Virus record (IMG/VR): IMGVR_UViG_3300032030_000073 | Span: 4,086 to 68,085 of that record | Source: a virus | Lineage: Duplodnaviria; Caudoviricetes | Length of the DNA: 64,000 nucleotides | Reading direction: 5' to 3' (one strand) | The notes under the pieces: generated by a model | What the model was told of the DNA's origin: nothing | Database searches by the model: none | The model's input: the letters and a program-made list of their open reading frames with translations, nothing else | Shown here: piece after piece, positions 1 through 64,000 of the stretch | How the letters are laid out: every line of letters starts with the position of its first letter | Numbering within the stretch: the stretch's first letter is position 1 | Program-made: the position numbers and the translations under genes

Positions 1-438
1 AGAGACCTCGAAGAGCGGGTCGCGGGCGTTGTTCACGACCTCCACGAAGCGCGACTTCGCGCCGCGCGTCTTGGTGGCCGTGAGGGACGTGAAGAGCTTT
101 TCCGCCGTCTTCCGGGGAATGATCGTAGACAGCGCGGCAAGCTGCTCTTCGGTAAAGCTGTTCGTGTTCGAGTCAAGCGCGTACTGGAGGCGTTCGGTCA
201 CGCCGGACGACGCGCGGAACGACACGTTGCGGCGCATGGCCGACGTGACGAGCGTCGCAAGGCGGCTCATCGGCTCGGCCTGCTCGGCCGGCGCGCCGTC
301 CTCGCCCGACGCGGCGCGAATTTCCTGAGCGGTCTGGACGGGCGACGGGGACGCAATGGCCTCGGCCCCCTGAGGGGCCGTCATGTTCCGCACGTCCGCC
401 GCAAGCGCCGCGCCGAATATTTGCTCCAATGCGTCCAT
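1..438 (-). CDS. Probable portal protein, N-terminal 146 aa (truncated by window edge)
   Basis: My translation MDALEQIFGAALAADVRN...SLTATKTRGAKSRFVEVVNNARDPLFEVS is open to position 1; lies immediately downstream of TerL. Confidence 0.6.
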   Translation of the reverse strand, partial: MDALEQIFGAALAADVRNMTAPQGAEAIASPSPVQTAQEIRAASGEDGAPAEQAEPMSRLATLVTSAMRRNVSFRASSGVTERLQYALDSNTNSFTEEQLAALSTIIPRKTAEKLFTSLTATKTRGAKSRFVEVVNNARDPLFEVS

Positions 439-445
439 GGCTCAA

Positions 446-475
446 ATCTTAAATCCGCTTTACCACCGCTTTACC
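446..475 (-). promoter_or_regulatory. Late-promoter-like motif, copy 1 (before portal)
   Basis: Minus strand GGTAAAG-CGGT-GGTAAAG-CGGATT-TAAGAT, then 7 nt to ATG. Confidence 0.6.
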
Positions 476-493
476 TCGCCTTTTCGCGAAAAT

Positions 494-2119
494 CTACACG
501 CACCCGAACACGCACCCGCCGACCGGCGCAGTGTCCATCTGCTGCGACGGCTGGAACCCGACGGCGGCGCCGCCGGGCAGGCTGTACGCAGCGCCGGCCC
601 CGCCCGTCGTGCCGACCACGACGTACTGCAAGGCGTCCGAGATGTGCGAGAACGGGGAATCCTTGTCGGGCTTGTCGTCGTAGCGCGACGAGCCGTCCGC
701 CGCCCGCATCTTCTTGTAGCAGTAGCCGCCGTTCATCGCCTCGCGGAGCGTCTTGCACTTCCGGGACATGAGGAACGCCGGGACGCCCTTGTAGATCTGG
801 CGCAGGATCGCGTCCACCGCCGTTATGCGCACCTTCACGTCGTTGTTCTTCAGCCCGTCCAGCGGCGAGATGCGGAGTCCCTTGCTCTGGAGGAACTGGT
901 AGGCCGACACGACGGACATCTCGGTCAAGTTCTTGCCGGTTGGGTCGCCGAACACGACGGCCGGCGTCTGCGGCCAGTTGAAGTCGCGGATGAGGCGCGG
1001 AATCAGCTGCTCGTCCACGAACGGCGGAACCATCTTGTTGAAGGCCGCCTCCTCGCCCAGCACCCGGAACTGCCCCATGCGCGTGCGCTGGCAGAACACG
1101 GCGGCGGGATTGCCGCCGAAGTCCATGCCGACGAGCGTCACCGTGCCGCGCTCGTGCGGCATCTCGTCGTCCGTGGAGTGGATGGCGTCCGAATAGGCAG
1201 GCCACACAGGAAGCCCGGCGCGGATCTTGCCGTACTCGTTCAGGAGCCGCCGCTTGATGTAGTCCTCGTCCGCGCCGATGAGCTGCTTCTCGTAGTAGTC
1301 CCACCCGTCCTGGAGGTTCTCGACGTTCTCACACACGCCGGACGTGCCGAACGCCGCGTGGCCCGCCTCGTCGTTGCGGACGTAGTACACGTCGCCGACT
1401 CGCTTGAACGTGCAGCCGCGCGGCGGCGGCTTCGTCGTGCGGATCATCGCCGGAGGCTGGATGAACCACAGCATCCTGTCCGGCTTCTCGACCTGCTCCA
1501 GCTGGTACCACCAGGACGAATCGACCGGCGTGTTCGTGTCCATCAGGATGCCGAACGAAAGCCCCTTCCAGCCCTGCGCCGACGCCCCCGGCGGCTTGAA
1601 GCGCCCAACGCGCTCCTGCACCTTGTGAATCAGCTCCCAGTCCTGCGCCGCCGCCTCGTTGAAGTACGCCCCCGAAAGCGAAAGACCGTCGATGTCGTTC
1701 ACGAACGTCGGCGCACCCGTCGCGTAGAACTCCAGCTCGATCCGAACCCACACGCCCTTCTCGCGGTCGTCGTCGCGCATGGACGGTATCTCGTACACGC
1801 CCCGGATCGGCGGCGACCAGTGCATCGTCATGTTCGGGCCGACGGGATGCCAGTCCAGCCAGTCGGGAATCGTCGTCTTCTGCAACGCCTGGAACGTGTC
1901 GCGGAACATCCCCCACCGCACCCAGCGGACCGTCTTCCCCGTCGCTGGGTCGAAGATCGGCGGCTGCATGTGCGACTTCATCACGATGTCCTGCTGGCAC
2001 ATGATCGTCTTACCGCACCCCGGAACGCCGCGCACCCCCTTGTACAGGAACGTCCCCGGCGCCGCCGAGTGGAACGCCTCGCCAGTCGGCGACGCCCTGT
2101 AGGTGAACTCCCGGCTCAT
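494..2119 (-). CDS. terL: Terminase large subunit
   Basis: Walker A GVPGCGKT, Walker B YFNEAA, RNase H-like nuclease motifs VGMDFG, FGDP and HISDALQY. Confidence 0.93.
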   Translation of the reverse strand: MSREFTYRASPTGEAFHSAAPGTFLYKGVRGVPGCGKTIMCQQDIVMKSHMQPPIFDPATGKTVRWVRWGMFRDTFQALQKTTIPDWLDWHPVGPNMTMHWSPPIRGVYEIPSMRDDDREKGVWVRIELEFYATGAPTFVNDIDGLSLSGAYFNEAAAQDWELIHKVQERVGRFKPPGASAQGWKGLSFGILMDTNTPVDSSWWYQLEQVEKPDRMLWFIQPPAMIRTTKPPPRGCTFKRVGDVYYVRNDEAGHAAFGTSGVCENVENLQDGWDYYEKQLIGADEDYIKRRLLNEYGKIRAGLPVWPAYSDAIHSTDDEMPHERGTVTLVGMDFGGNPAAVFCQRTRMGQFRVLGEEAAFNKMVPPFVDEQLIPRLIRDFNWPQTPAVVFGDPTGKNLTEMSVVSAYQFLQSKGLRISPLDGLKNNDVKVRITAVDAILRQIYKGVPAFLMSRKCKTLREAMNGGYCYKKMRAADGSSRYDDKPDKDSPFSHISDALQYVVVGTTGGAGAAYSLPGGAAVGFQPSQQMDTAPVGGCVFGCV

Positions 2120-2799
2120 ACGTCAATCGCCTCCGGCTCCGGCTTCGCAGCTATCCGCTCCGCCACGCCGGGCTGCGCGATTATCCACGTCGCCCTCATG
2201 TTCGGGAACGAGTACGTCACACTCTTCTTCGCGTCGGACGCGCCGCCACCCTCACCATCCCCGTAAACGTCCTTCATCGTCGCCTTCAGGCTCACCTCCA
2301 CCGCCTTCTGGTTCAGCTCGCAGCCCTCCTCCGTCACGAGCCGCATCTGGCTCTCCTGCGCAAGGCTCCCCGCCTCCTCCGCCAGAATCCGGTCCCGCTC
2401 CTTCCTGTTCCGGCTGATGTAGTCCATCACCAGCCACAGCTCCGGCCAGTAGTCCTTCCCGTCCGTGTAGTCCGAGATACGCGCCCCGCAACGGGCAAAA
2501 ACCCTCCGAATCCCAAGCGACCTCGCCGCCTCGAAGCAGTCCGCGTAGTACGCCACCAGCGCCTGCTTCACCTTGCCGCAGTCGGCATTCATCAGAAGCC
2601 CGCGCTCCTCCAGCCGCCGCCATTTCTTCTCCGCCACGTGCCGCCGCTTCTCCAGTGAAGTGACGCCATTCTCGTCAAGCCCGGCCTCCGCCCGCTCGAC
2701 AAGCTCGTCCCATGTCACCGACGGCACAGGCGCCTCGGACGACGCCGATCCCGACGCCGCAGCATTCTTCACCCGCTTAGTGTTCGCTTTTTTCGCCAT
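2116..2799 (-). CDS. Probable terminase small subunit
   Basis: Directly upstream of and overlapping terL by 4 nt; helical, about 227 aa; call is mainly by synteny. Confidence 0.55.
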   Translation of the reverse strand: MAKKANTKRVKNAAASGSASSEAPVPSVTWDELVERAEAGLDENGVTSLEKRRHVAEKKWRRLEERGLLMNADCGKVKQALVAYYADCFEAARSLGIRRVFARCGARISDYTDGKDYWPELWLVMDYISRNRKERDRILAEEAGSLAQESQMRLVTEEGCELNQKAVEVSLKATMKDVYGDGEGGGASDAKKSVTYSFPNMRATWIIAQPGVAERIAAKPEPEAIDV

Positions 2800-2809
2800 G
2801 GCGGCGAAC

Positions 2810-2839
2810 ACTATAACTTCACTTTACCTCCGCTTTACC
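2810..2839 (-). promoter_or_regulatory. Late-promoter-like motif, copy 2 (before terS)
   Basis: Minus strand GGTAAAG-CGGA-GGTAAAG-TGAAGT-TATAGT. Confidence 0.6.
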
Positions 2840-2944
2840 TATTTTTCGGCGGAATCCGTGTGCAGACACCCACTTCGCCCATCGCCGCCCCGCCATTCCC
2901 CCATACCCAAGCCCCTAAACCCACCTTGCCACAGAAGCGCGAAA

Positions 2945-3022
2945 AACGCCCCTAGAATCGCTCCGCGCTGCTCGGACGTATCATTTGCCGTCCAGACCGC
3001 TCCGCGCGCTCCTAGGGGCGTT
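2945..3022. repeat. 11-bp inverted repeat enclosing a 10-bp direct repeat
   Basis: AACGCCCCTAG (2945-2955) / CTAGGGGCGTT (3012-3022); CGCTCCGCGC twice inside. Confidence 0.6.
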
Positions 3023-3485
3023 CTTGCCGCGTTCTAGCGAATCTACCGCCCGTTCCGCCATTCACATACACACGGGGGCCCCCACGAGGCTACTCGGCCC
3101 CGGCCCCGCGCCGACACCCACCTGCGCCCCCATACCCGGTACGGCGGGGGCCGATGACGGCGCGGCGGCGCATCCATCGATCTGCGCTCGCGGCTCCGTG
3201 CGTCGGTGTTACGCTGCTCTGCGCTCTGCGATTGCGAGGGATTGCGCTCTGCGCCTGCCCTCGATTGCGCCGCTCTGCGCGTGGTGGAGGGTATCTAACC
3301 CTCCGCAGATTGGCAGAAATCCCAAACAAACGCCCATGCCAGACCGCACAGCCTTGCCAACTCGCAACAATCTCGCAAAAATCCCGCAGCCAACCCGCCG
3401 AGGACGGCACGGACGATCGATTGTCCAACGCGTGGCATGGTCCATCCTGGACGTCAACCAGTCAAATCCGGCAGCCGATCTATCG

Positions 3486-3567
3486 CATTTGTGACAGATT
3501 TCAGAATTGTGTCACAAATGAAGGCGGGCGGATGCCGTTTGTGACAAAATCCGCGAATGTGTCACAA
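3486..3567. repeat. Two tandem dyad sites TTGTGACA-N13-TGTCACAA, 50 bp apart
   Basis: CATTTGTGACA 3486-3496 / TGTCACAAATG 3510-3520; TTGTGACA 3539-3546 / TGTCACAA 3560-3567; both spacers 13 nt. Confidence 0.85.
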
Positions 3568-3641
3568 CACGGGAGCGCGCGCAAACGCCACAAACGCGAG
3601 ACCCGGCCTTATCGCGGAAAAACGGCCTCAAATATGCCGTT

Positions 3642-3972
3642 GGGCAGGGCGGGCAGACTTCGGACATGGCGACCCTGCCCAGAAATGCGACAAAAATAAT
3701 ACGGGAATGTAAGAAAATGTGAGATATTGCACAAAAACAGCTCTGGGCAGGGTGGACATACCCCGCTATCACGCGCGTACGTGCGCGTATAAAGCCGCCG
3801 TGACGCATTATAGGCCATCGGCCAACTATAGATTTTCTCACGCGTACGCGTATATAGTAGGTCTGCCCAGTCTGTCCAATGGCTATATCGGTATAGTATT
3901 GGGTGATTTTTGGCCGATAATTGCAATTATATCGGACAGGGCAGGTCTGCCCACGGTCTGCCCACCCTGTCC
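3642..3972. repeat. Iteron-like CTGCCC/GGGCAG cluster with palindromes (candidate ori or pac)
   Basis: 8 copies at 3642, 3651, 3675, 3745, 3863, 3939, 3947 and 3958, plus CTGTCC variants; palindromes ACGCGTACGCGT and ATAATTGCAATTAT (3917-3930). Confidence 0.6.
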
Positions 3973-4355
3973 AGATTTTGGGCGTTTGGCGATTTTGTGT
4001 GCGAAGAGCGGCAATTTGATTTTTGGCAGCGAGAGCGACGGTTTTGGCCGCTCGCGCTGGTATGAGGCGGAGGGCGGAGCGCATCCCCTAATATACCCCT
4101 AATATGGTACGCGCGTGCGCGTGGGCGTAGCGCGTGCGCGACATAGGGATGAAGATAGTAAGAGGAAGGGTTGGGAATTGATCGGTGGTGGATTTGACGC
4201 CCTGGGCGCCGCCCCGCGCTGGATGACGGGGGAGCGGGGGCCGGGATCGGGCGCAGAGCGTGCGCGGCCCGGGCCGTTATAATGCGCTTGTTTATATTTG
4301 TATATTGGCGAAATTGGGAGAAATAAGAAAAGTGAAATTTTTTGCGGTTGCCCCC

Positions 4356-4384
4356 TTGCGCGGTGGCCGTGGATTTGATATACT
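4356..4384 (+). promoter_or_regulatory. Sigma70-type early promoter
   Basis: TTGCGC-17 nt-TATACT with extended TG and an AT-rich UP-like tract at 4321-4345. Confidence 0.8.
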
Positions 4385-4407
4385 GTTGGCGTTCCCCCGT
4401 GATGGGG

Positions 4408-4527
4408 CTTGCGAGCTAGAAGGCGCAAGGCATGAAGCGAACACAACCGATTTTAGCCGGTTGCACGTCGGGCGAAAGCCCCCTTCTAGCGTGCAACCGG
4501 CTAATCTGCTAAATGGAGCTAGAAGGC
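4408..4527 (+). ncRNA. Structured leader / antisense-RNA switch, copy 1
   Basis: Hairpin CTTGCG-AGCTAGAAGG-CGCAAG; 15-bp perfect stem 4453-4467/4490-4504 with inner GGGC-GAAA-GCCC hairpin and bulge CCTTCTAGC; GAGCTAGAAGGC repeated at the RBS. Confidence 0.68.
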
Positions 4528-4528
4528 C

Positions 4529-4882
4529 ATGGAAGCGAAGAACGAGACGGCGGGAGAGACCGCGACGGCGAGCGGGGCGCGGGTGCGCCTCGATGACATC
4601 AGGGCGGAGCAGATCGCATTTTTGCCCGATTATGTGATAGTTAGGGGGCAGCTGTACTATCGTATTGTATGGACATATGCGGGCGAGGGTGACAACCTGG
4701 AGCGCGTCGGCTGGGGTTGGATCAACCTCGCCGGGCTGCCGCAGTGGGCAACGCCCGGTTGTGGCTCTGCGCGTCGTGGTGCGTTTGTTTTGGGCGACGT
4801 GCACCGGCGTGGCGCGGCCAACACTCGCCACGGCTGGGATCTGCTGATTGATTCCATTTCGGAAGAGGGGAGGGCCGAATAA
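4529..4882 (+). CDS. Hypothetical early protein (N-terminal TAGETA motif)
   Basis: 117 aa, first ORF after the promoter; stop overlaps the next ATG. Confidence 0.65.
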   Translation: MEAKNETAGETATASGARVRLDDIRAEQIAFLPDYVIVRGQLYYRIVWTYAGEGDNLERVGWGWINLAGLPQWATPGCGSARRGAFVLGDVHRRGAANTRHGWDLLIDSISEEGRAE

Positions 4883-5616
4883 TGGCTAAGATCCTCTATT
4901 TCGAGGGCGCGGGAAGCGCGACGGCTGAAAGCGTGGCCGCTGGCGTCGGCAATTGCCGAATCCGCACGGCGTTTCACACGGCGGACGGGCGGCGGGTTTA
5001 CCTGGAAATCTGGGGGAACGAGCGAGGAAAGCACAATGCAAATGCCTGGAAGTGCAAAACGGACATAGCGTGCTATGTAGACTTTGCGCATTATATCACG
5101 GGCAATTCGGAAGATTGCAATCTGCACCGGCTCCCATTCGAGCGCAAGGACGTTTGCGCGATCCCTTACACTCCAGAGGGCATTTTGTCAATCGTCCGCA
5201 AATGCGGCGGCGATTTCAACGCCGTGCGCGTCCTGCCGGATCTGGCCGGGTATCGCGTCCACGCTGACGATTACGGCTATAATTACGGCGACGAGTTCGC
5301 GCCGGACTGGGCCGCGATCGAGAAACGCGAGAAAATCGCGGCAGAATGCGACAGGCTGGAATATGCCGCACGCAAACGCGACGCCGAGAAGGGCGCGCGC
5401 AAATGGGTAAACTCTCCGAGCGGGCGCATTTTCACGAATGGGAGCGTTTGCGTCGATTCTGACAGGGCCAATATTTTGCATTGGCACCTGTGCGGCGGCG
5501 AGTCTGCCGGAGACCACGAAATCGACATAAACGCGGGCGAAACCGCGGCTGAATGCGTGCGCGCGGCCATGTCCTGGAACGCGGCGACATACGGCGATTT
5601 TTCCGCCGTCGCCTGA
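4882..5616 (+). CDS. Hypothetical phage protein
   Basis: 244 aa, RBS GGAGGG, translationally coupled; starts MAKILYFEGAG...NCRIRTAF. Confidence 0.75.
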   Translation: MAKILYFEGAGSATAESVAAGVGNCRIRTAFHTADGRRVYLEIWGNERGKHNANAWKCKTDIACYVDFAHYITGNSEDCNLHRLPFERKDVCAIPYTPEGILSIVRKCGGDFNAVRVLPDLAGYRVHADDYGYNYGDEFAPDWAAIEKREKIAAECDRLEYAARKRDAEKGARKWVNSPSGRIFTNGSVCVDSDRANILHWHLCGGESAGDHEIDINAGETAAECVRAAMSWNAATYGDFSAVA

Positions 5617-5712
5617 CGCCGTGCGCCGTGCCGGACGCGTCCGCTCCATGAGGCGGGCGGGCGCGCTCCGGCGGGCGAAACAATCATCAATCAGAGAGAA
5701 GGAGTTTTTATC

Positions 5713-5919
5713 ATGGCCAAAAAATTCATTTTGGATATTTATAGTGGCGAAAGCTACGACAAGAAAAAGCATTTCCCAAAGGTCTGCTTTTGGTCTGATG
5801 ATCGTTGCAGATACTGGGGCTGGATTTATGGCGCGAACGGGGAAATAGAAGGCGATTTTTCGGCAGAATCAATGCAGATCGCAGAAAAGCGGCTTGGCGT
5901 AAAGTTTTCGAAGGGCTGA
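5713..5919 (+). CDS. Hypothetical protein
   Basis: 68 aa, RBS AAGGAG. Confidence 0.7.
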   Translation: MAKKFILDIYSGESYDKKKHFPKVCFWSDDRCRYWGWIYGANGEIEGDFSAESMQIAEKRLGVKFSKG

Positions 5920-5922
5920 ACA

Positions 5923-6024
5923 ATGTACGAGAAACTTGAAGCCGTAATTGTGCTGGCGTGGCTTGCGTGGCCGTTCGTGTGGATGGCCGTGGACTTCTTC
6001 CGCGAGGAATGCCGCAGACGCTAA
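5923..6024 (+). CDS. Small membrane peptide (33 aa)
   Basis: MYEKLEAVIVLAWLAWPFVWMAVDFFREECRRR; one hydrophobic helix; below the ORF-track cutoff. Confidence 0.45.
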   Translation: MYEKLEAVIVLAWLAWPFVWMAVDFFREECRRR

Positions 6025-6052
6025 AATCAACCCCAAAGAAAGGAAACAAACC

Positions 6053-6313
6053 ATGAAACAGGAATCAATGAACCTCGAATCTCAGGCGAGCTGTGACTAC
6101 GCCGAGAGGATTGCGCGAATTACGCCGGAGCGACTTGGCACGATACGGACGGCCCAGGCCGACAGGTCGGCGCGCTTCCACGCCGCGCGGCGGGTGCTGG
6201 AGAAGCTCAAGGCGTGGCGGACGGATTACGCCATTTATCCGCTTGAACGGCTGGAGGAAGTCGCGGAGCGTGCGCGGGAAGTCGCGGACGCGAAGTCTAA
6301 AAAGAGCGTATAA
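6053..6313 (+). CDS. Hypothetical protein
   Basis: 86 aa from ATG 6053 after AAAGGA RBS. Confidence 0.6.
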   Translation: MKQESMNLESQASCDYAERIARITPERLGTIRTAQADRSARFHAARRVLEKLKAWRTDYAIYPLERLEEVAERAREVADAKSKKSV

Positions 6314-6331
6314 AGCAAAGAGGGCGAAATT

Positions 6332-6538
6332 ATGGAAAAAGAAATTACACGTTTCGAGGATCTAGAGGAGGCGGGCTACTGCGCCACATGCCTACATTGT
6401 CGCGGGATCGATGACAACACCGACCAGTGCATTTGCACGTTAGGCGACAGCCACGCGAACTGGCGCAACAATCCAGGCGACGAAAAATGCCCACGCTGGG
6501 AGGCTGATGCGATCATGTGCTCGATCATGATGTGCTAG
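6332..6538 (+). CDS. Small Cys-rich protein
   Basis: 68 aa, CATCLHC...CICT...CPRW. Confidence 0.6.
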   Translation: MEKEITRFEDLEEAGYCATCLHCRGIDDNTDQCICTLGDSHANWRNNPGDEKCPRWEADAIMCSIMMC

Positions 6539-6639
6539 ATTAGCCGAAACGCCGGATGCGTCCGGCGTCTGCGCAGGGGCGGCAACCCGCGCACCGACGA
6601 GGCAAGCCAAACAAACAACCAACCGAAAGGAAAAAGAAG

Positions 6640-7146
6640 ATGAACGAAGAAACCACCAACGAAACCCGCACGACAATCTGCCACCCTGCGCCGTCCGGCA
6701 AGGGGAGCGCGTTGCGCTTCACGCTCCACCCCGCCCACGGCAACGTGTCCGGCTGTGTCATGTTCGAGATTGCAAAGCAGAAAACAGCCGTTTCTGTGAC
6801 AGGCGAAACGCCCATGCCCGTGTTCGACTGGGACAACGCGATTGTAATGAAACTCTGCGTGAGCGACCTTGCGCAAATGCTCATGGTCTTTCGCGGGTAT
6901 CAGGAATCAATAGCCGACGGTAAGGGACTGTTCCACCGCACCGCCACGGCGAACGCTGTAATCAAATTTTCGCACGTGATCGAGCCGCGTCCCGGCTATC
7001 TGTTCAGCGTCAGCAAAAAACCGCTTGACGGCAAGTTGACGGATGCGTTTTTCGTGTTCCGCCCCGAGGAGGCGTATTGGTTTTCTAGGGCCCTCGAGGG
7101 CGCAATGTCTGCGCTCGTGTTCGGCGTGCCGTCTGTCAGGGCATAA
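6640..7146 (+). CDS. Whirly-like ssDNA-binding protein
   Basis: 168 aa; FDWDNAIVMKLCVSDLAQML and GLFHRT...VIKF resemble the Whirly-type signature. Confidence 0.5.
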   Translation: MNEETTNETRTTICHPAPSGKGSALRFTLHPAHGNVSGCVMFEIAKQKTAVSVTGETPMPVFDWDNAIVMKLCVSDLAQMLMVFRGYQESIADGKGLFHRTATANAVIKFSHVIEPRPGYLFSVSKKPLDGKLTDAFFVFRPEEAYWFSRALEGAMSALVFGVPSVRA

Positions 7147-7160
7147 CCGCCAACAACCAC

Positions 7161-7197
7161 AAAAAAGCCCATGCCGTAGGATTTCTACGGCATGGGC
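7161..7197 (-). terminator. Intrinsic terminator facing the minus strand
   Basis: 13-bp perfect stem GCCCATGCCGTAG/CTACGGCATGGGC with A6 on the plus-strand 5' side (U6 on minus). Confidence 0.7.
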
Positions 7198-7214
7198 AGA
7201 AAGGATAAGAGAAA

Positions 7215-7574
7215 ATGAGAACGCAAACAGTAATTATCATTCCTTCGGAGCTGGCTGAAAGTTCCGAGAAACTACACGAACTGGGCGGGCCGTCGGATGA
7301 TTACACGGTGGCGGACGTCGTGAAGGATACTGTGATGATGTACAATCACGTTATTTGGCCGTATGGCGAAATATCCGGGAGCGACTTTGAGCGGCTTCTG
7401 CGCAATGTCTACGCGCCGTCGGTGCGTCTTGATTATGCGTGTGCCGCGTGCGCGTGGATTGGTAAGATCAAGCGTACAGGGTCTGGCGTGGAGTGTTCGC
7501 CCGTGTTCGCGCCTTGGAAGATGGAGTTACTGAAAGTCTCGGATTATGGCAAGTCCTGGAGGGCCGCGAAATGA
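7215..7574 (+). CDS. Hypothetical protein
   Basis: 119 aa with RBS. Confidence 0.65.
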   Translation: MRTQTVIIIPSELAESSEKLHELGGPSDDYTVADVVKDTVMMYNHVIWPYGEISGSDFERLLRNVYAPSVRLDYACAACAWIGKIKRTGSGVECSPVFAPWKMELLKVSDYGKSWRAAK

Positions 7575-7686
7575 GAAACGGAACGGAAAACGGAAAGCAA
7601 AAAGGGCACGCGAAGTGCCGGAAAGCGAGTAAGGAAATGAGAAACAGGCTGAGAAATGTTGAAATCAAGGAAAGCGAGGTGCGCGC

Positions 7687-7869
7687 ATGAACTACCTGAA
7701 GGAGCATTGGTGCACGTTGTCGCTCATGTCCGCGTCTGTCGCGCCGTTCGCGGGGTGGTGCGCGTGCGACAATCTGCCGACCGTTTCCTGCGTCCCGGTT
7801 GCCGTAACTGCCGTGTGCGGCGTCGCGCTGGGCGTCATGCAGTTGTGCGGAATGACGGAGGTGGAATGA
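7687..7869 (+). CDS. Small hydrophobic protein
   Basis: 60 aa, RBS GAGGT, coupled stop/start. Confidence 0.5.
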   Translation: MNYLKEHWCTLSLMSASVAPFAGWCACDNLPTVSCVPVAVTAVCGVALGVMQLCGMTEVE

Positions 7870-8033
7870 TGCAACTCTTGAAATGCAAAGCCGGGCAGCT
7901 CCTGGCGGAGATAGACGGCGGATATTGGATATTCACGCCGAATCACGGAAAACTGTTCTACGGTTGCGACCGCGAGAAAGCCGTCGCCGCGTGGCGGTGG
8001 TATGTCAATCAGGAAATCAGAAAAGGAGAGTGA
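7866..8033 (+). CDS. Hypothetical protein
   Basis: 55 aa from ATG 7866, RBS GGAGGTGG, ATGA overlap. Confidence 0.6.
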   Translation: MMQLLKCKAGQLLAEIDGGYWIFTPNHGKLFYGCDREKAVAAWRWYVNQEIRKGE

Positions 8034-8036
8034 GCC

Positions 8037-8390
8037 ATGTGCAAACTGTTTATCAGACTATCCAGTTGTCCCGCCAAGGACGTGAAATGCGAAGAGCTGG
8101 ACTGGAACAAGGAGCAATCGGAGTTGCCGGAATACAACGCGGCGTTTGGCACGTTGCGAATGTACGAGGACGAGGAGGCCGCGAAGCCGGCCGCAAGCCA
8201 CGCGCTGGACAGGGCGATTGCGGATTGGCAGAAACGGGGCTATGCCCTGCGCTGTGCGCCAAAGACCGTTGACGATGAGCACCACAACTGGCGTCGGATC
8301 GCCCGCGTCGGCAAGCCCGGCAAGCCGTCCGTGTGCCTGCAAGTCGTGATTGACGGGCTGGAGGCAAGTTTTGATCCGTGGATGTACTAA
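8037..8390 (+). CDS. Hypothetical protein
   Basis: 117 aa, RBS AAGGAG. Confidence 0.65.
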   Translation: MCKLFIRLSSCPAKDVKCEELDWNKEQSELPEYNAAFGTLRMYEDEEAAKPAASHALDRAIADWQKRGYALRCAPKTVDDEHHNWRRIARVGKPGKPSVCLQVVIDGLEASFDPWMY

Positions 8391-8417
8391 AACCACAACG
8401 AGAAAGGAACAGACGAA

Positions 8418-8735
8418 ATGAAACTAAACCTAGTTGCGGATTACGTGGTGCCCGGCACGGGCGGAAAGCGGCATGTGGTTACGCTCTGTATTAACGGCAG
8501 CGCCAATTTGATGGGGCTAATCAACATGGCGACGCTGAACTTTCCCACAGATTTGGGAGGGTTTGAGAGGGTCCGCCCCAAAACGCTCACGATGTGCGAA
8601 AGTGGGAAGAAGGCTGAAGCGGTCGCCATGAGTTGGAGAAGCGACTACAAACGCGACGGGCGTTTGTGGGACTATTCGCCGATTGACGAATATCTGGCGT
8701 ACAAAGAAGCGGAAGCGGAAAGCGAGGTGGCATGA
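8418..8735 (+). CDS. Hypothetical protein
   Basis: 105 aa, RBS AAAGGA. Confidence 0.65.
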   Translation: MKLNLVADYVVPGTGGKRHVVTLCINGSANLMGLINMATLNFPTDLGGFERVRPKTLTMCESGKKAEAVAMSWRSDYKRDGRLWDYSPIDEYLAYKEAEAESEVA

Positions 8736-8917
8736 TGAAGAGGGCTGTTTTAGTCTGTTGGACCTCTCGCGGGTATTGCTGTTTGCATTGCGAATATCCG
8801 TCAATCGCGGCGGCTCGTCGCGCAGGGCGCGAAATGGTCGATGATGATTTTGCGTTTTCATTCAAAATCTATCCCGTGAAGGCGGCGAAGGAACAGGAAA
8901 GCGGGACGGCGAAATGA
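8732..8917 (+). CDS. Hypothetical protein
   Basis: 61 aa, ATGA coupling. Confidence 0.6.
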   Translation: MMKRAVLVCWTSRGYCCLHCEYPSIAAARRAGREMVDDDFAFSFKIYPVKAAKEQESGTAK

Positions 8918-9102
8918 TAGCAGATAAATGCTTTTGCACCGGCATACACTGGGTTATCTACGAAAACGGTTACGCCGGATTCAACTGGTATCACAACGAA
9001 ATCGAGGCGCGCAACATGCTAAACCGTTTGCGCCAAAATCCGAAAAACGGGAAACTGACGCTGTGCAGGGTGGAAATGAAGGTTGAGGAGGTGGCGAAAT
9101 GA
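8914..9102 (+). CDS. Hypothetical protein
   Basis: 62 aa, ATGA coupling. Confidence 0.6.
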   Translation: MIADKCFCTGIHWVIYENGYAGFNWYHNEIEARNMLNRLRQNPKNGKLTLCRVEMKVEEVAK

Positions 9103-9272
9103 TGGATAGCGCAATCATCGAAGTATGGGACGATGACGACACGGGCGAGTTGATAACCTTGGGGCGCAACGAGGAGGGCGCATTGTGTGCTGACTGTTCG
9201 CGCTGCGCCTATTGCGGGCGTTCCGTCGTGTATCAGTGCGCCGGATTCCGGCGGAAGGAGGTGACGAAATGA
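9099..9272 (+). CDS. Small Cys-rich protein (57 aa)
   Basis: MMDSAIIEVW...CADCSRCAYC...; GGAGGTGG RBS and ATGA coupling at both ends. Confidence 0.55.
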   Translation: MMDSAIIEVWDDDDTGELITLGRNEEGALCADCSRCAYCGRSVVYQCAGFRRKEVTK

Positions 9273-9436
9273 CGGCAGATGAGTATTTCAACATCGCCCT
9301 TCCAACGCGCGAGAACTTCCGCAGCTGGACGCAATCGCTCTTTGCGCGGGTCGATGCGCTAAACGCGCGGCTCGTTCAGAAGTACCCGCACCTGTTCAAA
9401 ACGAAATCGGCGGACGAGTTGCCGCTTGAAATCTGA
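9269..9436 (+). CDS. Hypothetical protein
   Basis: 55 aa, RBS GGAGGTG. Confidence 0.6.
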   Translation: MTADEYFNIALPTRENFRSWTQSLFARVDALNARLVQKYPHLFKTKSADELPLEI

Positions 9437-9448
9437 AAGGGAAACGCC

Positions 9449-9598
9449 ATGAAAAAACTGTACTACGTCCATACTCACCTCGGCAGGTTCGAGACGTGGG
9501 CCATCAGCGCGACGAAGGCGATTGCCAATATCCGCTTCCGCCTGTTCGGAGGCCGTTGCGGCGTGTCCACGGCCTATTGGAAGGCGGTGGAAGCATGA
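9449..9598 (+). CDS. Hypothetical protein (49 aa)
   Basis: MKKLYYVHTHLGRFETWAISATKAIANIRFRL..., RBS AAAGGG, ATGA coupling. Confidence 0.55.
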   Translation: MKKLYYVHTHLGRFETWAISATKAIANIRFRLFGGRCGVSTAYWKAVEA

Positions 9599-10023
9599 AC
9601 ATGAGGGAACAACTGGAAACCATCCGCGAGGCGTATGACCACGCGATGCGCGCGCAGGGGCTTTACAACGCCTACCGTAAGGCCGCAGGCGTGAACGGCA
9701 CGGCGACGCCGGAGCTTCCGTTCGCGCCGATCCTCGTTGCGCTAACGCACACGGCGGAGGACATCGACCGCAGGATCGCGGAACGCCGCGCCCGGTTCGA
9801 CGCCGCGCCGGTGCTTCAGGCGACGCTGCGCTTCCGCGACGGCACGACGCGCCGCGTGGCCGTGAGCAAGCCGACGGACGAGATCGACGAGCCGCATATA
9901 GGCGAGATGTTCCACGCCGCGCTCGTTAAGCAGGGCGTGGCCGCGTCGTGCGAGGCGTGGCCCGTGCTGGTCGTGGACAGGCGCGGGCGCGTGGCGGGGG
10001 AAATCCCGCATGAATCTAAATAG
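9595..10023 (+). CDS. Hypothetical protein
   Basis: 142 aa from ATG 9595. Confidence 0.65.
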   Translation: MNMREQLETIREAYDHAMRAQGLYNAYRKAAGVNGTATPELPFAPILVALTHTAEDIDRRIAERRARFDAAPVLQATLRFRDGTTRRVAVSKPTDEIDEPHIGEMFHAALVKQGVAASCEAWPVLVVDRRGRVAGEIPHESK

Positions 10024-10036
10024 CCTATTCGCGCAA

Positions 10037-10065
10037 TAGACAAACGGCGGCGGGCGTGGTATAAT
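10037..10065 (+). promoter_or_regulatory. Sigma70-type promoter
   Basis: TAGACA-17 nt-TATAAT with extended TG. Confidence 0.8.
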
Positions 10066-10080
10066 GCCCGCCGCTTTTTT
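10047..10080 (+). terminator. Intrinsic terminator overlapping the promoter
   Basis: GCGGCGGGC/GCCCGCCGC 9-bp stem followed by T6; the loop is GTGGTATAAT. Confidence 0.75.
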
Positions 10081-10101
10081 AACCAAGGAGACCGAAAGAC
10101 G

Positions 10102-10413
10102 ATGAAATCCCAAAAGCCGAAGCTGACCCCGGAGGAATTGAGCCGCATCCGATCTGAGGCGGGACGGAGAGGCGCGCAGGTCACGCGCGAGCGCGGGCAC
10201 TTCCGGGGCGGACGCCCGAAGGGATCGCCAAACAAGGATCCGGGCGTCCCATCGCGGACGCTGACCGTGCGCCAGTCCGACTACAACGTTTTCGTGCGCT
10301 GCGCGAACGCCGCCGACAAGCCCATTGTCTCGTTCATGCACGACGTGGCGGAAAGTCTGAAGAAGAAGAACCCCGCGATCTTCGCGCCGGACGCGCAGAC
10401 GGTGAGGATGTGA
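10102..10413 (+). CDS. Putative ribbon-helix-helix DNA-binding protein with basic GRP-rich N-terminus
   Basis: GGRPKGSPNK followed by beta-strand RTLTVR and two helices (SDYNVFVRCA, IVSFMHDVAESL). Confidence 0.5.
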   Translation: MKSQKPKLTPEELSRIRSEAGRRGAQVTRERGHFRGGRPKGSPNKDPGVPSRTLTVRQSDYNVFVRCANAADKPIVSFMHDVAESLKKKNPAIFAPDAQTVRM

Positions 10414-10437
10414 GCGGAATTTTCCAACAATGCCCCC

Positions 10438-10466
10438 TTGACCCGCGCGGCGGGGCGTGGTACAAT
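10438..10466 (+). promoter_or_regulatory. Sigma70-type promoter
   Basis: TTGACC-17 nt-TACAAT with extended TG. Confidence 0.82.
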
Positions 10467-10485
10467 GTACGCCGTTTTCGGACAA

Positions 10486-10620
10486 CAGGAAGTAGAACGC
10501 CTGCCGAGAACCGAATCGCGGAATCCCTAAACCACGATTGCCCGCCCGAACGGGTCTGTGCGTCCGCGCACACGTTCTACCCCGTTCGGCGCGGGTTTTA
10601 TCATGCGAATGGAAGTAGAA
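10486..10620 (+). ncRNA. Structured leader / antisense-RNA switch, copy 2
   Basis: Hairpin CAGG-AAGTAGAACG-CCTG; stem CCGAACGGGT/ACCCGTTCGG (10546-10555/10579-10588) with inner TGTGCG-TCCG-CGCACA hairpin and CGTTCTAC; GGAAGTAGAAC repeated before ATG 10624. Confidence 0.68.
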
Positions 10621-10623
10621 CCC

Positions 10624-10962
10624 ATGAGCAACAGAGAAAAGACGGCGGGAGAGACCGCAAATGCAAGCGCGGCGGGTGCCGCGAAGTTCACAGGAACCGG
10701 CTACATCGCGCGGATCGGCATCGACCGGGAAGGCAACTACTGGCTGGCGGACGACGGTAAGGGCATGCTTTCGAGGGAGCTTGTCAATCAAGATGGGACG
10801 CACGAAATAACGCCAGACATCTGCAAATGTCTGTTTTCGTCGCCGTTCGAAGCGTTGCGTGCCGCTTTCAACACGCGAAATGACTGCTTGATGAACATGT
10901 TCCCGAGGGTCGTGGCAGTTCGGATTGAGGCTACCGTCGTCAAGGAGGTGCGCTATGTCTAA
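10624..10962 (+). CDS. Hypothetical protein (TAGETA N-terminus; paralog of next ORF)
   Basis: 112 aa from ATG 10624. Confidence 0.65.
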   Translation: MSNREKTAGETANASAAGAAKFTGTGYIARIGIDREGNYWLADDGKGMLSRELVNQDGTHEITPDICKCLFSSPFEALRAAFNTRNDCLMNMFPRVVAVRIEATVVKEVRYV

Positions 10963-11371
10963 GGTCGCGAAGGACAGAGAGGCGCGCGCGGCGGGTGCCG
11001 CACACAACAGGTTCACCGAGGACGGCGACCTCATCTACAGGCCGACGGCGTATCCGTTCGAGGTAGTCGAAGGCTCCGGCTACGTCGTGCAGACGCGGTT
11101 GTTCACGGATGAGGCAGGCGTAATCAATACGTCATTCCTCACGGAGGACGGCGGCGAGGCGCTTTTCTCCGATCAAGTACGAATATTCGACGACGCGAAA
11201 AGCGCGGCGAAGGCCGCCGCGAAGGTCAAGGACTACCCGGAGGAGCAGGAGGACGGGAACTTCTACCCGCGCGTCCTGAAGGTGCGGCTGTCGTGGATCG
11301 TGGAGGGCGTGGCGTTCGAGAGCGTCGTGCGCGACATCGAGGGCGGCGCGAAGGTAAAGGGGGTGGCGTGA
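10955..11371 (+). CDS. Hypothetical protein (paralog of previous ORF)
   Basis: 138 aa, RBS GGAGGTG. Confidence 0.7.
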   Translation: MSKVAKDREARAAGAAHNRFTEDGDLIYRPTAYPFEVVEGSGYVVQTRLFTDEAGVINTSFLTEDGGEALFSDQVRIFDDAKSAAKAAAKVKDYPEEQEDGNFYPRVLKVRLSWIVEGVAFESVVRDIEGGAKVKGVA

Positions 11372-12270
11372 TGAACGACATCGTATGCTACCCCGGCAAC
11401 GCGCAGGTTCAGGTCAAATTCGACGGCGAGACCGTCTGGCTTACGCAAAGGCAAATGGCAGAGTTGTTCGGATGCGATACCGACAACATTGGTCTACATC
11501 TGAAAAACATCTACAATGACGGAGAAATTGACAAGAACTCAACTACCGAGGAATCCTCGGTAGTTCAAACCGAGGGCCAGCGCACGGTCACGCGGACTGT
11601 GACGCACTACAATCTCGACGCGATAATCTCCGTGGGCTACCGCGTCAACTCCAAGCGCGGCGTCCAGTTCCGGCAGTGGGCGACGAAGGTTCTGAAGGAG
11701 CGGCTTTTGCAGAACTACGTGCCGAAGTCCGCCGCCGCGCAGTCGCGCCCCTACGGCTACCACCTTCCGGCCAATGCGCAGGAGACCGTGCGGCGCGTCC
11801 TCGCGGACAACATCAACCGCGTACTGTCCGAGAACGGCGTGGAGGGCGCGGAGTCCGTGTTCGTCTGGTCGAGCGTGGCGCGGGAGTGGTTGCGCGGCAC
11901 GTGCATATCCGTCCACGCCGTCCAGACGATGGCGCGCGACGGCAATCTGGACTTCGTGCTGCCTCAGAAGGAGCGGTTCCCGACGTGGGACAAGAAACTG
12001 CGCGGGCGCGGCGTGTTCTGCGTGGGATCCCGCGTCGCGCGTGAGCGCATCCAATCCGGGCTGCACGTCTATGAGACTTACATCATCGGGCGCGACAGCG
12101 ACGGGCGCGTTGGGTGCCTGCGGTTCGAGACGCGCCCGGCGGTGGCGGCGGTTTCGTCTGTTCCAAAGGACGCCCCCGCGAAGATCCCGAAGCGCGTCAC
12201 GGAGTTCACGGCTCGGCTCGGCAGGGCGCGCGCCGCGCAGGTCGGATTCCTTCGCGGTTCGGACGTGTAG
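11371..12270 (+). CDS. RhuM-family DNA-binding domain fused to an unknown C-terminal domain (antirepressor-like)
   Basis: ETVWLTQRQMAELF, HLKNIY, YNLDAIISVGYRVNSKRGVQFRQWAT are RhuM-family motifs; 299 aa. Confidence 0.85.
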   Translation: MNDIVCYPGNAQVQVKFDGETVWLTQRQMAELFGCDTDNIGLHLKNIYNDGEIDKNSTTEESSVVQTEGQRTVTRTVTHYNLDAIISVGYRVNSKRGVQFRQWATKVLKERLLQNYVPKSAAAQSRPYGYHLPANAQETVRRVLADNINRVLSENGVEGAESVFVWSSVAREWLRGTCISVHAVQTMARDGNLDFVLPQKERFPTWDKKLRGRGVFCVGSRVARERIQSGLHVYETYIIGRDSDGRVGCLRFETRPAVAAVSSVPKDAPAKIPKRVTEFTARLGRARAAQVGFLRGSDV

Positions 12271-12293
12271 GCGGCGGGGCTGCACGAAACGTA

Positions 12294-12337
12294 AACGCGG
12301 ACGTGGACAGGTAACACCCTTTGTCCGCGTCCGCGTT
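12294..12337. terminator. Probable bidirectional terminator between convergent units
   Basis: AACGCGGACG-T-GGACA / TGTCC-G-CGTCCGCGTT hairpin, flanked by TAAA and GTTT. Confidence 0.6.
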
Positions 12338-12354
12338 GTTTATGCCGCTATCCT

Positions 12355-12894
12355 CTAGGCCGTCCTCTTGTTCAGCTCCGCAAGACACTTGGCGCTCAGT
12401 TCGTCAACCATCTTGCGGAGTTGTGGCGAAAGGCCCGCGTATGCGGCCTCTTGCCTGCGCCGTTCCGCTTCTTTTGCCTTTTGCGCCATGCCATTTTTCG
12501 CCGCGATTGCATCGTCGAGGATCATCCCGCGCAACTGCGCGGACTTCGCCGCCACTTCCGCCTGCGGCGATCTGAGCTGCGCCTCAAGCTGGCGGCATCT
12601 CTCTTCCGCCTTGTACTGGTCGTGCCTTGCGTACAGGCTGCGCCCGTACATGAGCAGGGACAGTACGGCGAAAAACGTGATGAAGAATGTTGCTGTCATC
12701 ATGGTGGCTCCTGGATTTTCTGAAATCAGACACCGCATATTATGCCACAATTCGTTCGTCTTGGCTAGTGCCGATGTTGCGCCGCCGCTCGCGGCGACAA
12801 CCGAAAGCGCAGTCCACAACGCGCGGTTGCAGGCGAAGAACGCCGCGCTTTTCGCGTAGTCCGCAAGAAGGGTCTTGAGTTTCGCAAAGGTCAT
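12355..12894 (-). CDS. Membrane protein with two hydrophobic segments and a coiled-coil tail, in the repressor operon
   Basis: 179 aa, RBS AAAGGAG; TM-like ALWTALSVVAASG and MMTATFFITFFAVLSLLMYG. Confidence 0.7.
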   Translation of the reverse strand: MTFAKLKTLLADYAKSAAFFACNRALWTALSVVAASGGATSALAKTNELWHNMRCLISENPGATMMTATFFITFFAVLSLLMYGRSLYARHDQYKAEERCRQLEAQLRSPQAEVAAKSAQLRGMILDDAIAAKNGMAQKAKEAERRRQEAAYAGLSPQLRKMVDELSAKCLAELNKRTA

Positions 12895-12919
12895 TTGTTT
12901 TCTCCTTTGGGTTGGTTGT

Positions 12920-13267
12920 TTACTTTGTCGCTTCGTTGAACTTCGAGATTGAGGCTAAGAGGTTGTTGATCGAAATCGTGGCGCGGTCTGCGCTTGTCTT
13001 CAGGTCGGCGATGCGCTTGTTCACGGAGCTCGTCATTTGCTGTTCCTCCGCAACAAATGTTGTCGGCAGCCCAAGCACCCAGTCCGCTGAAACGTGGAAG
13101 TGAGAGCAGACGTTGAACACGAATTCCAGCGACGGCTTGCGTTCGCCACGCATATACAGATCAACGGTCTGCGGCGTCATTCCGAGCAACCTTCCAAATT
13201 CAAAGTTTGAAAGGTCGTTTTGGAGCGTTTTGATACGCCCGATAACATTTGATAAGTTTTTTAACAT
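12920..13267 (-). CDS. XRE-family (CI-like) phage repressor
   Basis: LSNFEFGRLLGMTPQTVDLYMRGERKPSLE HTH and HFHVSADWVLG; divergent from a Cro-like gene. Confidence 0.88.
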   Translation of the reverse strand: MLKNLSNVIGRIKTLQNDLSNFEFGRLLGMTPQTVDLYMRGERKPSLEFVFNVCSHFHVSADWVLGLPTTFVAEEQQMTSSVNKRIADLKTSADRATISINNLLASISKFNEATK

Positions 13268-13273
13268 TTGCTA

Positions 13274-13302
13274 TTGCCTCCGCTAACAATTGTTGGTATA
13301 CT
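13274..13302 (+). promoter_or_regulatory. PR-like promoter with palindromic operator in the spacer
   Basis: TTGCCT-17 nt-TATACT; AACAATTGTT palindrome at 13285-13294. Confidence 0.75.
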
Positions 13303-13357
13303 ATCCACCGCTCCCCACAAAAGGGAGTAGCGGAAGTATAACAAAACGGACTAACCA

Positions 13358-13660
13358 ATGCTAGACAAAAACAGAGGCGGGCGAGCGCCCGAAGCGAAAA
13401 CGCGGGGCAAGCCCGTGAACATGAAGAGCCGAATCTGGCGCAAGGGCGTGAAGATCGACCGCCGCCGGAAGCCACAGTGCGTCGCCGTCCGCGTGGGCGG
13501 CAAGGTGCGCGTGATCGGGCAGTCCGCCGCCGCGAAGTGGCTTGGCATGAGCCGCTGCACGCTCGTCGCCGCCGTCGCGGGGCGCAAGGACATCGCCGCC
13601 GAGACCGTCGCGCTCGTCCGCAGGGAGTACCCGGGGCTTTTCAAGGAGGAGGCGAAATGA
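13358..13660 (+). CDS. Cro-like HTH protein
   Basis: QSAAAKWLGMSRCTLVAAVAG HTH-like segment; first gene divergent from the repressor. Confidence 0.6.
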   Translation: MLDKNRGGRAPEAKTRGKPVNMKSRIWRKGVKIDRRRKPQCVAVRVGGKVRVIGQSAAAKWLGMSRCTLVAAVAGRKDIAAETVALVRREYPGLFKEEAK

Positions 13661-13869
13661 GCGATCCAATGAGTGATTTTGTCCAAGATGCCGTTAGGGC
13701 AATGCTGACCATGTTTCGGGAGGCACCAGACGAATCGTATAAAACTGCCGTGCGTGACTGCATTCATGCTTGCGACTACACTGTGTTAATGTGCGAGAAC
13801 GGCGAAGAAGTTGCAGTGCCGTTAAACAGCATACTCACATCTTACGGAAAGGATAAGGAGGCGAAATGA
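13657..13869 (+). CDS. Hypothetical protein
   Basis: 70 aa, flanked by 17-bp direct repeats. Confidence 0.6.
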   Translation: MSDPMSDFVQDAVRAMLTMFREAPDESYKTAVRDCIHACDYTVLMCENGEEVAVPLNSILTSYGKDKEAK

Positions 13870-14078
13870 GCGACACGCAGGAACGGCTTGACGAGATCGC
13901 GGATGCGATAGCGCAGATAAAATCCGCCGCCGAAAACGCCTCTCGCGCCTTGGGCGACGACACGCAGAAGCATGTCATGGCCCTGAATCTCGGAATGATC
14001 CTCGGCCTCGCCGTCCGCGCGGAAGGAATCGTGAAGGACGCGAAAAGGTCTGCAAGTGTAATAACAAGCGGTTGCTGA
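13866..14078 (+). CDS. Hypothetical protein
   Basis: 70 aa, ATGA coupling. Confidence 0.6.
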   Translation: MSDTQERLDEIADAIAQIKSAAENASRALGDDTQKHVMALNLGMILGLAVRAEGIVKDAKRSASVITSGC

Positions 14079-14097
14079 AAAACGAAAGGAACGACAA

Positions 14098-14502
14098 ATG
14101 ATAACGTCTGCGCAGATGTACTGGCTGACAAGGCTCGACGGAATAAGTTGCATCATAATGACTTGTACCATATTACTTTGTATTGCATATGGTACTGGAT
14201 TGTTTTTTGGTTTAGTCAGATATCTTGACAATTTTCATTATGGTCCAGACGATAAAGACCTGAAAGCAGCAAAGTCGATGTTGCGATTCATTGCCAAGTA
14301 TTCTTTCGTCCCGATTGCCGGAATAGTCTTATCGTGCCTCGTCCCAACCACGCGCGAAATGGCGGCGATCCTCATCATCCCGCGCATCGCCAACTCCGAG
14401 AAGGTGCAGCAGGCCGGAAACAAGCTTTACGATCTCGCCGTCGAATGGATGGACGAGCTGAAGCCCAGCAAAAACAACAACAAAAAAGGAACAGACAAAT
14501 GA
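14098..14502 (+). CDS. Phage membrane protein
   Basis: 134 aa, YWLTRLD...LVPTTREMAAILIIP, 2-3 hydrophobic segments. Confidence 0.7.
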   Translation: MITSAQMYWLTRLDGISCIIMTCTILLCIAYGTGLFFGLVRYLDNFHYGPDDKDLKAAKSMLRFIAKYSFVPIAGIVLSCLVPTTREMAAILIIPRIANSEKVQQAGNKLYDLAVEWMDELKPSKNNNKKGTDK

Positions 14503-14924
14503 TGACGAACGAAGAGAAGCACCCGAAGACCGAGGACGCGCTCGCCGCGTTCAAAAAGCACAAGGAAGAGTGCAAGTGCGATTGCGCCTTCGACAAGTGG
14601 CTGAAGATGCCGTGCGATGATGACATAAAGAAGGCAATCAAGGAAATGCCCAAAGGATTCGGCATGGCATTGGCGGGGATTCTGGCTGGAACGCTAGTCG
14701 CAGATGCCCTCGAAAAGGGACTTGCGGACACGCCGAAGACCGTTGCCGACGAGAATTCCGACATCGAATGCCCGCTGTGCCACAAGAAGAACGGGGAGAT
14801 CGGCGGTGTTTTTACCCCTGTCTTCAAATGCCCTGACTGCGGAGCGATAATAAGTCGCAAGGAAATCGAAGACGAGGACGAGTTCGTCAAGTGGTTCTCG
14901 CAGTTCAACAAGAAGCAGGACTAG
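14499..14924 (+). CDS. Zn-ribbon-containing protein
   Basis: 141 aa, CPLC...CPDC. Confidence 0.65.
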   Translation: MMTNEEKHPKTEDALAAFKKHKEECKCDCAFDKWLKMPCDDDIKKAIKEMPKGFGMALAGILAGTLVADALEKGLADTPKTVADENSDIECPLCHKKNGEIGGVFTPVFKCPDCGAIISRKEIEDEDEFVKWFSQFNKKQD

Positions 14925-14926
14925 CC

Positions 14927-14965
14927 ATGGCCAACTATCTCAAGCGGAAATTCGCCTGCTTATGA
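14927..14965 (+). pseudogene. 12-codon remnant of the excisionase-like gene start
   Basis: MANYLKRKFACL* versus MANYLKRSFVCDML at 15505. Confidence 0.6.
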
Positions 14966-15084
14966 TTTCGGAAAAGTTCATGCCCACTCCGGAAAAGTAC
15001 CACCATGCCTGACCGACAGCATGTAAAACTAGGACAAGCGGTGACACATCGGAGAGACGATGGCAAATTTCGAGGAAAACGCGA

Positions 15085-15486
15085 ATGGAACACATGAGCA
15101 AGTACGCCCGCAAGGTTGCCGCGCGCCGAGAGGAATCTGCAACCCGCGACCGCACCCTTGCGGCAATCGACTTCGCGCTCCGTCTGACGGAGGGCCGGGT
15201 GGTTGTCAAGCCGAAGGCCAACAAGCCCAAGCAGCCGCCGCCGGAACCGCGCGGGGCGATTGCAGACCTCCACGGGCTGCCGGAACAATGCTCCATGCTC
15301 CTGCGCAACGCGGCATCGCAGCTCCGCACCGCGCTGAAACTCGCCTACGAAATCCAGGATGAGGCCAAGAAGGGGCGACAGGCGGGGGAGGCTTACGCGG
15401 TGGTTGGCATCATCGGCCAACTGCCCGACAAGATCGAATATGCGGCGACCCGCGTTGCCGCGATACCGAACAAGAGGAACGGTTGA
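15085..15486 (+). CDS. Hypothetical protein
   Basis: 133 aa. Confidence 0.55.
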   Translation: MEHMSKYARKVAARREESATRDRTLAAIDFALRLTEGRVVVKPKANKPKQPPPEPRGAIADLHGLPEQCSMLLRNAASQLRTALKLAYEIQDEAKKGRQAGEAYAVVGIIGQLPDKIEYAATRVAAIPNKRNG

Positions 15487-15504
15487 ACCGCAAACGAGGT
15501 AACT

Positions 15505-15897
15505 ATGGCAAACTACCTCAAGAGGTCTTTCGTCTGCGACATGCTGCGCGTCTCGCGCTGGCAGTCGTACCAGATCGTCGGCTCGTCCTACGGGCCGCGC
15601 ATCAGCTCCGACGACGTTCTCGCCGTGATGAACCGCGCGCGTCGTGGCGGCCTCGCCCCGCTCGTCTATCCGGGACTCCCGCACGACCTCCTCACGCCCG
15701 AGGAGCTGTCGGCGGAACTGGTGGAATCCGACATCTCCGTGCGCGAGTTGCTCAACTGGACGCGCCGCACGAAGCCCGGCGCGATCCCGCCCCATTTCCA
15801 CATTACGCGGCGCACGATCCGATTCCCCCGCGCCGAGTTCATGGCGTGGCTAGACGCCCGTTCACGCCTAAAGTCGCTGAAAGTGAGGGTCGCGTAG
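15505..15897 (+). CDS. Excisionase-like (MerR/HTH_17-type) winged-helix protein, probably two tandem domains
   Basis: DLLTPEELSAEL...LLNWTRR...HFHITRRTIRFPRAEFMAWL; the N-half shows a similar pattern. Confidence 0.7.
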   Translation: MANYLKRSFVCDMLRVSRWQSYQIVGSSYGPRISSDDVLAVMNRARRGGLAPLVYPGLPHDLLTPEELSAELVESDISVRELLNWTRRTKPGAIPPHFHITRRTIRFPRAEFMAWLDARSRLKSLKVRVA

Positions 15898-16308
15898 ATG
15901 ACCGAAGCCGTCGAGAAGCGCGCGATCGCGTTCATTCGCACAATCGGCAACCGCTGCACGTCGTGCCTGCGACGCAACGAGGAGAACTGCCGTCGGTGCA
16001 TCTCGTCGTGGGCGAACGAGATACTGCATGACTACGAGAACGAGTCAGTGCCACAGCCCGACTACTCGCTTTCCGCGCGGATGATGATGATCGCAGACGC
16101 TCTCGACAAGGCCGGGCGTCCGCTCCTCTCGTCCGAGATCGACCTGAAGAAACTTTGCACGAAGCAGCTCAAGCGGTGGACGCTCCAGAAGATGATACGC
16201 CTCGGATTCGTGCGCCGCACGAAGACGTGCAGCACGGCGCATTTGTACCGCTATTCGCTCAACCGCAACAAGCCATTTCCAGCATCTGCTGGACAACCCC
16301 AAAAGTAA
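15898..16308 (+). CDS. Cys-cluster plus winged-helix-like protein
   Basis: CTSC...CRRC, then SSEIDL...WTLQKMIRLGFVRR...YRYSL. Confidence 0.6.
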   Translation: MTEAVEKRAIAFIRTIGNRCTSCLRRNEENCRRCISSWANEILHDYENESVPQPDYSLSARMMMIADALDKAGRPLLSSEIDLKKLCTKQLKRWTLQKMIRLGFVRRTKTCSTAHLYRYSLNRNKPFPASAGQPQK

Positions 16309-16331
16309 AATCCAAAATGAAAAGAGACATC

Positions 16332-17336
16332 ATGAAACAAACAGCAGTACCGCAGGCGGCGACAACCGCCGTGGCAGTCGCGCCGCAGGGCGGCACCGCC
16401 CTCGCGAACATCATCCCGATCAACGGCATGGAGGACATTTCGCGCCTCGGCGTGGCCGTTGCGAAGTCCGGCTGGTTCGGCAGCATCGGGCAGTCCACAG
16501 GCGAGATGATCGCAATGACCATGCTCCAGGAGCGCATCAGCCCTGTGACGTTCAAGAAGAAGTATCACGTCATGGGCGACGGTTCGCTCTCCGTGGCAAG
16601 CCGCGCCATCGTCAGCGCGTTCAAGCGGCTCGGCGGCAAGATGAAGCTGCACGAGGTCGGCAAGGACAAGTGCGACATCACCTTCAGTTACGACGGCAAC
16701 GAGCTCCGCTACGCCGTCACGCTACAGGAGTTCATCGACAACGGCGTTGCCGTCTCCGCGAAGACGGGCGTGCTCAAGGACAACTGGGCGAAGTTCAGCG
16801 GCGACATGCTCTACGCCCGCTGCTGCTCGTTCGCGATCCGCAAGGTCTGCCCGGAGGCGGACGACGGCCTGTACACGTCAGAAGAGGTCGCGGACTTCGA
16901 CGATGCGCCCGCCGCGCCGAAGCCGGAGCCGGTCAAGATCGACAAGTCCGAGGTTGTCTCGCGCCTCGCGAAGTCCGAAGCGAAGCCCGTCGCGCCCGTC
17001 GCTCCGTCCCATGCTCCCGCTCCCGCCGCAAAGCCGGATGTCGTGGAGGCCGAAGTCGTAGAAACGTCTGTGCATCCCGATCCAATGGTTGAGGCACAAA
17101 ATAAACTTGAAGCAGCCCGTGCCGCAAAACAGCCAGATCAGCCTGTCGCGCCAGACGTTGAGGTCACCGTCTGCCCAATAAAAGGCAACTTCTTCAACGT
17201 CCCCTTCTCCGACATGGAGCCGGACATTCTCATGTTTGTACTGATGCCGGAGACCGCGCAGCGCCACCCCGAACTCACGCCCGCGCACGTCGAGGCCGCG
17301 AAGGCCGCCGCCCGCGCAAAGGGAATGGAGGTCTGA
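16332..17336 (+). CDS. RecT/Red-beta-like single-strand annealing protein
   Basis: NWAKFSGDMLYARCCSFAIRKVCPE...GLYTSEEV motif followed by a Pro/Ala-rich tail. Confidence 0.75.
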   Translation: MKQTAVPQAATTAVAVAPQGGTALANIIPINGMEDISRLGVAVAKSGWFGSIGQSTGEMIAMTMLQERISPVTFKKKYHVMGDGSLSVASRAIVSAFKRLGGKMKLHEVGKDKCDITFSYDGNELRYAVTLQEFIDNGVAVSAKTGVLKDNWAKFSGDMLYARCCSFAIRKVCPEADDGLYTSEEVADFDDAPAAPKPEPVKIDKSEVVSRLAKSEAKPVAPVAPSHAPAPAAKPDVVEAEVVETSVHPDPMVEAQNKLEAARAAKQPDQPVAPDVEVTVCPIKGNFFNVPFSDMEPDILMFVLMPETAQRHPELTPAHVEAAKAAARAKGMEV

Positions 17337-17337
17337 C

Positions 17338-17997
17338 ATGGGCACGAATAATTTACCAACCTTGCAGAACATGGTCTCCGCGTCCGTCGCGCAGGAGTTG
17401 GCCGACACTACCGCCGCCCTCATGCCCATCGTCGCCGTGCAGAACGACGCCGACGCCCGCCGCGCCAAGAACGCCGTCAAGGCCGTCAAGGCCGTCGTGA
17501 AGGTGATCGCGGAGACGCGCCTCGCTGCCACGCGCCAGGCCGACGCCTGGAAGAAGCGCGTGATCGAGCAGGAGCGCGAGTTCTGCGCCGCCGCGAACGC
17601 CGAGATCGAGCGCGTGGACGAGCTTGTCGGCTCGTATGTCGCCGCGAAGGCGCAGGCCGAGGAAGAAGCCCGCCGCGCAGAGGAGGCGAAGCGCGCGGCT
17701 GAACTTGCTGAGGCCCAGCGAGTCGCCGAGGCCGAAGCCGCGCTCACGGGAAAGGAGATCGCCGTGCCCGTGCCCGTCGCGGAAGAGTCGCAGAAGAAAA
17801 CGCCAATCGTGCAGGGCGTGACCGCCCGCACCGTGTGGACGTTCGAGATCACGGACGCCGACGCCGTCCCGCGCGCCTATTGTACGCCGGACGAGAAGGC
17901 AATCCGCGCCTACATGGACGCGGCCAAGAAGTCTGGCGCTTCCATCGAATCCCTGTCCATTCCAGGCGTGACATTCCGCAAGGAAATCCGCGTCTGA
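17338..17997 (+). CDS. Gp157-like coiled-coil protein
   Basis: Long coiled coil with C-terminal WTFEITDADAVPRAYCTPDEKAI...IPGV. Confidence 0.65.
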   Translation: MGTNNLPTLQNMVSASVAQELADTTAALMPIVAVQNDADARRAKNAVKAVKAVVKVIAETRLAATRQADAWKKRVIEQEREFCAAANAEIERVDELVGSYVAAKAQAEEEARRAEEAKRAAELAEAQRVAEAEAALTGKEIAVPVPVAEESQKKTPIVQGVTARTVWTFEITDADAVPRAYCTPDEKAIRAYMDAAKKSGASIESLSIPGVTFRKEIRV

Positions 17998-17999
17998 AT

Positions 18000-18040
18000 T
18001 TCGTGGGCGGCGGAGAAGGTGTCTCGCCGCCGCCCACGAA
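18000..18040 (+). other. Strong intergenic hairpin without U tract
   Basis: TTCGTGGGCGGCGG/CCGCCGCCCACGAA 14-bp perfect stem. Confidence 0.7.
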
Positions 18041-18092
18041 CCTTAAAACCAAGAGCCACCAGCAGAAAAAACAAAGAAGAAAGAAGCAAACC

Positions 18093-18659
18093 ATGAGCAC
18101 AGCAACAGCAACAATCCCCGCCCCGAAGAGCAAAACCTACCGCGACCTCTACGAGGGCCCCGCGACCATCGTCTCCACCGACGCGACAGATCTCCGCTTC
18201 ACGGACGGTCTGACCGACGAGGAGGCCGCCGCCGGATTCCTCGTCGTCCTGCGCGTCCAGCCGAAGGACGACAAGATGAGCGCGCAGACCATCGAGCTGG
18301 AGTTCTCCGACCGCGAATGCCGCCAGAAGAACTACATCGGCAAGAAGCAGAAGGACGTGACGCGCGACGAGCTTTTCGCGCACAAGCTCATTTCCGGCGC
18401 GGACGCCGCCAGCGCGAACGTCGCGGAAATCTTCGATGAGTCCGTCAAGGGCAAGGAGATCATGGTGCGCGTCACCGAGACCACCGACCCCACCAAGGAG
18501 CCTAATAAGCAGAAGCGCGTGAACTGCTACCTCTCCAGCCGCCCCCCCGCGCTGTCCGCCGCCGAGCGCGCCAAGCGCATCGCGTTGCTCACGGGCAAGC
18601 CCGTGCCCGCAACGCCCGCGCCGACTGCCGCCGCGCCCGTCACGGCCAACCCGTTCTGA
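18093..18659 (+). CDS. Candidate ssDNA-binding protein
   Basis: 188 aa, beta-rich core, flexible tail ending in NPF, located in the recombination module. Confidence 0.5.
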   Translation: MSTATATIPAPKSKTYRDLYEGPATIVSTDATDLRFTDGLTDEEAAAGFLVVLRVQPKDDKMSAQTIELEFSDRECRQKNYIGKKQKDVTRDELFAHKLISGADAASANVAEIFDESVKGKEIMVRVTETTDPTKEPNKQKRVNCYLSSRPPALSAAERAKRIALLTGKPVPATPAPTAAAPVTANPF

Positions 18660-18727
18660 TTTGAGTCCATGCACTCATAAAGAAGCCCTGCAACTAAAGG
18701 CAACCCGTCCAAAGGTAGGTTCCAGCC

Positions 18728-19216
18728 ATGCACGTCGTGATCGATAAGAGAGAGCAGCAGCCATGGGTATTTCCCGAAGGAGTGGAAGTCTCCGTCGGGA
18801 CTATACGCCAAGGCGACTACGCCCTCCGTGGAGACAATGCGTTTTCCATTGAGCGGAAGTCACTTGCCGACTTTCGCGGCACGGTCGTGCGTGGCTGGGA
18901 CCGTTTTCGGCGCGAACTTCTCCGCATGGATCTCGCGGGATTCGCGCAGAAGGTGATAATCGTGGAGGGCGATTTCGCCGACTACTGCTTCAAGGAACTG
19001 CCCGACGGCGAGGGCATCGAGGAGCCGTCCGCCGGAGCGGACGAGGTTTTTACGCCGTCGCTTGCCGCGCGCCGCGTAGCCGAGCTAACCATCTTCCACC
19101 GTGTTGCCGTCCTCTTCGCCCGTGACGAGGGCATCGCCGCCGCGCTTGCGTTCCAGATTCTCCTCCAGCGGCAGAACCAGCTCACGGGCATCGTCAAACT
19201 TCCGAAAGACCAATGA
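18728..19216 (+). CDS. ERCC4-domain nuclease
   Basis: IDKREQQP, GDY and IERKSLAD motifs. Confidence 0.9.
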   Translation: MHVVIDKREQQPWVFPEGVEVSVGTIRQGDYALRGDNAFSIERKSLADFRGTVVRGWDRFRRELLRMDLAGFAQKVIIVEGDFADYCFKELPDGEGIEEPSAGADEVFTPSLAARRVAELTIFHRVAVLFARDEGIAAALAFQILLQRQNQLTGIVKLPKDQ

Positions 19217-21297
19217 TCTCGTCCGCCACACAGACAATCTCCTGCACCGTCTCCCGCGTCGTCCATCCGCGCGAGCCGTTCACCGACGGACAGCCCCGCT
19301 TCTGCGTCCTGCTCACGTCCATCGGCAAGGCCACGGGCATGCTGCCCTTCTACCCCGAATCGGGGATGCGTCTCAAGCTCACTGGCGAACGCCGCGAGTG
19401 GAACGGCGAATTGCAGTTTCGTTTCTCCCGCGCCCTGCACGACGCGCCCGCAGACCCCAAGGCCCTGCTCGATTACGTCGCGACCATCGCGAAGGGCGTA
19501 GGCCCCAAGACCGCCGATAGGATTTGGGCGGACTACGGCGCGGACTGGCAAGCGCACATCGACGACCTCAAGCCGTCCGTCTCGCTCGCCCTGCGTCGCA
19601 CGATGGACGCGCTCGCCGCGAACAAGGCGCGCTTCGACCTCACCGTGTACATGGTCTCCATCGGTGGTTCGCCGCGCATGGCGGACGCCGCGTGGGCCGC
19701 ATGGGGCGAGAACGCTTCCGCCACCATCGAGGCAAACCCCTACCTCCTCGCCACGCTCCCCGGCATCGGATTCAAGACAGTGGACGGCGACATCCGCCGC
19801 CACTTCAAGATCAAGGACGAGGACATCCGCCGCGCCGTGGCCGCGATCGACTACGCCTTGCGCGAGCTGATGGAGCAGTCCGGCGATTCCGTCGTGCGGC
19901 GCGACTCGCTCTATTCGCAGTTCCACGACCTCGGCATCTCCCGCGCCGTCGCGTCCCTTGCGCTCGCCAAGCTTATCCGTTCCGGGCGTATTCGCTACAT
20001 CGGCATGGACATGGTGACGACGAATGCCGTTGCGACGCATGAAGGTGACATCTACCGCTACATCACTGATCACATTTCCGAACCGCAGAAGTTGTCTATT
20101 CCATACGATGCGATTCGGGATATTGAGTATAAGTTTGACGATTCTCAAATTCTCGCCATCTCTGCCGCCACCTCCAACCTCGGCCTTACCGTCATCAACG
20201 GCGGCGCCGGCGCGGGCAAGACAACCATCATCAAAGCCATCTGCCGCATCCTTGAATATCGTGGCTGCGCCGTTTCGCTCTGCGCGTTCGCGGGCAAGGC
20301 GGCGGCGCGTCTGCGCGAGGCTACAGGCCACCACGCATCCACCATCCACTCCATGCTCATGTACTCCGGCGACGGCCTCGGCTTCACCGCCGGGAACCTG
20401 CACGGGCGCACGGTGATCGTGGACGAGGCTTCGATGGTGCCGTCCGCCCTGCTATACGAGATCACGAAGCGCGACCCCGAACGGCTCATCCTCGTCGGCG
20501 ACCAAGCCCAACTCCAGCCCGTCGGCATCGGCTCGCCGTTCCACGACGTTATCGACACGTTGCCGACAGTTGTTCATACTCTGACGACGTGCTATCGCAA
20601 TAAGGAGGCCGTGTTTGCCGCCGCCGCGAAGATACGCAATGGCGAAATGCCGTCCGAGGGGAAGTCTGCGCGCGAGGAGTTCGCCGTCCGCCGATTCGAT
20701 TCGCCCGAAGCCGTCCATGCGTTCATCGAGGAGGCTGTCAAGGCGGGCGAGATAGACTTCGACCAGGACCTCGTTCTCTCCCCACGCAACGGCGAGGGCG
20801 AGGAGCCCGCCGCCGCCACGGTGAAGTCGCTCAATGCAAGCATACAGGCCATCGAGAATCCGCACGAGGACGGCGTGAAGTTCATGCCGGAGGACCGCGT
20901 GATGTGTACCAAGAATTTTCCGAAACTGGACATCTGGAACGGCACGACGGGCTGGATCACCCGCGTTGACCGCGACGGCAAGCCCTTCTTCCTTCCCGAC
21001 GACGCCGATTCCGAGTACGACGAAATCCGCCTGGGCGAGAAGGAGCAGCAGCAGGCCATCGCGCCCGCGTGGTGCCTCACCGTACACAAGGCGCAGGGCT
21101 CGCAGTACCGCGACGTTTACGTGGTCTGCCTCCGCCGCGACGCGGCCCGGCTCTTCGACCGCTCCATGCTCTACACCGCCGTCACCCGCGCAAAGCGCAA
21201 GTGCGTTCTGCTGTGCGACGACGGCATCGACCGAATTATCGGCGCGGTCCGCCGCCGCCGCACGTATCTTCAACTGCTCTTCAAGGGAGAGGCGTGA
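19213..21297 (+). CDS. RecD2-like SF1 helicase
   Basis: HhH region NPYLLATLPGIGFKTVD, Walker A GGAGAGKT, IVDEASMV, LVGDQAQL, LTVHKAQGSQY, LYTAVTRAK. Confidence 0.92.
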   Translation: MISSATQTISCTVSRVVHPREPFTDGQPRFCVLLTSIGKATGMLPFYPESGMRLKLTGERREWNGELQFRFSRALHDAPADPKALLDYVATIAKGVGPKTADRIWADYGADWQAHIDDLKPSVSLALRRTMDALAANKARFDLTVYMVSIGGSPRMADAAWAAWGENASATIEANPYLLATLPGIGFKTVDGDIRRHFKIKDEDIRRAVAAIDYALRELMEQSGDSVVRRDSLYSQFHDLGISRAVASLALAKLIRSGRIRYIGMDMVTTNAVATHEGDIYRYITDHISEPQKLSIPYDAIRDIEYKFDDSQILAISAATSNLGLTVINGGAGAGKTTIIKAICRILEYRGCAVSLCAFAGKAAARLREATGHHASTIHSMLMYSGDGLGFTAGNLHGRTVIVDEASMVPSALLYEITKRDPERLILVGDQAQLQPVGIGSPFHDVIDTLPTVVHTLTTCYRNKEAVFAAAAKIRNGEMPSEGKSAREEFAVRRFDSPEAVHAFIEEAVKAGEIDFDQDLVLSPRNGEGEEPAAATVKSLNASIQAIENPHEDGVKFMPEDRVMCTKNFPKLDIWNGTTGWITRVDRDGKPFFLPDDADSEYDEIRLGEKEQQQAIAPAWCLTVHKAQGSQYRDVYVVCLRRDAARLFDRSMLYTAVTRAKRKCVLLCDDGIDRIIGAVRRRRTYLQLLFKGEA

Positions 21298-23897
21298 TGG
21301 CGGTCGCAATCTACGACTTCAACGAGATCAAGCGGCGCGTGACGTGCGAGGACTACCTCCGCGAGCGCGGCGTGAAGGTCAGCGCGGGACGATGCGCCGC
21401 CACATGGCGCGGCGGCAAGGGCCAGAACGTGTCCATTGACGGCGCAGTGTGGCACGACTTCAAGACGGACGAGGGCGGCTCCGTGCTTGACCTCTGCAAG
21501 CGCGTCGAGGGGCTTTCTGACTTGCAGGACGCCGCCCGCGTCCTCGGGGAGCGCTTCAACGTCGAGCCGAAGATCAAGACGCACAAGTCCACGCCGCTCG
21601 TCACACGCGCGCAGAAGCTCCTTGAAGCCGGCTACGTGCTGCAAGAAACCTATTGCTTCGAGGACATAGACGGCAAGCCCGTGTACTACGTGGACCGCTA
21701 CCGCTGGCCCAATCCATTCATCGAGCCGCCGGACGGCAAGGCGAAGGAGTTCGTGCAGCGCACCACGGAGCACGAGGGGCTTGACCCAGACACGCCGCAC
21801 CTTCTCTACCACCTTCCCGAAGTCGCCAAGGCGCAGGAGGTGTTCATCGTCGAAGGCGAGAAGGACGTTGAAACCCTGCGCAAGTTGGGGTTCGTCGCCA
21901 CAACTAACTCCGGCGGTGCGTCCAAGAGCGGCTCGTCCAAGTGGCCGGCGGAACTCAACGCCTGGTTCAAGGGCAAGGACGTGACGATCATCGCGGACAA
22001 CGACGACCCCGGCAAGGCCCACGCGCAGAACCTCGCCGCCATGCTCGCGCCCGTCGCGAAGTCTGTCCGCTGGTTCGTCATATCTGCGCTCCCCAAGGGC
22101 GACGTGACCGACTGGGTGGAGAAGGAAGGCGGCACCGCCGAAGCCCTCCGCGCCGCCGTAGCCGCGCTCGTTCCCGTCGCGAAGCCAGACGACGAGGCCG
22201 CCGCCGTCGCCGCCGCCAAGCTCGCGAACGAGACGGCGCTGACGAACTATGTCTGGACGGGCGAGGGAAAGAAGCGCAAGCCCGCGCCGATCAAGATTCT
22301 CGACATCGTGAAAGACATTCATACGCGCTTCCTCGGATTCCCCCGCCTCGTCGGAAGCACGCTCTTCGACCACGACAGGGACACGAATGAGATCAACGAG
22401 CTGAAGAAGGAGTATGACCTTTTCTCGTGGATGCAGGAGAAGTCCGGCCATCCGATAGACTGGGAGCGCGGAAGCCGCTTCACGTCGCGCCTGGAACTCT
22501 ATTCGTCTCTCGTCCGCAACTCCGCTAAGTACGAGCGCATTTCCGACATCCCCGACTGGCCGATGCGCAGGGACGTCTATTATTCCTACCGCGACAAGCT
22601 CGTCCCCACGAATGGGCACGAAGCCTTCGACAAGATGGTTTCATTTTTCCTGCCCGACGGGCGGCTCAACGAGATTCTTCTTCGCGCGTTCGTCCTCGCC
22701 GTCATGTACTACAGGCCGAACATCCCACGCCCCTGCTGGATCATCGACTCCACCAACGGACAGGCAGCAGGCAAAACTACGCTCGTTGACATGATCAATA
22801 TCCTCTTTAAGAATGAATCCATCAGCGTCCCGATACGGATGCTCGACTTCCAGCCGGACGAGGTGTGCAAGCGCATCGTGTCCTTCCAGGGTCGAAAAGC
22901 GAGAGTATTTCTGCTTGACAACGTGCGCGGCAACTTCTCGTCCTCGTTCTTCGCCGATCTCGTCACGCGTAACTCCATTGCCGGGCGCGCTCCATACGGC
23001 GAGGGGCACGAGACGCGCCCGAACGACCTCACCTACGTTATCACGTCCAACGCCGCACGCGTCGATTCCGACATCGCGTCCCGCGCGTTCACCCTCTATC
23101 TCCGCAACCCGAAGGTTTTCGACAAGGGCTGGCGCACCAAGTTCTTCGACTTCATCCAGCAGTTCCGCTATTCCGTTTTCGCCGACTGCATCGACATCCT
23201 CGACGGCCCGTCCTTCTGCGACCGCGACGCCGCGCTCACGCGGACGCCCGAGTTCGAGTACGACGTGCTGGGCAAGGTCTGCTCGTCGAAGGAGGAGTAC
23301 CGCGACGTGGTGGACTTCATCATCGAGACGCGTAAGAACATCAACGTGGAGAACGAGCTTGCAACGCTCGTCCAGGAGACAATCGAAATGCGCCTCGACG
23401 AAATCCTGAAGGCCGAGGGCGCTCACACCAACAACTCCATGCCGCAGCATCACGACATGGTTTGCGCGTGGATCCGCACGGCAGTCGTGGACTTCTGGCT
23501 AAAGAAGCAGTACCACGTTGACGTGCAGACGCTCCGCAACATGGTGGACACGGGCAAGACAACGCGCTTCCTAAAAGGGTTAAAACGCTATCCCAAAAGT
23601 TCAAGCACCGAAATCCGCGCCTCCGGCATCCTATACGTCGGGCGCAACCCGACGTGCCAGTACGTCCCGATCATCAACATGAACAAGGAGACTTCGGCCG
23701 GCCTCCTTCCCGGCAACGGATGGTTCCTCGACCCCGACACCGTGCGCGAGGCGACCGCCGCCATGCGCCAGGGCGTCTCCGTGACGATAGACGCGGAATC
23801 CTCCGCGCCGGCGGCTCAAATTCCCGCGTCCGCCGAACAGCCCGCCCTTCCCGTCGCTGACGCCGACGACATCCCTACGGAGGCGCTTCCTCTATGA
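21297..23897 (+). CDS. TOPRIM primase fused to a P-loop (helicase-like) domain
   Basis: FIVEGEKDVE, IIADNDDPGK; C-terminal GQAAGKTT and FLLDN; 866 aa from ATG 21297. Confidence 0.85.
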   Translation: MAVAIYDFNEIKRRVTCEDYLRERGVKVSAGRCAATWRGGKGQNVSIDGAVWHDFKTDEGGSVLDLCKRVEGLSDLQDAARVLGERFNVEPKIKTHKSTPLVTRAQKLLEAGYVLQETYCFEDIDGKPVYYVDRYRWPNPFIEPPDGKAKEFVQRTTEHEGLDPDTPHLLYHLPEVAKAQEVFIVEGEKDVETLRKLGFVATTNSGGASKSGSSKWPAELNAWFKGKDVTIIADNDDPGKAHAQNLAAMLAPVAKSVRWFVISALPKGDVTDWVEKEGGTAEALRAAVAALVPVAKPDDEAAAVAAAKLANETALTNYVWTGEGKKRKPAPIKILDIVKDIHTRFLGFPRLVGSTLFDHDRDTNEINELKKEYDLFSWMQEKSGHPIDWERGSRFTSRLELYSSLVRNSAKYERISDIPDWPMRRDVYYSYRDKLVPTNGHEAFDKMVSFFLPDGRLNEILLRAFVLAVMYYRPNIPRPCWIIDSTNGQAAGKTTLVDMINILFKNESISVPIRMLDFQPDEVCKRIVSFQGRKARVFLLDNVRGNFSSSFFADLVTRNSIAGRAPYGEGHETRPNDLTYVITSNAARVDSDIASRAFTLYLRNPKVFDKGWRTKFFDFIQQFRYSVFADCIDILDGPSFCDRDAALTRTPEFEYDVLGKVCSSKEEYRDVVDFIIETRKNINVENELATLVQETIEMRLDEILKAEGAHTNNSMPQHHDMVCAWIRTAVVDFWLKKQYHVDVQTLRNMVDTGKTTRFLKGLKRYPKSSSTEIRASGILYVGRNPTCQYVPIINMNKETSAGLLPGNGWFLDPDTVREATAAMRQGVSVTIDAESSAPAAQIPASAEQPALPVADADDIPTEALPL

Positions 23898-24484
23898 ACA
23901 TACGAATCTACCACAACAGCCGCAACGAGGCGGCGTCAACCGACGGCGCGCGCTGGTGGATCGGTACGGCCACGGACGAGCGGTCAATCGCGCTCGGCGA
24001 GTTGCAGCCTGTGTCAACGCTCTTCCCCGAAACGGACGGAGGAATCTGCCACGCGACGGTCGCGAAGGCCCGCGCCGTGTTCATGTCCGCCCTGCGCAGG
24101 TCCGCGCCAACGGTCGCGCCGAGCGACGACGCGGAGCGCGCTATCCTCCGCGCGGCGTGGGACGATGCAACGAAGTACGCGGAATCTCACGATGTGTTCG
24201 GCGTCGGCGTGCCGGTGTTCGACGGGAAGATGCTGCTTGTCGGCACGGCTGACGCGCTCTGCAATGATGCCAAAGGCGAGTTTACGTATTGCTATGCGCC
24301 GGACGGCTACAGGTGGGCGGGCGAGATGAACGCTGTCGTGCGGATGCTCCATCGCGGGCTTCCGATAGACGCGGAGGATGACCCGCACGGAACATACACA
24401 CTCCGCGAATTGTCGCGCGCGCTGTTGGCGGTCATCAACCGAGACAACACGGAGTGGTGTGCCAACAAGCAGAATCAGTTTTGA
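23894..24484 (+). CDS. Hypothetical protein
   Basis: 196 aa, ATGA coupling. Confidence 0.65.
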   Translation: MNIRIYHNSRNEAASTDGARWWIGTATDERSIALGELQPVSTLFPETDGGICHATVAKARAVFMSALRRSAPTVAPSDDAERAILRAAWDDATKYAESHDVFGVGVPVFDGKMLLVGTADALCNDAKGEFTYCYAPDGYRWAGEMNAVVRMLHRGLPIDAEDDPHGTYTLRELSRALLAVINRDNTEWCANKQNQF

Positions 24485-24507
24485 CAAACAAAAAGGAGAC
24501 GCAGAAA

Positions 24508-24657
24508 ATGATCGAACTCACAAAGACTAAACTTGCGATGGCGAACGAGATAGTCCGCCTGCGGCGCGCCCTGTCGTGGGCGTGGCTTGCGATAGGCGCG
24601 CTTTCGCTGACAACAATAGGCGCGTGCGTCGCGATGGTGGAGATCGCGCGGCATTGA
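24508..24657 (+). CDS. Small membrane protein
   Basis: 49 aa, RBS AAGGAG, one TM segment. Confidence 0.55.
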   Translation: MIELTKTKLAMANEIVRLRRALSWAWLAIGALSLTTIGACVAMVEIARH

Positions 24658-24792
24658 GAGATTTCCCCGTCCGGGTGGGCGGGGGCCGTCCGCGCGTGGC
24701 CGACACGCCGGATAGCGGATGTGCGGTGGGTTGGTGTTTTCCCCATGCGCGCGGGCGGCTTGTTTTTGAACGAGGAACGAGAAAGGCAAAAG

Positions 24793-25020
24793 ATGAAGTG
24801 CAAAAAAGCAGAGAAATGGACGGACGTTGCAACGCTCGTCGCGTCCGTTGTCCAGTCTGTGATATGCGCGACAACAGGCAGGTGTCACGAAATGCTTGCT
24901 TGGGCGTGTGTCGCGATGTGGGTGTGCATTGCCGCAATACGCCGCAGTACACGAGACACGCTATACGGGCGTTGGCTGAATGCCGTAGGTGGGCCGAAGG
25001 AAGGCGAGGTGGCGGAATGA
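24793..25020 (+). CDS. Small membrane protein
   Basis: 75 aa, two hydrophobic segments. Confidence 0.5.
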   Translation: MKCKKAEKWTDVATLVASVVQSVICATTGRCHEMLAWACVAMWVCIAAIRRSTRDTLYGRWLNAVGGPKEGEVAE

Positions 25021-25193
25021 TCGACACGAGCATAACGGACGCGGCATTCGAGGACGGATTGGCCGAGCGCCGGCATTCAAGGACGCGCAAGCGGCAGACG
25101 TGCGACACGTGCGCGCACTACGGGTGCTGCGCAGACCTGCACAACTGCGGAGGGATGCGATGGGAGGAGGCCGAAGATGGAACTGACAACTGA
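25017..25193 (+). CDS. Small Cys-rich protein
   Basis: 58 aa, CDTCAHYGCC...C...W. Confidence 0.55.
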   Translation: MIDTSITDAAFEDGLAERRHSRTRKRQTCDTCAHYGCCADLHNCGGMRWEEAEDGTDN

Positions 25194-25629
25194 AATCTGC
25201 GTCTATAGCAACTGGGACGGAAATGAAGTCGCAGATCGCGCAAAGCGTTTGAAGAACGACATCAAGGCGTTTGCGAAGATGCGGAATTGCGCGTTCTGGA
25301 CGGAGGGTTCCGACAAGGACTCAACTCATTGCATCGTCGTCCGCAGTTTCATGGGAGACATCGAGAGCGGTCTATACATCGAGAACGCGCGGATAGAAAA
25401 AACGGTCTTTGGATGGTGCAACGAAGTGGCGGCATTGTGCAAGGACGATCCGGACGAGGGCGACGGAGAGTTTGAGCACAAGACGATGAGGGTTGAAATC
25501 TGCGACTTGGAGAACGATGGCGGGTTGCAGGTAATCTGCTATGACAAGAAAGGAGAGGACATGGGAATCCGCGTCCTGCCGATTTACAAGCCACTGGAGA
25601 TTGAAAGCGAGGCCGAAGATGGCGAATAA
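25177..25629 (+). CDS. Hypothetical protein
   Basis: 150 aa, RBS GGAGG. Confidence 0.7.
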   Translation: MELTTEICVYSNWDGNEVADRAKRLKNDIKAFAKMRNCAFWTEGSDKDSTHCIVVRSFMGDIESGLYIENARIEKTVFGWCNEVAALCKDDPDEGDGEFEHKTMRVEICDLENDGGLQVICYDKKGEDMGIRVLPIYKPLEIESEAEDGE

Positions 25630-26356
25630 AAAATACGAGTTCACAGGCGAGACCCGATTAGTCGAAGGCCGAACCCTCCACAGGATTCGCGCGATCATCA
25701 CTTTTTCGCATGTAGAAGTTGGCGAAATCGGCGGGTGGATTGAGACTGAAAGCAATCTATCGGTGTCCGGCGACGCGAGGGTGTACGGCAACGCTTGGGT
25801 GCACGGCGACGCGAGGGTGTACGGCAACGCTTGGGTGCACGGCGACGCGAGGGTGTACGGCTACGCTTGGGTGCACGGCGACGCGAGGGTGTACGGCGAC
25901 GCGAGGGTGTACGGCAACGCTTGGGTGTCCGGCGACGCTTGGGTGTCCGGCGACGCTTGGGTGCACGGCAACGCGAAGGTATACGGAAACGCGAGGGTGT
26001 CCGGCGACGCTTGGGTGTCCGGCGACGCTTGGGTGTCCGGCGACGCGAGGGTGCACGGCGACGCGAGGGTGTACGGCGACGCGAGGGTGTACGGCAATGC
26101 GGATTACATCGTCGTAAAGAACTGCTGGAGTTCGATGCGATGGTTCACATACACGCGGTCAAACAGGAAGTGGAAAGTCGGGTGCTTCTATGGGACAGGC
26201 GATGAGCTTATTAAAAAAGCATACGCCGACAGCGAGAAGTCTGGGAAGTGCTACGAGGCGATTGTGCGGGCGGTCGAGGCGATTGAAGCGGCGACGAATG
26301 AGAAGGAGGCCGAAGGTGGGGAACAGGAGGAGGGCGAAAATGCGACGCGCAACTGA
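25619..26356 (+). CDS. Hexapeptide-repeat (left-handed beta-helix) phage protein
   Basis: KKYEFT...TLHRIRA...GEIGGWIE N-terminus, 18 x G[DN]A[RW]V[YHS], C-terminal VGCFYGT. Confidence 0.85.
   Translation: MANKKYEFTGETRLVEGRTLHRIRAIITFSHVEVGEIGGWIETESNLSVSGDARVYGNAWVHGDARVYGNAWVHGDARVYGYAWVHGDARVYGDARVYGNAWVSGDAWVSGDAWVHGNAKVYGNARVSGDAWVSGDAWVSGDARVHGDARVYGDARVYGNADYIVVKNCWSSMRWFTYTRSNRKWKVGCFYGTGDELIKKAYADSEKSGKCYEAIVRAVEAIEAATNEKEAEGGEQEEGENATRN
25769..26092 (+). repeat. 18 tandem 18-bp coding repeats
   Basis: GGCGACGCGAGGGTGTAC / GGCAACGCTTGGGTGCAC-type units. Confidence 0.92.
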
Positions 26357-26519
26357 AAGGATGCTTGCATTTGCAAGAGACATCGCCACGGGGTTGGACT
26401 TGGAACTCCCAAAAACGACCGATGCAGATGGTTGGATTGTTGACGATGAATCGTTTGACGCAATCAGCGAGTTCATCGCAGAGAACAGGGATGATTACTA
26501 TTTCTGGAAGAGAGGTTGA
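26340..26519 (+). CDS. Hypothetical protein
   Basis: 59 aa, RBS GGAGGAGG. Confidence 0.6.
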   Translation: MRRATERMLAFARDIATGLDLELPKTTDADGWIVDDESFDAISEFIAENRDDYYFWKRG

Positions 26520-26521
26520 CT

Positions 26522-26767
26522 ATGAGTGACGAGAGCGTGAAGCTTGAGACGCTGACGGACATCGCGGATTGGTTGCGCGATCCTAAAATCAAGAGCCCGA
26601 TGCGAAAGACATGGCGGGAGGTACTGGCCAATCGCCTGGAGAAGGTGGCGAAGCGCGCATACGAGGAGATAGATAAAGCGGTGACAGGAATCGAGGATGC
26701 GTCGTCGAGTGAGAAAGACGACGTGCGCAAGGTGATGGAAAGGACAATCGGTGATTATTATGAGTGA
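26522..26767 (+). CDS. Hypothetical protein
   Basis: 81 aa, RBS GAGGT. Confidence 0.6.
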   Translation: MSDESVKLETLTDIADWLRDPKIKSPMRKTWREVLANRLEKVAKRAYEEIDKAVTGIEDASSSEKDDVRKVMERTIGDYYE

Positions 26768-27089
26768 TAGTGCATATACAAGTGGGTGGCTTGTAGATAA
26801 AGAAAAGGAGGAGGGTGCAAGAGCAACACTTCGCAAGGCGTTGTCTGAAGCAAATTTCGAGTATTATTGCGCGAACTACGCAATCGCAACGGCGCAGCCA
26901 GAACTAGAAGAGTGCCCATTCTGCAAAAACAAGCTGGTATATTTGCGTGAAGATTATGGTGATGCTTATGTGCATTGTCCAAAATGCAACGCGAGGGGTC
27001 CTGGCATATATCTGTTCAGAAATGAATTGGGGTATCTTAAAGCATTGGAAAAAGCGGTGAACGGATGGAACAGGAGGGCCGAGGCATGA
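26760..27089 (+). CDS. Lar-like restriction-alleviation Zn-ribbon protein
   Basis: LEECPFC...VHCPKCNARGP...AVNGWNRRA. Confidence 0.72.
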   Translation: MSDSAYTSGWLVDKEKEEGARATLRKALSEANFEYYCANYAIATAQPELEECPFCKNKLVYLREDYGDAYVHCPKCNARGPGIYLFRNELGYLKALEKAVNGWNRRAEA

Positions 27090-27439
27090 AGAAGCTGAAG
27101 AGAAGTGATTGTGCGGTGCTATATCTCGGTTTGAAGCACTACTGGTATCGGATGATCGAAAGCGGCGTGAAGAAGGTAGAGTTCCGGGAGGCGTCGCCAT
27201 ATTGGAATGTTCGCATCAATAATTGGTCGAGACGGATGCCAGGGAAGACGCCGGTCCTGGAGTTCCAAAGCGGGTACGGAAGGTTCTCGCCGAGGATGTG
27301 GTTCATCGCCGGGAGAGGCGAGGGCGTGGTATTCACGTACAGCGGCGCCGACGTGCCGGTGCAGCACAGGGAGCTGGGCGAGTTCCAGAAAGCGCGATAC
27401 GCGCTCTTGATCGGCGAGAGAGTGATGTTGGAAGGATAG
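27086..27439 (+). CDS. ASCH/PUA-like domain protein
   Basis: LGLKHYWYRMIESGVKKVEFRE.SPYW..RI. Confidence 0.72.
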   Translation: MKKLKRSDCAVLYLGLKHYWYRMIESGVKKVEFREASPYWNVRINNWSRRMPGKTPVLEFQSGYGRFSPRMWFIAGRGEGVVFTYSGADVPVQHRELGEFQKARYALLIGERVMLEG

Positions 27440-27452
27440 GAGCAATGAACCA

Positions 27453-28025
27453 ATGAGAGAGAAAGACCAAGAGACGCAAGTGGACATCATAGCGGAGATG
27501 CGCATGGGAAATCCAGTCGGGCCGTGCGCGTACAGGATCGGACTCCCAGACAAGGAAGAGGTCTATGAAAGCGGCGCTAAAATGCGCATCACGATGATCA
27601 AGAACGTGACCGTGCAGGAGCTGGCTGACCGGTTGGAGGCGACGGAGAAGAGGAAGAAGGCACAGCACGGCAACGCGGCGAAGATGCGCGAGGCGCTGGC
27701 AACGCTGCGGAAGCGGTTCGATAATAACACGATGGCATACCAAGACCGCTACTTCAAATTCAGCGGGTGGCATTGGCACAAGAAGGCCAAAGAGGCAGCG
27801 CGGTGGCGCGACGTGTTCCACGAACTGCGGGAAGTGTGTGACGCCGCCCTCTCCGCGCCCGCGAGGAACTGCGACAAAATGCCAGACATAGACAATCTAA
27901 CCATGCACGACCTCGCAAATAGTCCGTGCAAATCAACTCTGGAGTACGCCTCTCGTGAGGAGCTGCTTGCGCTGGCGCGTTGGCTCCTCACCCCGGCGGC
28001 GGAGCGGGAAGGCGGGAATGAATGA
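27453..28025 (+). CDS. Hypothetical protein
   Basis: 190 aa, RBS AGGAG. Confidence 0.65.
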   Translation: MREKDQETQVDIIAEMRMGNPVGPCAYRIGLPDKEEVYESGAKMRITMIKNVTVQELADRLEATEKRKKAQHGNAAKMREALATLRKRFDNNTMAYQDRYFKFSGWHWHKKAKEAARWRDVFHELREVCDAALSAPARNCDKMPDIDNLTMHDLANSPCKSTLEYASREELLALARWLLTPAAEREGGNE

Positions 28026-28176
28026 AGATGAAGATTACTTTTCAAGCAGGGATTCACGTTGTCGAATCTGAAACGGATTGCAATCCGGCTGATATGCGCC
28101 GTGTTTTCAATGCGCTAATTGCGGAAGTTGACAGGGCAATGACCATTGTACTTCACCGTGAGGAAGGAGCGGAGAA

Positions 28177-28497
28177 ATGATTTACATTGCAGGGCCAATG
28201 CGGGGATTGCCGCATTCCAATTACCATTCATTCCGCGCGGCGGCGGAGCGGTTGCGCGCCGTGGGGCACAAAGTACAGAATCCCGCAGAGATCGGGGAGC
28301 GTTTCGGCGGCATTGACGAACTGCTTTCAAATGACGCCACGCTTGCCGCGTGCGTGAAAGAGGAATTGCGCATCCTGGCGGAATGTGATTCTATCTATCT
28401 CTTGCACGGATGGCAGTATTCAGAGGGCGCACGCGCCGAATTGAAGCTTGCCATTGAAAAGGGATTGGATATCTTCCTGGAGCCTGATTATCCATAA
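28177..28497 (+). CDS. DUF4406 family (nucleoside deoxyribosyltransferase-like fold)
   Basis: IYIAGPMRG...NYHSF...NPAE...CDSIYLLHGWQYSEGARAE. Confidence 0.85.
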   Translation: MIYIAGPMRGLPHSNYHSFRAAAERLRAVGHKVQNPAEIGERFGGIDELLSNDATLAACVKEELRILAECDSIYLLHGWQYSEGARAELKLAIEKGLDIFLEPDYP

Positions 28498-28507
28498 AGG
28501 AGATCAA

Positions 28508-29719
28508 ATGTGGAAAAGCCGAAATACTCGCTGCACCTTTTCGCCGGAGCCGGAGGAGGACTGCTCGCCGACATCATCGACGGGATACGCCCCGTCTGCG
28601 CCGTCGAAATCGAGAAGCATCCCCAGCGCATCCTCGCAAAGCGGTTCCCCGACCTCGCAATCTGGGATGACGTGCGGACGTTCCGCGCCGACAATCCGGA
28701 CTGCGCGGAGGCGTTCACGCAACTTCGCGCTCACGCCGACGAACTTGTCATTGCCGGAGGCTTCCCGTGCCAGGATATCAGCTGCGCGGGACGCGGCGCG
28801 GGCCTACGCGGAGCGCGTAGCGGCCTATGGCGAGAGTATGCGCGTATCATTGGCGAGATACGACCGCGATTCGTGTTCGTGGAAAATTCACCCATGCTTA
28901 TTCGGCGGGGACTTGGCGACGTTCTCGGAGGCTTGGCCGCGATGGGGTATGATGCTGCGTGGTGTGTCGTGTCGGCTGCCGACATGGGAGCCATGCACCT
29001 GCGCGAGCGGTTCTGGCTCACGGCCCGGCGCATGGCCGATGCCGACGGTCCACGGGAATAACAACTACAAAGGCGCAAGCGCAAAAAGCGGCGATGGGCT
29101 GATGACGGTGGTTAGACGCAAAGAGGAAATGATACCTTCGCCACAGGCAAGGGATAGTCATGGCGGTACGGCGCGTCCGCATGGCTGGGCGAAGTCCGAA
29201 GCGGGTGAGCAGCGCAACATCAACGACTTTGTGCTGCGTTTTCCGACATCTAAAGCGAGAGACGCCATCAAGTGTTCGCCCGGGCAAAAGCCGCGAGACG
29301 ACTTGAAATGCGCCGTCGAAATTGGCACGACGAAATCAGCGACATATCCGACGCCGCGAGTCAATTCATTGTGCGGCGGTACGGGCGCATGGAACGCGAT
29401 CCAGAATAATCCGAACCTCACCGTCGAAGAAAAACGCGGCATGACATCTACACACGGCCTGCTTAACCCCGACTGGGTGGAATGGCTCATGTTCTGGCCT
29501 GTCGGCTGGACTAACCTCGATACGCCGAACCACCGCCTCGTCTGGCTCGACCCGTCAATCGACCCCGCCGATTTCGATGACGGCGCGAGGATCCCTATAA
29601 TCACTACGCGCCGCGAGAACCGTCCCGCGCGCATCAAGGAGTGTGGCAACGGGCAGTTCCCCCTCTCCGCCGTTGCCGCGTTCTTCTGGGGCCTCTGCGT
29701 TTTGGAGGTCGTAGTATGA
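28508..29719 (+). CDS. C5-cytosine DNA methyltransferase, beta subunit (TRD plus motifs IX/X), overlapping alpha in another frame
   Basis: TFSEAWPRWGMM, PTP-like repeats, LNPDWVEWLMFWPVGWT, RIKECGNGQ. Confidence 0.75.
   Translation: MWKSRNTRCTFSPEPEEDCSPTSSTGYAPSAPSKSRSIPSASSQSGSPTSQSGMTCGRSAPTIRTARRRSRNFALTPTNLSLPEASRARISAARDAARAYAERVAAYGESMRVSLARYDRDSCSWKIHPCLFGGDLATFSEAWPRWGMMLRGVSCRLPTWEPCTCASGSGSRPGAWPMPTVHGNNNYKGASAKSGDGLMTVVRRKEEMIPSPQARDSHGGTARPHGWAKSEAGEQRNINDFVLRFPTSKARDAIKCSPGQKPRDDLKCAVEIGTTKSATYPTPRVNSLCGGTGAWNAIQNNPNLTVEEKRGMTSTHGLLNPDWVEWLMFWPVGWTNLDTPNHRLVWLDPSIDPADFDDGARIPIITTRRENRPARIKECGNGQFPLSAVAAFFWGLCVLEVVV
28510..29061 (+). CDS. C5-cytosine DNA methyltransferase, alpha subunit (motifs I-VIII)
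   Basis: HLFAGAGG, GGFPCQD, VENS and HLRERFW motifs; ends before motifs IX/X; GTG start. Confidence 0.88.
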   Translation: MEKPKYSLHLFAGAGGGLLADIIDGIRPVCAVEIEKHPQRILAKRFPDLAIWDDVRTFRADNPDCAEAFTQLRAHADELVIAGGFPCQDISCAGRGAGLRGARSGLWREYARIIGEIRPRFVFVENSPMLIRRGLGDVLGGLAAMGYDAAWCVVSAADMGAMHLRERFWLTARRMADADGPRE

Positions 29720-29771
29720 GAGCGGTGAGGACGAGAGCCATAGTCAAGGCGATATTCAGCAAGGAGTAGTG

Positions 29772-29999
29772 ATGTACGCAGACGATGAAGAGTATTATCG
29801 CGCCACGACGATCACCGCCGTCCCGACGATCGAACTTCTCGATGACATCATGCTTCCGCCGACCAAGCTCTTCAAGCTCGGCACGGAGTATGGCATACGC
29901 GATGCGTCAAAACGCCACGACGAGCTTGCCCGTCGCAAGTACGTCAAACCCTTCAAATGGTTCAAGTTCAACCGCGCACGAAAGGCAACCGCAAAATGA
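29772..29999 (+). CDS. Hypothetical protein
   Basis: 75 aa, RBS AAGGAG. Confidence 0.55.
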   Translation: MYADDEEYYRATTITAVPTIELLDDIMLPPTKLFKLGTEYGIRDASKRHDELARRKYVKPFKWFKFNRARKATAK

Positions 30000-30220
30000 T
30001 GAGAATGACTAAATTCACGCTCACGCACAAGCCGTCACATTCAGAAGTGGTCGCTCTCGCCATACGTTCATGGCCCATGCCGTGCGTTATAGAAGTTGTT
30101 CGCCCGATACCGTACAGCACAGACTGGTTCTACATGTACCGCGAGCGGGTCATCCCCAAGTACATGAGACGCTATCTCAACAAAGGAATCAAGAGAAACC
30201 ACAGGAGAAAAATGCCATGA
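29996..30220 (+). CDS. Hypothetical protein
   Basis: 74 aa, ATGA coupling at both ends. Confidence 0.5.
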   Translation: MMRMTKFTLTHKPSHSEVVALAIRSWPMPCVIEVVRPIPYSTDWFYMYRERVIPKYMRRYLNKGIKRNHRRKMP

Positions 30221-30678
30221 ATTGCGACCATTGCGAATCTCGCCACGGATGTTCGATCAGGAAAGCGCACGACGATGGGACGGCTGTCTTTTCGTGCGGC
30301 ATCGACTTCGGGCGCGACAAGTCAGAGACCGCGATACTCGAATCGCGCAGGGGCAAATTGGCTGTGAGATACGAGTTGATCGACGATTCGCGTCTGCGCT
30401 CGTGCCGCGATTGGTTTGACGAGGAAATAAAGAAGCGGCTGTCGAAGTTCTTCGCCAAACGGGTGAAAAAGGTCGAGGCCGATGTTCTTGCATGGATCAA
30501 GCGCAACCCGCTATGCTACACGAATCCGTGCAGGGCGATTCTTGACGGAATCTGCTGCGCCACAACGCCTGCGATATATCCGCATGGCAACGTGCTTGCC
30601 GAGCGACACGACGTATCGGAGTTCTTTCTCCGCTTCCCCCGCGCTCTGCCAACCGAGCTGAAAGGAATCGCAGTATGA
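30217..30678 (+). CDS. Hypothetical protein with N-terminal Cys cluster
   Basis: 153 aa, MNCDHCESRHGC...C. Confidence 0.6.
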   Translation: MNCDHCESRHGCSIRKAHDDGTAVFSCGIDFGRDKSETAILESRRGKLAVRYELIDDSRLRSCRDWFDEEIKKRLSKFFAKRVKKVEADVLAWIKRNPLCYTNPCRAILDGICCATTPAIYPHGNVLAERHDVSEFFLRFPRALPTELKGIAV

Positions 30679-31061
30679 AAATCCCCTCTGTCTCTCTTCT
30701 TCTCCTGATGATTCTCGGGCACCTCGTCGCCGACTACACCTTGCAGGGCTGGCTCGCCTCCGGTAAGCAGAAGAAATGGTGGGACGGCCAGTTAAAGGAC
30801 GCGCCCGACTCCGTGAAGCGCAAGTACAGGAACGACTACAAGGTCGCCTTGATCTGCCACTCGCTCTACTGGTCGATAATCGTGTGCCTGCCGCTGCTGT
30901 TCCATCCTGCGTTGTTCACGATAAATGCCATCGGCCACGCCGCATTGCATTATCTGATCGACGACGCGAAGGCGAACAAATTAGCAATCAACCTCGTTGA
31001 AGACCAGGCTTTTCATTTCGTCCAGATTCTTTCGGTCTGGCTTGTCTGTGTAATTGCATGA
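30675..31061 (+). CDS. DUF3307-family membrane protein
   Basis: GHLVADYTLQ, CHSLYW, HYLIDDAK, DQAFH. Confidence 0.85.
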   Translation: MKIPSVSLLLLMILGHLVADYTLQGWLASGKQKKWWDGQLKDAPDSVKRKYRNDYKVALICHSLYWSIIVCLPLLFHPALFTINAIGHAALHYLIDDAKANKLAINLVEDQAFHFVQILSVWLVCVIA

Positions 31062-31074
31062 AAGGAACTTCCCT

Positions 31075-31998
31075 ATGAACAAATCCAACATCATAAAAAC
31101 CAACTTCGACCGAAAGGTGTTGTCGTCAAGTGACACCAACGTCTTCAAGTTCGTCTTTACAAAACCAGACGTTGCCGTCGAGGCCGTCCTCTACCGATAC
31201 GGTTCGTTTCGCAAGCGAACGGTCATCTGCTGTTCGACGCAATGCGGATGCCCCGTGGGATGTTCCTTCTGTGGCACGGGGCGCGGATTCGTCCGTTCGC
31301 TGTACTCGGACGAGATAGTCGATCAGATACAACAGGTGATGGAGATTGTCGAGAAAGATTGCCCATCTTCGGAAATCGAGAAGTTCCAGATAATGTTTAT
31401 GTCGATGGGCGAGCCGTTCCTGAACTACGCAGGACTTCACCTGGCGATAGTTGCGCTCCATGACATGTACCCCAATGCCCAGCTTCTCGTATCGACTTCC
31501 GCGCCGAAAAAGATGATTGATGAAGTTGACTTTCGCACCTTCACCGATCTTTCACAAAGGATTTCTGAAATCGGCATTCAGTTCTCGGTACATGAAAGCA
31601 CGGATGAGGCGCGGCGCAAGATCATCCCGACCCCTACATGCAGCCTTGAGCAGATTGCCCGGCTCGGAGAAACCTGGGCGGCGCACACGTCGCGCAAGCC
31701 GTTCTACAACTATTGCGTCCATGTCTGGAACTCGAGCGACGCGGACGTTGCGCGGCTTGTGTCCCTGTTCAATCCGGCTGTATGGGAAACGACGCTTTCC
31801 GTGATATGCGAGAAAGACGAAACCGTAAAAGCGTCTCACGAGCGCCAGCTTCCGTTGATACGGGATTTCTCGCGGAGGTTGCTTGAAAAAGGCGCGTCCG
31901 TGAGAATTTTCAACCCGGCCGGACAAGACGACATCGGCGGCGGATGTGGACAGCTTTGGTTTTTTCAGAAATGGCTACGTGAACACGGAGGCAAGTAA
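31075..31998 (+). CDS. RlmN/Cfr-like class A radical SAM methyltransferase lacking the N-terminal domain
   Basis: CCSTQCGCPVGCSFC (CxxxCxxC plus upstream Cys), MSMGEP, FSVH, DDIGGGCGQL; 307 aa. Confidence 0.88.
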   Translation: MNKSNIIKTNFDRKVLSSSDTNVFKFVFTKPDVAVEAVLYRYGSFRKRTVICCSTQCGCPVGCSFCGTGRGFVRSLYSDEIVDQIQQVMEIVEKDCPSSEIEKFQIMFMSMGEPFLNYAGLHLAIVALHDMYPNAQLLVSTSAPKKMIDEVDFRTFTDLSQRISEIGIQFSVHESTDEARRKIIPTPTCSLEQIARLGETWAAHTSRKPFYNYCVHVWNSSDADVARLVSLFNPAVWETTLSVICEKDETVKASHERQLPLIRDFSRRLLEKGASVRIFNPAGQDDIGGGCGQLWFFQKWLREHGGK

Positions 31999-32435
31999 TG
32001 AGAAAGAAGAAACCCATAAAGAAAATGACCCTGCGCGGATGCCAGACCGCACTCGGGATCGCAAGACGTAAAATGCGCGATGCAGAAGCTCGTCATGAGA
32101 CACGCTATCAGCTCGCGTTAGAGAACATTAGACTCCTTCGGCAAGCCCTTGGCGAACCCGACCCAGGGTTTGGAATGCGCGACTATAAGCAATTCAATGT
32201 TGACATCGCGCTTGACAGGCGCGAGTTCTGGCCGTTACCTCCAATCCACATCCACATCACGCCAAAGCGCGAGTTGTTCAATCCATACAGCGATGCCATT
32301 CCGTACACGTTTAAAATGTACATTCCAAGGGACGAGGTACTTGATTATCGAACGGCGAGGATAGTCCACAACGCCCTGCACCAGCTCGTTGACTTCGCAG
32401 AGATGCGTCCGAACACGGAGGCGAGCGAGAAATGA
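31998..32435 (+). CDS. Hypothetical protein
   Basis: 145 aa, TAATG coupling. Confidence 0.6.
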   Translation: MRKKKPIKKMTLRGCQTALGIARRKMRDAEARHETRYQLALENIRLLRQALGEPDPGFGMRDYKQFNVDIALDRREFWPLPPIHIHITPKRELFNPYSDAIPYTFKMYIPRDEVLDYRTARIVHNALHQLVDFAEMRPNTEASEK

Positions 32436-32953
32436 ACAAATCCTATAACATGAACATCGACACCGGCGAGAAGACATGGCTCACCCCGCCGCACATCATC
32501 GAAGCCCTCGGCCCGTTCGACCTCGACCCGTGCTGTCCGCCGACGATGCCGTGGCGCACTGCGACGCGCATGGTGCATTGGCCGGAGGACGGCCTGAATG
32601 TGGACTGGACAGGCAAGCGCGTTTGGTGCAATCCGCCGTACGGGCGCGACGCCGTGCCGTTCCTCCGCAAGATGGCGGAAAACAAGACGGGGGGTGGGAT
32701 TTTGCTTATATTTGCGCGGACTGACACCTCCGCGTGGCAGGACTATATATTCCCGTACGCAAGCGGCGTTCTGTTCCTTCGCGGGAGGCTGCGCTTCCAC
32801 AGGCCCGACGGAACGCAAGGAGAGACGGCTACGGCGCCCTCTGCGCTCGTCGCGTACTTGGATCGGGACTTCATGCGTCTGCGCGAGAGCGGGCTTAGAG
32901 GCGCGTTTTTGCGCGTCTCGAGTTATGCTTTAGGCGGCAGTATCGCGAAGTAA
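32432..32953 (+). CDS. Phage DNA N6-adenine methyltransferase (phage Dam-like)
   Basis: WLTPP, FDLDPC, VWCNPPYG, ARTDT.W, LFLRGRLRF. Confidence 0.9.
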   Translation: MNKSYNMNIDTGEKTWLTPPHIIEALGPFDLDPCCPPTMPWRTATRMVHWPEDGLNVDWTGKRVWCNPPYGRDAVPFLRKMAENKTGGGILLIFARTDTSAWQDYIFPYASGVLFLRGRLRFHRPDGTQGETATAPSALVAYLDRDFMRLRESGLRGAFLRVSSYALGGSIAK

Positions 32954-34131
32954 GCCTCGCCCTCCGCGCGCAGCTCCACGCCGTTGTAGTTCCGCGCGCG
33001 CACGTCGTCCGTGTTGCCGACTATCGCCGTCAGCGCGTTCGCGTCGTGGTGAACGGCCTCGAACATCGTGATGAACGTATGACGCCCCGCGTTCTTCGTC
33101 AGCTTCGCCTTCGCCGCCGACGCCGCGTCAACGAGGTGCCGGCGGAACTGCTTGTTCCTCGTGGTGGCTCCGTCCATGAAGTCGAACGCGCGCATCCACG
33201 CGACGGCCTGCTCGGGGATGGTGAACGCCCTCGGCTTGATCCCCTTGCTGACGCCCTTCGGGATTCCAACGCGGATCGTGCGTTCGTCTATGCTTATCCT
33301 GATTGCGTGCTCGCCGAGTGGAGCGCGGTCGATTTCGCTCTGGCGCATCCCGCAGAAGAACGACAGGATGGCGCATGCGAGGTCCGCGCGTCCGCACGGA
33401 GAGTCGCGCCTGTTCCAAAGCTCGCCGAACAGCTTCTTCACGTCCTCCGCCTTCATGTACTCCGGCTGCCGGTACGGAATGACAATCTTCTTCATCCCGT
33501 CCAGCGGGTTCTCGCGAAGGTACTTCTGCTCGACGTTCGCGCACCACGAGACGAACGCTTTGATGTTGCCGAGGTGGTTGTTGTACGTCACCCACGAGCC
33601 GATGTCGCCCTGCCTGTAGAAGCCGTCCACAAGGTACTTCTTGACTTCCGGCGCGTTGATGTCGGACACGGGCCTCGCCTCTCCGAACGCGCTCACGAAC
33701 GCTCCAACGCGCAGGCGCACGTCCTTCTTGTACGGCTCGCTCTTGTCCTGCACGGCCTTCGCGTAGCCGGCATACGCCTCGCCAATCGTGACGGACGGCG
33801 TCTCCTCCCTTTCAGGCTCGCCCGCGAGCACGATCTTCGCGCACTCCACGAGCGTCATGCTACGCCCGCTCTGCGCGATCATGTCAATAGCCTGCTTGGC
33901 GTCCATCGCCTGGTATCGCGTCAGCACGGCCCCGGCCTCGCCGCTCTGGTCAAGCGTCTTGTAGAACTCGGCTATCTTCTGCTTCAGCCTCTTCTCGTTC
34001 GTCGCGGACTTGCGCACCGGCTTGCCCGTGAAAGGGTCTGTTCCGAAATACGCCTCGTAGATGGCGTACCCACCCTTCTGGACCCTCGCCTTGACCGTGG
34101 CAAGAGCCTCGTTTTTCGGCAAAAAACTCAT
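32923..34131 (-). CDS. int: Tyrosine integrase
   Basis: FFCGMRQSE (R), K in the beta hairpin, KNAGRHTF (His-to-Asn variant of HxxR), RNY (Tyr); N-terminal arm and core-binding regions; adjacent attP. Confidence 0.9.
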   Translation of the reverse strand: MSFLPKNEALATVKARVQKGGYAIYEAYFGTDPFTGKPVRKSATNEKRLKQKIAEFYKTLDQSGEAGAVLTRYQAMDAKQAIDMIAQSGRSMTLVECAKIVLAGEPEREETPSVTIGEAYAGYAKAVQDKSEPYKKDVRLRVGAFVSAFGEARPVSDINAPEVKKYLVDGFYRQGDIGSWVTYNNHLGNIKAFVSWCANVEQKYLRENPLDGMKKIVIPYRQPEYMKAEDVKKLFGELWNRRDSPCGRADLACAILSFFCGMRQSEIDRAPLGEHAIRISIDERTIRVGIPKGVSKGIKPRAFTIPEQAVAWMRAFDFMDGATTRNKQFRRHLVDAASAAKAKLTKNAGRHTFITMFEAVHHDANALTAIVGNTDDVRARNYNGVELRAEGEAYFAILPPKA

Positions 34132-34229
34132 TTTCAACTCCTGTTTTTTGCACCGATTCCTTTGCGAAAAACTTACGAGAAACCGAAGTTTACTCGCAAG
34201 AAACCTAATGCTTGTTTTTCATGCCGCAT

Positions 34230-34258
34230 AGTGTATCATGGTTTTTTCGCGTTGTCAA
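34230..34258 (-). promoter_or_regulatory. Sigma70-type promoter of int
   Basis: Minus strand TTGACA-17 nt-TACACT. Confidence 0.8.
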
Positions 34259-34286
34259 GCGGAGGTTTTTATTTTGCGAGTGTGGC

Positions 34287-34312
34287 GGGTTCAAATCCCT
34301 CCGCTCCGACCA
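34287..34312 (+). other. attP core: 3' end of a tRNA-Pro gene
   Basis: GGG-TTCAAAT-CCCTC-CGCTCCG-A-CCA = T arm, acceptor strand ending in G72, discriminator A73 and CCA; no 5' half present. Confidence 0.85.
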
Positions 34313-34533
34313 ATCCCACAGTTTTGAGAACAAGCCGAATTGTCTGCAATACCCGTGAAATATGGGCAAATTCACCCTCTTTAGGTTTTTGGGCGTTGTT
34401 GGCGGAGGGTTGCCAATATGTGCGAAACGGGATATTTTTCTTGCGAGTTTCTTGCGAGAAAATGCGGATGGTGGAGTACCCTCAGTCGCGAGCGAGGGTC
34501 AAACCGTCTCTTTTGCGAGTTTTTTTCGAGTGG

Positions 34534-37500
34534 TCACTTCCGGCGCGAACGGCGAATCTTGTCCAGCAGGATCGACTTCTGCCGTTCGATCTCGTTTGTC
34601 AGCGATGCCGTTGGCGTGCCGCCCTTCTTCTCGATGTCCTTCGCCTTGCGCTCAAGCCGGTTGACGGCCTTGATGCGCGCGTCGATGTCGCCGCGCACGG
34701 AATCGGCCATGAGCGGGCTTTCAGACTTCATGCCGTCAAGCAGCTCCTTCCTTTCAGACTGCGTGAGTTCCGCGTCCTTGCTGATGGCGTCGTATGCCCT
34801 CTTTTCTTCCAAGAAGCGGTTGACGGCGTTGTCGTAGGGCTTTCGGTCGTATGTCGAGCCTCCAGCGCCGAGAATCGACAGCGGAACCGTGACAAGCGAT
34901 TTGCCGACGCCGTTCTGCACGATCTGGTCCTTCACGTCATCGAACGTTAGCGGGACGAGCATTTCCCAAACCATATTGCCGACGCCGTACTCTTCGCCCA
35001 CGTAGTCCTTGCCTTCCCAGAGAGCGACAATGGTAGACGCCGACGGGGACAGCTTGCCTTGCAGATAGCGCCCGATCGCACCCATGGTCGTCGGACCGTT
35101 GAAGTCTCCAAACTTCATCACGCGTCCCGTGCTAGAGCGCTTGGACTTCGTTGCCAGCTGATGCACAAGCCTGTTGAACGTCGATTCGCCGCCCGTAAGG
35201 TCTATCGTAGTGTTGCCGATCTTCGGAGAGGCTATCATCATCATCTTCTCGAACCAGTCGGCCTGCGAGAAGTCGTACTTGTCGTCGTCGTCCGAAAACA
35301 GCCATTTGAGGAGCGAGCCGATGGCAAGCATCGCGACGGTCGATCTCAGATGCTCGCGAAGACCGATCTTCGCCGCCGTCTTGCGCTCGTCGTTCGACAC
35401 CTTATCGAACGAACCGTCGGCGTTCTTTATCCCCTTCGCGACGAGCGGATGCCAAATGTCGTATCCGACGGCGGACTGGACGCGGGAAATGGCGAGCTGC
35501 GGCGCCCAGAAGATGTCGTTCACCCACGCCTTCTGCAACGCCTGGCGGCGCTCCTTCGAGAGCGCGGCGGAGCCGTTCCAGATGTTGATCATGTCGGCTA
35601 TCATCTTCTTCTGCCACGGCGTCGCGCCACCTGGAATGCCGTTTACGATGGACGTGTAGAGGTCTGCGGACATGGCGTTGAGGTACGTCAGGTAGTGACG
35701 TTCGCTCTTCAGCATGAACTCGCCGAAGAGCGGGATGTCCGTGATGGCGTACTCCTTGCCGAAAATCTTCACTTTGTTGCGCTCCATGCCGTGGAACATC
35801 TCGACGTCGCGGTCGCTCTGCGCGTCCACTTCGCGGAGGTGAAGTCCGAACTTCTTGACGGCCTCCTGTACGGTCGGGTCGGACAGAATCTCCGTGTTCA
35901 CGTCAAGTAGGCTCGCCTCGGAGCGCGCCGCCGTCCACGCCTTGCCGAACGACCGCGCCGCCTTGACGGGATGTCCGAGCGTCATGCGCGCGGCCTGCCG
36001 AAGGACGGCGGAGAAGTCCATCGTGGCACGAAGCGCGCGCTGGGCGGTCGTGACGAAGCGCAGGAAGTTGACGCCCTTGCGGACGAACGTCGGCACGGTG
36101 GCGTTCTCCGCCTCAAGGCGAAGTTCCGCCAGCTTCTGCCGTCCGCGCTTCATCTGCTCGCCAAGCTCGTCGTACCGCTTCTGCTGGTCTTTCGTCATAG
36201 GCGGCTGCGGCTTCTTCTGCGGACGAATGTCGCCCGTCGCGATGCGTTCCGCGAGACGCGCCAGGGCCTTTTCGCGGCTTGCCATCTTCCGGGCGTTCAG
36301 CGCCTCGATCTCCTCCGGCGTCATGCCGAACGCGTACTTAGCGTTCTTCAGTTCGCGGATGGATTCGCGCACCTGCCTGATGCGGTCGCGCAGCGTCTCT
36401 ATCGTCTCCGAGGTGACGCCCGGACGCTGCGGACGCTTCGAGAAGTCGCCGGACTGCGCACGGGCGAAGTCCTCCATCGCGCGTTCGAGCTCTTTTGCGA
36501 GGAGTTTTTCCGTGAGCGCGATGCGCTGCGCGTCGGTCATCTCGCGCGTCGTTCCGAAAAGTTCGTCGTACTGCTTCTGCAACTCGTCCTTCTCCGCGCG
36601 GAGTTCGCGGACTCGGATGTCGTCAACCACCTTCCGCTTCGGGACTGGTATGCGCTCGCCGGTCTCAATGGCGCGTTTCAGATCAGCGATCCTGTTTTCA
36701 AGGTTCCGTTTTATCGTGTCGAGCGTGCTTTTCAGCCGCCGCTCGTCACGTCCGGCGTCGGGGACTTCCGCCTTTCGGTCGCGCACCCTCTTCGCCCACT
36801 CGCGCTCGTCCTGCGTGGGCTCGTCGCGGATGGGGCCGGTCGCGGGCGGCATCGTGTTCGTCTCGTCCATCCAGTCGATCTGACGCTTCGACCTCGAAAT
36901 GTTGCGGAGGCTGTTCATCAGCCGCTGCGCGTCATAGCGGGACTGCTTGTAGTTGTGCCCGAAGCCCGTCAGCGCGTCACGCACCTGGTTCGCGTCCACG
37001 CCGTCCATGAACGGCGAGATGTCCCGGACAATCGCGTCTATCACCTCTTCCTCGGTGATCTCCGGGTTGAGGAAGCAGTGGTACTCGCCGATCTGGCGGA
37101 GCCACTTGCCCCACGACGGGTACTGCTGGTCGGAAAGCCCGATGAGCGTGCCGCCCGTCTCGGCCGCGCCGACCTCGATCTGCGTGAGCGCGTCCTGGTA
37201 GTTCTGCGCGACCTTGCGCGCCACGTCGCCCACCTTGCGCTCCGTGGCCTTGCGCACCTTCAAGCCGTTCTTCGTCTGGTCGATGACCTTCTTGGAGAGC
37301 GGGATAAGCCGTTCCGTCGCAAGGCGCAGACCTTCCTCGTCAAGCCCCTCGAAGAGCTTTGCGAGGTCGCGTATCCGCGCGTTCATTTCTGGCGTAATCT
37401 TGTCAATGCCGCCAAGGGTCTGCGCGATCCTGCCCGCGATTCCCGCATACGAATAGTCGTGCGCGGCGATGAGCGCGCGGTTCGAGCGCAGCGCGCGGCC

Positions 37501-40500
37501 CTGCTCGGACGCGCCCATCATCGCCGCCTTGCCGGCCTCCGCCATCTGCGCCTTGGCCTGCGCCAGCTTCGCCGACACCTGCCTCAGCTCGTCCCGCAGC
37601 TCCGGCGTCTTGTTCATGTCGTCCTCCGGGATCGCCGCAAGTTCGGCGCGGCGTCTCTCCAGGTCGTTCACGGCGGCCTGCCGCTGGCGGAACAGCACAT
37701 TCAGCGCGACGTTCTCGTAGTCGCGCGTCGGGCGCGGGAACTTCGCCACGGCGCGGGAGAGCTTCGCCATGTACGTGGGGTTGGAGAGCAACGTCTCCAC
37801 CTGCCTCCACATGTCCGCGTCCGTCTTCCTGACGTGCGCGGGTGGCTCCATGCCCGCCGCCTTCAGCGCGGTGGCGATCTCGTCGTTCGTCATGCCGTAC
37901 ACCTCGCGCATGATCTTCTCGGTGGGCGTCTTGTCCTCGCTTGCGGCATACTCCGCCTCGGCGGGCGTAAGCTCCGGCGTGTCGAAGCTGACAAGAGATT
38001 CGCCGAATGGGCCGCGAGGGTCTTCAATGTCGCGTTCGATAGCTTTGTACGCATCGTTTATCTTCTGCGCGACGCGATTAAGCCGTTCAAGGTCTTCTCC
38101 CTTAAAGTTGCCCGACTCTACAAGGTTCTTCAACGCCTCCGCGAACGGCCCGGCCTCTCCTGGGCCGATCGCATACGGATCGAAGTGCATGGAAATGCTG
38201 GCTTCGCCGGATTCGATGGAGTCGAGGATTTCCAGCAGGTCGCCGTTTGTGTACCAGTCAATTTCCTCACGGTCCTCACCAATTCCGTTCCGTTTAAGTT
38301 CTTTCAGCTGGTCGCGCAGTTCCTTCGCGTCCTCGCGATAATACGTCTCTCGTTTTTTGTAATAGTCCACATTGAGCGGATCTTCTTCGGCTAATCTTTT
38401 TTGCTCCCTCGCCTTTGCGTTATCCTCATTGATGCGCCGCTTGAGGTCACGCGCCTCAGATTCCGACGGCGTGTCGTCGGCACCCGCTTTGATATTCCGC
38501 TTCGCAGTCTTGCGCAGGGCGGCGATGTCGTTCAGCATTTGTTCATCATGCGTGGAAATCCACCACAGAGAATGGTCAAGGCGTTCTGGAACCGACGAAT
38601 AATCGGCGCTTAGTTCCGGCGTGTCGAATTGCAGGACGCCGTCGGTCCACTTGTGGTCCACGCGGATGTGCTCGTCCGAGAACGCGACGTAGTTCCACCC
38701 CGCCTTGTCGCCGTCCTTAAGAGTTTTGCCATACGAGTCGACCGGGTACTTCACACCGTCGATGCCGGCTCGCGCAAGGAACTCGGAAGCGGCTTTGGGT
38801 CTATTTGACGTTCTCGGGAAGAACTGGCATGTCAATTTGTATAGGTCTTCGCCTGTCTTGACATTGATGTTTATGTAGCCACCGTTCAACGTAACCGGCT
38901 GATAATAATGTCCGGTTCCATCGTCCGCCCACAGAAGAATCTTACCGTCTTCGTCCGTCCTTCCATATTCATCTTCACGTATTACCCCCTCTTCTTTGGC
39001 TTTGTCTATGATACGATTCACAAGTTCTTGCTCTACCGGCTCGTACCACTTCAAGAGGTGGCTCTCGTCGCCCGGCGCCCGGTTCGTGAAGAACGTTTGC
39101 TCGTAGAGGTGATTGTTTGTACCATACCCTTTAGGGATTATCGCATCATGCCAAGTCGACTTCTCAAGAATGTCTTTAACAACTTCCAAGCCTTCGGCAA
39201 ACTTGTCGTGAGCAAGGCTTTTATGCTTATCAATGGCTTCGGAGACTTCTTCGATAGCCTTTTGTCTTGATGTCTGATTCCACCCGTGCTTTCTCAACTT
39301 CTCACGTGCAGAATCAATCGCCCATTTGGGAAATCCATTTTCGGGCATATCATAACCAGGGTCTTGGGCCAATCCAGATTTGCGAAGACTATCATCATGC
39401 GCATACCCCTCCGCGACGCCGCGCTCTGTGCTCCCGTAGAGCCCCCAGCCGTAGACCTGGCTGCCCTCGCCCGTGCCGATGTACTTAACGCTCGGCCCGT
39501 CGTCCACGCCGCCCTGGCGCGAGCGGTTCGCGTAGTCCGCCGCCGTGCCGGTGTAGATGCCGGGCGTGTCGAAGTCCACGCCGCCCTGCAACGCCCGGAC
39601 GCGCTCCGCGAACTGCGCCTTGAGTTCGGCGCGCTCCGCGTCCGTCTTCGCCGCCCTGTACGCCGCGTCGATGCGCTGGAGGGCGGGGTCGCTGCGCATG
39701 GCCTCCCTTGTCTGCTCCGCCACTCCGCGCCGATATGCGTTGCGCTCCTCTCCCGTGAGCGTGTCCTTCATGCCCGTGGCGGAAATGTCGCCCATCGGCA
39801 CGGTGCGCGTCTCGACCTTCTCCGGCGCGTAGCGGTTCGCGCCCGGCGTGCGCACCTGCACGTCCGCCGTGCCGTCTGCGTTCGCCTTCAGGAACGTGAC
39901 GCGCTGGCCGTCCTTCGCGCCCTTCAGGAACACGCGGTCGCCGCGCTTGAACGCGGGCTTTTGGGGTTTTTCGCCCGTAAAAACGGGCGACACTGGACGC
40001 GTCGCCGTAGGTTTTGCGGCTGGCGCGGCGTTTTCCGCCGACTCCCCACCCTGTGGCGCGCTTGCGGGCGCTTCGTCCCACGAATCGTCGTACTCGCCGA
40101 TCTCGTCAAAAGCCTGATTGGTGGCGCGCCTGACGGCCTCCTCGTATGCCGCGACCTCGCGCTGACGTTGACGGGCAATCTCGCTTCCGTTCGCGTAGTA
40201 TTTCCCAGTCTTGGGGTTTATCACCGAGTGGAACGGCGCTTTCTTCTTGAGTTCGTCGGCGATCTTCTTTGCCTCGGCCATCTTGGCTTCCCAGTCGGCC
40301 TTTGAAGTCGCCTTCGTGAATGTCTTTGGGAACTTCACGTCCGGCAGTTCGACTTCGTACTCCCTGCCGTTCTGGACGATTCGTACAGATTCGCCGTCTC
40401 GCGTCGTTTTCACCACCTGTGGCGCGTCCGCGCTCTTCGGTGGCGTAGTCGTGCCATCCGCGCGCGGCGCGCTTGCAAGGGCGGCTTTGGCGGGTTTCCG

Positions 40501-43500
40501 CGCCGCCTGCTTGCGCTGCCATTCCGCGAAACGCCCGTCGGTGTCCTTCATCTTGTACTTTTCAAGCCACGCAAGGTATTCTGCGGGGCGTTCCGCAGCC
40601 TTCTCCTTCGCGGCGGGCGCGGTCGCTTCACTCTCCGCGATAGGCGAGAAAAGGTCCTGCTGGCCGGTCTGGCCCAGGTCCATCTCCGGCTGCACGTTCA
40701 CCGCGCCGCTGCCCTTCAAGGGCGCTTCCTGGCGCTTCTTGATCTCCGCCTTTTCGCGGCGCTTCTTCTCCTCGGCGGTTATCTGCTCTGCCGTGACACT
40801 TTCGAGCGAGAGTTGCGGCGCGATGCCGAGGTCCGCGTCCATCTGCGCCTTGTCCGCGTCGTCCAGGCGGATCGCGTTCTCCCAGTAGTTCGCCCTCTCC
40901 ACCGCCTTGTCGCGCGCGGCGGCGAGCTGCGCCTTGTCCTTCGGATCGGATATGCCAAGCTCCTTCGCATAGTCCTTGTTGAGGTCGAGACGTCCGCCCT
41001 TGCGCATGGCCGTGCGCAGGTTCTCCGCGATGCGCTTGTACTCGTTCGCCTTCTTCGCGCGGTAGTCGGCGCGCTTCTCCTCCTGCTGGAGCAGAGCAAC
41101 ATCCTCCTCGCTCGTGAAGAGGTCGAGCTGCGTACCGCTGTCGGCCTTCGGCGCGTTCTTGCGGTTCTTCGCCTCCTCTGCGAGCGAACGCGCGAGGATC
41201 GCTAGCTTCTTCCCGCGAACGCCGTCAAGCGCGCGGCGCACGAGGATGCGCTGGAGCGCGGCCTGTTTCGGCGCGGCGTCCGCGATGATTGCGGCCTGCT
41301 CGGCGGAGATCAGTCCGTCTCCGCCTGTTCCTTCCCAGTCGATTGCGCCTCGCGTATCGTCTGTCGCATTTTGGACAATGCCGAACGCCATGCGGCCTTT
41401 CTGCCTGTTGAGGATGCCGGAGGATTTTGCGTCCTCCTCGCTGAATCCCGATTCCTCGAAGAATCTAACATAGTCTTTCACCGTTCCTTTCTCGTCGAGA
41501 ATGTTCGCAACCGCGTCGTAGAGACGCATGTCCTCCGGCGTGTAGCCGTCGGCCTCGCGGAATATGCGCGCGTCGATGTCCTTCCAGCCGGAGCGTTTCG
41601 CCGCGTCCAGCCTGTGGCGGCCCGTCACGATTTCCATTGTGCCGTCCTTGCGCTCGTAGATCGCGATGGGGTTCTCGGCGTTCTCGTAGTATTCGCCAAG
41701 CTCCTGCCCCTTCACGACGCCCGTCTTCGGGTCGGCGTTCTCCTTGAACTGGGTGTCGGGAATCTTGATTCCGTCAACCGGCACGCGACGGCGCTCGCCC
41801 TTGCGGTGCATGACGTTCCAGAAGCTGCTCTCGCTCATGGGCTGCCGCCCCGCATCCCCGCCGATGGTATCGGCGGGCGCAGGACGCTCGGCGGTGTTCA
41901 AATTTTGACCGCCGTTGTCAGATTTTGACGGCTCTACCACTCCCGCATCTGGCGCTTGCGCTCCCGGCTCCGCTCCCGCTTCGGGTTGCGGCGCTTCTTG
42001 CCCCCGCTCTTCGCCCTGTTCGGGCTGCGGCTGTGCTTCATCGGTTCCATTCCTTGCTTCATCCGTTACTCCTTCTTCGTATCTCACTCCGCTGTCACCC
42101 GGCAGCGTTTCAAGCTCGTTCTCGCCCTGCGCGCCCTGTTTCTCCGCCTCGGCGAGCATCACCTCAAGGTCGGACTGGTCTATCGGCACGTTCTCGCCCG
42201 CGTCGCGGCGGCGCTGGTTCAGCTCGTGCTTCCGCTTCTCGTACCACGTCGGCTGGTGGAGCCGTCCCTGCGCGTAACGCGCCATGGCCTCGCGCGCGTA
42301 CTCGTCCATGGACATCGCGGCGGCGACCTGCATCCTCGCCGTGTCCTCGTCCATGCCGGCCGCAACGAATCTCTGCACGGCCCTCTCCTGCTCCGCGAGA
42401 ACGAACTTGCTGAAACCTTCCGCCTGCGCGTTCTGGATGAACTCAACCGTGTTCGCGCCGCGCCCCGTGGCGCTCTCCACGCCCTCGTGGCCCGTCGCCT
42501 CGTGCGCAAGCACGCGCTCCATTTCAGCAGGAGACGGCACGTTGTCGAGGATCACCACGATATGCCCGTCTGGCGTGTGGAAGCCGCCCGCGCCGGGCTG
42601 CTTGAGGCTTCCGTCTGCCTTGAAGAGCTGGTCGGCGCGCGTGATGCCGTAGATGTTTCCGCCGTCGTTGATTGCCTGCGCAACCTGCCAGCGCAGCGCG
42701 GCCTCTGACGGGATGGAAACGACGTTTCGCCCAGCATACTGGCGCTGTACGAGCCCCGTGAGATACTGCGCCTTCTGCGCGTTGTCCGCGTCCATCGACT
42801 GGTTGCGCACGACTTCCTCGTCTGCCTTTTTCTGCGCCTCCTCGAACGAGTACGCGGGAACGGCGTCAAGTCCCCGGAAGTCGTTCATCACGTAGAACGT
42901 GCCGTCGCCCTGGTCCACGATCGTCACGCCGTGCGCGGCGTCGGTCATCGCGTTCATCGGCGCCTGCTTGCCGTCTGGCGTGAAGCGCATCATCTGCTGG
43001 AACACCGGCTTGCCATCCTCTCCGGTCTGTATCGTGAACCTCTCTGGCGCGATACCGCGCTGTTCAAGCGACTGGCGCATCTTCAACCCGTCGCGCGCCG
43101 TCAACTCGTCAACAGCGGCCCTCATCGAATAACCGAGGTTCTTCACTTCTTCCTTCAGCTTGTCCGGGTCGGCGGAATACTGTTGCCACATCTCAGTCAG
43201 TTTTTGCTGCTGCTCCGGCGTGAGCGTGGAGATCGTCTCGTCTGAAATGCCGGAGCGCTTCAGCGCCATGCGGATGTCGCGGCGGGCGTCCGCGGACGAT
43301 ATGTGCTGCGCGACACCCTCGCTCGTGCTCTTCACCGCGCCGATCGCAAGCTGGGCTACGAGCCCGTAGAAGATGTCCCACTGCGTCTGCCAGTTGAGCT
43401 GGTTGTCCTTGAAGTCCTGCCATTCCTGCGCAAGCCCCTTGTATTCAGAAGACTTCCCGTCAAGGCCAATCACCTTCTCGAACGCCTGCACGTTCTCTTC

Positions 43501-45450
43501 CGCAAGTTCCCCGAGCGGGGAGTTGATCTGCGTCATGGCGGTGAAGTCCTGGTACGCCCTGTTGATCGAGCGCAAAGCCTGTCCGGTTTCGGACGCCATG
43601 AACTTGTTGAACCTCTTCGTGCCGAACTCCCTCACCGCGCTCGGCGTCGCCTTGCCGAAAGCCCACCCCGTCGCCTTGCCCGCGCCGCGCAGAAGCCCCA
43701 TCGTGACCGATTCAAGCCCCACCTCCACGGCGGTGTCGAATATCGCGCCGCCGATTGCCTTGTACGCGGCTTCCTCCTCGTCGTCGGGGGCCGCGACCAT
43801 CTTGAACTCGCCGTTGTCGTCAAAACCGTACTCGGGCGTGACGTTCTCCTGGTAGCGGGACATGGCCTCCGTCGCGACAACAGGCACGGCGGAGCCGAGC
43901 ATGGTGGCCGCGCGCACGGCCTTTGCGCCCCAGTTGAGCGCCTGCGCGCCCTTGAACATCGCACCGCCGGGGAGCGCGAACTCCAGCGCGTAGCCGCCCG
44001 ACTCGATGCCGCCCTTCACGATCTTGTCGAGGATGCTCTGCTCCGTCGCGGACAGCTTTCCGCCCGCGTCGAGCTTCGCGATTGCGTCAAGGCGCAGCTC
44101 CTCTCCCGCGTCGTGCTGGATGCGGCCCATGAACTCCGCGTCGTTCTCGTCTGGACGCAGCGATTCAAGCGGGTTCCACGGCTCCAGTCCCGCCTTGCGC
44201 GCGGCGTCGCGGTATTTCTCCGCTTCCGTCTTGCCATCGTAGCCGTCCAGCTTGCCTTCGTAGATGTTGGAGAGGTGTCGCGTGCGCTCGCGCTGCTCGT
44301 TCGGGGCCGAGCGCCCCGCATACGGCATGAGCCTGTCGTACACGGCCTTCGCCGTGCCGAGCCAATCGTCGGTGTAGCGGCGCCTGTCGCCAGTCTCCGC
44401 GAGCGCGCCGAGCCGGACCTGCTCGAACGGCGAGCGCTCCACCTTGCCCTCGCCCTTGCCCATCATGCGGTCGAAGTCCTCGTCGCGGACGTGCAGCTTG
44501 CCCGCCACCATCGCGCCCTCGGACGAGACGCCTTCCGTCTCCTTGAACACGGGCTTGCCGTCGTCACCAACGCCGGTGAACTCCATCAGGCGCGCCGCCT
44601 GCCCGGCCTCGCCCGTGAACGGCCCGTCTCCCTCCTTGTGGTAGACGGCTATCGCGTCGCCGGGCTTGATGGCGTTGCCGTCGGCGTCCTCCAGCACGTC
44701 TCCAGTGAGGAACAGCTCGGGCGCGACCTGCGTGGTCTTGTTTTCCAGCTCCCGCTTGCCGTAGACCGGGCCTGCGATGGACTGCCCGAGCAGGACATTC
44801 TCGTACTTCTTGGTCGCCATCTGCGCGGCCTTGTCGCCAGACTCCTTGACTCGCGCCTCGCGTTTTCTGCGCGCGCGTTCGCCGCGCACGCCTGGGTCGT
44901 GGCGGATTTCGTCGCCCATGTCGTCCCAATGCGACTGGATGTATTCGTTCCAGCCTTTCTGGTAGGCTTTCTGGTGCTCGTCGTGGACGGCACGCGCCAT
45001 CTTGCGCGCCGAATCCTCGTCGTCGGCCTTGCCCCAATGCTCGCCCGTATCGGCGTAGTGCCTGACGGCATCTTCCTGTGACAGCTCCTTGCCGTCAACG
45101 ACCATGGGGATTACCGCAATCTTGCCGTCGCGGTCTTGCACGAGCATTGACTTGGTGGTTGAGTACCCGCTGACCTTGCCGTTCGCGCCGCGCCGGATGA
45201 GCGGCTTGCGCCCTTCCGTGCGCAGATTGCCGCCCCATTGGTTCGTCTGGCCATCAGGCATGGTGGCTGCGCCGCCGTCGCCAGACTCCCATGTGGGGAC
45301 GGGTTGTGCGTCCGCAGAAGCTGACGCCACGGAACCAGTTTCACCAGACGGCCCACCCTCGTCGTCCTCTATCTCGAAACCGCCAAACGCGGAAGAAGAG
45401 GACGGCTTCTTCTCGTCGTCCTCTATCTCGAAACCTCCAAAATCTGCCAT
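34534..45450 (-). CDS. Giant (3638 aa) polyvalent internal-virion/ejection protein: metallopeptidase-like HExxGH, ParB-like and ART-like domains
   Basis: LAHEATGHEG (about 42490), IVTGRHRLDAA (about 41610), IGTGEGSQVYGWGLY...GIDGVKY...NYVAF (38640-39560); last gene of the late operon after two other ejection-type genes. Confidence 0.85.
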   Translation of the reverse strand: MADFGGFEIEDDEKKPSSSSAFGGFEIEDDEGGPSGETGSVASASADAQPVPTWESGDGGAATMPDGQTNQWGGNLRTEGRKPLIRRGANGKVSGYSTTKSMLVQDRDGKIAVIPMVVDGKELSQEDAVRHYADTGEHWGKADDEDSARKMARAVHDEHQKAYQKGWNEYIQSHWDDMGDEIRHDPGVRGERARRKREARVKESGDKAAQMATKKYENVLLGQSIAGPVYGKRELENKTTQVAPELFLTGDVLEDADGNAIKPGDAIAVYHKEGDGPFTGEAGQAARLMEFTGVGDDGKPVFKETEGVSSEGAMVAGKLHVRDEDFDRMMGKGEGKVERSPFEQVRLGALAETGDRRRYTDDWLGTAKAVYDRLMPYAGRSAPNEQRERTRHLSNIYEGKLDGYDGKTEAEKYRDAARKAGLEPWNPLESLRPDENDAEFMGRIQHDAGEELRLDAIAKLDAGGKLSATEQSILDKIVKGGIESGGYALEFALPGGAMFKGAQALNWGAKAVRAATMLGSAVPVVATEAMSRYQENVTPEYGFDDNGEFKMVAAPDDEEEAAYKAIGGAIFDTAVEVGLESVTMGLLRGAGKATGWAFGKATPSAVREFGTKRFNKFMASETGQALRSINRAYQDFTAMTQINSPLGELAEENVQAFEKVIGLDGKSSEYKGLAQEWQDFKDNQLNWQTQWDIFYGLVAQLAIGAVKSTSEGVAQHISSADARRDIRMALKRSGISDETISTLTPEQQQKLTEMWQQYSADPDKLKEEVKNLGYSMRAAVDELTARDGLKMRQSLEQRGIAPERFTIQTGEDGKPVFQQMMRFTPDGKQAPMNAMTDAAHGVTIVDQGDGTFYVMNDFRGLDAVPAYSFEEAQKKADEEVVRNQSMDADNAQKAQYLTGLVQRQYAGRNVVSIPSEAALRWQVAQAINDGGNIYGITRADQLFKADGSLKQPGAGGFHTPDGHIVVILDNVPSPAEMERVLAHEATGHEGVESATGRGANTVEFIQNAQAEGFSKFVLAEQERAVQRFVAAGMDEDTARMQVAAAMSMDEYAREAMARYAQGRLHQPTWYEKRKHELNQRRRDAGENVPIDQSDLEVMLAEAEKQGAQGENELETLPGDSGVRYEEGVTDEARNGTDEAQPQPEQGEERGQEAPQPEAGAEPGAQAPDAGVVEPSKSDNGGQNLNTAERPAPADTIGGDAGRQPMSESSFWNVMHRKGERRRVPVDGIKIPDTQFKENADPKTGVVKGQELGEYYENAENPIAIYERKDGTMEIVTGRHRLDAAKRSGWKDIDARIFREADGYTPEDMRLYDAVANILDEKGTVKDYVRFFEESGFSEEDAKSSGILNRQKGRMAFGIVQNATDDTRGAIDWEGTGGDGLISAEQAAIIADAAPKQAALQRILVRRALDGVRGKKLAILARSLAEEAKNRKNAPKADSGTQLDLFTSEEDVALLQQEEKRADYRAKKANEYKRIAENLRTAMRKGGRLDLNKDYAKELGISDPKDKAQLAAARDKAVERANYWENAIRLDDADKAQMDADLGIAPQLSLESVTAEQITAEEKKRREKAEIKKRQEAPLKGSGAVNVQPEMDLGQTGQQDLFSPIAESEATAPAAKEKAAERPAEYLAWLEKYKMKDTDGRFAEWQRKQAARKPAKAALASAPRADGTTTPPKSADAPQVVKTTRDGESVRIVQNGREYEVELPDVKFPKTFTKATSKADWEAKMAEAKKIADELKKKAPFHSVINPKTGKYYANGSEIARQRQREVAAYEEAVRRATNQAFDEIGEYDDSWDEAPASAPQGGESAENAAPAAKPTATRPVSPVFTGEKPQKPAFKRGDRVFLKGAKDGQRVTFLKANADGTADVQVRTPGANRYAPEKVETRTVPMGDISATGMKDTLTGEERNAYRRGVAEQTREAMRSDPALQRIDAAYRAAKTDAERAELKAQFAERVRALQGGVDFDTPGIYTGTAADYANRSRQGGVDDGPSVKYIGTGEGSQVYGWGLYGSTERGVAEGYAHDDSLRKSGLAQDPGYDMPENGFPKWAIDSAREKLRKHGWNQTSRQKAIEEVSEAIDKHKSLAHDKFAEGLEVVKDILEKSTWHDAIIPKGYGTNNHLYEQTFFTNRAPGDESHLLKWYEPVEQELVNRIIDKAKEEGVIREDEYGRTDEDGKILLWADDGTGHYYQPVTLNGGYININVKTGEDLYKLTCQFFPRTSNRPKAASEFLARAGIDGVKYPVDSYGKTLKDGDKAGWNYVAFSDEHIRVDHKWTDGVLQFDTPELSADYSSVPERLDHSLWWISTHDEQMLNDIAALRKTAKRNIKAGADDTPSESEARDLKRRINEDNAKAREQKRLAEEDPLNVDYYKKRETYYREDAKELRDQLKELKRNGIGEDREEIDWYTNGDLLEILDSIESGEASISMHFDPYAIGPGEAGPFAEALKNLVESGNFKGEDLERLNRVAQKINDAYKAIERDIEDPRGPFGESLVSFDTPELTPAEAEYAASEDKTPTEKIMREVYGMTNDEIATALKAAGMEPPAHVRKTDADMWRQVETLLSNPTYMAKLSRAVAKFPRPTRDYENVALNVLFRQRQAAVNDLERRRAELAAIPEDDMNKTPELRDELRQVSAKLAQAKAQMAEAGKAAMMGASEQGRALRSNRALIAAHDYSYAGIAGRIAQTLGGIDKITPEMNARIRDLAKLFEGLDEEGLRLATERLIPLSKKVIDQTKNGLKVRKATERKVGDVARKVAQNYQDALTQIEVGAAETGGTLIGLSDQQYPSWGKWLRQIGEYHCFLNPEITEEEVIDAIVRDISPFMDGVDANQVRDALTGFGHNYKQSRYDAQRLMNSLRNISRSKRQIDWMDETNTMPPATGPIRDEPTQDEREWAKRVRDRKAEVPDAGRDERRLKSTLDTIKRNLENRIADLKRAIETGERIPVPKRKVVDDIRVRELRAEKDELQKQYDELFGTTREMTDAQRIALTEKLLAKELERAMEDFARAQSGDFSKRPQRPGVTSETIETLRDRIRQVRESIRELKNAKYAFGMTPEEIEALNARKMASREKALARLAERIATGDIRPQKKPQPPMTKDQQKRYDELGEQMKRGRQKLAELRLEAENATVPTFVRKGVNFLRFVTTAQRALRATMDFSAVLRQAARMTLGHPVKAARSFGKAWTAARSEASLLDVNTEILSDPTVQEAVKKFGLHLREVDAQSDRDVEMFHGMERNKVKIFGKEYAITDIPLFGEFMLKSERHYLTYLNAMSADLYTSIVNGIPGGATPWQKKMIADMINIWNGSAALSKERRQALQKAWVNDIFWAPQLAISRVQSAVGYDIWHPLVAKGIKNADGSFDKVSNDERKTAAKIGLREHLRSTVAMLAIGSLLKWLFSDDDDKYDFSQADWFEKMMMIASPKIGNTTIDLTGGESTFNRLVHQLATKSKRSSTGRVMKFGDFNGPTTMGAIGRYLQGKLSPSASTIVALWEGKDYVGEEYGVGNMVWEMLVPLTFDDVKDQIVQNGVGKSLVTVPLSILGAGGSTYDRKPYDNAVNRFLEEKRAYDAISKDAELTQSERKELLDGMKSESPLMADSVRGDIDARIKAVNRLERKAKDIEKKGGTPTASLTNEIERQKSILLDKIRRSRRK

Positions 45451-45464
45451 CTTGAATCCTCCGT

Positions 45465-46943
45465 TTAGACGCGCTGCCAGGTGAGCTTGCCGGGGTTCTT
45501 CTTGCTAGGGAGCAGTTTCATCCTGATTCCGTTGATCTCCTGCACGTCGCCTTCCTTGAACTGCCTTCCGTCGCCGCCACCATTATCGCCCGTCTTTACC
45601 TCTGCTTTACCGGACGGCGACGGGGGTTCCGGGATTTTTTCACCGCGTTGCTTCAAGGACTCTTCAATTCGCTTGGCGTGCTCCCTCATGGCGTTGCGAT
45701 CGGTTTCGTCGTTCAGCAGATCGTTCGCGAACCGAAGCGCCTCGACATATTCGTGGGTCGTCGGCGGCCTTCCGCCTATCGTGCCCCTGCTCTTCATTTC
45801 CGCCATCTTGGTCTTCAGCTCGTTCGCCTGCTTCGCGCGCTCGTTGCGGCCCTTCTCGTTCTCGGCCTGCTGCGACTCGACGGCCTGGTTGTGCCGCACG
45901 GCCTCGGCGAGCTTCTTCTCGTCGACGTCGTACCCCTGCCGTTTCAGCTGTGCCGTGAGGTCGGCAACCGAAAGCCGCGTCTCGTTCTGCGCAGCCGCCC
46001 TCTCACTCTTCGCGTTCTCCTGTATCTGCGCGACGCGCTCCTTGTCGCTCACGCCTCGCGTCACGCTCTCTATCGTCTGGCCCTCCGGCACGAAAACCAC
46101 CTCGCCGGTCTTGTCGTTCTCGTAGCGCGTCCCGCGCCGCCCGTCGCCGTGCGACCCGCTCGACAGCACCTTCCACCTGCCCTTGTTGTCGGGCGAGCGC
46201 GTGCCGTAGCCCTCGCGCGACACGCTCCCGTCCGGGGCGATGCTCGTGTTAGAGAAGCCGCCGCGCCCGTCGGAGCTGAACACGGCGCCACCGCGCCTCT
46301 CGGGCGTCCCCATCCACGAGCCAGGCACGCGGATCCCGCCAGTAGGCGACCTCTGGCCGACCGCCGCCTCGCCCCACCCCTCCGGCAGCTCGGGAACGTA
46401 CTTGTTGGCCATGTCCATCGTCCAATGGTTCTTGCGGATGATGTTCTCCCTCAGCGACATCATCTCGTCCCTGTTGAGTATTCCGGGGTTCTCGCGCGAC
46501 ATGTTGTAGATGTCGGCGGCGGACACCTCCTTCTCCTCGTTGCTCATCTGCCCGGTCTGCGGGTCCCTGCTCGCGATTCCGAGGACCATGTTGAAGTTGG
46601 GCGTGACGCCCGCGCTGTACATCGCGCGCGTGTTCATGTCGAACCCCAGCGCGTCGTTGACGCCGGGAACCATCTGCTGCGGCATCCTGTTGTGGTTCAT
46701 CAAGGAGTATTTGTACGCGGCAAGCAGGTTCACGGCGCCGTTCCTCGCGCGCCGCGCCCTCTCCATCGCGTCTTTCTGCATGATCTGCCCGTAGTTGTCG
46801 AACACCGCGCGGTTGCCGTTGACGATTCCGGCCATCATCTCGGCGCGTCTCTGCATCGCCGCGTTCTCGCGCTCCGCGTTCTGCTGCCGAAGAGCCGCGT
46901 CCCAGCCGTTTTCGCCAAAACCATTTTCTTCCATCTCGTCCAT
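45465..46943 (-). CDS. Probable ejection protein 2
   Basis: 492 aa, helical and low-complexity, lies between the Ala/Gly-rich gene and the giant gene; C-terminal ...GKLTWQRV. Confidence 0.7.
   Translation of the reverse strand: MDEMEENGFGENGWDAALRQQNAERENAAMQRRAEMMAGIVNGNRAVFDNYGQIMQKDAMERARRARNGAVNLLAAYKYSLMNHNRMPQQMVPGVNDALGFDMNTRAMYSAGVTPNFNMVLGIASRDPQTGQMSNEEKEVSAADIYNMSRENPGILNRDEMMSLRENIIRKNHWTMDMANKYVPELPEGWGEAAVGQRSPTGGIRVPGSWMGTPERRGGAVFSSDGRGGFSNTSIAPDGSVSREGYGTRSPDNKGRWKVLSSGSHGDGRRGTRYENDKTGEVVFVPEGQTIESVTRGVSDKERVAQIQENAKSERAAAQNETRLSVADLTAQLKRQGYDVDEKKLAEAVRHNQAVESQQAENEKGRNERAKQANELKTKMAEMKSRGTIGGRPPTTHEYVEALRFANDLLNDETDRNAMREHAKRIEESLKQRGEKIPEPPSPSGKAEVKTGDNGGGDGRQFKEGDVQEINGIRMKLLPSKKNPGKLTWQRV
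45582..45611 (-). promoter_or_regulatory. Late-promoter-like motif, copy 3 (inside the upstream CDS, before the giant gene)
   Basis: Minus strand GGTAAAG-CAGA-GGTAAAG-ACGGGC-GATAAT. Confidence 0.55.
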
Positions 46944-46956
46944 TTCTCGTTCCTCC

Positions 46957-48549
46957 TTACTTGTTCATGTCTCGCCACATCTGGAGCTGCGCGTCAGTCT
47001 TCGCGTCGCCAGTCTCAAGAAGCTCTCCGCCGACGCCGTAGTGGCGTCCCGTGTTCGTGCTGACCGACGAGCCGCCGCGCGTCATCGCGCTGACGCGCGT
47101 CGACTCCGTGGAGTTCGTGATGTTCGCCTGCTGGAGCTTCGCGTTCGTGATCGAGTTGCCCGCGCTCTGCGTCGTGCCGGCGAGGTTGTTGTACGCGCTC
47201 GTGATCGCGTTGCCCGCGTTCTGCGTCGTGTTCGCGAGGCTCTGCTGCGCTCCGGCGATGTTCGACCCCGCCGTGTTCGTGACGCCGGCGAGCGTGCCGT
47301 ACGCGCTTGCGACGTTCGACCCCGCGGTGTTGTACAGCCCCGCGAGGACGTTGTACGCGGAGGCCAAGTCCTTGTTATGCCCAGTAACGAGGTTGGACGC
47401 GTTGCCGTAGATGTTCGCGACGGTGTTCCTGCCCGCCGCGACGTCGCCGAGCACGCCCGCCTTGTTGCCCTGAAGCGTTGCCGCCGTCCCCTGGAGCTGG
47501 CCGGAGCTCTGCAACACGCCGGCCGCCGCGTTCTGCGCATTGACCGCCGCTCCCTGCCCGGACGCGCCGATGGACGCGAGCTGTCCGCCAGTCTGGAGGA
47601 ACTTGTTAGCGTTGTTCGCGATGAGGTTCTGGAACGCCGTCGCCTTGTCGTTGATGCCGCGCTCCCTCGCGCGCGTCATGGCCGCCGCCTTCGCCACGGC
47701 GAGCCCCTGCTGGAACAGCTTCTGCAACTGCGCCTGCGCAGAGCCGCCGGACGGGTTCACGCCCTGCCGCGCGAGGTTGCGGTTCATCTGCCCCTGCGCG
47801 TTGTCCATGCTCTTCTGCACGTCCTGCGCGGCCGACGCGACGTACCTGTTCGGGTCGATCTGGCCGTAGACGCTCAACGCCTCCGCGACGAGCGGCGACG
47901 CGCCGGCGTCCATGTTGATGAAGCCGATGCCCGTGCCGAGCGTCGCGAGGGCCTGCTCCGTCACCTTCGTGCCGCTCTCCCACATCTGGTCGCCGTAGCC
48001 GCCGAGCTTGTCCGCGTACGGGAGCATCGCGGTCGCCGCGTCGCCCACGCCCCTGATATACGGGTCCATGCCGCGCGCGGCGTCCTCCGCGTCGTCGTAG
48101 CCCCTGTTCGCGGCCTCGGCCTGCGCGATCATGTTGTTGTAGGCGGAGTCCACGACGCCGCGCCCCGACAGTATCGCGTCGACGCCGCTCTGGCCGGACG
48201 AGATCGCGTTGTCGCCGTAGCTCGTCGCCGCGTCTACGCCGCTCTGCGCGGAGTCTATCGCGCGGTTGCCGTAGTCCTTCGCGTAGTCAACTGCGGCGCT
48301 CGACCTGTCTATCGCGTCGTCTCCGTATGTCTTCGCCGTGCCGACGCCGCTGTTCGACGCGTCGATCGCCGCGTCGCCGTAGGACTTCGCGGAGTCCACT
48401 GCGGACGCCGCCTGCGAGCGCGCCGTGGTAATCGCGTCGTCCAGCGCGTTGCTTGTCGCGCCGCTCGTGCTGGTCCTGCCGCTCGACAAGTCCGCAAGGC
48501 CGTCCACTTTCGCGTTGAACCGCGAATTCTCCAATATGCTTTGAGCCAT
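46957..48549 (-). CDS. Probable ejection protein 1 (Ala/Gly/Ser-rich)
   Basis: 530 aa from ATG 48549 (GGAGG RBS, ATGA coupling); AAQDVQKS...RNLARQGVNPSGG motif; 18-aa repeats. Confidence 0.72.
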   Translation of the reverse strand: MAQSILENSRFNAKVDGLADLSSGRTSTSGATSNALDDAITTARSQAASAVDSAKSYGDAAIDASNSGVGTAKTYGDDAIDRSSAAVDYAKDYGNRAIDSAQSGVDAATSYGDNAISSGQSGVDAILSGRGVVDSAYNNMIAQAEAANRGYDDAEDAARGMDPYIRGVGDAATAMLPYADKLGGYGDQMWESGTKVTEQALATLGTGIGFINMDAGASPLVAEALSVYGQIDPNRYVASAAQDVQKSMDNAQGQMNRNLARQGVNPSGGSAQAQLQKLFQQGLAVAKAAAMTRARERGINDKATAFQNLIANNANKFLQTGGQLASIGASGQGAAVNAQNAAAGVLQSSGQLQGTAATLQGNKAGVLGDVAAGRNTVANIYGNASNLVTGHNKDLASAYNVLAGLYNTAGSNVASAYGTLAGVTNTAGSNIAGAQQSLANTTQNAGNAITSAYNNLAGTTQSAGNSITNAKLQQANITNSTESTRVSAMTRGGSSVSTNTGRHYGVGGELLETGDAKTDAQLQMWRDMNK

Positions 48550-48722
48550 CACTGCCTCCTCTCTGTTGCCTTCAACCTCGCCTCCGCCGCCGCAAGCCGC
48601 CTTGCGAGCGCGCGGACGTTCTCGTTCAGCTTCATCACCGCGTCGCGCGCCTGCAAGTCCGCGATGTGGTGGAACGGTATTGAGCCGTGCGGCAGCGCCG
48701 CCATTGTCTTCTCGTTTGCCAT
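48549..48722 (-). CDS. Small coiled-coil virion-associated protein (57 aa)
   Basis: MANEKTMAALPHGSIPFHHIADLQARDAVMKLNENVRALARRL...; absent from the ORF track; coupled at both ends. Confidence 0.6.
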   Translation of the reverse strand: MANEKTMAALPHGSIPFHHIADLQARDAVMKLNENVRALARRLAAAEARLKATERRQ

Positions 48723-48725
48723 CAG

Positions 48726-51700
48726 TTAGCCTCCACGACGTTGGTCGCCACCACCACGGCGTCGATCTCGACGTCCGCGCGGACGGACACCTGCCAGAAC
48801 CGCTCCGGGCGCATCCTCGGGAGCCGCCGCGCGTCCTGCTGCGCGACCACAACGCCGTGCGTACGCCCAGCCGCCTCGTCGGGCGACGAGTACGTCCACA
48901 CGTCGGCGTCCACGGGATAGCCAGTCGCGTCCACGCGGACGGCAACGGGGTCGCCGGGGCGCGGCATCGTCATCACGCCGCTCTTCCACTCCATCGTCTT
49001 GTTGCTCTTCGCGCCCTCCCACGCGAAGACTGCGTTGTCGTCAAGGCGGAACCACGCCTCGAACACCTTGTCCGCGCGCACCTCGAACGTGTACTCCTCG
49101 GAAAGCGACACGAGGATGCCGCCGCTGTACCAGCCCGCGAAGACGTATCCGCCCGACGGATCGGGGATCGCCTTTATCGTGGTCGTCTGGTACACGCCTT
49201 GGTTGGGCGTGAAGCTCTTCTCGTGGACGTCGTGCCCCTGCTGGTCAGGAGGCTCGCCCTTGAACACGGCGCGTCCGCCAGCCGTCGCAAGGACGAGCGT
49301 CACCTTCGGAGACGAGAAGACACCCCAAGTAGACGTGACGAGAACGTTGCGCGAAATCGTGTACTCCATGTTCGGCACGACCGCGCCCTTAGTCGGGGAC
49401 ACCCCAAGCGGGAGCGGCTCGCTCTCGGACTCCTTCCGCTCCAGCGCATCCGCAGCGGAGGACTTCGTTGCGAACAGCCGAACGGTCGTGCCCTGCCTGA
49501 TTTTGTACCAACTCGCGCTGGAAACACCTTCCTTCACGTCGGACGGCACCGTTGACTCATCCACGGGCGCGAACACCCCCGTCTCGCCCCCCTCGTACGC
49601 AGCGGTGGTCGCGCCCACCGTGCCGCTCGCGCCACTCTCCGCAACGTCCACGCACGCAAGGTACACGTCGTCGGGGTTCGCGGAGAACGCAACGGCATAC
49701 GCGCCGTTCGCGCTCGGCGAGATCGTCGCACCAGCGCCGTATGGCGTCTGGCTTGCGCTCCCGCCAGTCGGCGTGAACGACATGCCCGTGAAGTGGTAGC
49801 CCTCGTCGGCGGTCGAGACGACGCGCATCGTCGCGCCGAGCGGAACCTGGAACGCACTGGTCGGCGCATCGACATTGCTCCCGAGGACGGACACCGCGAC
49901 CGAGCCGCCAGTCCCGCCCGTCACGGTCACGTCATGCGCGTAGTGCGCGTAGAGCGCGATGTCGCCCGACAGGGTGACTTGGTAGCTCGCGGAGGTCGAG
50001 ACCGGCGTTGCCGGCGCGTCCGCGCTCTCGCCCCATCCGTAGAACGACTGACCGGAAGTCTCCGTCCCAGCCGAGAACGTCACCACGTCGCCGACCTTGC
50101 GCGCCGTCTCGGCCGGCTCGATCCTGACGGTCTCTGCAACACTCGCCGACCCCGTGCCCTTGTAGACTGACGCGCTCACCACGTTACGGTCGTAGTACGC
50201 CGTGACCTCGATGTCGGCGCCGGGGACAACGAACTCCACCGTACCGTCCGCAGACGGCGAGATTGGCCCGCTCCAAGACGCTGAACGGAAGTTGGCGAGC
50301 GTGATTCCGTCCGCGCTCCCCGCGCTGACCGTGACGGACGCGCCCTCCATGACGTCCACGCTCGCGGTCGTGGCGGGTTCGCCGTCGTTGATCCTCACAA
50401 GCGGCGCGGACGCGACGGACGGTATCACGCCGTCGTTGTCGGTGCAAGCCGTGCTGACGGTGAGGTGAACCGTCTTGAGCCAATACGCGTAGAGAGTCGC
50501 GTTCCCTGCCGTTGTCCACTCGGAGTAGGCGTACCCGATTGGCGAGTAGACCCTCGTGCCGGTGCCGTTCGCGCCCGTGTAGTAGCCACGGAAGACGTAG
50601 CCCTCGCGGGTCGGGACTGCGACCGCGCCGGGCTTCTCGCCGTACTTCACGGTCGCGCTGCCAGACCCGCCGCTCCCGCCCGCGTCGTTGAGGGTCAGCG
50701 TGTAGGTGTTCGCAGACCACCTCGCGTAGACCGTCATCGCCGTCGCGGTCGAGGACGGAAGCCCCTTGAATGACGTGTTTGTGCCGCTTGTCGCGTATGA
50801 GCCGTTCCAGTACGTCCCGTCCACAGCAAGGGCGTTCGCGTCGTAGACCATCTCGCCGCCCGACGCCGCGTCGTAGTAGCCGAGGAAGGTGTGCCCCGTG
50901 CGCGTCGGGGCCGCGAGGACTGCGCCGTTGTAAGTGCCGACTGCAAGCGCCTTGTCGGGGTAGGTGTAGATCTGTCCGGTCGAGCCACGGAACGTGAGGG
51001 ACGCGCCGAAGTCTATGCGGATGTTGTAAGTCTTACCCGTCCAGTACGCGTAGAGCGTCGTCGCGCTCGTCTTATCCCAGTTCCGCGCGCTCGCGCCGCC
51101 AGACATGTAGTACCTCGTGCCGCCGCCGCTCGCCGCCGTGTAGTAGCCGTTGAACGTGAAGCCAGTGCGCGACGGCACGGCGATCGTCGGCATCGCGGCG
51201 TCGTATGTCGCCGTGACGGAGGACGTGCCGCCCGTGCCGCCCTGCCTGTCCAGCGTCACCGCGTAGGTGTTCGGCGTCCAGTACGCGTAGAGCGTCCTCG
51301 CCTCCGCGATGTTCCACGCCCTTGCGCTCGTGCCGTTGGAGTTGTAGAACTGCACGCCCTGCGAGGGAACCTTCGTCGTGTAGTAGCCCTTGAACGTGTA
51401 GCCCGTGCGGGTTGGCAGGGTGATCGCTGGCATCGCGGAGCCGTAGGTCGCGGTCACGGATGACGAGCCGCCAGTCCCGCCATTGTTGTCGAGGTTGACG
51501 GTGTACGAGTTGCCAGTCCACTTCGCGTACAGGGTCATCGCAGACGCGATGTCCCATACCTTCGCGCTTGCGCCGCCAGCAGTGTAGTATTGCGTCCCGC
51601 CGCCGTTCTGCCCCGTGTAGAAGCCGCCGAACGTGTAGCCGGTGCGCGTCGGCATCGTCGCGTACGGCATTGACGAGCCGTATGTCGCCGTGACGCTACC

Positions 51701-52168
51701 AGTGCCGTTAGAGCCGCCAGCCGCATTGAGGGTCACGGTGTAGGAGTTCGCCGTCCACTGCCCGTACACGGTGATGTCGCTCGTTACGTTGGTGAATGCG
51801 CCGCTCCATCCAGTGAACGTGTACCCCGTCCTTGACGCAGTGGGCGCGGTCGCGCTGTTTCCGTAGAGGACGGTTTGCGACTTCAGCAAATCCCCGCCGT
51901 TGTAGCGGTAGAAGTTGACGGTGAACTGCGCGGTGTAGATTTTGGCGTCAATAGAATAATCGTCAGTTATTTGCGCCGTGTAATCGCCCGTGATTGAGAC
52001 GACAGAACTTGTCGCTCCGTAAATCTTATTGGTGCACGTTATCGTGATCGGCAAAGGGTAGTTTGTGAATGTAACCTCTTGCACGCCGCTGTATATCGTC
52101 TGCCCGTTCTTGTTCTTGACGCTGAATGTTCCCGGGCCCGAAAGACTTACTTTCCCTGTATATCCCAT
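48726..52168 (-). CDS. Ig-like repeat stalk (about 6 Listeria-Bacteroides/InlB-B repeats plus about 5 divergent repeats) fused to the nozzle C-terminal fragment
   Basis: Repeats of YTVTL..GG..G...V.ATYG...PTRTGYTF.GYY...TLYA.W; the last roughly 95 aa are AWEG...MEWKSG...ATGYPV...RLPRMRPERFWQVSV. Confidence 0.82.
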
Positions 52169-52169
52169 C

Positions 52170-53594
52170 CTACACCTCCTCCGTCAAGTCCCGCACGAAG
52201 TACATCGTGTCCGTCACGTTGTCCACGCACGCGCACTGCGCCGCCTCGTCGTGCGTCGTCACCGCGTCCGCGCTCTCGTTCAAGTCAAGCACCAGCCCCT
52301 CGTCTGGCGACCCGTCAGCGCGCCTGAAGAACATGTGCAAGGCACCGTCGTGCTGCTGGAGGATGCACGAGGACGGGTTCTTCGCCTGCCACTGGTCCTT
52401 CGTGAATATCTTCTCCGTAACGTTCACGCACACCGTGCCCGAGTTCGCGTCGTTCACAATGGCCATCAGCCCCTCGTTCGACGCGTAGTACACCGAGTTG
52501 CGGTACACGCACACGCCGCGCGGGGAGACGCACGCGGCAGGCCCCGCGAGCTTCGCGGCGGTCATGCTCTCGGGCGCCGTGCCCGAAAGCACCCACGGCC
52601 AGCCGTCCGTCAGCGCAAACACCGTGTTGCTCGTCACGGCGAGCGCGACGATCGTGTCCTTGACGTCGTAGCGGTACGCGACGGGCCAGCTCGTCACGAG
52701 ATTGATGTCGCTGAACATGACCGTCTTGGGCGCGCTTGCGGAGAAGCCCGTGTAGAACCCGCCGGGGACGAACTGGAGACAGCGGAGGTCTGACGGGATC
52801 GGCTCGATCCCCGGCTCCGTCTCGCCCGTGTCCTCTGGGTAGACGGCGTGGCTGGTCTGCCCCTGGTCGAGGTCTGACACCTTGCAGTCGAACAGGAACT
52901 GGATGCCGTCGTTGGAGTCCTCCGTGCCGCTCATCGTCATGTAGACCCTAACTCCGTCCGCGTCTGGCGGGATGCCGTCGAACGCGAACTCCACCACCGA
53001 GCCCGTGTTTATCTCGATTATCTCGGTCGATCCGGTCAGCCCGCTCTCGTACCCGAACTCGTCGTACCACGACGCGAAGAAAGCGACGTAGAACACCGTC
53101 TTGGCGTCGTCGAACGCGGGATCGCCAGTGTCGGCGGCGGAGAACGTGGTGATGGGCGACTTGACGAGCGTGTGGCGGATGACGTTGTTTCCGCTCCGCT
53201 CGTGGATGAACACGGCCGGCGTGTTCTCCGTCACGGTCGTGCCGTCATCGTAGGACACGCCCGTGTCGCCCGTGATGAAGACGCGGTCGTACTCGTCGTC
53301 CGCGATGTTGCCCTCAGCCATCCACGTCATGCCCTTGAACGCGAGGAACGAGACGACCGTCCTGCCCGTGTTGTCGAGCCACTTCCACGCGTGGAGGCTC
53401 GTCGCGTCTGAGAGCTTCGTCAGCCCGCCCTCCTTGTAGACGCGGCTGTTCGACACTACTGACGGGTTGCGGAGCGGCACGAGCTTCCCGCTCTTGAGGC
53501 GGCAGTTGTGCGCGCGCACCGCCATCCCCGCGCTGAGAAGCGAGGGGTGGAGCCTTGGCTGCATGCCGTGGAAGTTGTCTATCTTCAACGTCAT
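52170..53594 (-). CDS. Tail nozzle / stabilisation protein (tail tubular protein B-like), lacking its C-terminal part
   Basis: IDNFHGMQPRLHP.LL...A.N..L.SGKLVP start; beta-propeller-like MFSD...SWPVAY, GPAACVS, YYASNEGL. Confidence 0.75.
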   Translation of the reverse strand: MTLKIDNFHGMQPRLHPSLLSAGMAVRAHNCRLKSGKLVPLRNPSVVSNSRVYKEGGLTKLSDATSLHAWKWLDNTGRTVVSFLAFKGMTWMAEGNIADDEYDRVFITGDTGVSYDDGTTVTENTPAVFIHERSGNNVIRHTLVKSPITTFSAADTGDPAFDDAKTVFYVAFFASWYDEFGYESGLTGSTEIIEINTGSVVEFAFDGIPPDADGVRVYMTMSGTEDSNDGIQFLFDCKVSDLDQGQTSHAVYPEDTGETEPGIEPIPSDLRCLQFVPGGFYTGFSASAPKTVMFSDINLVTSWPVAYRYDVKDTIVALAVTSNTVFALTDGWPWVLSGTAPESMTAAKLAGPAACVSPRGVCVYRNSVYYASNEGLMAIVNDANSGTVCVNVTEKIFTKDQWQAKNPSSCILQQHDGALHMFFRRADGSPDEGLVLDLNESADAVTTHDEAAQCACVDNVTDTMYFVRDLTEEV

Positions 53595-53929
53595 AGCTGC
53601 ATCAGCGCCTCCGCGCGGGTTCTCAAAGCCGTCACGAGCTGCATGTTCACGGTGTCGCTCATGTCCTGCTCGTAGATGAGCGACGCGACGTACTTCACCA
53701 CGGCGTCCTCGTGCTTGGGTTCGATGCGGACGTCCGTCTCCGCCTCGGGCTCGGGGATCGCGCTGTCGAGGAGCCCGTTCGGTCCGTACTCCTCCGACCT
53801 GTTGACGTTGCGGAGGTGGCGCACCGCATTGACCGCGAAGCGGAAGATGTCGACCTGCGTGAAACGGTACGGCTCCTGCGTGTCGTTCACGAGGAGCCTT
53901 GCCTCTCTCTCTATGTCTGCGTATGTCAT
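53591..53929 (-). CDS. Adaptor-like virion protein (DUF6682-like)
   Basis: EARLLVNDTQEPYRFTQVDIFRFAVNAVRHL...ALIYEQD pattern. Confidence 0.6.
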   Translation of the reverse strand: MTYADIEREARLLVNDTQEPYRFTQVDIFRFAVNAVRHLRNVNRSEEYGPNGLLDSAIPEPEAETDVRIEPKHEDAVVKYVASLIYEQDMSDTVNMQLVTALRTRAEALMQL

Positions 53930-54351
53930 GCCGCGCCTCCTTCCTTCGCGGGGGCGTTGGCCTTGGCGAGCGCCGCCGCGTTGTCGAGCTCCGTCTGCGC
54001 GGTGCGGATTTCTCCCGCGAGAAGGTCGATGTCAGCCGGGCGCACGTTCAGCCCGTTCGTGCCAGGCGCGTAGATCACGGCCGGCTCCTGCGCCACCACG
54101 TCGCGGAGGGACGAGACGGCGAGGTTGAAGAGCGCGTCGTCCGACGCGGCGGCGAAGAGCGACTGGAGCATCTGCCCCAGCCCAGGCGGCAGCACGTTCA
54201 TGAAGAACGCCTCCGCCATCGCGGGGTTCTTCTCCGCCATCACCACCGCCGTCGCGTGGCCCGCCTTCGCGAGCGAGAACGCCGGAATGTGCGGCACGAC
54301 ATTCTTGCCGTACCACCTCGCCACGCCTTTAACTATCGCCGTCTTCGTCAT
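53926..54351 (-). CDS. Hypothetical protein
   Basis: 141 aa, ATGA coupling. Confidence 0.65.
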   Translation of the reverse strand: MTKTAIVKGVARWYGKNVVPHIPAFSLAKAGHATAVVMAEKNPAMAEAFFMNVLPPGLGQMLQSLFAAASDDALFNLAVSSLRDVVAQEPAVIYAPGTNGLNVRPADIDLLAGEIRTAQTELDNAAALAKANAPAKEGGAA

Positions 54352-54375
54352 TGTAGAATCCTTTTACTTGTATTG

Positions 54376-54753
54376 TCAGGCCGTCTTTTGCCACACGAAA
54401 AGGAAGTCCCAGAGGTCGTCAATCGCGTCGACATACGCGTCAAGGAGCGCAAACCTCTTAGTGTCCGTGAGTCTCTTTAGTGCGGCGAAGTAGTCGCTGT
54501 CCTTACCAGGGCCATTGAGCCCGAGAGCAACATGCACGATTACGCTTTCGCAAGGCTTGCCGTCGAAGTTGCCTTTAGTCTTGAGGACGCTGTAGCAGTA
54601 CATGTTGTCCTTGTCGGTCGACTTGGACTTGACCATCGTTTTGATCTCTTTTGAAAGCGCAGACTTCTCGGAGCGCACCGCACTCTCGATGTCGTCAAAC
54701 TTCTTGATGAGGTAGCTCGGATCGCCGAACACGCCAATGTCTTTTCTGCTCAT
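54376..54753 (-). CDS. Hypothetical protein, lower GC
   Basis: 125 aa from ATG 54753 after AAAGG RBS. Confidence 0.65.
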   Translation of the reverse strand: MSRKDIGVFGDPSYLIKKFDDIESAVRSEKSALSKEIKTMVKSKSTDKDNMYCYSVLKTKGNFDGKPCESVIVHVALGLNGPGKDSDYFAALKRLTDTKRFALLDAYVDAIDDLWDFLFVWQKTA

Positions 54754-54818
54754 TTGTCTTTTCCTTTCGCACCGGCGCACCCGTGAAGGGCGCGCCGGCA
54801 GGTTGGGAGTTCAGTGGT

Positions 54819-55316
54819 CTACTCGACAATCACCCAGTCGTCGGAGAGCATGTCGGTCTGCGACGCAAGCCAGCCCATGACGATTGTGCCGTCCGCGGCC
54901 TTCATCGTGACGTAGGGCACGACCTTGACCGTTCCGCCGTTCTGCTCGGCGTACTCGGCGTTCGGCTTGCCCCAGATACCGTCAGCTGGAATCTCCTTGG
55001 GGCCGTCGCAGAGCGGGACGCAGAGCCACATACCCTTGCCGTTCCAGCCGCGACGGGCGACCTTCTTGCCGCGCTTCATGGCTTCAATGGCTTCGCCGAA
55101 GGTCATGCCGTCAACTGGGCGGCTGACTGCTTCAAACTCGGCCTTGGGGCACCACGAGACATACTCGTTCGGCTCGCCCTTGCGGTAGGTAATGACGTAG
55201 CCATCATCGGCAGGATCGCGCTCAATATTTGCACCGCCCGACTTCGGGAACTTCTCCTTGAACTCGCCGAACGCCATTGGCTCGGCCTCAACATGATTCA
55301 GTCTGATGTACTGCAT
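54819..55316 (-). CDS. DUF2829 / Tad2-like protein with an extra N-terminal domain
   Basis: MTFGEAIEAMKRGKKVARRGWNGKGMWL...PYVTMK...GWLASQTDMLSDDW; N-domain EAEPM...GY...YVSWCPK..FE. Confidence 0.82.
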   Translation of the reverse strand: MQYIRLNHVEAEPMAFGEFKEKFPKSGGANIERDPADDGYVITYRKGEPNEYVSWCPKAEFEAVSRPVDGMTFGEAIEAMKRGKKVARRGWNGKGMWLCVPLCDGPKEIPADGIWGKPNAEYAEQNGGTVKVVPYVTMKAADGTIVMGWLASQTDMLSDDWVIVE

Positions 55317-55428
55317 TGTTTTACCTTTCTTGCTTGTTTTGCCCAAGAGCGTCTTGGAATCGTCAGGGTCAAGCCCGCGCCAAGCGGAACGGGTTTGGCC
55401 CTGACGTGCGCCAACGCGCCCTGCGGGC

Positions 55429-56085
55429 TTACGAGCCGGAGCCGGCAGCCTTTGCGGTCTGCGCCGCCTGAATCTGGTTGAACACGGCCTGCGACGGCGC
55501 GAACGTCTGCGGCGTGATGTACGTGCCGAGCATCGAGTTCAGCGTCGCCTTCATGTTCGCGTTCTCCTGCTTGAGGGCCGCGATTTCGGCCGCCGCCGTG
55601 TTGTCAATGAGCTCCTGGCGCTGACGCCACTCCACGAGGGTCTTGATGACCGAATCCGTCTTGTTGTCGGTGTAGATCTGCGCCTTGAGCTGGCCGTTCT
55701 CCGCCGCGAGGGTGTTGTTCTTCTCGACGAGGCCAAGTTCGCGTTGCGTCACGAAGTCGCAGCCGGGACCGCCGGGACCGCCACCGAAGCCGGGGCCGCC
55801 AAACGCGCCGCGCAGAAGCGGAGCGCCGAGCGCCACCGCGCCGAGGACCGTGCCCACGACGCCGAGCGCGTTGCCGCCGCGTCCGATGTTGATGTTGCCG
55901 CCAAAGCCGCGGAATGCGTCTGCAAGCCCGCCGCCGTTGTAGCCGTAGCCGCCGTATGCCGGGACCATCGGCACCGCGCCGTACGCGGGATAGCCGTAGC
56001 CGCCCCAGCCGGGACCGCCCCAGCCGTTGTTGTTCGGGTACTGGTTGATCGTAGTCGATCCCTCAGTCTTTGTCACTTCATCCAT
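55429..56085 (-). CDS. Gly-rich protein with a hydrophobic segment and coiled coil
   Basis: 218 aa, GNALGVVGTVLGAVALG, CDFVTQRELGL...LKAQIYTD. Confidence 0.7.
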   Translation of the reverse strand: MDEVTKTEGSTTINQYPNNNGWGGPGWGGYGYPAYGAVPMVPAYGGYGYNGGGLADAFRGFGGNINIGRGGNALGVVGTVLGAVALGAPLLRGAFGGPGFGGGPGGPGCDFVTQRELGLVEKNNTLAAENGQLKAQIYTDNKTDSVIKTLVEWRQRQELIDNTAAAEIAALKQENANMKATLNSMLGTYITPQTFAPSQAVFNQIQAAQTAKAAGSGS

Positions 56086-56149
56086 TTGGTTTTCCTTTCT
56101 GAATTTGTTCGTGTTCAATCCCGCCCGCACCGTGCGGACGGGAAATCGT

Positions 56150-56602
56150 TCAGCCGCGCATGAGGCCGGAGAGGGTCGTGACCTCCTCCTTGACATCTTT
56201 CTCGGCGTCTTCCTCGTTGCAGGCCCAGCAGAAGTCGCTCGCGGCCATGATTGCCTCGGCGGCTTGCGTGTAGGACTTGTTCTTCATGATCCACGCAAGC
56301 GCCTTGACCGCGCCCTCGCGCGTCTCGACAGTCTCGCCCGTGATCGTCTTGAAGGTCTCCACGGCCTTGTCGTGCTTCTCCTTGTACTTCTTCATCTTGG
56401 CGCGGTACTCCAGCTTCTCGCGGACGCCCTCGCCGCCCTGCATGGAGTCGCCCTCCATGCCGCCCTGCATCATGCGGGACGAGCGCATCGCGGAGCCGCC
56501 CTGAATGAAACGCGGCATCGAGCCGTTGCCGTAGTCGCCGGACGAGCCGTTGCCCATCCCGCCCTGCATCTGCATCGAACCGTTGTTCTGTTCGTTTGCC
56601 AT
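56150..56602 (-). CDS. Met/Gly-rich N-terminus plus helical domain, hypothetical
   Basis: 150 aa from ATG 56602 after AAAGGA RBS. Confidence 0.65.
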   Translation of the reverse strand: MANEQNNGSMQMQGGMGNGSSGDYGNGSMPRFIQGGSAMRSSRMMQGGMEGDSMQGGEGVREKLEYRAKMKKYKEKHDKAVETFKTITGETVETREGAVKALAWIMKNKSYTQAAEAIMAASDFCWACNEEDAEKDVKEEVTTLSGLMRG

Positions 56603-56630
56603 TTCAGTTTTCCTTTCCTTGCCGCCTCCC

Positions 56631-56674
56631 CCGCGAGAGGGGCGAGCCGTTTTAATGGTTTGCCCCTCTCGCGG
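56631..56674. other. 18-bp intergenic hairpin
   Basis: CCGCGAGAGGGGCGAGCC / GGTTTGCCCCTCTCGCGG with G-U pairs. Confidence 0.7.
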
Positions 56675-56687
56675 CGGGGCGAAAGCG

Positions 56688-57182
56688 TCATTCCTGCGGA
56701 ATCTGCGCGAGGAACGCGTCAATCTCCTCGCGCGTCTTGCCGAGGGCTTGCGCGGCCCCGTCGAGGAGCGCGGCCCAGCGCGTGGCGTCGGGGTAGCCCT
56801 CCTCGATGTAGTCGCAGTCGGTTAATGCCTCCCACGCGGTGTAGCCCTGCGCAATCTCGGTTGCGGAGAGGAACTGCCGCGCAGCGGCGAGCATCCCCGC
56901 CTGCGCCAATGCCGTCTTTATGGAGAGGCGCGTCCACCTGCGCGGAGGCGGCGGCGGGTATTCGCGCACCTCGTACTGGCGGACGATCTCGCCGCCAATC
57001 TCCGCCCATCCAGTCGGCACGGCGTAGTGCGCGGCGTCGGTCTGCGGCGGCTCGTCCACGACGCGCTTGTAGCCAGCGGTCTCGTACTGCGCGGGCGTGG
57101 GGTGGCACACGACCGCCCCGCCGATGCGGATTGCGCGCGGCGCGGGGTGAAGTGTTCCGTTTTCAAGAGTTCCGTATTTCAT
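56688..57182 (-). CDS. Tail-associated hypothetical protein (possible fibre chaperone)
   Basis: 164 aa directly after the fibre genes. Confidence 0.6.
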   Translation of the reverse strand: MKYGTLENGTLHPAPRAIRIGGAVVCHPTPAQYETAGYKRVVDEPPQTDAAHYAVPTGWAEIGGEIVRQYEVREYPPPPPRRWTRLSIKTALAQAGMLAAARQFLSATEIAQGYTAWEALTDCDYIEEGYPDATRWAALLDGAAQALGKTREEIDAFLAQIPQE

Positions 57183-57919
57183 GTCAGGTTGAACCTCGCT
57201 TTGTCGATTGCGTAGTTGGCGGCAACTTCATCCGTAGTCAAACATTTGTTGTATATCCGCATACACCCGAATGACATCTGCGCCCCGACGTAATTCGTTC
57301 CTAGTATGGACACATTCGCGTCAGTCCGCGCACCTGTGTAATTCCAGGTGGCTGTAACCTCGACACCGTTGTAGTATATTTCGGCAGAGTTCCATGCAAG
57401 CGGACGACATGACGTTGCCGCCATGCGTGAAAGCATATCGCCCGGCCCCTGCTTCGAGATTGAATACAGTCTCCCAGAATAAAAAGTTCCAGCAACAGTA
57501 CCTTGCTGATAATTGTTGGACACTCGGATTCCGTTTCTGTATGCGTAGGCAATGGCTGCATTCGCCCACGCCCCGGTGTTAGGCAGAGACGCGACGCATT
57601 CCGTAGTGATTGCGTCCCCTGCTTCTGGCAACGGAGACACGTCGGTCGCAATGCCGCCGTACTCATAAGATTCAATCGTGCTTCCAGTAGCGCCCGATTG
57701 CGACGTGTAGGAAACGGAATTTGCCCCAATTATTGCCGATTCAGACAAGACGATTGGCGCACCTCCGCAAAGATTGACAAGTCTAGGCCTGCCGTCATGC
57801 ACGCCCGGCCCGGCGTTCCACTCCGCGTCCCACATGGCTATGAGGCCGTCGGTGACGTATGGATTCTGCCACCCGCCTCCGCCTCGCTTCTCGAAGAACT
57901 GTCTCGCGCCGAGGAGCAT
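57179..57919 (-). CDS. ConA/LamG-like lectin-fold protein, candidate receptor-binding protein
   Basis: 246 aa from ATG 57919; NPYVTDGLIAMWDAEWNAG...MRIYNKCLTTDEVAANYAIDKARF. Confidence 0.7.
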   Translation of the reverse strand: MLLGARQFFEKRGGGGWQNPYVTDGLIAMWDAEWNAGPGVHDGRPRLVNLCGGAPIVLSESAIIGANSVSYTSQSGATGSTIESYEYGGIATDVSPLPEAGDAITTECVASLPNTGAWANAAIAYAYRNGIRVSNNYQQGTVAGTFYSGRLYSISKQGPGDMLSRMAATSCRPLAWNSAEIYYNGVEVTATWNYTGARTDANVSILGTNYVGAQMSFGCMRIYNKCLTTDEVAANYAIDKARFNLT

Positions 57920-60450
57920 CACGCACCTCCCTGCGCTACTTCGTTGACCTTCTTCAGCGACACCGCGAACGTGTGCGCGACACAACTCTCCGTGAACGAG
58001 TACACCCAATTCCCAACCTCATCGGGCACGGGAAAATCGTCGCCGTCCGTCTCGTAGGTGATTGTCTCGCCCGTGGGCGCGGCGAACGTGATGGTCGGCA
58101 CCGCGGAGCCGCTAATCTCCAGCCGCACGAGGAAGTCGCGGAGGTAGCCGGGGACGGCGGCGGGTAGCGTGAGCGTCGTGTCGCCCGTCACCTCCACGCG
58201 GTTGCCAGAGCGATCGAGGAGGTGGCCGGGGAGAGAGGCGCGCGTCGCGGTGAAACTATCGCCACCGTGTGAAAAAGTGATTTCCAACGTCGCAAGCGCC
58301 AGAGCTTCCGTCTCGTAATTCTGCGAATAGTATGTAACACCATTGTAAGACGATTGATAAATCCAACCAATAGACTCGTCATCTGGACCATAAAGTTCTC
58401 TAGGCCCAGTTATTTCATGGCTTAAACCGTCGCTGAACTCCCACTTGCCCGGCTCCACCAGACGGTAGGGGAGGTCGGTCGCGTTCGCCTTCTGCGCAAG
58501 CGCGGCGTCCCTTGCCGAAAGGGCGACGTACAGGCACTTCGCTGACGGGTACTGCGCGTCCGTCGACTGACCCGTGACGGACGTGACCTTGTTCTCAAGA
58601 CGCTCAAGCAAGTACCTGCACTCGCGGGAGACGTACTCGGAGCCGGTCATCATGAAAGAATACCACCCGCTTTTCGCACGAAGCGTGAACGCATGCCCCT
58701 CAAACTCGAAAGACGCGGAGAAGCTCCCCGTGAACGGGTCGCTGTGATCAAATGATCCGACGGGGCCGTTGCTGTACACAACAGACGCGACACCCCCGGA
58801 ATGCGCCTCCACGCCGATGTAATACTCGGCGTTCCCGCCGGACGCAAGGGCGATTCGCATGGAAAACCCCTCGACGACCGCGAACTCCCCGTCGCCGACA
58901 ACTGAATACTGAGCGGGAAGGAGCAGCGCCGCGCCGCTCCCGTTAATGGAGAATTCGATGTCCGCGACGAGTCCGATGTCCTGCTGGGGCACGCCGTCCA
59001 GCGACCACTCGACCGTCTTGAGGACGTAGACGTTCCCGCCGGCGTCGGAGGCGAAATTGTCAAAGACGAAACGGCCATCACCCAGCGAAGACACGTTCGG
59101 GATCATGAAATCCGCCCCTCCGGCCAACGTCGAAGTCGAGGAGGCCTTCGACCTGAGCGCACCGCCAACCGCCTTCGCGTCCGCCGCCGCGCCCTGCACC
59201 GCGAGGGTAGCGTCCACGGCAACGAGCCCCTTGCCAGCCTCCTTCTGCACGAAACGCCCGTCAGCCGCCGTCTTGTCGTAGTAGTTCGCCGGGTTGAAGA
59301 TGTCCGTCAGCGGAATCTCGATGTCCTCCACGCCAGCGTCCGTGTTGAACGAAATCACCAAATTCCCGCCAGTAATCTCCACTGAATCTACCATGCCGTC
59401 CTTGATGAACGCGGTCGCATCGATACTCGCAACAACGGTAGAATCATGCTTCAGCTGGATTTCCTTCGCGGTAGAATCGTACCCTGCGGCGTTCACGTAT
59501 GCGTCAAGGCTCTGATGCGCCTGCACCGCCGTATCGGCCTTGCCGAGGCTGTCCTTCACGGCTTGCGCGAGGTCGCTCTTCGGTATGCCGCCCTGCGGCT
59601 TGTCGTATTTCGCTGTCCACGCCGTCTTCTGCGTCGCCGTGACGTGAATGCCAGCGTTGCCGGTATGCTCCGTCACGGCGTCCGAGACTTCCTTCACCGC
59701 GCCGTACACGCCTCCGCTCTTCACGGGGTTATCGCTTTCCTCCGTCGGAATGTCGTCGAACGTCAGCATGTTCTGCTTCGTCGCGCCCATCGCGGCGATT
59801 GCCGTGTTCATCTCATCGCGCGACACCTCGCCGTCGTAGACAGTTACCTCCTTGGGCGTTTCAAGCGTGCCGTCGTTCAGCGTGATCTTGGCGCCACCGT
59901 CTACGCGCTCCGCGTCCAGCGCGAGATTGTCCATCCTCGACGTCCACGCCGCCACCTGCTCCGCCCACTCGTCTATCCGCTTCGGCCACTTGTCCAAATC
60001 GTACGGCACCGTGTCGCCGATGCGCTCCGGCCAATACTCCACCTCGTAGCGGTCGCGGAAGTAGAGCGTCCTCGGGTCGTCCGTGTCGCCCAGTACAAAC
60101 ATCACGGGCACGCGAAGCATGTGCCGCGCGGCGTCCACCATGCGCGTGGTGTTGAGATTCAGTTCGCAGTAGAGGTCGTTCGAGTCATCCGTCGCGGGAG
60201 CCCACGCGTCAGCCGACGTGACATCATCCGGCCAATCCTCGCTGTTGTCCTCCGTCCAGTACGGGAACACCGCCAGCGTCCGCCCCGTCACGAGGTCCAG
60301 CACGCGGAGCGAGAGGTTCGCGCCCGCGTCGTCGCCAAGCCATTCCGCGCCGCCCTTTATCGTGACGGCGACGTGCTCGCCGGCCGCGACGGCTCCCTTG
60401 AACCGCGCGGTCTTGTCCGCAACCTTCGGCGTTATCGTCAGTTCCGTCAT
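57919..60450 (-). CDS. Tail fibre / spike protein
   Basis: 843 aa; fibre-shaft motifs DDIPTEESDNPVKSGGVY, GIPKSDLA..V..SLGKAD.A.Q, DATLAVQGAAADAKAVG, TDAQYPSAK. Confidence 0.78.
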   Translation of the reverse strand: MTELTITPKVADKTARFKGAVAAGEHVAVTIKGGAEWLGDDAGANLSLRVLDLVTGRTLAVFPYWTEDNSEDWPDDVTSADAWAPATDDSNDLYCELNLNTTRMVDAARHMLRVPVMFVLGDTDDPRTLYFRDRYEVEYWPERIGDTVPYDLDKWPKRIDEWAEQVAAWTSRMDNLALDAERVDGGAKITLNDGTLETPKEVTVYDGEVSRDEMNTAIAAMGATKQNMLTFDDIPTEESDNPVKSGGVYGAVKEVSDAVTEHTGNAGIHVTATQKTAWTAKYDKPQGGIPKSDLAQAVKDSLGKADTAVQAHQSLDAYVNAAGYDSTAKEIQLKHDSTVVASIDATAFIKDGMVDSVEITGGNLVISFNTDAGVEDIEIPLTDIFNPANYYDKTAADGRFVQKEAGKGLVAVDATLAVQGAAADAKAVGGALRSKASSTSTLAGGADFMIPNVSSLGDGRFVFDNFASDAGGNVYVLKTVEWSLDGVPQQDIGLVADIEFSINGSGAALLLPAQYSVVGDGEFAVVEGFSMRIALASGGNAEYYIGVEAHSGGVASVVYSNGPVGSFDHSDPFTGSFSASFEFEGHAFTLRAKSGWYSFMMTGSEYVSRECRYLLERLENKVTSVTGQSTDAQYPSAKCLYVALSARDAALAQKANATDLPYRLVEPGKWEFSDGLSHEITGPRELYGPDDESIGWIYQSSYNGVTYYSQNYETEALALATLEITFSHGGDSFTATRASLPGHLLDRSGNRVEVTGDTTLTLPAAVPGYLRDFLVRLEISGSAVPTITFAAPTGETITYETDGDDFPVPDEVGNWVYSFTESCVAHTFAVSLKKVNEVAQGGA

Positions 60451-60578
60451 CGTTCAATCCTCCTGAAAACCTCCCTGTTTCGGCCTCTCCGTGCGCGGGA
60501 GTCTCACGTCAATGAAGGCGGAGTGTCTCGCCCTGGGCCTGTACCGCGATAGTGCGACAGTTGAGCGCTATCCGGCAA

Positions 60579-61175
60579 TCATTTCGGCGTGCAGTCATCG
60601 CAGTCCGCGCCGCTAACGACCGTGCCGTCCTGGAACGTGCACGAGCCGCCCTTGCACTCCGCCGTGACGGTCGAGCCGTCCTTCTTCTGGAGTGTCACCG
60701 TGCCGGACTTCTTGTTGACGACGTAGTCCTTGAGCATGGCCAGCCCCTCGGCGGTCAGCGACCCCAGGATGCCGGCGGCGCCGGAAGCGCGCGCACCGCC
60801 TGTGCCACGGTTCGTGATGCCGCCGCCCTGCGCGTAGTTGAGGTTCACGTCGGGCTTGACGTCGGTGGTCTGCGTCGGCGTGGCCGTCTGCGTCTCGGTG
60901 CCGCTGTTCTCGATGCTCATGGCCTGCGTGGCGAGTTCGACGCGGGCGACCTCGTTGGTCTCCGTGCCGCTACCGTACACGTTGATGGTGCAGTCCTTGA
61001 TGGTCAGGTTCTGCGACCGGGACGGCGTGGAGGTGCCTTGGCACCCGCACAGCAGGGCCGACAGGCACAGGAAGGCCGCGATTGCCTTCGCGCACTTCCC
61101 GCACTTCTTGGCCACCTTCGCCTTGCCCTTGGCCACCTTCGCGGCCACCTTCTTCTTCACGTCCTTGGTCTTCAT
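60579..61175 (-). CDS. Lipoprotein (spanin-like candidate) with Lys-rich N-region
   Basis: 198 aa; AIAAFLCLSALLCG-C lipobox; C-terminal CKGGSC...CDDC. Confidence 0.65.
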   Translation of the reverse strand: MKTKDVKKKVAAKVAKGKAKVAKKCGKCAKAIAAFLCLSALLCGCQGTSTPSRSQNLTIKDCTINVYGSGTETNEVARVELATQAMSIENSGTETQTATPTQTTDVKPDVNLNYAQGGGITNRGTGGARASGAAGILGSLTAEGLAMLKDYVVNKKSGTVTLQKKDGSTVTAECKGGSCTFQDGTVVSGADCDDCTPK

Positions 61176-61513
61176 CACTTCACCGCCTTCCATGCGTCGA
61201 TGCACGTGTTGACGGCCTCGATGTTTGCGTTCAGTTCCGCGCTCGACAGTTCGCCGTCCTCGATGGACAGGGCGAGGTCCTTCAGCGCATCAACGGTTTT
61301 GTTCGCCGCGTCGCGATACTTCTCGTCCACGAACACGCCAACGGCCGCCGACACGACAGCGGCCACGTTGACCGCAATCTGCGACGCCCTCTTCAACTTG
61401 TCGCCATTCAGTTTCTGGAGTGCCGCGTTTACGAACCCCAGAACATACTTCATGAGGCCAGTCCACCCGTCTGTGACGAGTGCCCACATTGCCTTGATGT
61501 TGCTCCATTTCAT
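61175..61513 (-). CDS. Holin-like or membrane-associated small protein
   Basis: 112 aa, amphipathic/hydrophobic helices, coupled to the lipoprotein gene. Confidence 0.5.
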   Translation of the reverse strand: MKWSNIKAMWALVTDGWTGLMKYVLGFVNAALQKLNGDKLKRASQIAVNVAAVVSAAVGVFVDEKYRDAANKTVDALKDLALSIEDGELSSAELNANIEAVNTCIDAWKAVK

Positions 61514-61616
61514 CTGTTCTACTCCTTTCTCTTTCTCTTCGATAACCACGCGGGCGGGCTTCAACCAGAAAATGGCCTTTCAAAAGCCGCCCGCGTTCCC
61601 CGCCACCCGGCGGAAA

Positions 61617-61892
61617 TCACCTCGCCGCACCCGTCTCCTTGTTTCCCGGCTGCACCGCGCCGCCGGAAATCTGCCTGAACGTCTGCGCGTCCGCTTTCGA
61701 CGCGTCCGTGACCGTGCGAAGGCCGCTGTCGCCAGTCAGGAGGAATATCTGCGTGTTGAGCAGCTTGATAGCCATGAACGCCAAGACCAGGAACATCAAT
61801 ACGACCGTTCCCAGTATCACGTTCTGCTTCGCCTCCACCTTCGCCATGCGCTCCAGCAGGATGCAGCCTTCGGATGTTCCCTTCATGCACAT
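61617..61892 (-). CDS. Single-TM holin-like protein
   Basis: 91 aa; coiled segment LERMAKVEAKQ then TM VILGTVVLMFLVLAFMAI. Confidence 0.5.
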   Translation of the reverse strand: MCMKGTSEGCILLERMAKVEAKQNVILGTVVLMFLVLAFMAIKLLNTQIFLLTGDSGLRTVTDASKADAQTFRQISGGAVQPGNKETGAAR

Positions 61893-61905
61893 TGAAAAAA
61901 TCCTC

Positions 61906-62631
61906 CTAAACCATGCTGCCCATGTCGAGGGCGAATCCGCCGCCGGCGTTCGCAGCGGGGCCGCCGCACTGCGAGCGCTGGCGGGCCTCCGAAAGCGCGT
62001 TGGAGTACGCGACGCCGCGCTGGCGCGCCTGCTCCGCATCCGTCCACGCCCTGCCGGTCATCGAAAAGAGCCGCGCAAGCGCGCCGTCCACGAGCGCGTC
62101 GCCGTACCGTTGCAGGAACTCCCTCGGCGCGCGCTCCTCGCCGATGTGCGGAATCTCCACGGCCTCCACCCACACCATCGGCGGGCGTGTACGCGGAGCG
62201 TCGTCCGTCGGCGCGTTCCCCACAGGAAGCGTGCCGACGTTCGGCCTCTGCTGAACGAGGTTCGGGTCGCTCCTGCCGACGAAGAAATCGTGGTGCGACG
62301 GATGAGGAAAAACGAGCCTTGGCGGGTGGCCTTCTAGCCGCCAGCCGCGCACGTCGTGGCGGACGCCGCCGCAGTCGCTCACGACCCGCGTCACGCAGTC
62401 GATCTCGCCCGACAGCACGGGCGCGACGGCGAACGCCACGCCTAGCGGAAGTGCGACCCGCCGCCACGTCCGCAACGCTGCGGAGCGGCGGCAGAAGTCG
62501 CGGTAGGTCGCCTGGAGCGTCTTGCGGATCAGAACGGAATCGCAGCCGGGGAGCAGGTACACCATGTCCTCGGCGAGCGACGGCACGGAATCGAACTCCG
62601 GCCTCTCCCATTCTGTCGTGAAGTCGCCCAT
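61906..62631 (-). CDS. Head-tail adaptor (tail tubular protein A-like)
   Basis: LPGCDSVLIRKTLQATYRDFCRRS...YGDALVDGALARLFSMTGRAWTD. Confidence 0.75.
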   Translation of the reverse strand: MGDFTTEWERPEFDSVPSLAEDMVYLLPGCDSVLIRKTLQATYRDFCRRSAALRTWRRVALPLGVAFAVAPVLSGEIDCVTRVVSDCGGVRHDVRGWRLEGHPPRLVFPHPSHHDFFVGRSDPNLVQQRPNVGTLPVGNAPTDDAPRTRPPMVWVEAVEIPHIGEERAPREFLQRYGDALVDGALARLFSMTGRAWTDAEQARQRGVAYSNALSEARQRSQCGGPAANAGGGFALDMGSMV

Positions 62632-62632
62632 G

Positions 62633-63103
62633 TCAGACGTTCACCTTCATCTTCGGGGGCCTTGTGTGCGCCGGCGACGCAGGGGCGGCGTCAAATGGAT
62701 TCGCCGCCGGATGAGAAAGCCCGCCGACGTTCGTATTGTCCTCGGACGACGCGCCGCCCTTGTCCACGCGGTTCAGCTCGACGAACGAGACGGACGGGTT
62801 GACGCCCTTCTGCTCCGTGGAGCCGACGCCCGTCACGTCCTTGCCGGCGCTGTCCTTCAAATCGAACTTCGCCTTGCGGACGTTGAGCCGATCGCGCAGG
62901 ATGTCGTACTGCGCCCAGTCGAAGGACGGGTCGTTGTTGCGCTTGGCGCGCACGGCGTTCGCGACGGTCTGCCACGGCAGCTTTCCGCCCTTCACAGCGT
63001 CGTGGATTTCGTCGTCGAGATCCACGTAGTTGATGTTGGTGGCGGTGGCCGGGGACGTGAAAACCCACCGTCCGTCGTTGATGTTCATCGAGTATTTGCC
63101 CAT
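62633..63103 (-). CDS. Hypothetical virion-morphogenesis protein
   Basis: 156 aa from ATG 63103 after AAAGGA RBS. Confidence 0.6.
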   Translation of the reverse strand: MGKYSMNINDGRWVFTSPATATNINYVDLDDEIHDAVKGGKLPWQTVANAVRAKRNNDPSFDWAQYDILRDRLNVRKAKFDLKDSAGKDVTGVGSTEQKGVNPSVSFVELNRVDKGGASSEDNTNVGGLSHPAANPFDAAPASPAHTRPPKMKVNV

Positions 63104-63184
63104 TGGGTATTCCTTTCGTTGTGAAAGATGTTGGGCGGCGCGGAGCAAAATCAAGCATCCGCGCCGCCGGACGGCAGGTTGGCG

Positions 63185-63802
63185 TTAGCCCCTGACCGCC
63201 TTCTCCTGCCACGGGTCGATGCCGGCCGCGTTCTGCTGCGGCTGCTCGACGACGCGGTAAGGCGCCGTGACCACGTTGTCAAGGCTGTCGCCATCCGGGA
63301 CGAACCCGATGATGCCGACCGTCAAGGCGCCCTGCGTACGGTCCGCGCTGCCAAGCGCAAGGAACGCGTTGAGCTTGCCAGTGGTTGCGTCAACGGCGTC
63401 GAACACGGCGGGACCTCCGGTGATCGTCGCGGCGGATTCAGCGACCGTGCCGGCGTAGCCGTTGAGGATCGTCTGGCGCTTGTACGCGCTGTTGCTGGGC
63501 GTGAACGCCGAACCGATGGTGACGTCGTTTCCGTTCACGGTGTCCGCGACCTTGAGCGTGACCGCCTCGGCGGCAGGGTACTTGCCGTTCTTGTCCTTGC
63601 CGGACTCGAAGAACGCGCCGATTGCCACGAACGACTTCGGGATGCCGAAAGCCGCCTGGTTGGCGCCGACCTCGGAGACGTCGAGCGGCGTGACCGAGAA
63701 GTCGAACTTGCGCTTGATGCACACGAGGCCGGGGTGGAACATAACGGGATCGGAGGCGCCGGGCGCGCCGAAGAGCGTGTTTGCAGTTGATGTGGCTGCC
63801 AT
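63185..63802 (-). CDS. Probable capsid decoration / minor capsid protein
   Basis: 205 aa, beta-rich, directly after the major capsid gene. Confidence 0.6.
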   Translation of the reverse strand: MAATSTANTLFGAPGASDPVMFHPGLVCIKRKFDFSVTPLDVSEVGANQAAFGIPKSFVAIGAFFESGKDKNGKYPAAEAVTLKVADTVNGNDVTIGSAFTPSNSAYKRQTILNGYAGTVAESAATITGGPAVFDAVDATTGKLNAFLALGSADRTQGALTVGIIGFVPDGDSLDNVVTAPYRVVEQPQQNAAGIDPWQEKAVRG

Positions 63803-63862
63803 GATTTACCTTCTTTCTTTTTTGTGCGCGGGAGCGGTGTTGTCCGCCCCCGCGCGGTTTCG

Positions 63863-64000
63863 TTAGGCGGCGATCTTGACGTAGCCGACCGCGAGACGCT
63901 CCGGGTACTGGAGGAACCAGTCGTACACCAGCTTGGAGCGCGAGAACGTGCCCCAGTAGTCGATGTCGGTGAGCTGGCGCTCGTCCACCATCATGTCCTC
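63863..64000 (-). CDS. Major capsid protein, C-terminal 45 aa (truncated by window edge)
   Basis: EDMMVDERQLTDIDYWGTFSRSKLVYDWFLQYPERLAVGYVKIAA*; pattern of an HK97-fold capsid C-terminus. Confidence 0.6.
   Translation of the reverse strand, partial: EDMMVDERQLTDIDYWGTFSRSKLVYDWFLQYPERLAVGYVKIAA

What the first reader, a model, noticed from the sequence alone, without database searches (positions are those of the whole stretch)
31075..31998. Phage-encoded RlmN/Cfr-like radical SAM methyltransferase with intact catalytic residues
Seen: CxxxCxxC, the upstream Cys of C.STQ.GC, MGEP, SVH and the C-terminal GCGQL Cys are all present, but the N-terminal ~60-aa domain of RlmN is missing. The gene lies between a C5 and an N6 DNA methyltransferase. 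Known: RlmN makes m2A at 23S A2503 and tRNA A37, and Cfr makes m8A2503 giving multi-drug resistance; both use these two cysteines. Inference: either a phage RNA-modifying enzyme (ribosome or tRNA protection, possible resistance) or a redirected enzyme putting C2/C8-methyl on DNA adenine or a nucleotide as a new anti-restriction mark.
Basis: partly seen in the sequence, partly recalled or inferred. Interest (0 to 1): 0.82.

Follow-up and report, generated by a model that had tools for sequence, protein, structure and literature searches.

The report
Short phage RlmN-like radical SAM enzyme
A complete 68-kb temperate phage carries an intact, shortened relative of the RNA-methylating enzymes RlmN and Cfr; it belongs to a large, mostly viral, uncharacterised family whose genes elsewhere sit inside NAD (vitamin B3 cofactor) salvage operons, so its target is probably not the ribosome, tRNA or phage DNA.

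Summary
Window 31075-31998 (+) encodes a 307-aa RlmN/Cfr-type (class A) radical SAM enzyme. All catalytic motifs are present (C52, C59/C63/C66, MGEP, SVH, C291) and the N-terminal HhH2 RNA-docking domain is absent. It lies in a complete 68-kb phage with direct terminal repeats.

It is neither RlmN nor Cfr. It scores 94 bits against a 290-bit RlmN cut-off and 69-76 bits against 468-550-bit Cfr cut-offs. On a tree it falls in a separate clade of about 300-aa, mostly viral proteins, so it is not a recent fragment of a host RlmN.

No neighbour is conserved across the family, and the flanking DNA methyltransferases are ordinary accessory-region company.

The strongest functional clue is context elsewhere. 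Relatives 48-64% identical lie in NAD salvage operons (pncA, pncB, nadE, NMNAT, NrtR, Nudix) in several bacterial phyla, and beside NAMPT in an archaeal MAG. In phages they lie next to prs-like/NAMPT pairs. Domain fusions point the same way. Three non-CPR genomes also keep a canonical RlmN.

This phage has no NAD gene of its own.

My best reading is a stand-alone C-methyl synthase acting on an NAD-pathway nucleotide, not on rRNA, tRNA or DNA. The substrate is unproven.

This scan reached the same NAD link earlier on other DNA. I found no paper on the family.

The parts
31075..31998 (+). Gene for the 307-aa short RlmN/Cfr-like radical SAM enzyme. An alternative TTG start lies at 31054. The stop codon is included.
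   Evidence: ORF list. TIGR00048 gives 93.6 bits, E 1e-26, below the 290-bit cut-off. PDB RlmN 6fz6 E 5e-16 and Cfr 9p0p E 3e-14. Model pLDDT 90.9 with an RlmN fold. dN/dS 0.08-0.28.
31062..31067 (+). AAGGAA Shine-Dalgarno-like site 7 nt before the ATG at 31075. It supports this start.
   Evidence: Sequence read directly.
31228..31233 (+). Codons for C52 and C53. C52 aligns with the resolving cysteine (RlmN C118, Cfr C105).
   Evidence: It lies 7 residues before the first cluster Cys, as in RlmN. Conserved at position 52 or 53 in most family members.
31249..31272 (+). CxxxCxxC motif (C59, C63, C66) that binds the [4Fe-4S] cluster.
   Evidence: Invariant in the 27-sequence family alignment A2.
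31945..31947 (+). Codon for C291 in GGGCGQLW, equivalent to the methyl-carrier cysteine (RlmN C355, Cfr C338).
   Evidence: Aligned with the CGQL cysteine of RlmN and Cfr. Conserved in most of the family and lost in a few divergent members.
30675..31061 (+). Upstream neighbour: a 128-aa DUF3307 membrane protein. Its stop lies 13 nt before the rSAM start. It is not a conserved partner.
   Evidence: PF11750 and phrog_2470. Found again only in the closely related phage L184, 2 kb from the rSAM gene.
31998..32435 (+). Downstream neighbour: a 145-aa ORF of unknown function whose start overlaps the rSAM stop. It is shared only with the closest relative.
   Evidence: No Pfam, PHROG or PADLOC hit. 88% identical to the ORF after the rSAM gene in L184 and absent from all other loci.
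32432..32953 (+). Dam-like orphan DNA N6-adenine methyltransferase. It belongs to the accessory region and not demonstrably to the rSAM function.
   Evidence: PF05869 E 1e-11, phrog_111, PADLOC orphan MTase. Also next to the rSAM gene in L103, L148 and L019, and 2.3 kb away in L097-L101.
28510..29719 (+). C5 cytosine DNA methyltransferase split over two frames: N-terminal half 28510-29061, C-terminal half in the frame of 29060-29719.
   Evidence: PF00145 for the first half. phrog_363 and phrog_1008 for the two halves. Frames; junction sequence.

Best explanation
What it is. The gene encodes a functional, stand-alone class A radical SAM methyl synthase. I infer the RlmN/Cfr mechanism from the conserved residues. 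SAM first methylates C291. A 5'-deoxyadenosyl radical, made at the C59/C63/C66 cluster, then turns that methyl into a methylene radical. The radical adds to an electron-poor aromatic carbon of the substrate, and C52 resolves the covalent adduct.

Where it belongs. It is neither RlmN nor Cfr. It is a member of a large, horizontally mobile, mostly phage-borne family of about 300-aa enzymes that have lost the HhH2 RNA-docking domain.

Likely substrate (inferred, not shown). I think the family acts on an adenine-containing (or pyridine-containing) nucleotide of the NAD pathway, such as NAD+, NaAD or ADP-ribose. I do not think it acts on 23S rRNA, tRNA or DNA.

Likely role in this phage (inferred). 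The gene sits as a single accessory gene near the integrase. It would work alone on the host's metabolite pool, plausibly in the contest over NAD+ during infection.
For: SHOWN
- Motifs are intact and conserved.
- The fold is RlmN-like: pLDDT 90.9, TM 0.71-0.74 to RlmN.
- The gene is under purifying selection.
- It lies in a clade separate from canonical RlmN and Cfr(B)/(C), which group together behind a 99% SH-aLRT branch.
- The family is large and mostly viral: 5397 hits, with the top 120 at 60% identity or more. It occurs in 80 viral contigs and in cultured Stenotrophomonas, Salmonella, Vibrio, Xanthomonas and Aeromonas phages. The nearest ESM Atlas clusters are 84-100% viral.

NAD LINK, tested here
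- In prokaryote genomes, relatives 48-64% identical to the window protein lie in NAD operons:
  - pncA-pncB-nadE-rSAM (L104, Alphaproteobacteria; 64% identical);
  - pncA-rSAM-nrtR with overlapping stop/start codons (L109, Ornithinimicrobium);
  - Nudix-rSAM-nadE-NMNAT (L144, Muribaculaceae);
  - rSAM-pncA-pncB-NMNAT (L116, Saccharibacteria);
  - similar arrangements in Clostridia and Bacilli.
- A NAMPT gene lies 1 kb downstream in a Methanobacterium MAG (L108).
- 13 of 54 family loci carry NAD genes, against 0 of 25 control loci around distant RlmN-like genes (Fisher p 0.007).
- In phages the arrangements are prs-like/rSAM/NAMPT contiguous (L020), rSAM/prs-like/NAMPT-like (L083), and rSAM followed by PncA-NAPRT (L004 group).
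- On the family tree the NAD context needs at least 9 independent changes. The two rows nearest the window protein by path length, L020 and L104, both have it.
- Fusions exist with Nudix (P0129), and, in more distant short clades, with isochorismatase/PncA-like (P0261) and HD (P0221) domains.

ARGUMENTS AGAINST AN RNA ROLE
- Three of three non-CPR genomes tested carry a canonical RlmN above the cut-off as well as the short form.
- The HhH2 domain, which reads the RNA L-shape in Cfr and RlmN, is missing (Cfr cryo-EM preprint).
- The median pI is 6.3 for the short family, with many members near 5, against 8.4 for canonical RlmN/Cfr.
Against: - No substrate has been shown for any member. The only characterised relatives act on RNA.
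- This phage has no NAPRTase/NAMPT or Nudix gene. Only 2 of 4 cultured phages with the gene carry a NAPRTase-family gene. About 80% of family loci show no NAD gene within 4-6 kb.
- Phage auxiliary genes cluster together for reasons other than shared function. RNA-repair genes and tRNA genes also turn up next to the gene: RtcB x3, RNA ligase x2, a CCA-adding enzyme, a Pnkp-like protein, Tpt1, and tRNA genes in 6 of 57 loci.
- Saccharibacteria carry only the short form, so there it could stand in for RlmN.
- The family keeps the beta-extension and the C-terminal tail, which hold the RNA U-turn in Cfr.
- No natural C-methylated NAD-type metabolite is known to me (own knowledge).
Confidence: 0.45

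Rival explanations
1. It is an RNA adenine C-methylase (m2A or m8A) with relaxed or different RNA recognition. One example would be action on anticodon loops (A37) of host or phage tRNAs, or on another hairpin loop. The effect could be to tune translation or to shield tRNAs from anticodon nucleases.
For: - All characterised class A enzymes methylate RNA adenine.
- The beta-extension, radical SAM core and C-terminal tail that grip the single-stranded U-turn in Cfr are retained.
- In Stenotrophomonas phage BUCTxx99 the gene lies inside the tRNA gene cluster.
- tRNA genes lie within 4 kb in 6 of 57 viral loci.
- RNA-related neighbours: RtcB x3, RNA ligase x2, a CCA-adding enzyme, a Pnkp-like protein and Tpt1/KptA.
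- Saccharibacteria have no other RlmN homologue.
Against: - The HhH2 domain that recognises the RNA tertiary shape is absent, and RlmN does not methylate a bare anticodon stem-loop (PMC5130265).
- Many members are acidic.
- The gene coexists with a canonical RlmN in 3 of 3 non-CPR genomes.
- Tight operons with pncA, pncB, nadE and nrtR in cellular genomes contain no RNA gene.
- This window has no tRNA gene.
Confidence: 0.3
2. It puts a C2- or C8-methyl group on adenine in phage DNA or in dATP, as a new anti-restriction mark that works alongside the neighbouring DNA methyltransferases.
For: - In this phage the gene lies in an accessory block with a Lar-like protein, a C5 methylase and a Dam-like methylase.
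- In the close relative L184 an N6_N4 methylase overlaps its start.
- Dam-like genes abut it in L103, L148 and L019.
- N6_N4 methylases lie near it in three genome loci.
Against: - DNA methylases are common in temperate-phage accessory regions, and none is conserved with the gene across lineages.
- The C5 methylase here is split by a frameshift.
- Each turnover costs two SAM and a low-potential electron, which suits genome-wide marking poorly (inference from the known RlmN/Cfr mechanism).
- The idea does not explain the NAD operons in non-viral genomes.
Confidence: 0.06
3. It is a Cfr-type resistance enzyme that makes m8A2503 in host 23S rRNA and confers PhLOPSA resistance.
For: Weak homology to Cfr models (69-76 bits) and to Cfr structure 9p0p. 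Both mechanistic cysteines are present.
Against: - Scores are far below the Cfr cut-offs of 468-550 bits.
- Cfr(B) and Cfr(C) sit deep inside the canonical RlmN/Cfr clade, far from this protein.
- It lacks the N-terminal domain that anchors Cfr on H91/H92.
- It is at most about 31% identical to the plasmid cfr genes.
Confidence: 0.02

Closest known systems
RlmN (E. coli YfgB; TIGR00048; PDB 3RFA, 5HR7, 6FZ6), the dual-specificity 23S rRNA m2A2503 / tRNA m2A37 methyl synthase
   Same: Same fold (TM 0.71-0.74). It has the CxxxCxxC cluster site, the resolving Cys 7 residues upstream, the methyl-carrier Cys in CGQL, and the MGEP and SxH motifs. The same two-SAM methyl-synthase chemistry is therefore expected.
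   Different: - 20-24% identity, and 94 bits against a 290-bit cut-off.
- No HhH2 N-terminal domain.
- Separate clade.
- Family-specific active-site residues, for example Q169 and N212 where RlmN has A/T and E.
- Lower pI.
- Coexists with a true RlmN in the same genomes.
- Genomic context is NAD salvage, not ribosome biogenesis.
Cfr / Cfr(B) / Cfr(C) (NF000424, TIGR04432; PDB 9P0P), the 23S rRNA m8A2503 methyl synthase that confers PhLOPSA resistance
   Same: Same class A mechanism and core fold.
   Different: - 69-76 bits against cut-offs of 468-550 bits.
- Not in the Cfr clade.
- No N-terminal domain.
- Ser103, which contacts the U2504 phosphate in Cfr, is valine in the short family. This is the reading after allowing for the 2-residue offset between Cfr(B) and Cfr numbering.
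Phage NAD+ reconstitution and salvage modules: NARP1 (Adps + Namat), NARP2 (Nampt + Nmnat), and the bacterial NrtR regulon (pncA, pncB, nadD, nadE, prs-nadV)
   Same: Relatives of the gene are embedded in exactly these gene sets. The modules are documented in bioRxiv 10.1101/2024.02.11.579819 (listed) and in PMC2330246.
   Different: None of the papers I searched or read names a radical SAM component. This phage has no other NAD gene. The reaction the enzyme would add to the pathway is unknown.

Membership tests
Radical SAM superfamily (PF04055) | CxxxCxxC [4Fe-4S]/SAM site on a partial TIM barrel | tested here: met
   C59/C63/C66 are invariant in the family. The model shows the barrel, and all top fold hits are radical SAM enzymes. 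The Pfam score of 25 bits is below the 29.5-bit gathering score, so membership rests on the motif and the fold.
Class A radical SAM methyl synthases (RlmN/Cfr type) | Two mechanistic cysteines: a resolving Cys 7 residues before the cluster motif and a methyl-carrier Cys in a C-terminal CGQL | tested here: met
   C52 and C291 align with RlmN C118/C355 and Cfr C105/C338.
Class A radical SAM methyl synthases (RlmN/Cfr type) | Methylation of an sp2 carbon of adenine through an S-methylcysteine intermediate | not testable with these tools
   Needs anaerobic biochemistry.
RlmN (TIGR00048 equivalog) | Score at or above the curated cut-off of 290 bits | tested here: not met
   93.6 bits; 92.5 bits in the genome search.
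RlmN (TIGR00048 equivalog) | N-terminal HhH2 RNA-binding domain | tested here: not met
   The match starts at profile position 74 of 355. The model begins with the beta-extension.
RlmN (TIGR00048 equivalog) | Groups with canonical RlmN on a tree | tested here: not met
   It falls in a separate 40-row clade. The canonical RlmN and Cfr rows lie behind a branch with 99% SH-aLRT support.
RlmN (TIGR00048 equivalog) | Makes m2A2503 / m2A37 | not testable with these tools
Cfr (NF000424 / TIGR04432 / NF011024) | Score at or above the curated cut-offs (530, 550 and 468 bits) and placement in the Cfr clade | tested here: not met
   75.8, 69.2 and 70.5 bits. Cfr(B) and Cfr(C) are distant on the tree.
Short RlmN-like family (uncharacterised, mostly viral, NAD-linked) | About 290-310 aa with no N-terminal domain, at least about 45% identity to other members, and placement in the same clade | tested here: met
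   45-65% identity to 80 viral and more than 50 genomic loci. Clade membership.
Short RlmN-like family (uncharacterised, mostly viral, NAD-linked) | NAD salvage genes next to the gene in this genome | tested here: not met
   No NAPRTase/NAMPT or Nudix gene in the whole 68-kb phage, and no seed hit in the window. The link is inferred from relatives only.

The most novel reading that the evidence does not exclude
The family would be the first class A radical SAM methyl synthase that works on a small molecule. It would put a methyl group on a ring carbon of NAD+, NaAD or ADP-ribose. Phages would use this undescribed step, alone or together with prs-like/NAMPT modules, in the fight over NAD+ with NAD-depleting bacterial immunity. 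Cells would use it in NrtR-controlled NAD homeostasis.
Probability: 0.3. Interest if true: 0.85.

Novelty: new variant of a known kind. Interest (0 to 1): 0.55.

Why it matters
RlmN and Cfr are the only characterised class A radical SAM methylases, and both act on RNA. This is a very large branch that spreads through phages and has lost the RNA-docking domain. It recurs inside NAD salvage and reconstitution operons in several bacterial phyla and in phages, and lies beside NAMPT in an archaeal MAG. That points to an undescribed reaction in NAD metabolism, which is now recognised as a central battlefield between phages and bacterial immunity.

There is also a practical point for annotation. Databases label these genes 'rRNA methyltransferase' or '23S rRNA (adenine2503-C2)-methyltransferase'. 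Homology alone could also raise a Cfr-type resistance flag. The evidence here supports neither label.

This instance adds a compact temperate phage that carries the gene with no NAD gene at all. The enzyme must therefore be useful on its own.

Tried and rejected
- **Conserved partner genes.** I clustered ORFs from 84 loci all against all and found no neighbour shared by more than 4 of 31 rSAM lineages. The DUF3307 protein and the 145-aa ORF that flank the gene recur only in the nearest phage, L184.
- **A tRNA link.** There is no tRNA gene in the window. tRNA genes lie nearby in only 6 of 57 viral loci.
- **Known defence systems.** PADLOC gives no hit for the enzyme or its unknown neighbours.
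- **PHROGs.** Only weak matches to families without a defined function: phrog_24834 (unknown function) and phrog_27142 ('Fe-S-cluster redox domain-containing').
- **Literature.**
  - Searches on RlmN + phage, Cfr-like + phage, NrtR + radical SAM, and radical SAM + NAD salvage + phage found no description of the family.
  - The phage Arash search only listed the paper, which I did not read.
  - NARP3 turned out to be PnuC + NadR, with no radical SAM component.
  - The NrtR regulon paper lists unknown genes nrtX and nrtY, but I could not identify them with this family.
- **Residue-level mapping of Cfr's RNA contacts.** The Cfr(B) reference is offset by 2 residues from Cfr numbering, and several of the contact residues differ even between RlmN and Cfr. 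The comparison does not discriminate between substrates.
- **Model coordinates.** These are not available to scripts, so I made no pocket or electrostatics analysis. Whole-protein pI served as a crude proxy.
- **Recent-fragment hypothesis.** Rejected by the tree, by purifying selection and by the size of the family.

Full report
**Observation.**
The ORF at 31054/31075..31998 on the + strand encodes 307 residues counted from the ATG at 31075. That ATG is preceded by AAGGAA at 31062-31067, just after the stop of the upstream gene.
- CCSTQCGC, with C52 seven residues before the cluster motif;
- C59-x3-C63-x2-C66;
- M111-GEP;
- S171-VH;
- GGGC291GQL.

Sequence matches start at RlmN profile position 74 of 355, at residue 91 of RlmN 6fz6 and at residue 61 of Cfr 9p0p. 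The roughly 60-70-residue N-terminal domain is therefore absent. An AlphaFold2 model built on a 27-sequence alignment has mean pLDDT 90.9. Its best structural matches are RlmN (TM 0.71-0.74) and Cfr. dN/dS against relatives 76-87% identical is 0.08-0.28. The window belongs to a 68,085-bp viral record with direct terminal repeats, rated complete, so the gene is phage-encoded.

**Surroundings.**
The gene lies at the end of a + strand accessory block containing:
- a Lar-like restriction-alleviation protein (26751-27089);
- a protein matching phrog_625, a family of unknown function, which I judge ASCH-like from its sequence motif alone (27065-27439);
- a DUF4406 / nucleoside 2-deoxyribosyltransferase-like protein (28177-28497);
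- a C5 DNA methylase split over two frames (28510-29719);
- unknown ORFs;
- a DUF3307 membrane protein (30675-31061);
- the radical SAM gene;
- a 145-aa unknown ORF (31998-32435);
- a Dam-like orphan methylase (32432-32953).

An integrase (32923-34137) and a 3638-aa protein follow on the opposite strand. The description 'between a C5 and an N6 methylase' is therefore loosely right, but neither is an immediate neighbour and the C5 gene looks disrupted.

**It is not RlmN or Cfr.**
NCBIfam scores are 94 bits for RlmN (cut-off 290) and 69-76 bits for the Cfr models (cut-offs 468-550). In a maximum-likelihood tree of 99 proteins the window protein lies in a 40-row clade of 280-310-aa proteins. That clade also holds the proteins of Stenotrophomonas phage BUCTxx99, Salmonella phage Arash and a Vibrio phage. 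Canonical RlmN, Cfr(B) and Cfr(C) group together elsewhere behind a branch with 99% SH-aLRT support.

**The family.**
A word-indexed search returned 5397 relatives, the top 120 being at least 60% identical and 290-310 aa long. The exhaustive search found 65 clusters at E below 1e-30. Members occur in cultured phages of five genera and in a 462-kb uncultured phage at 45-52% identity, and in 80 viral contigs of 14-429 kb. The nearest ESM Atlas clusters are 84-100% viral. Members also occur at about 50% identity in genomes of Actinomycetota, Pseudomonadota, Bacillota, Bacteroidota, Saccharibacteria, Planctomycetota and Methanobacterium. Their tree ignores taxonomy, which indicates frequent horizontal transfer. 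The three cluster cysteines are invariant. The resolving and methyl-carrier cysteines are kept in most members, including this one, and lost in a few divergent ones.

**Context across the family.**
No neighbour is shared by more than 4 of 31 viral lineages. The two ORFs flanking the gene here recur only in the closest phage. The gene therefore moves as a single cassette.

A note from an earlier agent of this scan said that the family sits in NAD salvage clusters, and I tested this independently. Clustering ORFs around 54 genomic loci gave six recurrent neighbour families. Pfam identified them as NadE, isochorismatase/PncA, two NAPRTase forms, NrtR (Nudix plus winged helix), an NMNAT-type cytidylyltransferase and Nudix. 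Gene maps show true operons:
- pncA-pncB-nadE-rSAM (L104);
- pncA-rSAM-nrtR with overlapping codons (L109);
- Nudix-rSAM-nadE-NMNAT (L144);
- rSAM-pncA-pncB-NMNAT (L116).

Seed searches then found further cases:
- PncA and NAPRTase 2-4 kb downstream in the largest viral group;
- NAMPT next to the gene in L020, L072, L083 and in the Methanobacterium locus;
- a prs-like gene plus NAMPT flanking it in L020, or directly following it in L083.

Control loci around distant RlmN-like genes had none: 0 of 25 against 13 of 54 (p 0.007). On the family tree the NAD context requires at least 9 independent changes, and the two rows nearest the window protein by path length, L020 and L104, both have it. Fusions point the same way: Nudix (P0129) within this clade, and isochorismatase (P0261) and HD (P0221) in more distant short clades.

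**Against an RNA role.**
The three non-CPR genomes I checked hold a canonical RlmN above the cut-off as well as the short enzyme. Two Saccharibacteria hold only the short one. According to the Cfr-rRNA cryo-EM preprint, the N-terminal HhH2 domain reads the L-shaped tertiary structure of the RNA. RlmN does not methylate a bare anticodon stem-loop (PMC5130265). The short family lacks that domain and is more acidic, with a median pI of 6.3 against 8.4.

**For an RNA role.**
All characterised relatives act on RNA. The elements that hold the RNA U-turn are retained. In large phages the gene is sometimes close to tRNA genes, RtcB, RNA ligase, a CCA-adding enzyme, a Pnkp-like protein or Tpt1.

**Against the DNA-mark idea.**
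DNA methylases do recur beside the gene: an N6_N4 methylase overlapping its start in L184, Dam-like genes in L103, L148 and L019, and N6_N4 genes in three genomic loci. None is conserved with it, they are common in such regions, and the idea does not explain the cellular NAD operons.

**This phage.**
The whole 68-kb genome has no NAPRTase/NAMPT or Nudix gene. Only 2 of 4 cultured carriers have a NAPRTase-family gene. The enzyme must therefore be useful by itself on host-supplied substrate.

**Verdict.**
It is shown that this is an intact, selected, phage-borne class A radical SAM enzyme of a distinct short family, and that it is neither RlmN nor Cfr. It is inferred at moderate confidence that the family's substrate is an NAD-pathway nucleotide and not rRNA, tRNA or DNA. 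I found no paper on the family. The scan has reached the same reading several times on other DNA, so this instance adds a further member and an independent re-test, not a new discovery.

Noticed in passing
window 28510-29719 (+): The C5 cytosine DNA methyltransferase is split between two reading frames just after motif VIII (RERFWL). The first frame stops at 29061 and the C-terminal half, with motif X-like GNGQ, continues in the frame of 29060-29719. There is no homopolymer at the junction. It could be a frameshift pseudogene, an assembly error or a programmed shift.
   Followed up: partly
window 34534-45450 (-): A single 3638-aa ORF next to the integrase has no Pfam hit in four 640-1000-aa pieces. 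The related phage L184 has a 3351-aa counterpart with a PF18857 (LPD38) hit.
   Followed up: partly
window 26751-28497 (+): The accessory block upstream holds a Lar-like restriction-alleviation protein, a phrog_625 protein of unknown function that looks ASCH-like by motif only, a 190-aa unknown and a DUF4406 / nucleoside 2-deoxyribosyltransferase-like protein. DUF4406 and the ASCH-like protein also lie near the rSAM gene in L185.
   Followed up: partly
P0129, P0261, P0221, P0090 (proteins): Natural fusions of short RlmN-like cores with a Nudix domain (P0129), an isochorismatase/PncA-like domain (P0261) and an HD plus HD_assoc dNTPase-like domain (P0221). P0090 carries a 130-aa C-terminal extension that I judged ASCH-like from its sequence alone.
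   Followed up: partly
L157:6067-6884 (Bacilli MAG): Inside a pncB-Nudix-nadE-NMNAT operon, the short rSAM gene is broken by stop codons (1 TGA, 1 TAA). It appears to be a decaying copy.
   Followed up: no
L183:4662-5240: A Tpt1/KptA RNA 2'-phosphotransferase (PF01885), an NAD+-consuming RNA-repair enzyme, lies 1.8 kb upstream of a 76%-identical rSAM gene in a related 63-kb contig. It could bridge the NAD and RNA-repair contexts.
   Followed up: no
L107, L118 (tree): The Mycolicibacterium canariasense copy is sister to a Saccharibacteria copy (98% support). Saccharibacteria live on Actinomycetota, so this looks like host-epibiont or phage-mediated gene transfer.
   Followed up: no
P0143, P0169, P0176 (alignment A2): A few divergent family members have lost the methyl-carrier cysteine (GPGQ, VPGQ, GAGH). 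P0158 and P0176 lack the resolving cysteine. These cannot use the full RlmN mechanism.
   Followed up: no
L001 (Stenotrophomonas phage BUCTxx99, OR529408.1 96510-97469): The deposited annotation calls the rSAM homologue a 'prohibitin family protein'. Other records call it 'ribosomal RNA large subunit methyltransferase N' or 'hypothetical protein'. Public labels for the family are inconsistent.
   Followed up: no

Follow-up and report, generated by a model that had tools for sequence, protein, structure and literature searches.

A 3,638-residue polyvalent protein of a temperate phage: a probable ejection protein with conserved ends and an exchangeable middle

The window, the whole 64,000-nucleotide stretch of viral DNA analysed here, contains an open reading frame of 3,638 amino acids that closes a nozzle/tail operon and is followed by an integrase gene. 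What is the role of so large a protein in the life of a phage? The frame is uninterrupted, and the TAA stop of the preceding gene lies 14 nt ahead of its ATG; a terminator was looked for 3' of the gene and none was found. It is no chance ORF, because it is matched by 96 other giant proteins at E <= 1e-9. The 3638-aa frame of the original prediction is real and has a GGAGGA ribosome-binding site. The product (404 kDa, pI 5.5, only 2 Cys) is mostly helical, and no segment of membrane-spanning hydrophobicity was found in its 3,638 residues. Every motif quoted in the original prediction was located in it: HYADTGEHWGK (residues 131-141), HEATGH (983-988), TGRHRL (1276-1281), IYTGTAADY (1965-1973), GTGEGSQVYGWGLY (1992-2005), KIGNTTIDLTGG (3410-3421) and YLQGKLSP (3462-3469). 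As had also been stated, most of the length is unassigned (about 60%). The gene product is probably the largest of the internal (ejection) proteins in a temperate, short-tailed phage and combines a chassis with cargo. The features are collected in Table 1.

Table 1. Features of the giant gene and its upstream neighbours (window coordinates)
Feature	Position	Strand	Residues	Remarks
530-aa Ala/Gly/Ser/Asn/Gln-rich protein	46957..48549	-		candidate first ejection protein
492-aa protein directly upstream	45465..46943	-		candidate second ejection protein; varies between relatives
GGAGGA ribosome-binding site	45457..45462	-		7 nt 5' of giant-gene ATG
Giant ORF	34534..45450	-	3,638 aa	ATG at 45450, stop at 34534
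N-terminal domain	44968..45237	-	72-161	contains HYADTGEHWGK
Conserved chassis segment	42790..44103	-	450-887	weak LPD14 hint only, E 0.017
Zincin-like metallopeptidase domain	42076..42789	-	888-1125	predicted
Acidic Pro/Gly-rich linker	41881..42075	-	about 1126-1190	predicted disordered, pLDDT < 50
ParB/sulfiredoxin N-domain and helical DNA-binding-type domain	41161..41880	-	1191-1430	predicted; TGRHR at 41608-41625
Conserved helical segment after ParB	40651..41160	-	1431-1600	end of N-terminal chassis
Variable region 1	39574..40653	-	1600-1959	common to only 6-23 relatives
Junction 1, FDTP(G)	39562..39573	-	1960-1963
Module A	38617..39573	-	1960-2278	predicted ART-fold cassette with helical insert, GC 0.54
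Junction 2, FDTPE	38614..38628	-	2275-2279
Module B	37987..38616	-	2279-2488	rare helical cassette, about 5 relatives, GC 0.54
Junction 3, FDTPE	37972..37986	-	2489-2493	C-terminal chassis begins here
C-terminal chassis	34537..37986	-	2489-3638	kept in 65 relatives
Globular region	34942-35394	-		possibly LPD38-like; within C-terminal chassis
Basic helical tail	34537-34842	-	about 100 aa	end of C-terminal chassis

The 96 relatives are 2,084-5,817 aa long and most match at E = 0. The blocks that most of them share with the giant protein are an N-terminal chassis (in 50-67 relatives), a C-terminal chassis or both, and the C-terminus had already looked conserved in the original prediction. Backbones 80-85% identical carry different middles. 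The N-terminal 1,600 and C-terminal 1,150 amino acids would form the conserved chassis, with putative roles in head packaging, exit via the tail and handling of DNA ends, and the middle would consist of exchangeable cargo cassettes placed between FDTP(E/G) junctions. In this family the delivery chassis stays fixed while its cargo is exchanged in frame, which makes it a clean example, provided by nature, of such a design. When module A and the N- and C-terminal chassis were compared with cultured phages and plasmids (megablast, tblastn), only the ParB block, one N-terminal stretch of 90 aa and one weak archaeal-virus match were found. Single-sequence queries for related loci in viral contigs gave 0 loci and 1 locus.

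Polyvalent proteins of phage type were described by Iyer, Burroughs, Anand, de Souza and Aravind in 2017 (PMC5512222). Like them, the giant protein is one huge polypeptide of the late/virion block that joins unrelated enzyme-like domains (predicted zincin, ParB/Srx and ART, recognised from predicted structures and invariant motifs below Pfam thresholds) around zincin and ParB-type hubs. The middles of its relatives carry ART-PolyVal, LPD3, LPD38, Kinase-PolyVal, SNF2/ResIII and MuF_C, which are polyvalent domains in the sense of PMC5512222 (SNF2 in the case of SNF2/ResIII), as well as Zeta toxin, RadC and ddrB-ParB; PF18760, PF18857, PF18798, PF18762, PF18819 and PF18763 are all present in relatives that match at E = 0. 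The giant protein differs from the families of PMC5512222 in that it reaches the threshold of no named Pfam polyvalent family, has HExxGH and not HExxH as its peptidase motif, contains a ParB that is not of the DdrB type and has its usual His replaced by Thr in the ART-like block. The gene is a member of the polyvalent ejection-protein class and, since this class has already been described, is as a whole not surprising. The original prediction had read it in this way. In favour of that reading are the Pfam polyvalent domains of the relatives, the nozzle synteny, an N-domain shared with a DNA transfer protein and a structural match to an ejectosome protein, but no domain was recovered at curated thresholds. 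Confirmation of the domains by profile search, a test set beforehand, failed: Pfam gave no domain at threshold for the whole protein or for ten overlapping pieces (ParB_N at E 0.05) and PHROG no family at threshold (PHROG 723 at E 7.5e-4). When the full-length sequence was searched against the PDB, only coiled-coil or chance matches came back.

In the N-terminal chassis, an N-domain of ejection-protein type would be followed by a helical region, an HExxGH zincin and a ParB/Srx-HTH unit that may bind nucleotides and DNA. The N-domain also occurs in the third 'DNA transfer protein' encoded by the P22-like Aeromonas phage 4_4512 (tblastn E 3e-4; hhalign probability 96.7%, E 4e-10, 84 columns), a name that is annotation only. 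No signal was obtained by hhalign between the N-domain and gp7, gp14, gp16 or gp20 of P22, and the Aeromonas protein is itself not detectably related to P22 gp16. For the peptidase-like domain of the original prediction, the predicted structure gave moderate support to a zincin fold with HExxGH and a downstream Glu, but no Pfam domain reached threshold. HEATGH (42487-42504) is the six-residue HExxGH motif, and H983, E984, H988 and E1054 are invariant. The ParB-like GRHRL domain fared better: predicted structures strongly support a ParB/Srx fold followed by a helix-turn-helix, and the block carries the GxxR arginine motif of the ParB/Srx superfamily. Pfam ParB_N scored 14.2 bits on the giant protein against a gathering cutoff of 26.3 (E 0.046), and the HMM of DdrB-like ParB (PF18763) did not match it. 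The nearest cultured relatives of this block are the ParB blocks of giant proteins annotated as 'methylase' in Vibrio and Shewanella phages.

The cargo of this phage would comprise a variable stretch, then a Thr-type ART-fold module (module A) and then a rare helical module (module B). The GC content is 0.54 in modules A and B and 0.65 in the sequence on either side of them, with the step exactly at the FDTP junctions. The motif FD[TS]PE occurs 122 times in these giant proteins, compared with 0.37 occurrences expected from composition. Because TTCGACACGCC, the core of the junction, hardly varies at the DNA level either, the motif may be a mere recombination joint and not a cleavage site. On infection the giant protein would exit the capsid with the DNA, its enzymatic modules would reach the cytoplasm, and the built-in peptidase might cut at the junctions. 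A more far-reaching model, in which the HExxGH zincin of a self-processing polyprotein cuts the V-D-F-D-T-P-E-L junctions after ejection and frees a Thr-type ART-derived enzyme (more than 1,100 clusters) with a chemistry unlike His-dependent NAD+ ADP-ribosylation, seems to us rather unlikely; if it were true, module A might for example use another donor or capture NAD-derived defence signals. With the sharp junction motif and the cassettes of foreign GC content, one can directly test the long-standing prediction that the peptidase of a polyvalent protein cuts it into separate effectors.

The folds of the zincin domain and of module A were predicted from the piece encoded in the window aligned with whole relatives, and the correct alignment of the blocks was checked. 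Module A is predicted with moderate confidence to adopt an ART fold with a split beta-sheet core; the pLDDT of the model is 65.5 (moderate), and the prediction is poor for the loop that joins strands 1 and 2. To this extent the ART-like module placed at 38640-39560 by the original prediction stands, and these coordinates lie within the mapped block, but it is not Pfam ART-PolyVal. Like ART-PolyVal (PF18760; Tox-ART-HYD2 clade, H-Y-D), module A has a predicted ART fold, occurs in the same giant proteins and displays, collinearly, Y-x-G in strand 1, G-x-G-x-Y in strand 2 and an x-D-G-V strand. Unlike ART-PolyVal, it has about twice the length, about 90 aa of it in a helical insert, is not matched by the HMM and has Thr or Ser for His in 132 of 133 family members (T 127, S 5, H 1 at the strand-1 position); the original prediction had already remarked on YTG in place of YHG. 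Its triad is likely T1967/Y2005/D2231, in which the strand-2 Tyr is retained as Y2005 and D2231 is probably the strand-5 Asp, in a weak alignment (probability 32%). A T-Y-N triad with N2253 was dropped, as the collinear alignment sets D2231 opposite the YDG strand of ART-PolyVal.

The module A family comprises 1,122 cluster representatives and is present in about 31 of the 96 giant relatives. In 41 of the 145 proteins with module A it stands next to a true, canonical ART-PolyVal; it is therefore a family of its own, distinct from Pfam ART-PolyVal and with Thr/Ser for the NAD-binding His. No Pfam ART model matched residues 1850-2300 at E < 1, nor did PF18760 match over module A in 10 other module-A proteins; in the relatives PF18760 sits elsewhere. 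This large family, with a predicted ART fold and Thr or Ser for the catalytic His, is unnamed and absent from the Pfam version used. Comparison of module A with the PDB gave nothing significant by Foldseek and only coiled-coil or chance matches by sequence. The best solved structural match was a domain of the ejection protein gp27 of cyanophage A4 (A-4L; PDB 9k3a chain B), a protein of 1,717 aa that makes up the outer layer of the pre-ejectosome in the capsid, the layer in contact with the DNA (PMC12002296). The likeness is structural only: hhalign of module A or ART-PolyVal against gp27 gave no signal, Pfam found nothing in gp26 and gp27 of A4, and the gp27 domain retains the His. The solved gp27 contains an ART-like domain, which its paper (PMC12002296) does not call ART.

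What module A does can be approached from two sides. Tentatively, it may be an active enzyme that represents a new type derived from ARTs; after injection it would modify a host target, with NAD+ still as the ADP-ribose donor or with a different nucleotide as substrate. The Thr-type site and many invariant polar residues are consistent with this, but the defining active-site residue of the H-Y-D polyvalent ARTs, the strand-1 His (PMC5512222), is absent, and the missing Pfam match, the weak assignment of D2231 and the modest quality of the model also count against it. Because Thr replaces the usual His, NAD-dependent ADP-ribosylation in particular is uncertain. The missing His is what one would expect if module A were a non-catalytic ART-fold domain, which could serve the packaged ejectosome as a structural or binding element or could pair with or regulate a true ART, and this too is a possible though not a compelling reading. 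It is favoured by the match to the outer layer of the A4 pre-ejectosome and by the co-occurrence with canonical ART-PolyVal, as expected of a paired accessory domain. However, module A is an optional cassette of foreign GC content outside the chassis, the giant protein has no canonical ART as a partner, and the corresponding domain of A4 gp27 retains YHGT.

The assignment as an ejection protein draws on the position of the gene. The order is nozzle base, nozzle stalk, 530-aa protein, 492-aa protein and giant protein, which stands after the nozzle in a short series of putative internal proteins. Nozzle, two mid-size proteins and giant gene recur in this order in contigs L007 and L010 (Kiritimatiellia-type MAGs), and the order resembles that of cyanophage A4 (nozzle, gp29, gp28, gp27, gp26) and Aeromonas phage 4_4512. 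The 530-aa protein, which probably starts at the ATG at 48549 with its GAGGAGG site, is homologous to a 428-aa protein in the same position in L007 and L010. A weak SSB match of the 492-aa protein (E 2e-4) had no Pfam support and was set aside. The hosts of this phage and its relatives appear to be uncultured Kiritimatiellia of the gut and related PVC bacteria; to our knowledge, almost nothing is known about phage entry and counter-defence in these hosts.

It might be argued that the giant protein is never packaged and acts in the cytoplasm, expressed late or from the prophage, in anti-defence or superinfection exclusion. The last gene before an integrase is a typical site for accessory genes, and many ejection proteins have a peptidoglycan hydrolase domain, which was looked for in the giant protein and not found, just as membrane segments were not. 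Even so we consider this improbable, since the gene is tightly coupled to the structural operon, the synteny is kept in distant relatives, one domain is shared with a protein in ejection position and another resembles a solved ejectosome protein, and virions of other podophages have been found to contain analogous giants. Very large genes that close tail modules often encode fibres, but an external tail fibre or host-recognition protein is a most improbable identity for a mostly helical protein with predicted zincin, ParB and ART folds. Pfam, PHROG and predicted structures revealed no family of fibres or receptor-binding proteins in it, and 57919-60450 encodes a tail protein of its own. We infer that the giant protein is probably packaged and ejected.

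Among the giants found in virions, gp69 of Burkholderia phage JC1, 'DarB-like' as is gp75 of Bcep22 (PMC9144972), and gp47 of the Stx phage phi24B (bioRxiv 10.64898/2026.04.10.717836) have both been detected in purified particles. These proteins have 2,800-4,600 aa, are encoded in the late virion module of temperate podophages and were identified by mass spectrometry of purified particles, and their ejection has been proposed (PMC9144972; bioRxiv 10.64898/2026.04.10.717836). Compared with them, the giant protein has no methylase/helicase (DarB-type) cassette, LPD38 is weakly suggested, and in tblastn against the phage collection similarity was confined to the ParB block and to the N-terminal 90 aa. 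The virion RNA polymerase gp50 of coliphage N4 (about 3,500 aa, packaged and injected) has, in what PMC5512222 says of it, three parts: an N-terminal injection region, a central cargo and a C-terminal zincin-bearing region needed for encapsidation. The giant protein is alike in size and in this plan of N-terminal region, central cargo and C-terminal region; unlike gp50, it has its predicted zincin in the N-terminal half, and the phage is temperate. No RNA polymerase domain was detected in it by Pfam or PDB sequence search.

The C-terminal chassis contains long coiled coils. LPD38 (PF18857) is not matched by Pfam in the giant protein and gave a weak hhalign probability of 53% over 146 columns. 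It is carried by 25 of 30 named Atlas neighbours, and the last 100 aa are common to relatives with LPD38 at their C-termini (97%).

The giant open reading frame is uninterrupted on the minus strand between its ATG at 45450 and its stop codon at 34534. The IMG/VR virus record to which it belongs has 68,085 bp and direct terminal repeats. Its start is well supported: the sequence GGAGGA lies 7 nt before the ATG, and the TAA of the preceding gene stands just before that site. The product has a mass of 404 kDa, a pI of 5.5 and two cysteines only, and no hydrophobic stretch of membrane-spanning length was found in the whole sequence. All motifs quoted in the original prediction were located in their places, but confirmation of the domains by profile searches failed, which, taken literally, would refute it by its own test. 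Pfam gave nothing at threshold for the whole protein or for ten overlapping pieces (sub-threshold hints: ParB_N, E 0.046; LPD14, E 0.017), PHROGs gave a single weak ParB-like match (E 7.5e-4) and a PDB sequence search returned coiled-coil noise only. For this reason relatives and predicted structures were examined instead.

A search of 5.8 billion proteins revealed 96 other giant proteins of 2,084-5,817 aa, most with E = 0. Placing the BLAST segments of these relatives on the query divided the protein into blocks of very different distribution (see table). The C-terminal chassis is strongly conserved, and P0002, P0003 and P0013, three relatives with backbones 80-85% identical to the window protein, nevertheless possess different middles. 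Among the relatives the middles contain ART-PolyVal, LPD3, LPD38, Kinase-PolyVal, Zeta toxin, SNF2/ResIII helicase cassettes, MuF_C, RadC and ddrB-ParB. These are named polyvalent domains, which supports the reading as a polyvalent protein of the class that Iyer et al. 2017 described (PMC5512222). To this known class the giant protein adds a member whose host group is unstudied. About 60% of its length lies outside the regions that received an assignment. The best-supported reading is a chassis plus cargo, for which the N4 vRNAP is the studied precedent of a three-part layout (PMC5512222).

Late-operon genes (nucleotide positions in the window) and blocks of the giant protein (residues)
Feature	Position	Strand	Remark
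Tail protein	57919-60450	-	late operon
Nozzle base	52170-53594	-	PHROG 511
Nozzle stalk	48722-52168	-	
Ala/Gly/Ser/Asn/Gln-rich protein, 530 aa	46957-48549	-	probable start ATG 48549
492-aa protein	45465-46943	-	
Giant gene (3,638 aa)	34534-45450	-	
Integrase	32923-34137		after giant gene in listed order
N-terminal part	residues 1-449		common to about 25 relatives
Core	residues 450-1600		common to 50-67 relatives
Variable stretch	residues 1600-1959		common to 6-23 relatives
Module A	residues 1960-2278		common to about 31 relatives
Module B	residues 2279-2488		common to about 5 relatives
C-terminal block	residues 2489-3638		common to 65 relatives

The limits of the cassettes are sharply defined. 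Modules A and B have G+C contents of 0.542 and 0.538 and adjoin blocks of 0.65; all other blocks lie at 0.63-0.66, except the final C-terminal part. There the last 590 codons of the gene (34537-36300, minus strand) have 0.61, below the rest of the chassis. Three FDTP(E/G) peptides, beginning at residues 1960, 2275 and 2489, mark the exact points of this change in G+C. FD[TS]PE occurs 122 times in the 97 proteins (the window protein and its 96 relatives), against 0.37 occurrences expected from composition, and always in the variable middle, with the extended consensus [VI]-[DNQ]-F-D-[TS]-P-E-[LF]. In loci with readable DNA the junction core TTC GAC ACG CC is near-invariant, Ser is encoded by AGC in some variants and by TCG in others, and the flanking codons differ. 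The motif certainly marks the edges of cassettes and may in addition be a protease site. Where module A ends, it aligns with the DIR[YF]S terminus of ART-PolyVal modules.

Module A had been predicted to be ART-like, with YTG where YHG is usual. The predicted structure supports an ART fold moderately; the module is not Pfam ART-PolyVal. The AlphaFold2 model was of moderate confidence (pLDDT 65.5) with a well-predicted core. Foldseek found no significant match in the PDB, and in an exhaustive VIA search all matches across the beta core (model residues ~33-348) were ADP-ribosyltransferases: SAIP (5.5), Arr (5.4), anti-CRISPR 6kyf (5.3), NatT (4.3), PARP4 (3.9) and cholera toxin (3.6). Among the predicted viral structures of BFVD there were 18 matches at E <= 1e-3, and short proteins (191-232 aa) named ART-PolyVal matched at E 3e-3 to 2e-2. 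The profile link to ART-PolyVal is weak but the alignments are collinear: YTGsAADY aligned with vYHGs (probability 74%, 39 columns) and IDGVKY...NYVsF with yDGvi...yv.f (32%), while large alignments gave 4-6%. Because ART-PolyVal is located elsewhere in relatives (P0035: module A at 1972-2265, ART-PolyVal at 2519-2592; P0013: about 2200-2499 and 2668-2749), module A represents a different family. This family is large: of 1.84 billion cluster representatives scanned, 1,122 matched at E <= 0.001, 111 of them at E <= 1e-30. Its members are giant as well as mid-size proteins, and the Pfam copy searched has no model for it.

The YTG noted originally is correct and is the signature of the whole family. 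Among the best 150 members the strand-1 position is T in 127, S in 5 and H in 1; 134 of 136 retain Y2005 and 145 of 147 retain D2231, and a dozen further polar residues are near-invariant. The defining residues of polyvalent ARTs are H in strand 1, Y in strand 2 and D in strand 5 (PMC5512222), and module A is best read as T-Y-D, with D2231 as the probable last residue. A separate canonical ART-PolyVal is also carried by 41 of 145 module A proteins, which suggests a recurrent pairing of Thr-type and His-type ARTs in one polypeptide. In the four examples examined (P0104, P0128, P0035 and P0013) the ART-PolyVal lies downstream of module A, in P0035 with LPD3 between them.

The best structural match to module A was a domain of gp27 of cyanophage A4 (residues ~1418-1606; KF356198, 20116-25269, minus strand). 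The matched chain B can only be the 1,717-aa gp27 because its residues extend beyond 1,600. The domain contains SLYHGT...GEWGSGTYFS, an ART-type motif pair; the structure paper does not mention the pair or describe the domain as an ART (PMC12002296), and Pfam found nothing in A4 gp27.

Peptidase- and ParB-like domains had also been predicted. The putative peptidase domain matched the N-domain and catalytic domain of anthrax lethal factor, the predicted zincin 3e11 and Certhrax, and further SPRTN, the peptidase domain of the antirestriction protein ArdC, and PprI. Its motif is the six-residue H983-E984-A-T-G-H988 and not HExxH; 66 sequences conserve its H, E, G and H, and E1054 on a later helix is invariant. 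DPP III peptidases (family M49) are typified by HEXXGH, a thermophile ortholog having the pentapeptide HEISH (PMC5805324), so the variant is compatible with zinc binding. The HEATGH noted originally is present, and the domain is probably a zincin peptidase.

The ParB-like domain was borne out at fold level. An AlphaFold2 model of residues 810-1430 with 28 relatives (mean pLDDT 79) showed two domains at 85-95 separated by a disordered acidic linker. The second (~1191-1430) matched Noc, chromosomal ParB and KorB by Foldseek (E 1.7e-6, probability 1.0, TM 0.55-0.60) across both the ParB/Srx N-domain and the helical domain after it, and its GxxR arginine motif (T-G-R-H-R, residues 1276-1280) does not vary. 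The domain is distinct from Pfam's DdrB-type ParB.

At the other end, the last 100 aa form a basic helix common with relatives whose C-termini are otherwise different and bear LPD38 (hhalign 97%). The globular part (~3353-3503) aligned weakly with the LPD38 region (53%), and LPD38 is present in 25 of 30 named language-model neighbours. An LPD38 relationship is a lead only.

A late operon on the minus strand ends with the giant gene. The series of nozzle base, stalk, ~428 aa, ~400 aa and giant gene is found again in contigs from Kiritimatiellia-type MAGs, where the nozzle base is 33-34% and the first mid-size protein 28-29% identical to its homologue in the window. In the contigs L007 (7712-21793) and L010 (8177-21670), giant genes of >4,498 and >4,694 aa follow the same nozzle/mid-size series; these may be prophages or mis-binned phage contigs. 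In the window the first mid-size gene is listed as a 662-aa ORF (46957-48945, minus strand). Its first 132 codons are Arg/Trp-rich, read from the listed TTG start at 48945 it overlaps the end of the nozzle-stalk gene (stop 48722), and GAGGAGG lies 6 nt upstream of ATG 48549, probably the true start. The resulting 530-aa protein (61% Ala/Gly/Ser/Asn/Gln/Thr) is a candidate ejection protein; L007 and L010 encode a homologue of 428 aa in the corresponding place. The 492-aa protein lacked Pfam or PHROG support and a same-position homologue in L007 or L010. Full-length core matches came from MAGs labelled Kiritimatiellaeota/Kiritimatiellia (human Hadza gut, cattle rumen), Verrucomicrobiota and Lentisphaeraceae, and one relative is named as from a Kiritimatiellia bacterium; judged from this binning alone, the phage probably infects a PVC-group bacterium of the gut.

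Aeromonas phage 4_4512, which is P22-like, encodes three 'DNA transfer proteins' in succession, and residues 72-161 of the giant protein match the N-terminus of the third (tblastn E 3e-4; hhalign 96.7%, E 4e-10), while P22 gp7, gp14, gp16 and gp20 did not match this N-domain. In A4 the gene order follows the same logic (nozzle, gp29, gp28, gp27, gp26), and all four gp products are resolved in the capsid as a pre-ejectosome (PMC12002296). Mass spectrometry of purified virions has detected giant polyvalent proteins of other temperate podophages: JC1 gp69 (4,515 aa) yielded 51 unique peptides (PMC9144972), and phi24B gp47 is proposed to be an ejection protein (bioRxiv 10.64898/2026.04.10.717836).

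The architecture, the folds, the synteny and the exchange of cassettes are demonstrated, and that the protein is packaged, ejected and cleaved, and has its activities, is inferred. The two conserved ends would act in packaging and exit and perhaps also in handling the DNA end, the middle would supply exchangeable effectors, and the zincin could act in cis as a processing enzyme, as proposed for the class (PMC5512222). The ParB/HTH unit belongs to the chassis and not to the cargo, which fits a DNA-associated role like that of A4 gp26/gp27 in the capsid. Three features deserve note: an FDTPE cassette grammar that is sharply defined, a zincin with HExxGH, and a large ART-fold family of the Thr type that has no name.

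The sole cultured-phage relatives of the core are ParB blocks (41% identity, E 2e-18) inside giant 'methylase'-annotated proteins of Vibrio and Shewanella phages. In the cultured Vibrio phage 1.211.A (L003, MG592581; 37 kb) a 2,715-aa protein (L003 1076 onward; record coordinates 12708-20855) has 'N-6 adenine-specific DNA methylase' as its sole annotation. The ParB block of the giant protein recurs, 41% identical, at residues 475-616 of this Vibrio phage protein, which is another unrecognised polyvalent protein.

What the first reader, a model, noticed from the sequence alone, without database searches (positions are those of the whole stretch)
48726..53594. Tail nozzle gene split by insertion of an ~11-domain Ig-like adhesin stalk
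Seen: the 474-aa ORF has the nozzle N-terminus and stops at DNVTDTMYFVRDLTEEV. One nt later a new GGAGGAGG-led ORF starts with about 1050 aa of Listeria-Bacteroides-type repeats and ends with about 95 aa (AWEG...WKSG...GYPV...RLP...WQVSV...VVATN) matching the pattern that normally finishes this nozzle family. Inference: the nozzle is assembled from two chains, the second anchoring a long surface-protein-derived stalk at the tail tip, for example for mucus, S-layer or glycan adhesion. A +1 frameshift fusion is the alternative.
Basis: partly seen in the sequence, partly recalled or inferred. Interest (0 to 1): 0.78.

Follow-up and report, generated by a model that had tools for sequence, protein, structure and literature searches.

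The report
Two-gene phage tail nozzle with built-in stalk
A ruminant-gut phage, like hundreds of uncultured relatives, encodes its tail nozzle as two proteins: the second carries a long chain of surface-protein-type repeat domains and ends in the missing last piece of the nozzle, a design solved so far in only one cultured phage.

Summary
On the minus strand, a 474-aa ORF (52170-53594) is homologous to residues 3-420 of the 577-aa hexameric nozzle of Ralstonia phage GP4 (PDB 8jov). It stops at MYFVRDLTEEV. One base later, behind GGAGGAGG, a 1148-aa ORF (48722-52168) starts. This second ORF has an N-terminal cap, six canonical Listeria-Bacteroides (InlB B-repeat) domains and about five divergent beta domains. 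Its last ~107 aa match the nozzle C-terminus.

The split is not an error or a frameshift. Every one of 11 distinct relatives whose downstream gene could be read has it, and the 120 best homologues of the first ORF all keep the short length. The frame relation between the two genes varies (0, +1, -1), and each junction has its own ribosome-binding site. Contigs from three other studies show the same junction.

One intact 561-aa relative places the break in a beta-hairpin turn. A complex prediction puts the two strands of that hairpin back together (0.88 against 0.00 for controls).

The split nozzle of Pseudomonas phage A1002 (PLoS Biol, Nov 2026) has the same logic but different cargo. The repeats have a beta-grasp fold, not an Ig-like one. 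The stalks probably leave the adaptor-side rim of the nozzle, not the tip. I rate it a new variant of a known kind.

The parts
52170..53594 (-). Nozzle base (P0001, 474 aa). It holds the N-terminal platform strands, the beta-propeller and the tip, equivalent to GP4 nozzle residues 3-420. It lacks the last ~110-155 aa found in one-chain nozzles.
   Evidence: phrog_511 columns 321-754, E 3e-64. 8jov_A E 1.4e-21 for the single sequence and 1.3e-38 for a profile of 36 homologues. AF2 model pLDDT 88, with best Foldseek hit 8jov_A 'Portal-tail complex of phage GP4' at E 5e-19, followed by the nozzles of SU10, A4, Carin-1, LME-1, VP1, Pa223, P22 and Sf6.
52166..52182 (-). Gene junction: GGAGGAGG (52182-52175) lies inside the last codons of P0001, followed by TAG (52172-52170), one base, and the ATG of P0002 (52168-52166). 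The P0002 frame carries a TGA 15 nt upstream of its ATG.
   Evidence: Sequence read directly. The same architecture, with a purine-rich ribosome-binding site inside the last codons, is present in 11 relatives, with spacers from -4 to +18 nt and all three frame relations. Contigs from three other studies bridge the junction without an indel there.
48722..52168 (-). Stalk plus nozzle C-piece protein (P0002, 1148 aa).
   Evidence: Translation. Flg_new E 8e-46 and Flg_new_2 E 2e-5. AF2 model is all-beta, mean pLDDT 81.
51926..52168 (-). N-terminal cap domain (residues 1-81), predicted to be the distal end of the stalk. It is a local divergence hot spot among near-identical strains.
   Evidence: Beta strands 3-76 in the model. 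In contigs from three other ruminant-gut studies that are ~97% identical on both sides, positions 51945-52159 (215 nt) are replaced by 218 letters that do not align (table 5). No template-like repeat of this stretch occurs elsewhere in the window.
50471..51925 (-). Six canonical Listeria-Bacteroides / InlB B-repeat (Flg_new) domains, residues 82-566. Each is about 79 aa, except one of 108 aa with a low-confidence insert.
   Evidence: Pfam PF09479 E 8e-46. A self-built repeat HMM finds six units with E from 1e-17 to 9e-39. Identity is 40-59% to repeats of cellular surface proteins, including ones named for Verrucomicrobiae and Kiritimatiellae MAGs.
49049..50470 (-). About five divergent all-beta domains (residues 567-1040). 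They include one Pfam-detected Flg_new_2 (602-662) and a last Flg_new_2-like domain that abuts the C-piece in all relatives.
   Evidence: Pfam. Weak matches to the repeat HMM. Strand pattern of the model. Relatives carry Flg_new_2 at the matching position.
48725..49048 (-). Nozzle C-piece (residues ~1041-1148): the last propeller strand plus the C-terminal platform strands. It corresponds to GP4 nozzle residues 424-463 and 534-574.
   Evidence: phrog_511 columns 751-856, E 2e-6. The profile hits 8jov_A at E 3.2e-5. The piece sits at the extreme C-terminus in all 150 listed representatives (459 reach E<=1e-3). It is contiguous with the N-part in the intact 561-aa relative P0276. Predicted to bind P0001 residues 1-62 and 463-468, score 0.88 against 0.00.

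Best explanation
The window is most of a complete 68-kb podophage genome with terminal repeats, from the ruminant gut. Its virion module is of the GP4/phi24B type.

The nozzle gene has undergone fission at the turn of a beta-hairpin. In one-chain nozzles this hairpin reads like MFFIKD-DN-IVAWEDG. The first gene makes a 474-aa nozzle base that ends with the first strand (MYFVRD). The second gene is translated from its own start, coupled to the stop of the first through a ribosome-binding site inside the last codons. It makes a 1148-aa chain whose last ~107 aa begin with the second strand (VFAWEG) and supply the missing C-terminal propeller and platform strands.

The two chains reassemble by beta-strand complementation into one nozzle protomer. 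The hexameric nozzle would therefore carry six stalks, each continuous in one polypeptide chain with part of the nozzle fold. Each stalk has about 11 beta domains: six InlB-type B-repeats with a beta-grasp fold, about five divergent relatives, and an N-terminal cap at the free end.

What is shown: the homology of both pieces, the position of the break, its conservation, and independent translation starts.

What is predicted: the trans-complementation interface.

What is inferred: six copies per virion; exit from the adaptor-side rim of the nozzle; and a role as a built-in fibre that reaches for and binds host-surface structures, with the cap as the likely specificity element. The host is probably a Gram-negative bacterium of the Lentisphaerae / Kiritimatiellae / Verrucomicrobia group.
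For: 1. Both halves map collinearly onto one family. phrog_511 columns 321-754 match P0001 and columns 751-856 match the P0002 C-terminus. On the GP4 nozzle 8jov_A, the matches are residues 3-420 and 424-574.

2. One-chain homologues are 543-583 aa: 933W p62 567 aa, Itty13 gp09 583 aa, P0276 561 aa, and Halomonas prophages 543-544 aa. phi24B gp57 and the GP4 protein are the hexameric nozzles in cryo-EM maps (bioRxiv 10.64898/2026.04.10.717836).

3. P0276 joins the two halves with only about 2 residues between the strands.

4. The split is conserved. All 120 best homologues of P0001, down to 44% identity, have the short form. In each of the 11 distinct relatives where the downstream gene could be read, the next gene is a long ORF. 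The five translated in full are Flg_new proteins of 826-1410 aa ending in the C-piece. An exhaustive profile search finds the C-piece in 459 clusters at 50% identity. It is always at the extreme C-terminus, in proteins of 91-2200 aa (median 941). Only one of the 150 listed proteins also holds the N-part.

5. The frame relation varies: +1 with a 1- or 4-nt spacer, in frame with a 3- or 18-nt spacer, and -1 with a 1- or 4-nt overlap (ATGA in L004). A GGAGG-like site is always present. The next two gene junctions in the window are TGATG overlaps, so tight coupling is the operon's norm.

6. Complex prediction: score 0.88 in three runs, best of three controls 0.00. This mark was reached by 58 of 80 solved complexes and 2 of 110 mismatched pairs. 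Contact agreement is at least 92% and partner pLDDT at least 86. P0001 residues 464-466 pair with C-piece residues 9-11, and P0001 residues 27-30 with C-piece residues 20-23. Because one-chain nozzles are solved, this pass may come from likeness to them. It shows that the halves fit the known fold, not that they bind.

7. In the model of P0002 alone, residues 1044-1057, the strand that pairs with P0001, are the only low-confidence stretch of the C-piece.

8. Precedent: the A1002 nozzle-base gp42 and nozzle-rope gp39 are solved by cryo-EM. The C-terminal propeller-C and platform-C domains of gp39 complete gp42 (PMC13730344).

9. Contigs from three other studies (~97% identical) carry the same junction.
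Against: - There is no virion proteomics or structure for this phage or any member of its clade, and all members are uncultured.
- The complex score may reflect memory of one-chain nozzle structures.
- Low-level frameshifting or readthrough in this particular phage cannot be excluded from sequence alone.
- The adhesin or receptor-binding role of the stalk is inference. InlB-type B-repeats can be mere spacers.
- In A1002 the corresponding chain is a scaffold for other fibre proteins, not itself a binder.
- The host assignment rests only on co-binning with MAGs and on similarity of the repeats to proteins of those phyla.
Confidence: 0.82

Rival explanations
1. Programmed +1 frameshift (or stop bypass) fuses the two ORFs into one ~1620-aa nozzle with an internal stalk insertion. 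Under this reading the apparent split is only a recoding site.
For: - The ORFs are 1 nt apart, and P0002 is in the +1 frame.
- A Shine-Dalgarno-like GGAGGAGG lies just upstream of the stop, reminiscent of the stimulator in the prfB +1 frameshift. This comparison is from my own knowledge.
- The +1 arrangement with a 1-nt spacer is the commonest among relatives: the window and 5 of 11 distinct relatives.
Against: - Relatives have in-frame arrangements with a stop and a 3- or 18-nt spacer (L014, L003), and -1 overlaps of 4 nt (ATGA, L004) or 1 nt (TGATG, L019). One recoding mechanism cannot serve them all.
- The P0002 frame is closed by a TGA 15 nt upstream of the ATG, so a shift would have to occur within 5 codons that contain no slippery or rare-codon motif.
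- Every relative keeps an ATG with a ribosome-binding site at proper spacing.
- The downstream junctions in the same operon are ordinary TGATG couplings.
- A solved phage makes its nozzle from two chains (PMC13730344).
Confidence: 0.04
2. The split architecture is as described, but the stalk is not itself the binder. It is a scaffold, as in A1002 (whose gp39 rope docks 11 fibre dimers), on which other small phage proteins assemble, or a passive spacer.
For: - In A1002 the chain that carries the nozzle C-piece is a docking rope for gp40/gp41 dimers.
- GP4 and VP1 also have chain-like fibres built on rope proteins (PMC13730344).
- Several small ORFs of 112-164 aa, of unknown function, lie just upstream.
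- B-repeats were first seen as spacers (bioRxiv 10.1101/2024.12.31.630911).
Against: - The stalk here is a chain of folded, autonomous domains (Pfam; model pLDDT mostly 80-95), not an extended rope.
- The stalk length and domain content vary freely among relatives, from 826 to 1410 aa and up to 2200 aa. A scaffold with fixed partners would not tolerate this easily.
- The distal cap is a divergence hot spot between ~97%-identical strains, as expected for a specificity element.
- No homologue of the fibre-dimer proteins was looked for.
Confidence: 0.12
3. Assembly or sequencing artefact, or a recently broken pseudogene: the nozzle is really one gene, and this copy is defective.
For: A 1-nt offset is what a single-base indel error would give.
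Against: - The short form is present in all 120 best homologues, down to 44% identity, from many assemblies.
- The break is at the same hairpin in each of 11 distinct relatives where the junction could be read.
- The junction is reproduced in contigs from three other studies.
- Even without the stop, about 1040 aa of foreign domains would lie between the halves.
Confidence: 0.01

Closest known systems
Split nozzle of Pseudomonas aeruginosa podophage A1002: nozzle-base gp42 plus nozzle-rope gp39 (cryo-EM; PLoS Biol 2026, PMC13730344)
   Same: - The nozzle is made of two chains.
- The base chain holds platform-N, most of the beta-propeller and the tip.
- The second chain ends with the propeller-C and platform-C strands, which complete the base by strand addition.
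- The second chain's N-terminal part is a long appendage running away from the nozzle, six per virion.
   Different: - In A1002 the appendage is an extended ~300-A rope plus one Ig-like domain that docks 11 dimers of two small fibre proteins. Here it is about 11 folded beta-grasp-type repeat domains with a cap.
- The A1002 genes are separated by the fibre genes (gp39 ... gp42, rope first). Here the base gene comes first and the two genes are 1 nt apart and translationally coupled.
- The base here is homologous to the GP4/phi24B nozzle. No sequence link to gp42 or gp39 could be tested, because their sequences and PDB entries were not available to the tools.
- Here the design is shown to be shared by hundreds of sequence clusters.
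One-chain nozzles of the GP4 / phi24B / 933W group (PDB 8jov chain A, 577 aa; phi24B gp57; 933W p62; Itty13 gp09; phrog_511)
   Same: - Sequence homology over both halves.
- The same fold.
- The same neighbourhood: small adaptor-like genes upstream; needle or ejection-type genes and a giant polyvalent protein downstream (phi24B preprint).
   Different: - Those are single polypeptides of 543-583 aa with the hairpin intact.
- Their fibres are separate proteins that dock non-covalently.
- GP4 has about 70 extra residues (463-534) inside the region that corresponds to the C-piece.
Bacterial surface proteins with Listeria-Bacteroides repeats (Pfam PF09479 Flg_new, PF18998 Flg_new_2, TIGR02543; prototype InlB B-repeat)
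   Same: Six repeats score as canonical family members and are 40-59% identical to repeats of cellular proteins. As in 'periscope' surface proteins, the tandem array would project a terminal domain away from its anchor.
   Different: The anchor is a piece of a virion protein, not a cell-wall or membrane anchor. There is no signal peptide context.

Membership tests
GP4/phi24B-type podophage nozzle (phrog_511; PDB 8jov_A) | Significant sequence similarity to family members over the N-terminal platform, propeller and tip | tested here: met
   P0001: phrog_511 E 3e-64. 8jov_A E 1.4e-21 for the single sequence and 1.3e-38 for the profile. 263 phage records by tblastn.
GP4/phi24B-type podophage nozzle (phrog_511; PDB 8jov_A) | Beta-propeller nozzle fold | tested here: met
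   AF2 model pLDDT 88. Foldseek best hit 8jov_A E 5e-19 (TM 0.62), followed by other podophage nozzles.
GP4/phi24B-type podophage nozzle (phrog_511; PDB 8jov_A) | C-terminal propeller and platform strands present in the same polypeptide | tested here: not met
   P0001 stops at the equivalent of 8jov residue ~420 of 577. The missing part is at the C-terminus of the next ORF.
GP4/phi24B-type podophage nozzle (phrog_511; PDB 8jov_A) | [quoted passage not shown] | not testable with these tools
   Needs virions. Inferred from the GP4 and phi24B maps (bioRxiv 10.64898/2026.04.10.717836).
A1002-type split (two-chain) nozzle | Base chain lacks the C-terminal propeller and platform strands, and a second chain carries them at its C-terminus | tested here: met
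   Domain description of gp42 and gp39 in PMC13730344.
A1002-type split (two-chain) nozzle | The two chains reconstitute one nozzle protomer by beta-strand complementation | tested here: inconclusive
   Prediction only: score 0.88 against best control 0.00; the mark was reached by 58 of 80 solved complexes and 2 of 110 mismatched pairs; contact agreement at least 92%; partner pLDDT at least 86. The pass may come from likeness to solved one-chain nozzles.
A1002-type split (two-chain) nozzle | N-terminal part of the second chain is an extended rope that docks dimers of small fibre proteins | tested here: not met
   The N-terminal 1040 aa are folded repeat domains (Pfam; model). Homologues of the fibre-dimer proteins were not searched for.
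A1002-type split (two-chain) nozzle | Sequence homology to gp42 and gp39 | not testable with these tools
PDB sequence searches with P0001, A3 and the C-piece returned only 8jov.
Listeria-Bacteroides repeat / InlB B-repeat (PF09479, PF18998) | Score above the Pfam gathering threshold, in tandem copies | tested here: met
   PF09479: 154 bits against a cut-off of 27, in 5 stretches. PF18998: 24.9 against 23.6. Six units by the self-built HMM.
   No Ig-family Pfam hit. The repeats belong to the B-repeat family, whose solved fold is beta-grasp (bioRxiv 10.1101/2024.12.31.630911, citing Ebbes 2011). The fold of the divergent domains was not resolved domain by domain; the whole-chain Foldseek search was uninformative.
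Programmed +1 ribosomal frameshift site | Conserved frame relation and a shift-prone codon context across relatives | tested here: not met
   Frame relations of 0, +1 and -1, and spacers from -4 to +18 nt, in 12 loci.
Diversity-generating retroelement target (considered for the variable cap) | A template repeat similar to the variable region elsewhere in the genome | tested here: not met
   blastn of 51900-52200 against the window finds only itself. The first 4 kb of the genome, outside the window, were not searched.

The most novel reading that the evidence does not exclude
The hairpin break acts as a conserved plug-in socket. Across a large, wholly uncultured clade of ruminant-gut and other gut podophages, probably infecting Lentisphaerae, Kiritimatiellae or Verrucomicrobia, the receptor-binding appendage is not docked onto the tail. 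Instead it is held by donating structural strands to the nozzle fold. Stalk genes of any length (about 700 to 2200 aa) can then be exchanged behind a fixed ~107-aa anchor. On this reading the design arose independently of the A1002 split nozzle, and six monomeric B-repeat stalks with variable caps are the primary host-recognition device.
Probability: 0.45. Interest if true: 0.72.

Novelty: new variant of a known kind. Interest (0 to 1): 0.6.

Why it matters
In textbook podophages the nozzle is a single-protein hexamer, and fibres dock onto it non-covalently. A two-chain nozzle has been solved in one phage only (A1002, November 2026).

This finding shows that the same solution exists in a different nozzle lineage (GP4/phi24B type), with a different cargo: bacterial-surface-type B-repeats. 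It is the rule in hundreds of sequence clusters of uncultured gut phages. Gene fission with trans-complementation therefore looks like a recurrent way to build a fibre into the tail hub.

The finding also gives:
- a residue-level break point;
- an intact comparator (P0276);
- a simple sequence signature, the ~107-aa C-piece at a protein's extreme C-terminus, for finding the receptor-binding candidate in such metagenomic phages.

The signature may help with host-range prediction for phages of poorly cultured PVC bacteria in the rumen.

Tried and rejected
1. tblastn of the 132-aa C-terminal stretch against 50,697 isolate phage records found nothing at E<=0.01. The one-chain C-termini are too diverged for a single short query; profiles were needed.

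2. A search for longer, fused forms of P0001 found only two 1492-aa proteins (P0128, P0129) at 28-29% identity. Their hairpin is intact (LYVVEDGELREWS) and their large insertions lie elsewhere, so they are not fused versions of this split. hhalign of the C-piece profile against P0129 gave nothing.

3. I briefly thought the cap (residues 1-81) was only 27% identical between P0002 and its near-twin P0132. That was a register artefact from a 1-residue indel. The true identity is 88%.

4. A DGR as the source of cap variation: no template repeat in the window.

5. Whole-chain Foldseek of the 1148-aa model gave only generic beads-on-a-string matches (pilins, adhesin stalks, complement receptors) with TM below 0.1.

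6. Pfam and PHROGs gave nothing for most neighbouring structural ORFs or for the 3638-aa ORF.

7. No tRNA genes in the window. No earlier notes on this genome.

8. RNA-library contigs (X20) that are 100% identical to parts of both genes were seen. Contigs from a metatranscriptome cannot show transcription, so this is not used as evidence.

9. A tree of 36 split and 5 intact N-parts is compatible with a single origin of the split: the intact forms need one change, with support 73/78. The intact sequences sit on very long branches, so this is only weak support.

Full report
**1. What is in the sequence**

On the minus strand, ORF P0001 (52170-53594, 474 aa) ends ...DNVTDTMYFVRDLTEEV with TAG at 52172-52170. 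After one base, ORF P0002 (48722-52168, 1148 aa) starts with ATG at 52168-52166. GGAGGAGG (52182-52175) lies inside the last codons of P0001, about 6 nt before the ATG. In the P0002 frame a TGA lies 15 nt upstream of the ATG.

The window is bases 4086-68085 of a 68,085-bp virus record with direct terminal repeats, rated 100% complete.

**2. P0001 is a nozzle protein without its C-terminus**

- P0001 matches phrog_511 columns 321-754 of 862 (E 3e-64).
- It matches PDB 8jov chain A (577 aa, six copies) over residues 3-419 (E 1.4e-21). A profile of 36 homologues reaches E 1.3e-38 and also ends at residue 420.
- 8jov is the portal-tail complex of Ralstonia phage GP4. The AF2 model of P0001 (pLDDT 88) has 8jov_A as its best Foldseek hit (E 5e-19). 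The next hits are the nozzles of SU10, A4, Carin-1, LME-1, VP1, Pa223, P22 and Sf6.
- Homologues in isolate phages are single ORFs: 933W p62, 567 aa, and Itty13 gp09, 583 aa.
- The phi24B preprint identifies that phage's gp57 as the hexameric nozzle, homologous to the GP4 nozzle, with a needle held in its lumen.

P0001 is therefore a genuine nozzle protein that lacks roughly the last 110-155 residues.

**3. The missing end is at the C-terminus of P0002**

- The last 132 aa of P0002 match phrog_511 columns 751-856 (E 2e-6). This is exactly where P0001 leaves off.
- Alone, this stretch hits 8jov_A only weakly: residues 419-461 and 536-570, E 0.048.
- A profile of four such C-termini gives E 3.2e-5 over residues 424-463 and 534-574.
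- The same profile aligns to the C-termini of Itty13 gp09 and 933W p62.

**4. The rest of P0002**

- Pfam finds Flg_new (Listeria-Bacteroides repeat, E 8e-46) and one Flg_new_2.
- An HMM built from the protein's own repeats delimits six canonical units at residues 82-566.
- The AF2 model (48-row alignment, mean pLDDT 81) is all-beta throughout. It has an 81-aa N-terminal cap, the six repeats, about five further beta domains to residue ~1040, and then the C-piece.
- The B-repeat family has a beta-grasp fold, not an Ig fold.
- The canonical repeats are 40-59% identical to repeats of cellular surface proteins. Several of these are named for Verrucomicrobiae and Kiritimatiellae MAGs.

**5. The split is old and conserved**

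- The 120 best homologues of P0001, down to 44% identity, are all 455-551 aa and cover 95-100% of it in all but three.
- In five diverged contigs (N-part 45-64% identical), the next gene is a Flg_new/Flg_new_2 protein of 826-1410 aa. Each ends with the same ~107-aa module: WEG...NK..W.S...P.P..R.D..GY...S.P...ARR.P..R.ER.
- An exhaustive profile search of 1.84 billion representatives finds this module in 459 clusters (225 at E<=1e-10). In all 150 listed proteins it is at the extreme C-terminus. Their lengths run from 91 to 2200 aa, median 941.
- Only one listed protein, P0276 (561 aa), also contains the N-part (E 7e-61 to P0001). It is an intact one-chain nozzle.
- Its sequence KMFFIKDDNIVAWEDG equals the end of P0001 (TMYFVRD) followed by the start of the C-piece (DNAVFAWEG). 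The break, and the ~1040-aa stalk, therefore sit in the turn of one beta-hairpin. GP4 (LYFLVGKEIFEWDA) and Itty13 (LYYIIGPDVYEWDA) show the same uninterrupted hairpin.
- A tree of 36 split and 5 intact N-parts is compatible with one origin of the split, with long-branch caveats.

**6. Two chains, not a frameshift**

Across 12 distinct loci the junction takes several forms:
- stop, 1 nt, ATG (window, L005, L006, L008, L012, L018);
- stop, 4 nt, ATG (L016);
- in frame, with a stop and a spacer of 3 nt (L014) or 18 nt (L003);
- a 4-nt ATGA overlap (L004) or a 1-nt TGATG overlap (L019).

Every locus keeps a GGAGG-like site in the last codons of the N-part. No single recoding event could serve all of these, whereas independent, coupled initiation serves them all. 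The next two junctions in the window (P0002 to a 57-aa ORF, and that ORF to a 530-aa ORF) are TGATG overlaps.

Contigs from three other ruminant-gut studies, ~97% identical, bridge the junction without an indel.

**7. Do the halves fit?**

- A complex prediction of P0001 with the 109-aa C-piece scored 0.88 in each of three runs. The best of three controls scored 0.00. This mark was reached by 58 of 80 solved complexes and 2 of 110 mismatched pairs. The runs agree in at least 92% of contacts, and the partner's pLDDT is at least 86.
- The interface joins C-piece residues 5-31 and 85-108 to P0001 residues 1-62 and 463-468. M464-F466 pair with F9-W11 of the C-piece, which are the two strands of the broken hairpin.
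- Because one-chain nozzles of this family are solved, the pass may reflect that likeness. It shows that the halves fit the known fold, not that they bind.
- In the model of P0002 alone, residues 1044-1057 are the only low-confidence stretch of the C-piece.

**8. Comparison with what is known**

PLoS Biol 2026 (PMC13730344) solved Pseudomonas phage A1002. Its nozzle-base gp42 (398 aa) has truncated platform and propeller domains. [quoted passage not shown] The N-terminal part of gp39 is a ~300-A rope that docks 11 dimers of two small fibre proteins.

The logic here is the same, but several things differ: the nozzle lineage (GP4/phi24B type), the gene order and coupling, and the cargo (folded B-repeat domains). 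In A1002 the adaptor binds the rope protein's platform side. By analogy, the stalks here should leave the adaptor-side rim of the nozzle. That is also where phi24B's lateral fibres attach, and it is not the tip. This point is inference.

No other paper in the searchable library describes a split nozzle, or a nozzle with B-repeats.

**9. Ecology and function**

- The stretch is held at 99% of sampled words by a sheep-gut run that may be its source. Rumen, bovine-gut and goat-gut runs from more than ten studies hold 26-40%.
- Relatives sit in MAG bins of Lentisphaerae, Kiritimatiellae and Verrucomicrobiota, often as contigs of 57-68 kb that look like whole phage genomes. Probable hosts are therefore Gram-negative PVC bacteria, but this is not proven.
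- In contigs from three other studies, the 215 nt that encode cap residues ~4-75 are replaced by 218 unalignable letters, while both flanks stay ~97% identical. A loop around residues 868-883 is also replaced in two of them. No DGR-type template repeat is present.
- A conserved anchor, a stalk of freely varying length and a fast-changing distal cap form the usual pattern of a receptor-binding appendage. Binding itself is untested.

**10. Verdict**

The two-chain reading is well supported and the frameshift reading is rejected. 'Ig-like' and 'tail tip' should be corrected. The finding is a new variant of a design known from a single solved phage, and it is widespread among uncultured gut phages.

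An unchecked first-reader note on another genome (e1-5871555) describes the same kind of split.

Noticed in passing
window 48549-48722 (-): A 57-aa ORF, predicted helical or coiled-coil. Its start overlaps the P0002 stop (TGATG) and its stop overlaps the next start (TGATG). An ORF of 55-64 aa sits at the same place in all five relatives examined.
   Followed up: partly
window 46957-48549 (-): A 530-aa ORF rich in Gly, Ala, Ser and Asn, with degenerate internal repeats (for example ...YGD.AID.S.SGV...). It has no Pfam or PHROG hit. It occupies the position where phi24B has its needle, and relatives have ORFs of 367-661 aa there. It is a candidate needle or ejection protein.
   Followed up: no
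window 34534-45450 (-): A giant 3638-aa ORF at the position of the large polyvalent or ejection proteins of relatives (2410-5754 aa, with LPD38, ART-PolyVal and helicase domains) and of phi24B gp47. Here it has no Pfam hit at all, only a weak ParB-like PHROG match at residues 1261-1296.
   Followed up: partly
window 51945-52159 and 49520-49565: In contigs from other ruminant-gut studies that are ~97% identical elsewhere, these two stretches are replaced: the cap (215 nt, three studies) by 218 letters, and a loop around residues 868-883 (46 nt, two studies) by 73 letters. These are local swap or divergence hot spots.
   Followed up: partly
P0128 / P0129 (1492 aa, ENA metagenome contigs): Distant one-chain nozzle relatives (28-29% identity over the propeller). 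They have about 640 aa inserted after the N-terminal platform strands and about 500 aa inserted after the intact hairpin. This shows that other loops of this fold also accept very large insertions without gene fission.
   Followed up: partly
window 57919-60450 (-): An 843-aa ORF with a short match to a tail-protein PHROG (phrog_27373, E 2e-8). Relatives have ORFs with CBM_5_12 and Laminin_G_3 in this region. The phage probably has further fibre-like proteins besides the stalk.
   Followed up: no
window 19213-23897 (+): Replication genes on the opposite strand: a RecD2-like SF1 helicase (694 aa) and a Toprim-domain protein (942 aa).
   Followed up: no
L017 / L020 (contig ONRL01000002.1, 67,605 bp, Lentisphaerae MAG bin): The nozzle-base gene is cut by the two ends of the contig. 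The contig is therefore a circularly permuted whole phage genome that was binned with the MAG, not an integrated prophage.
   Followed up: no
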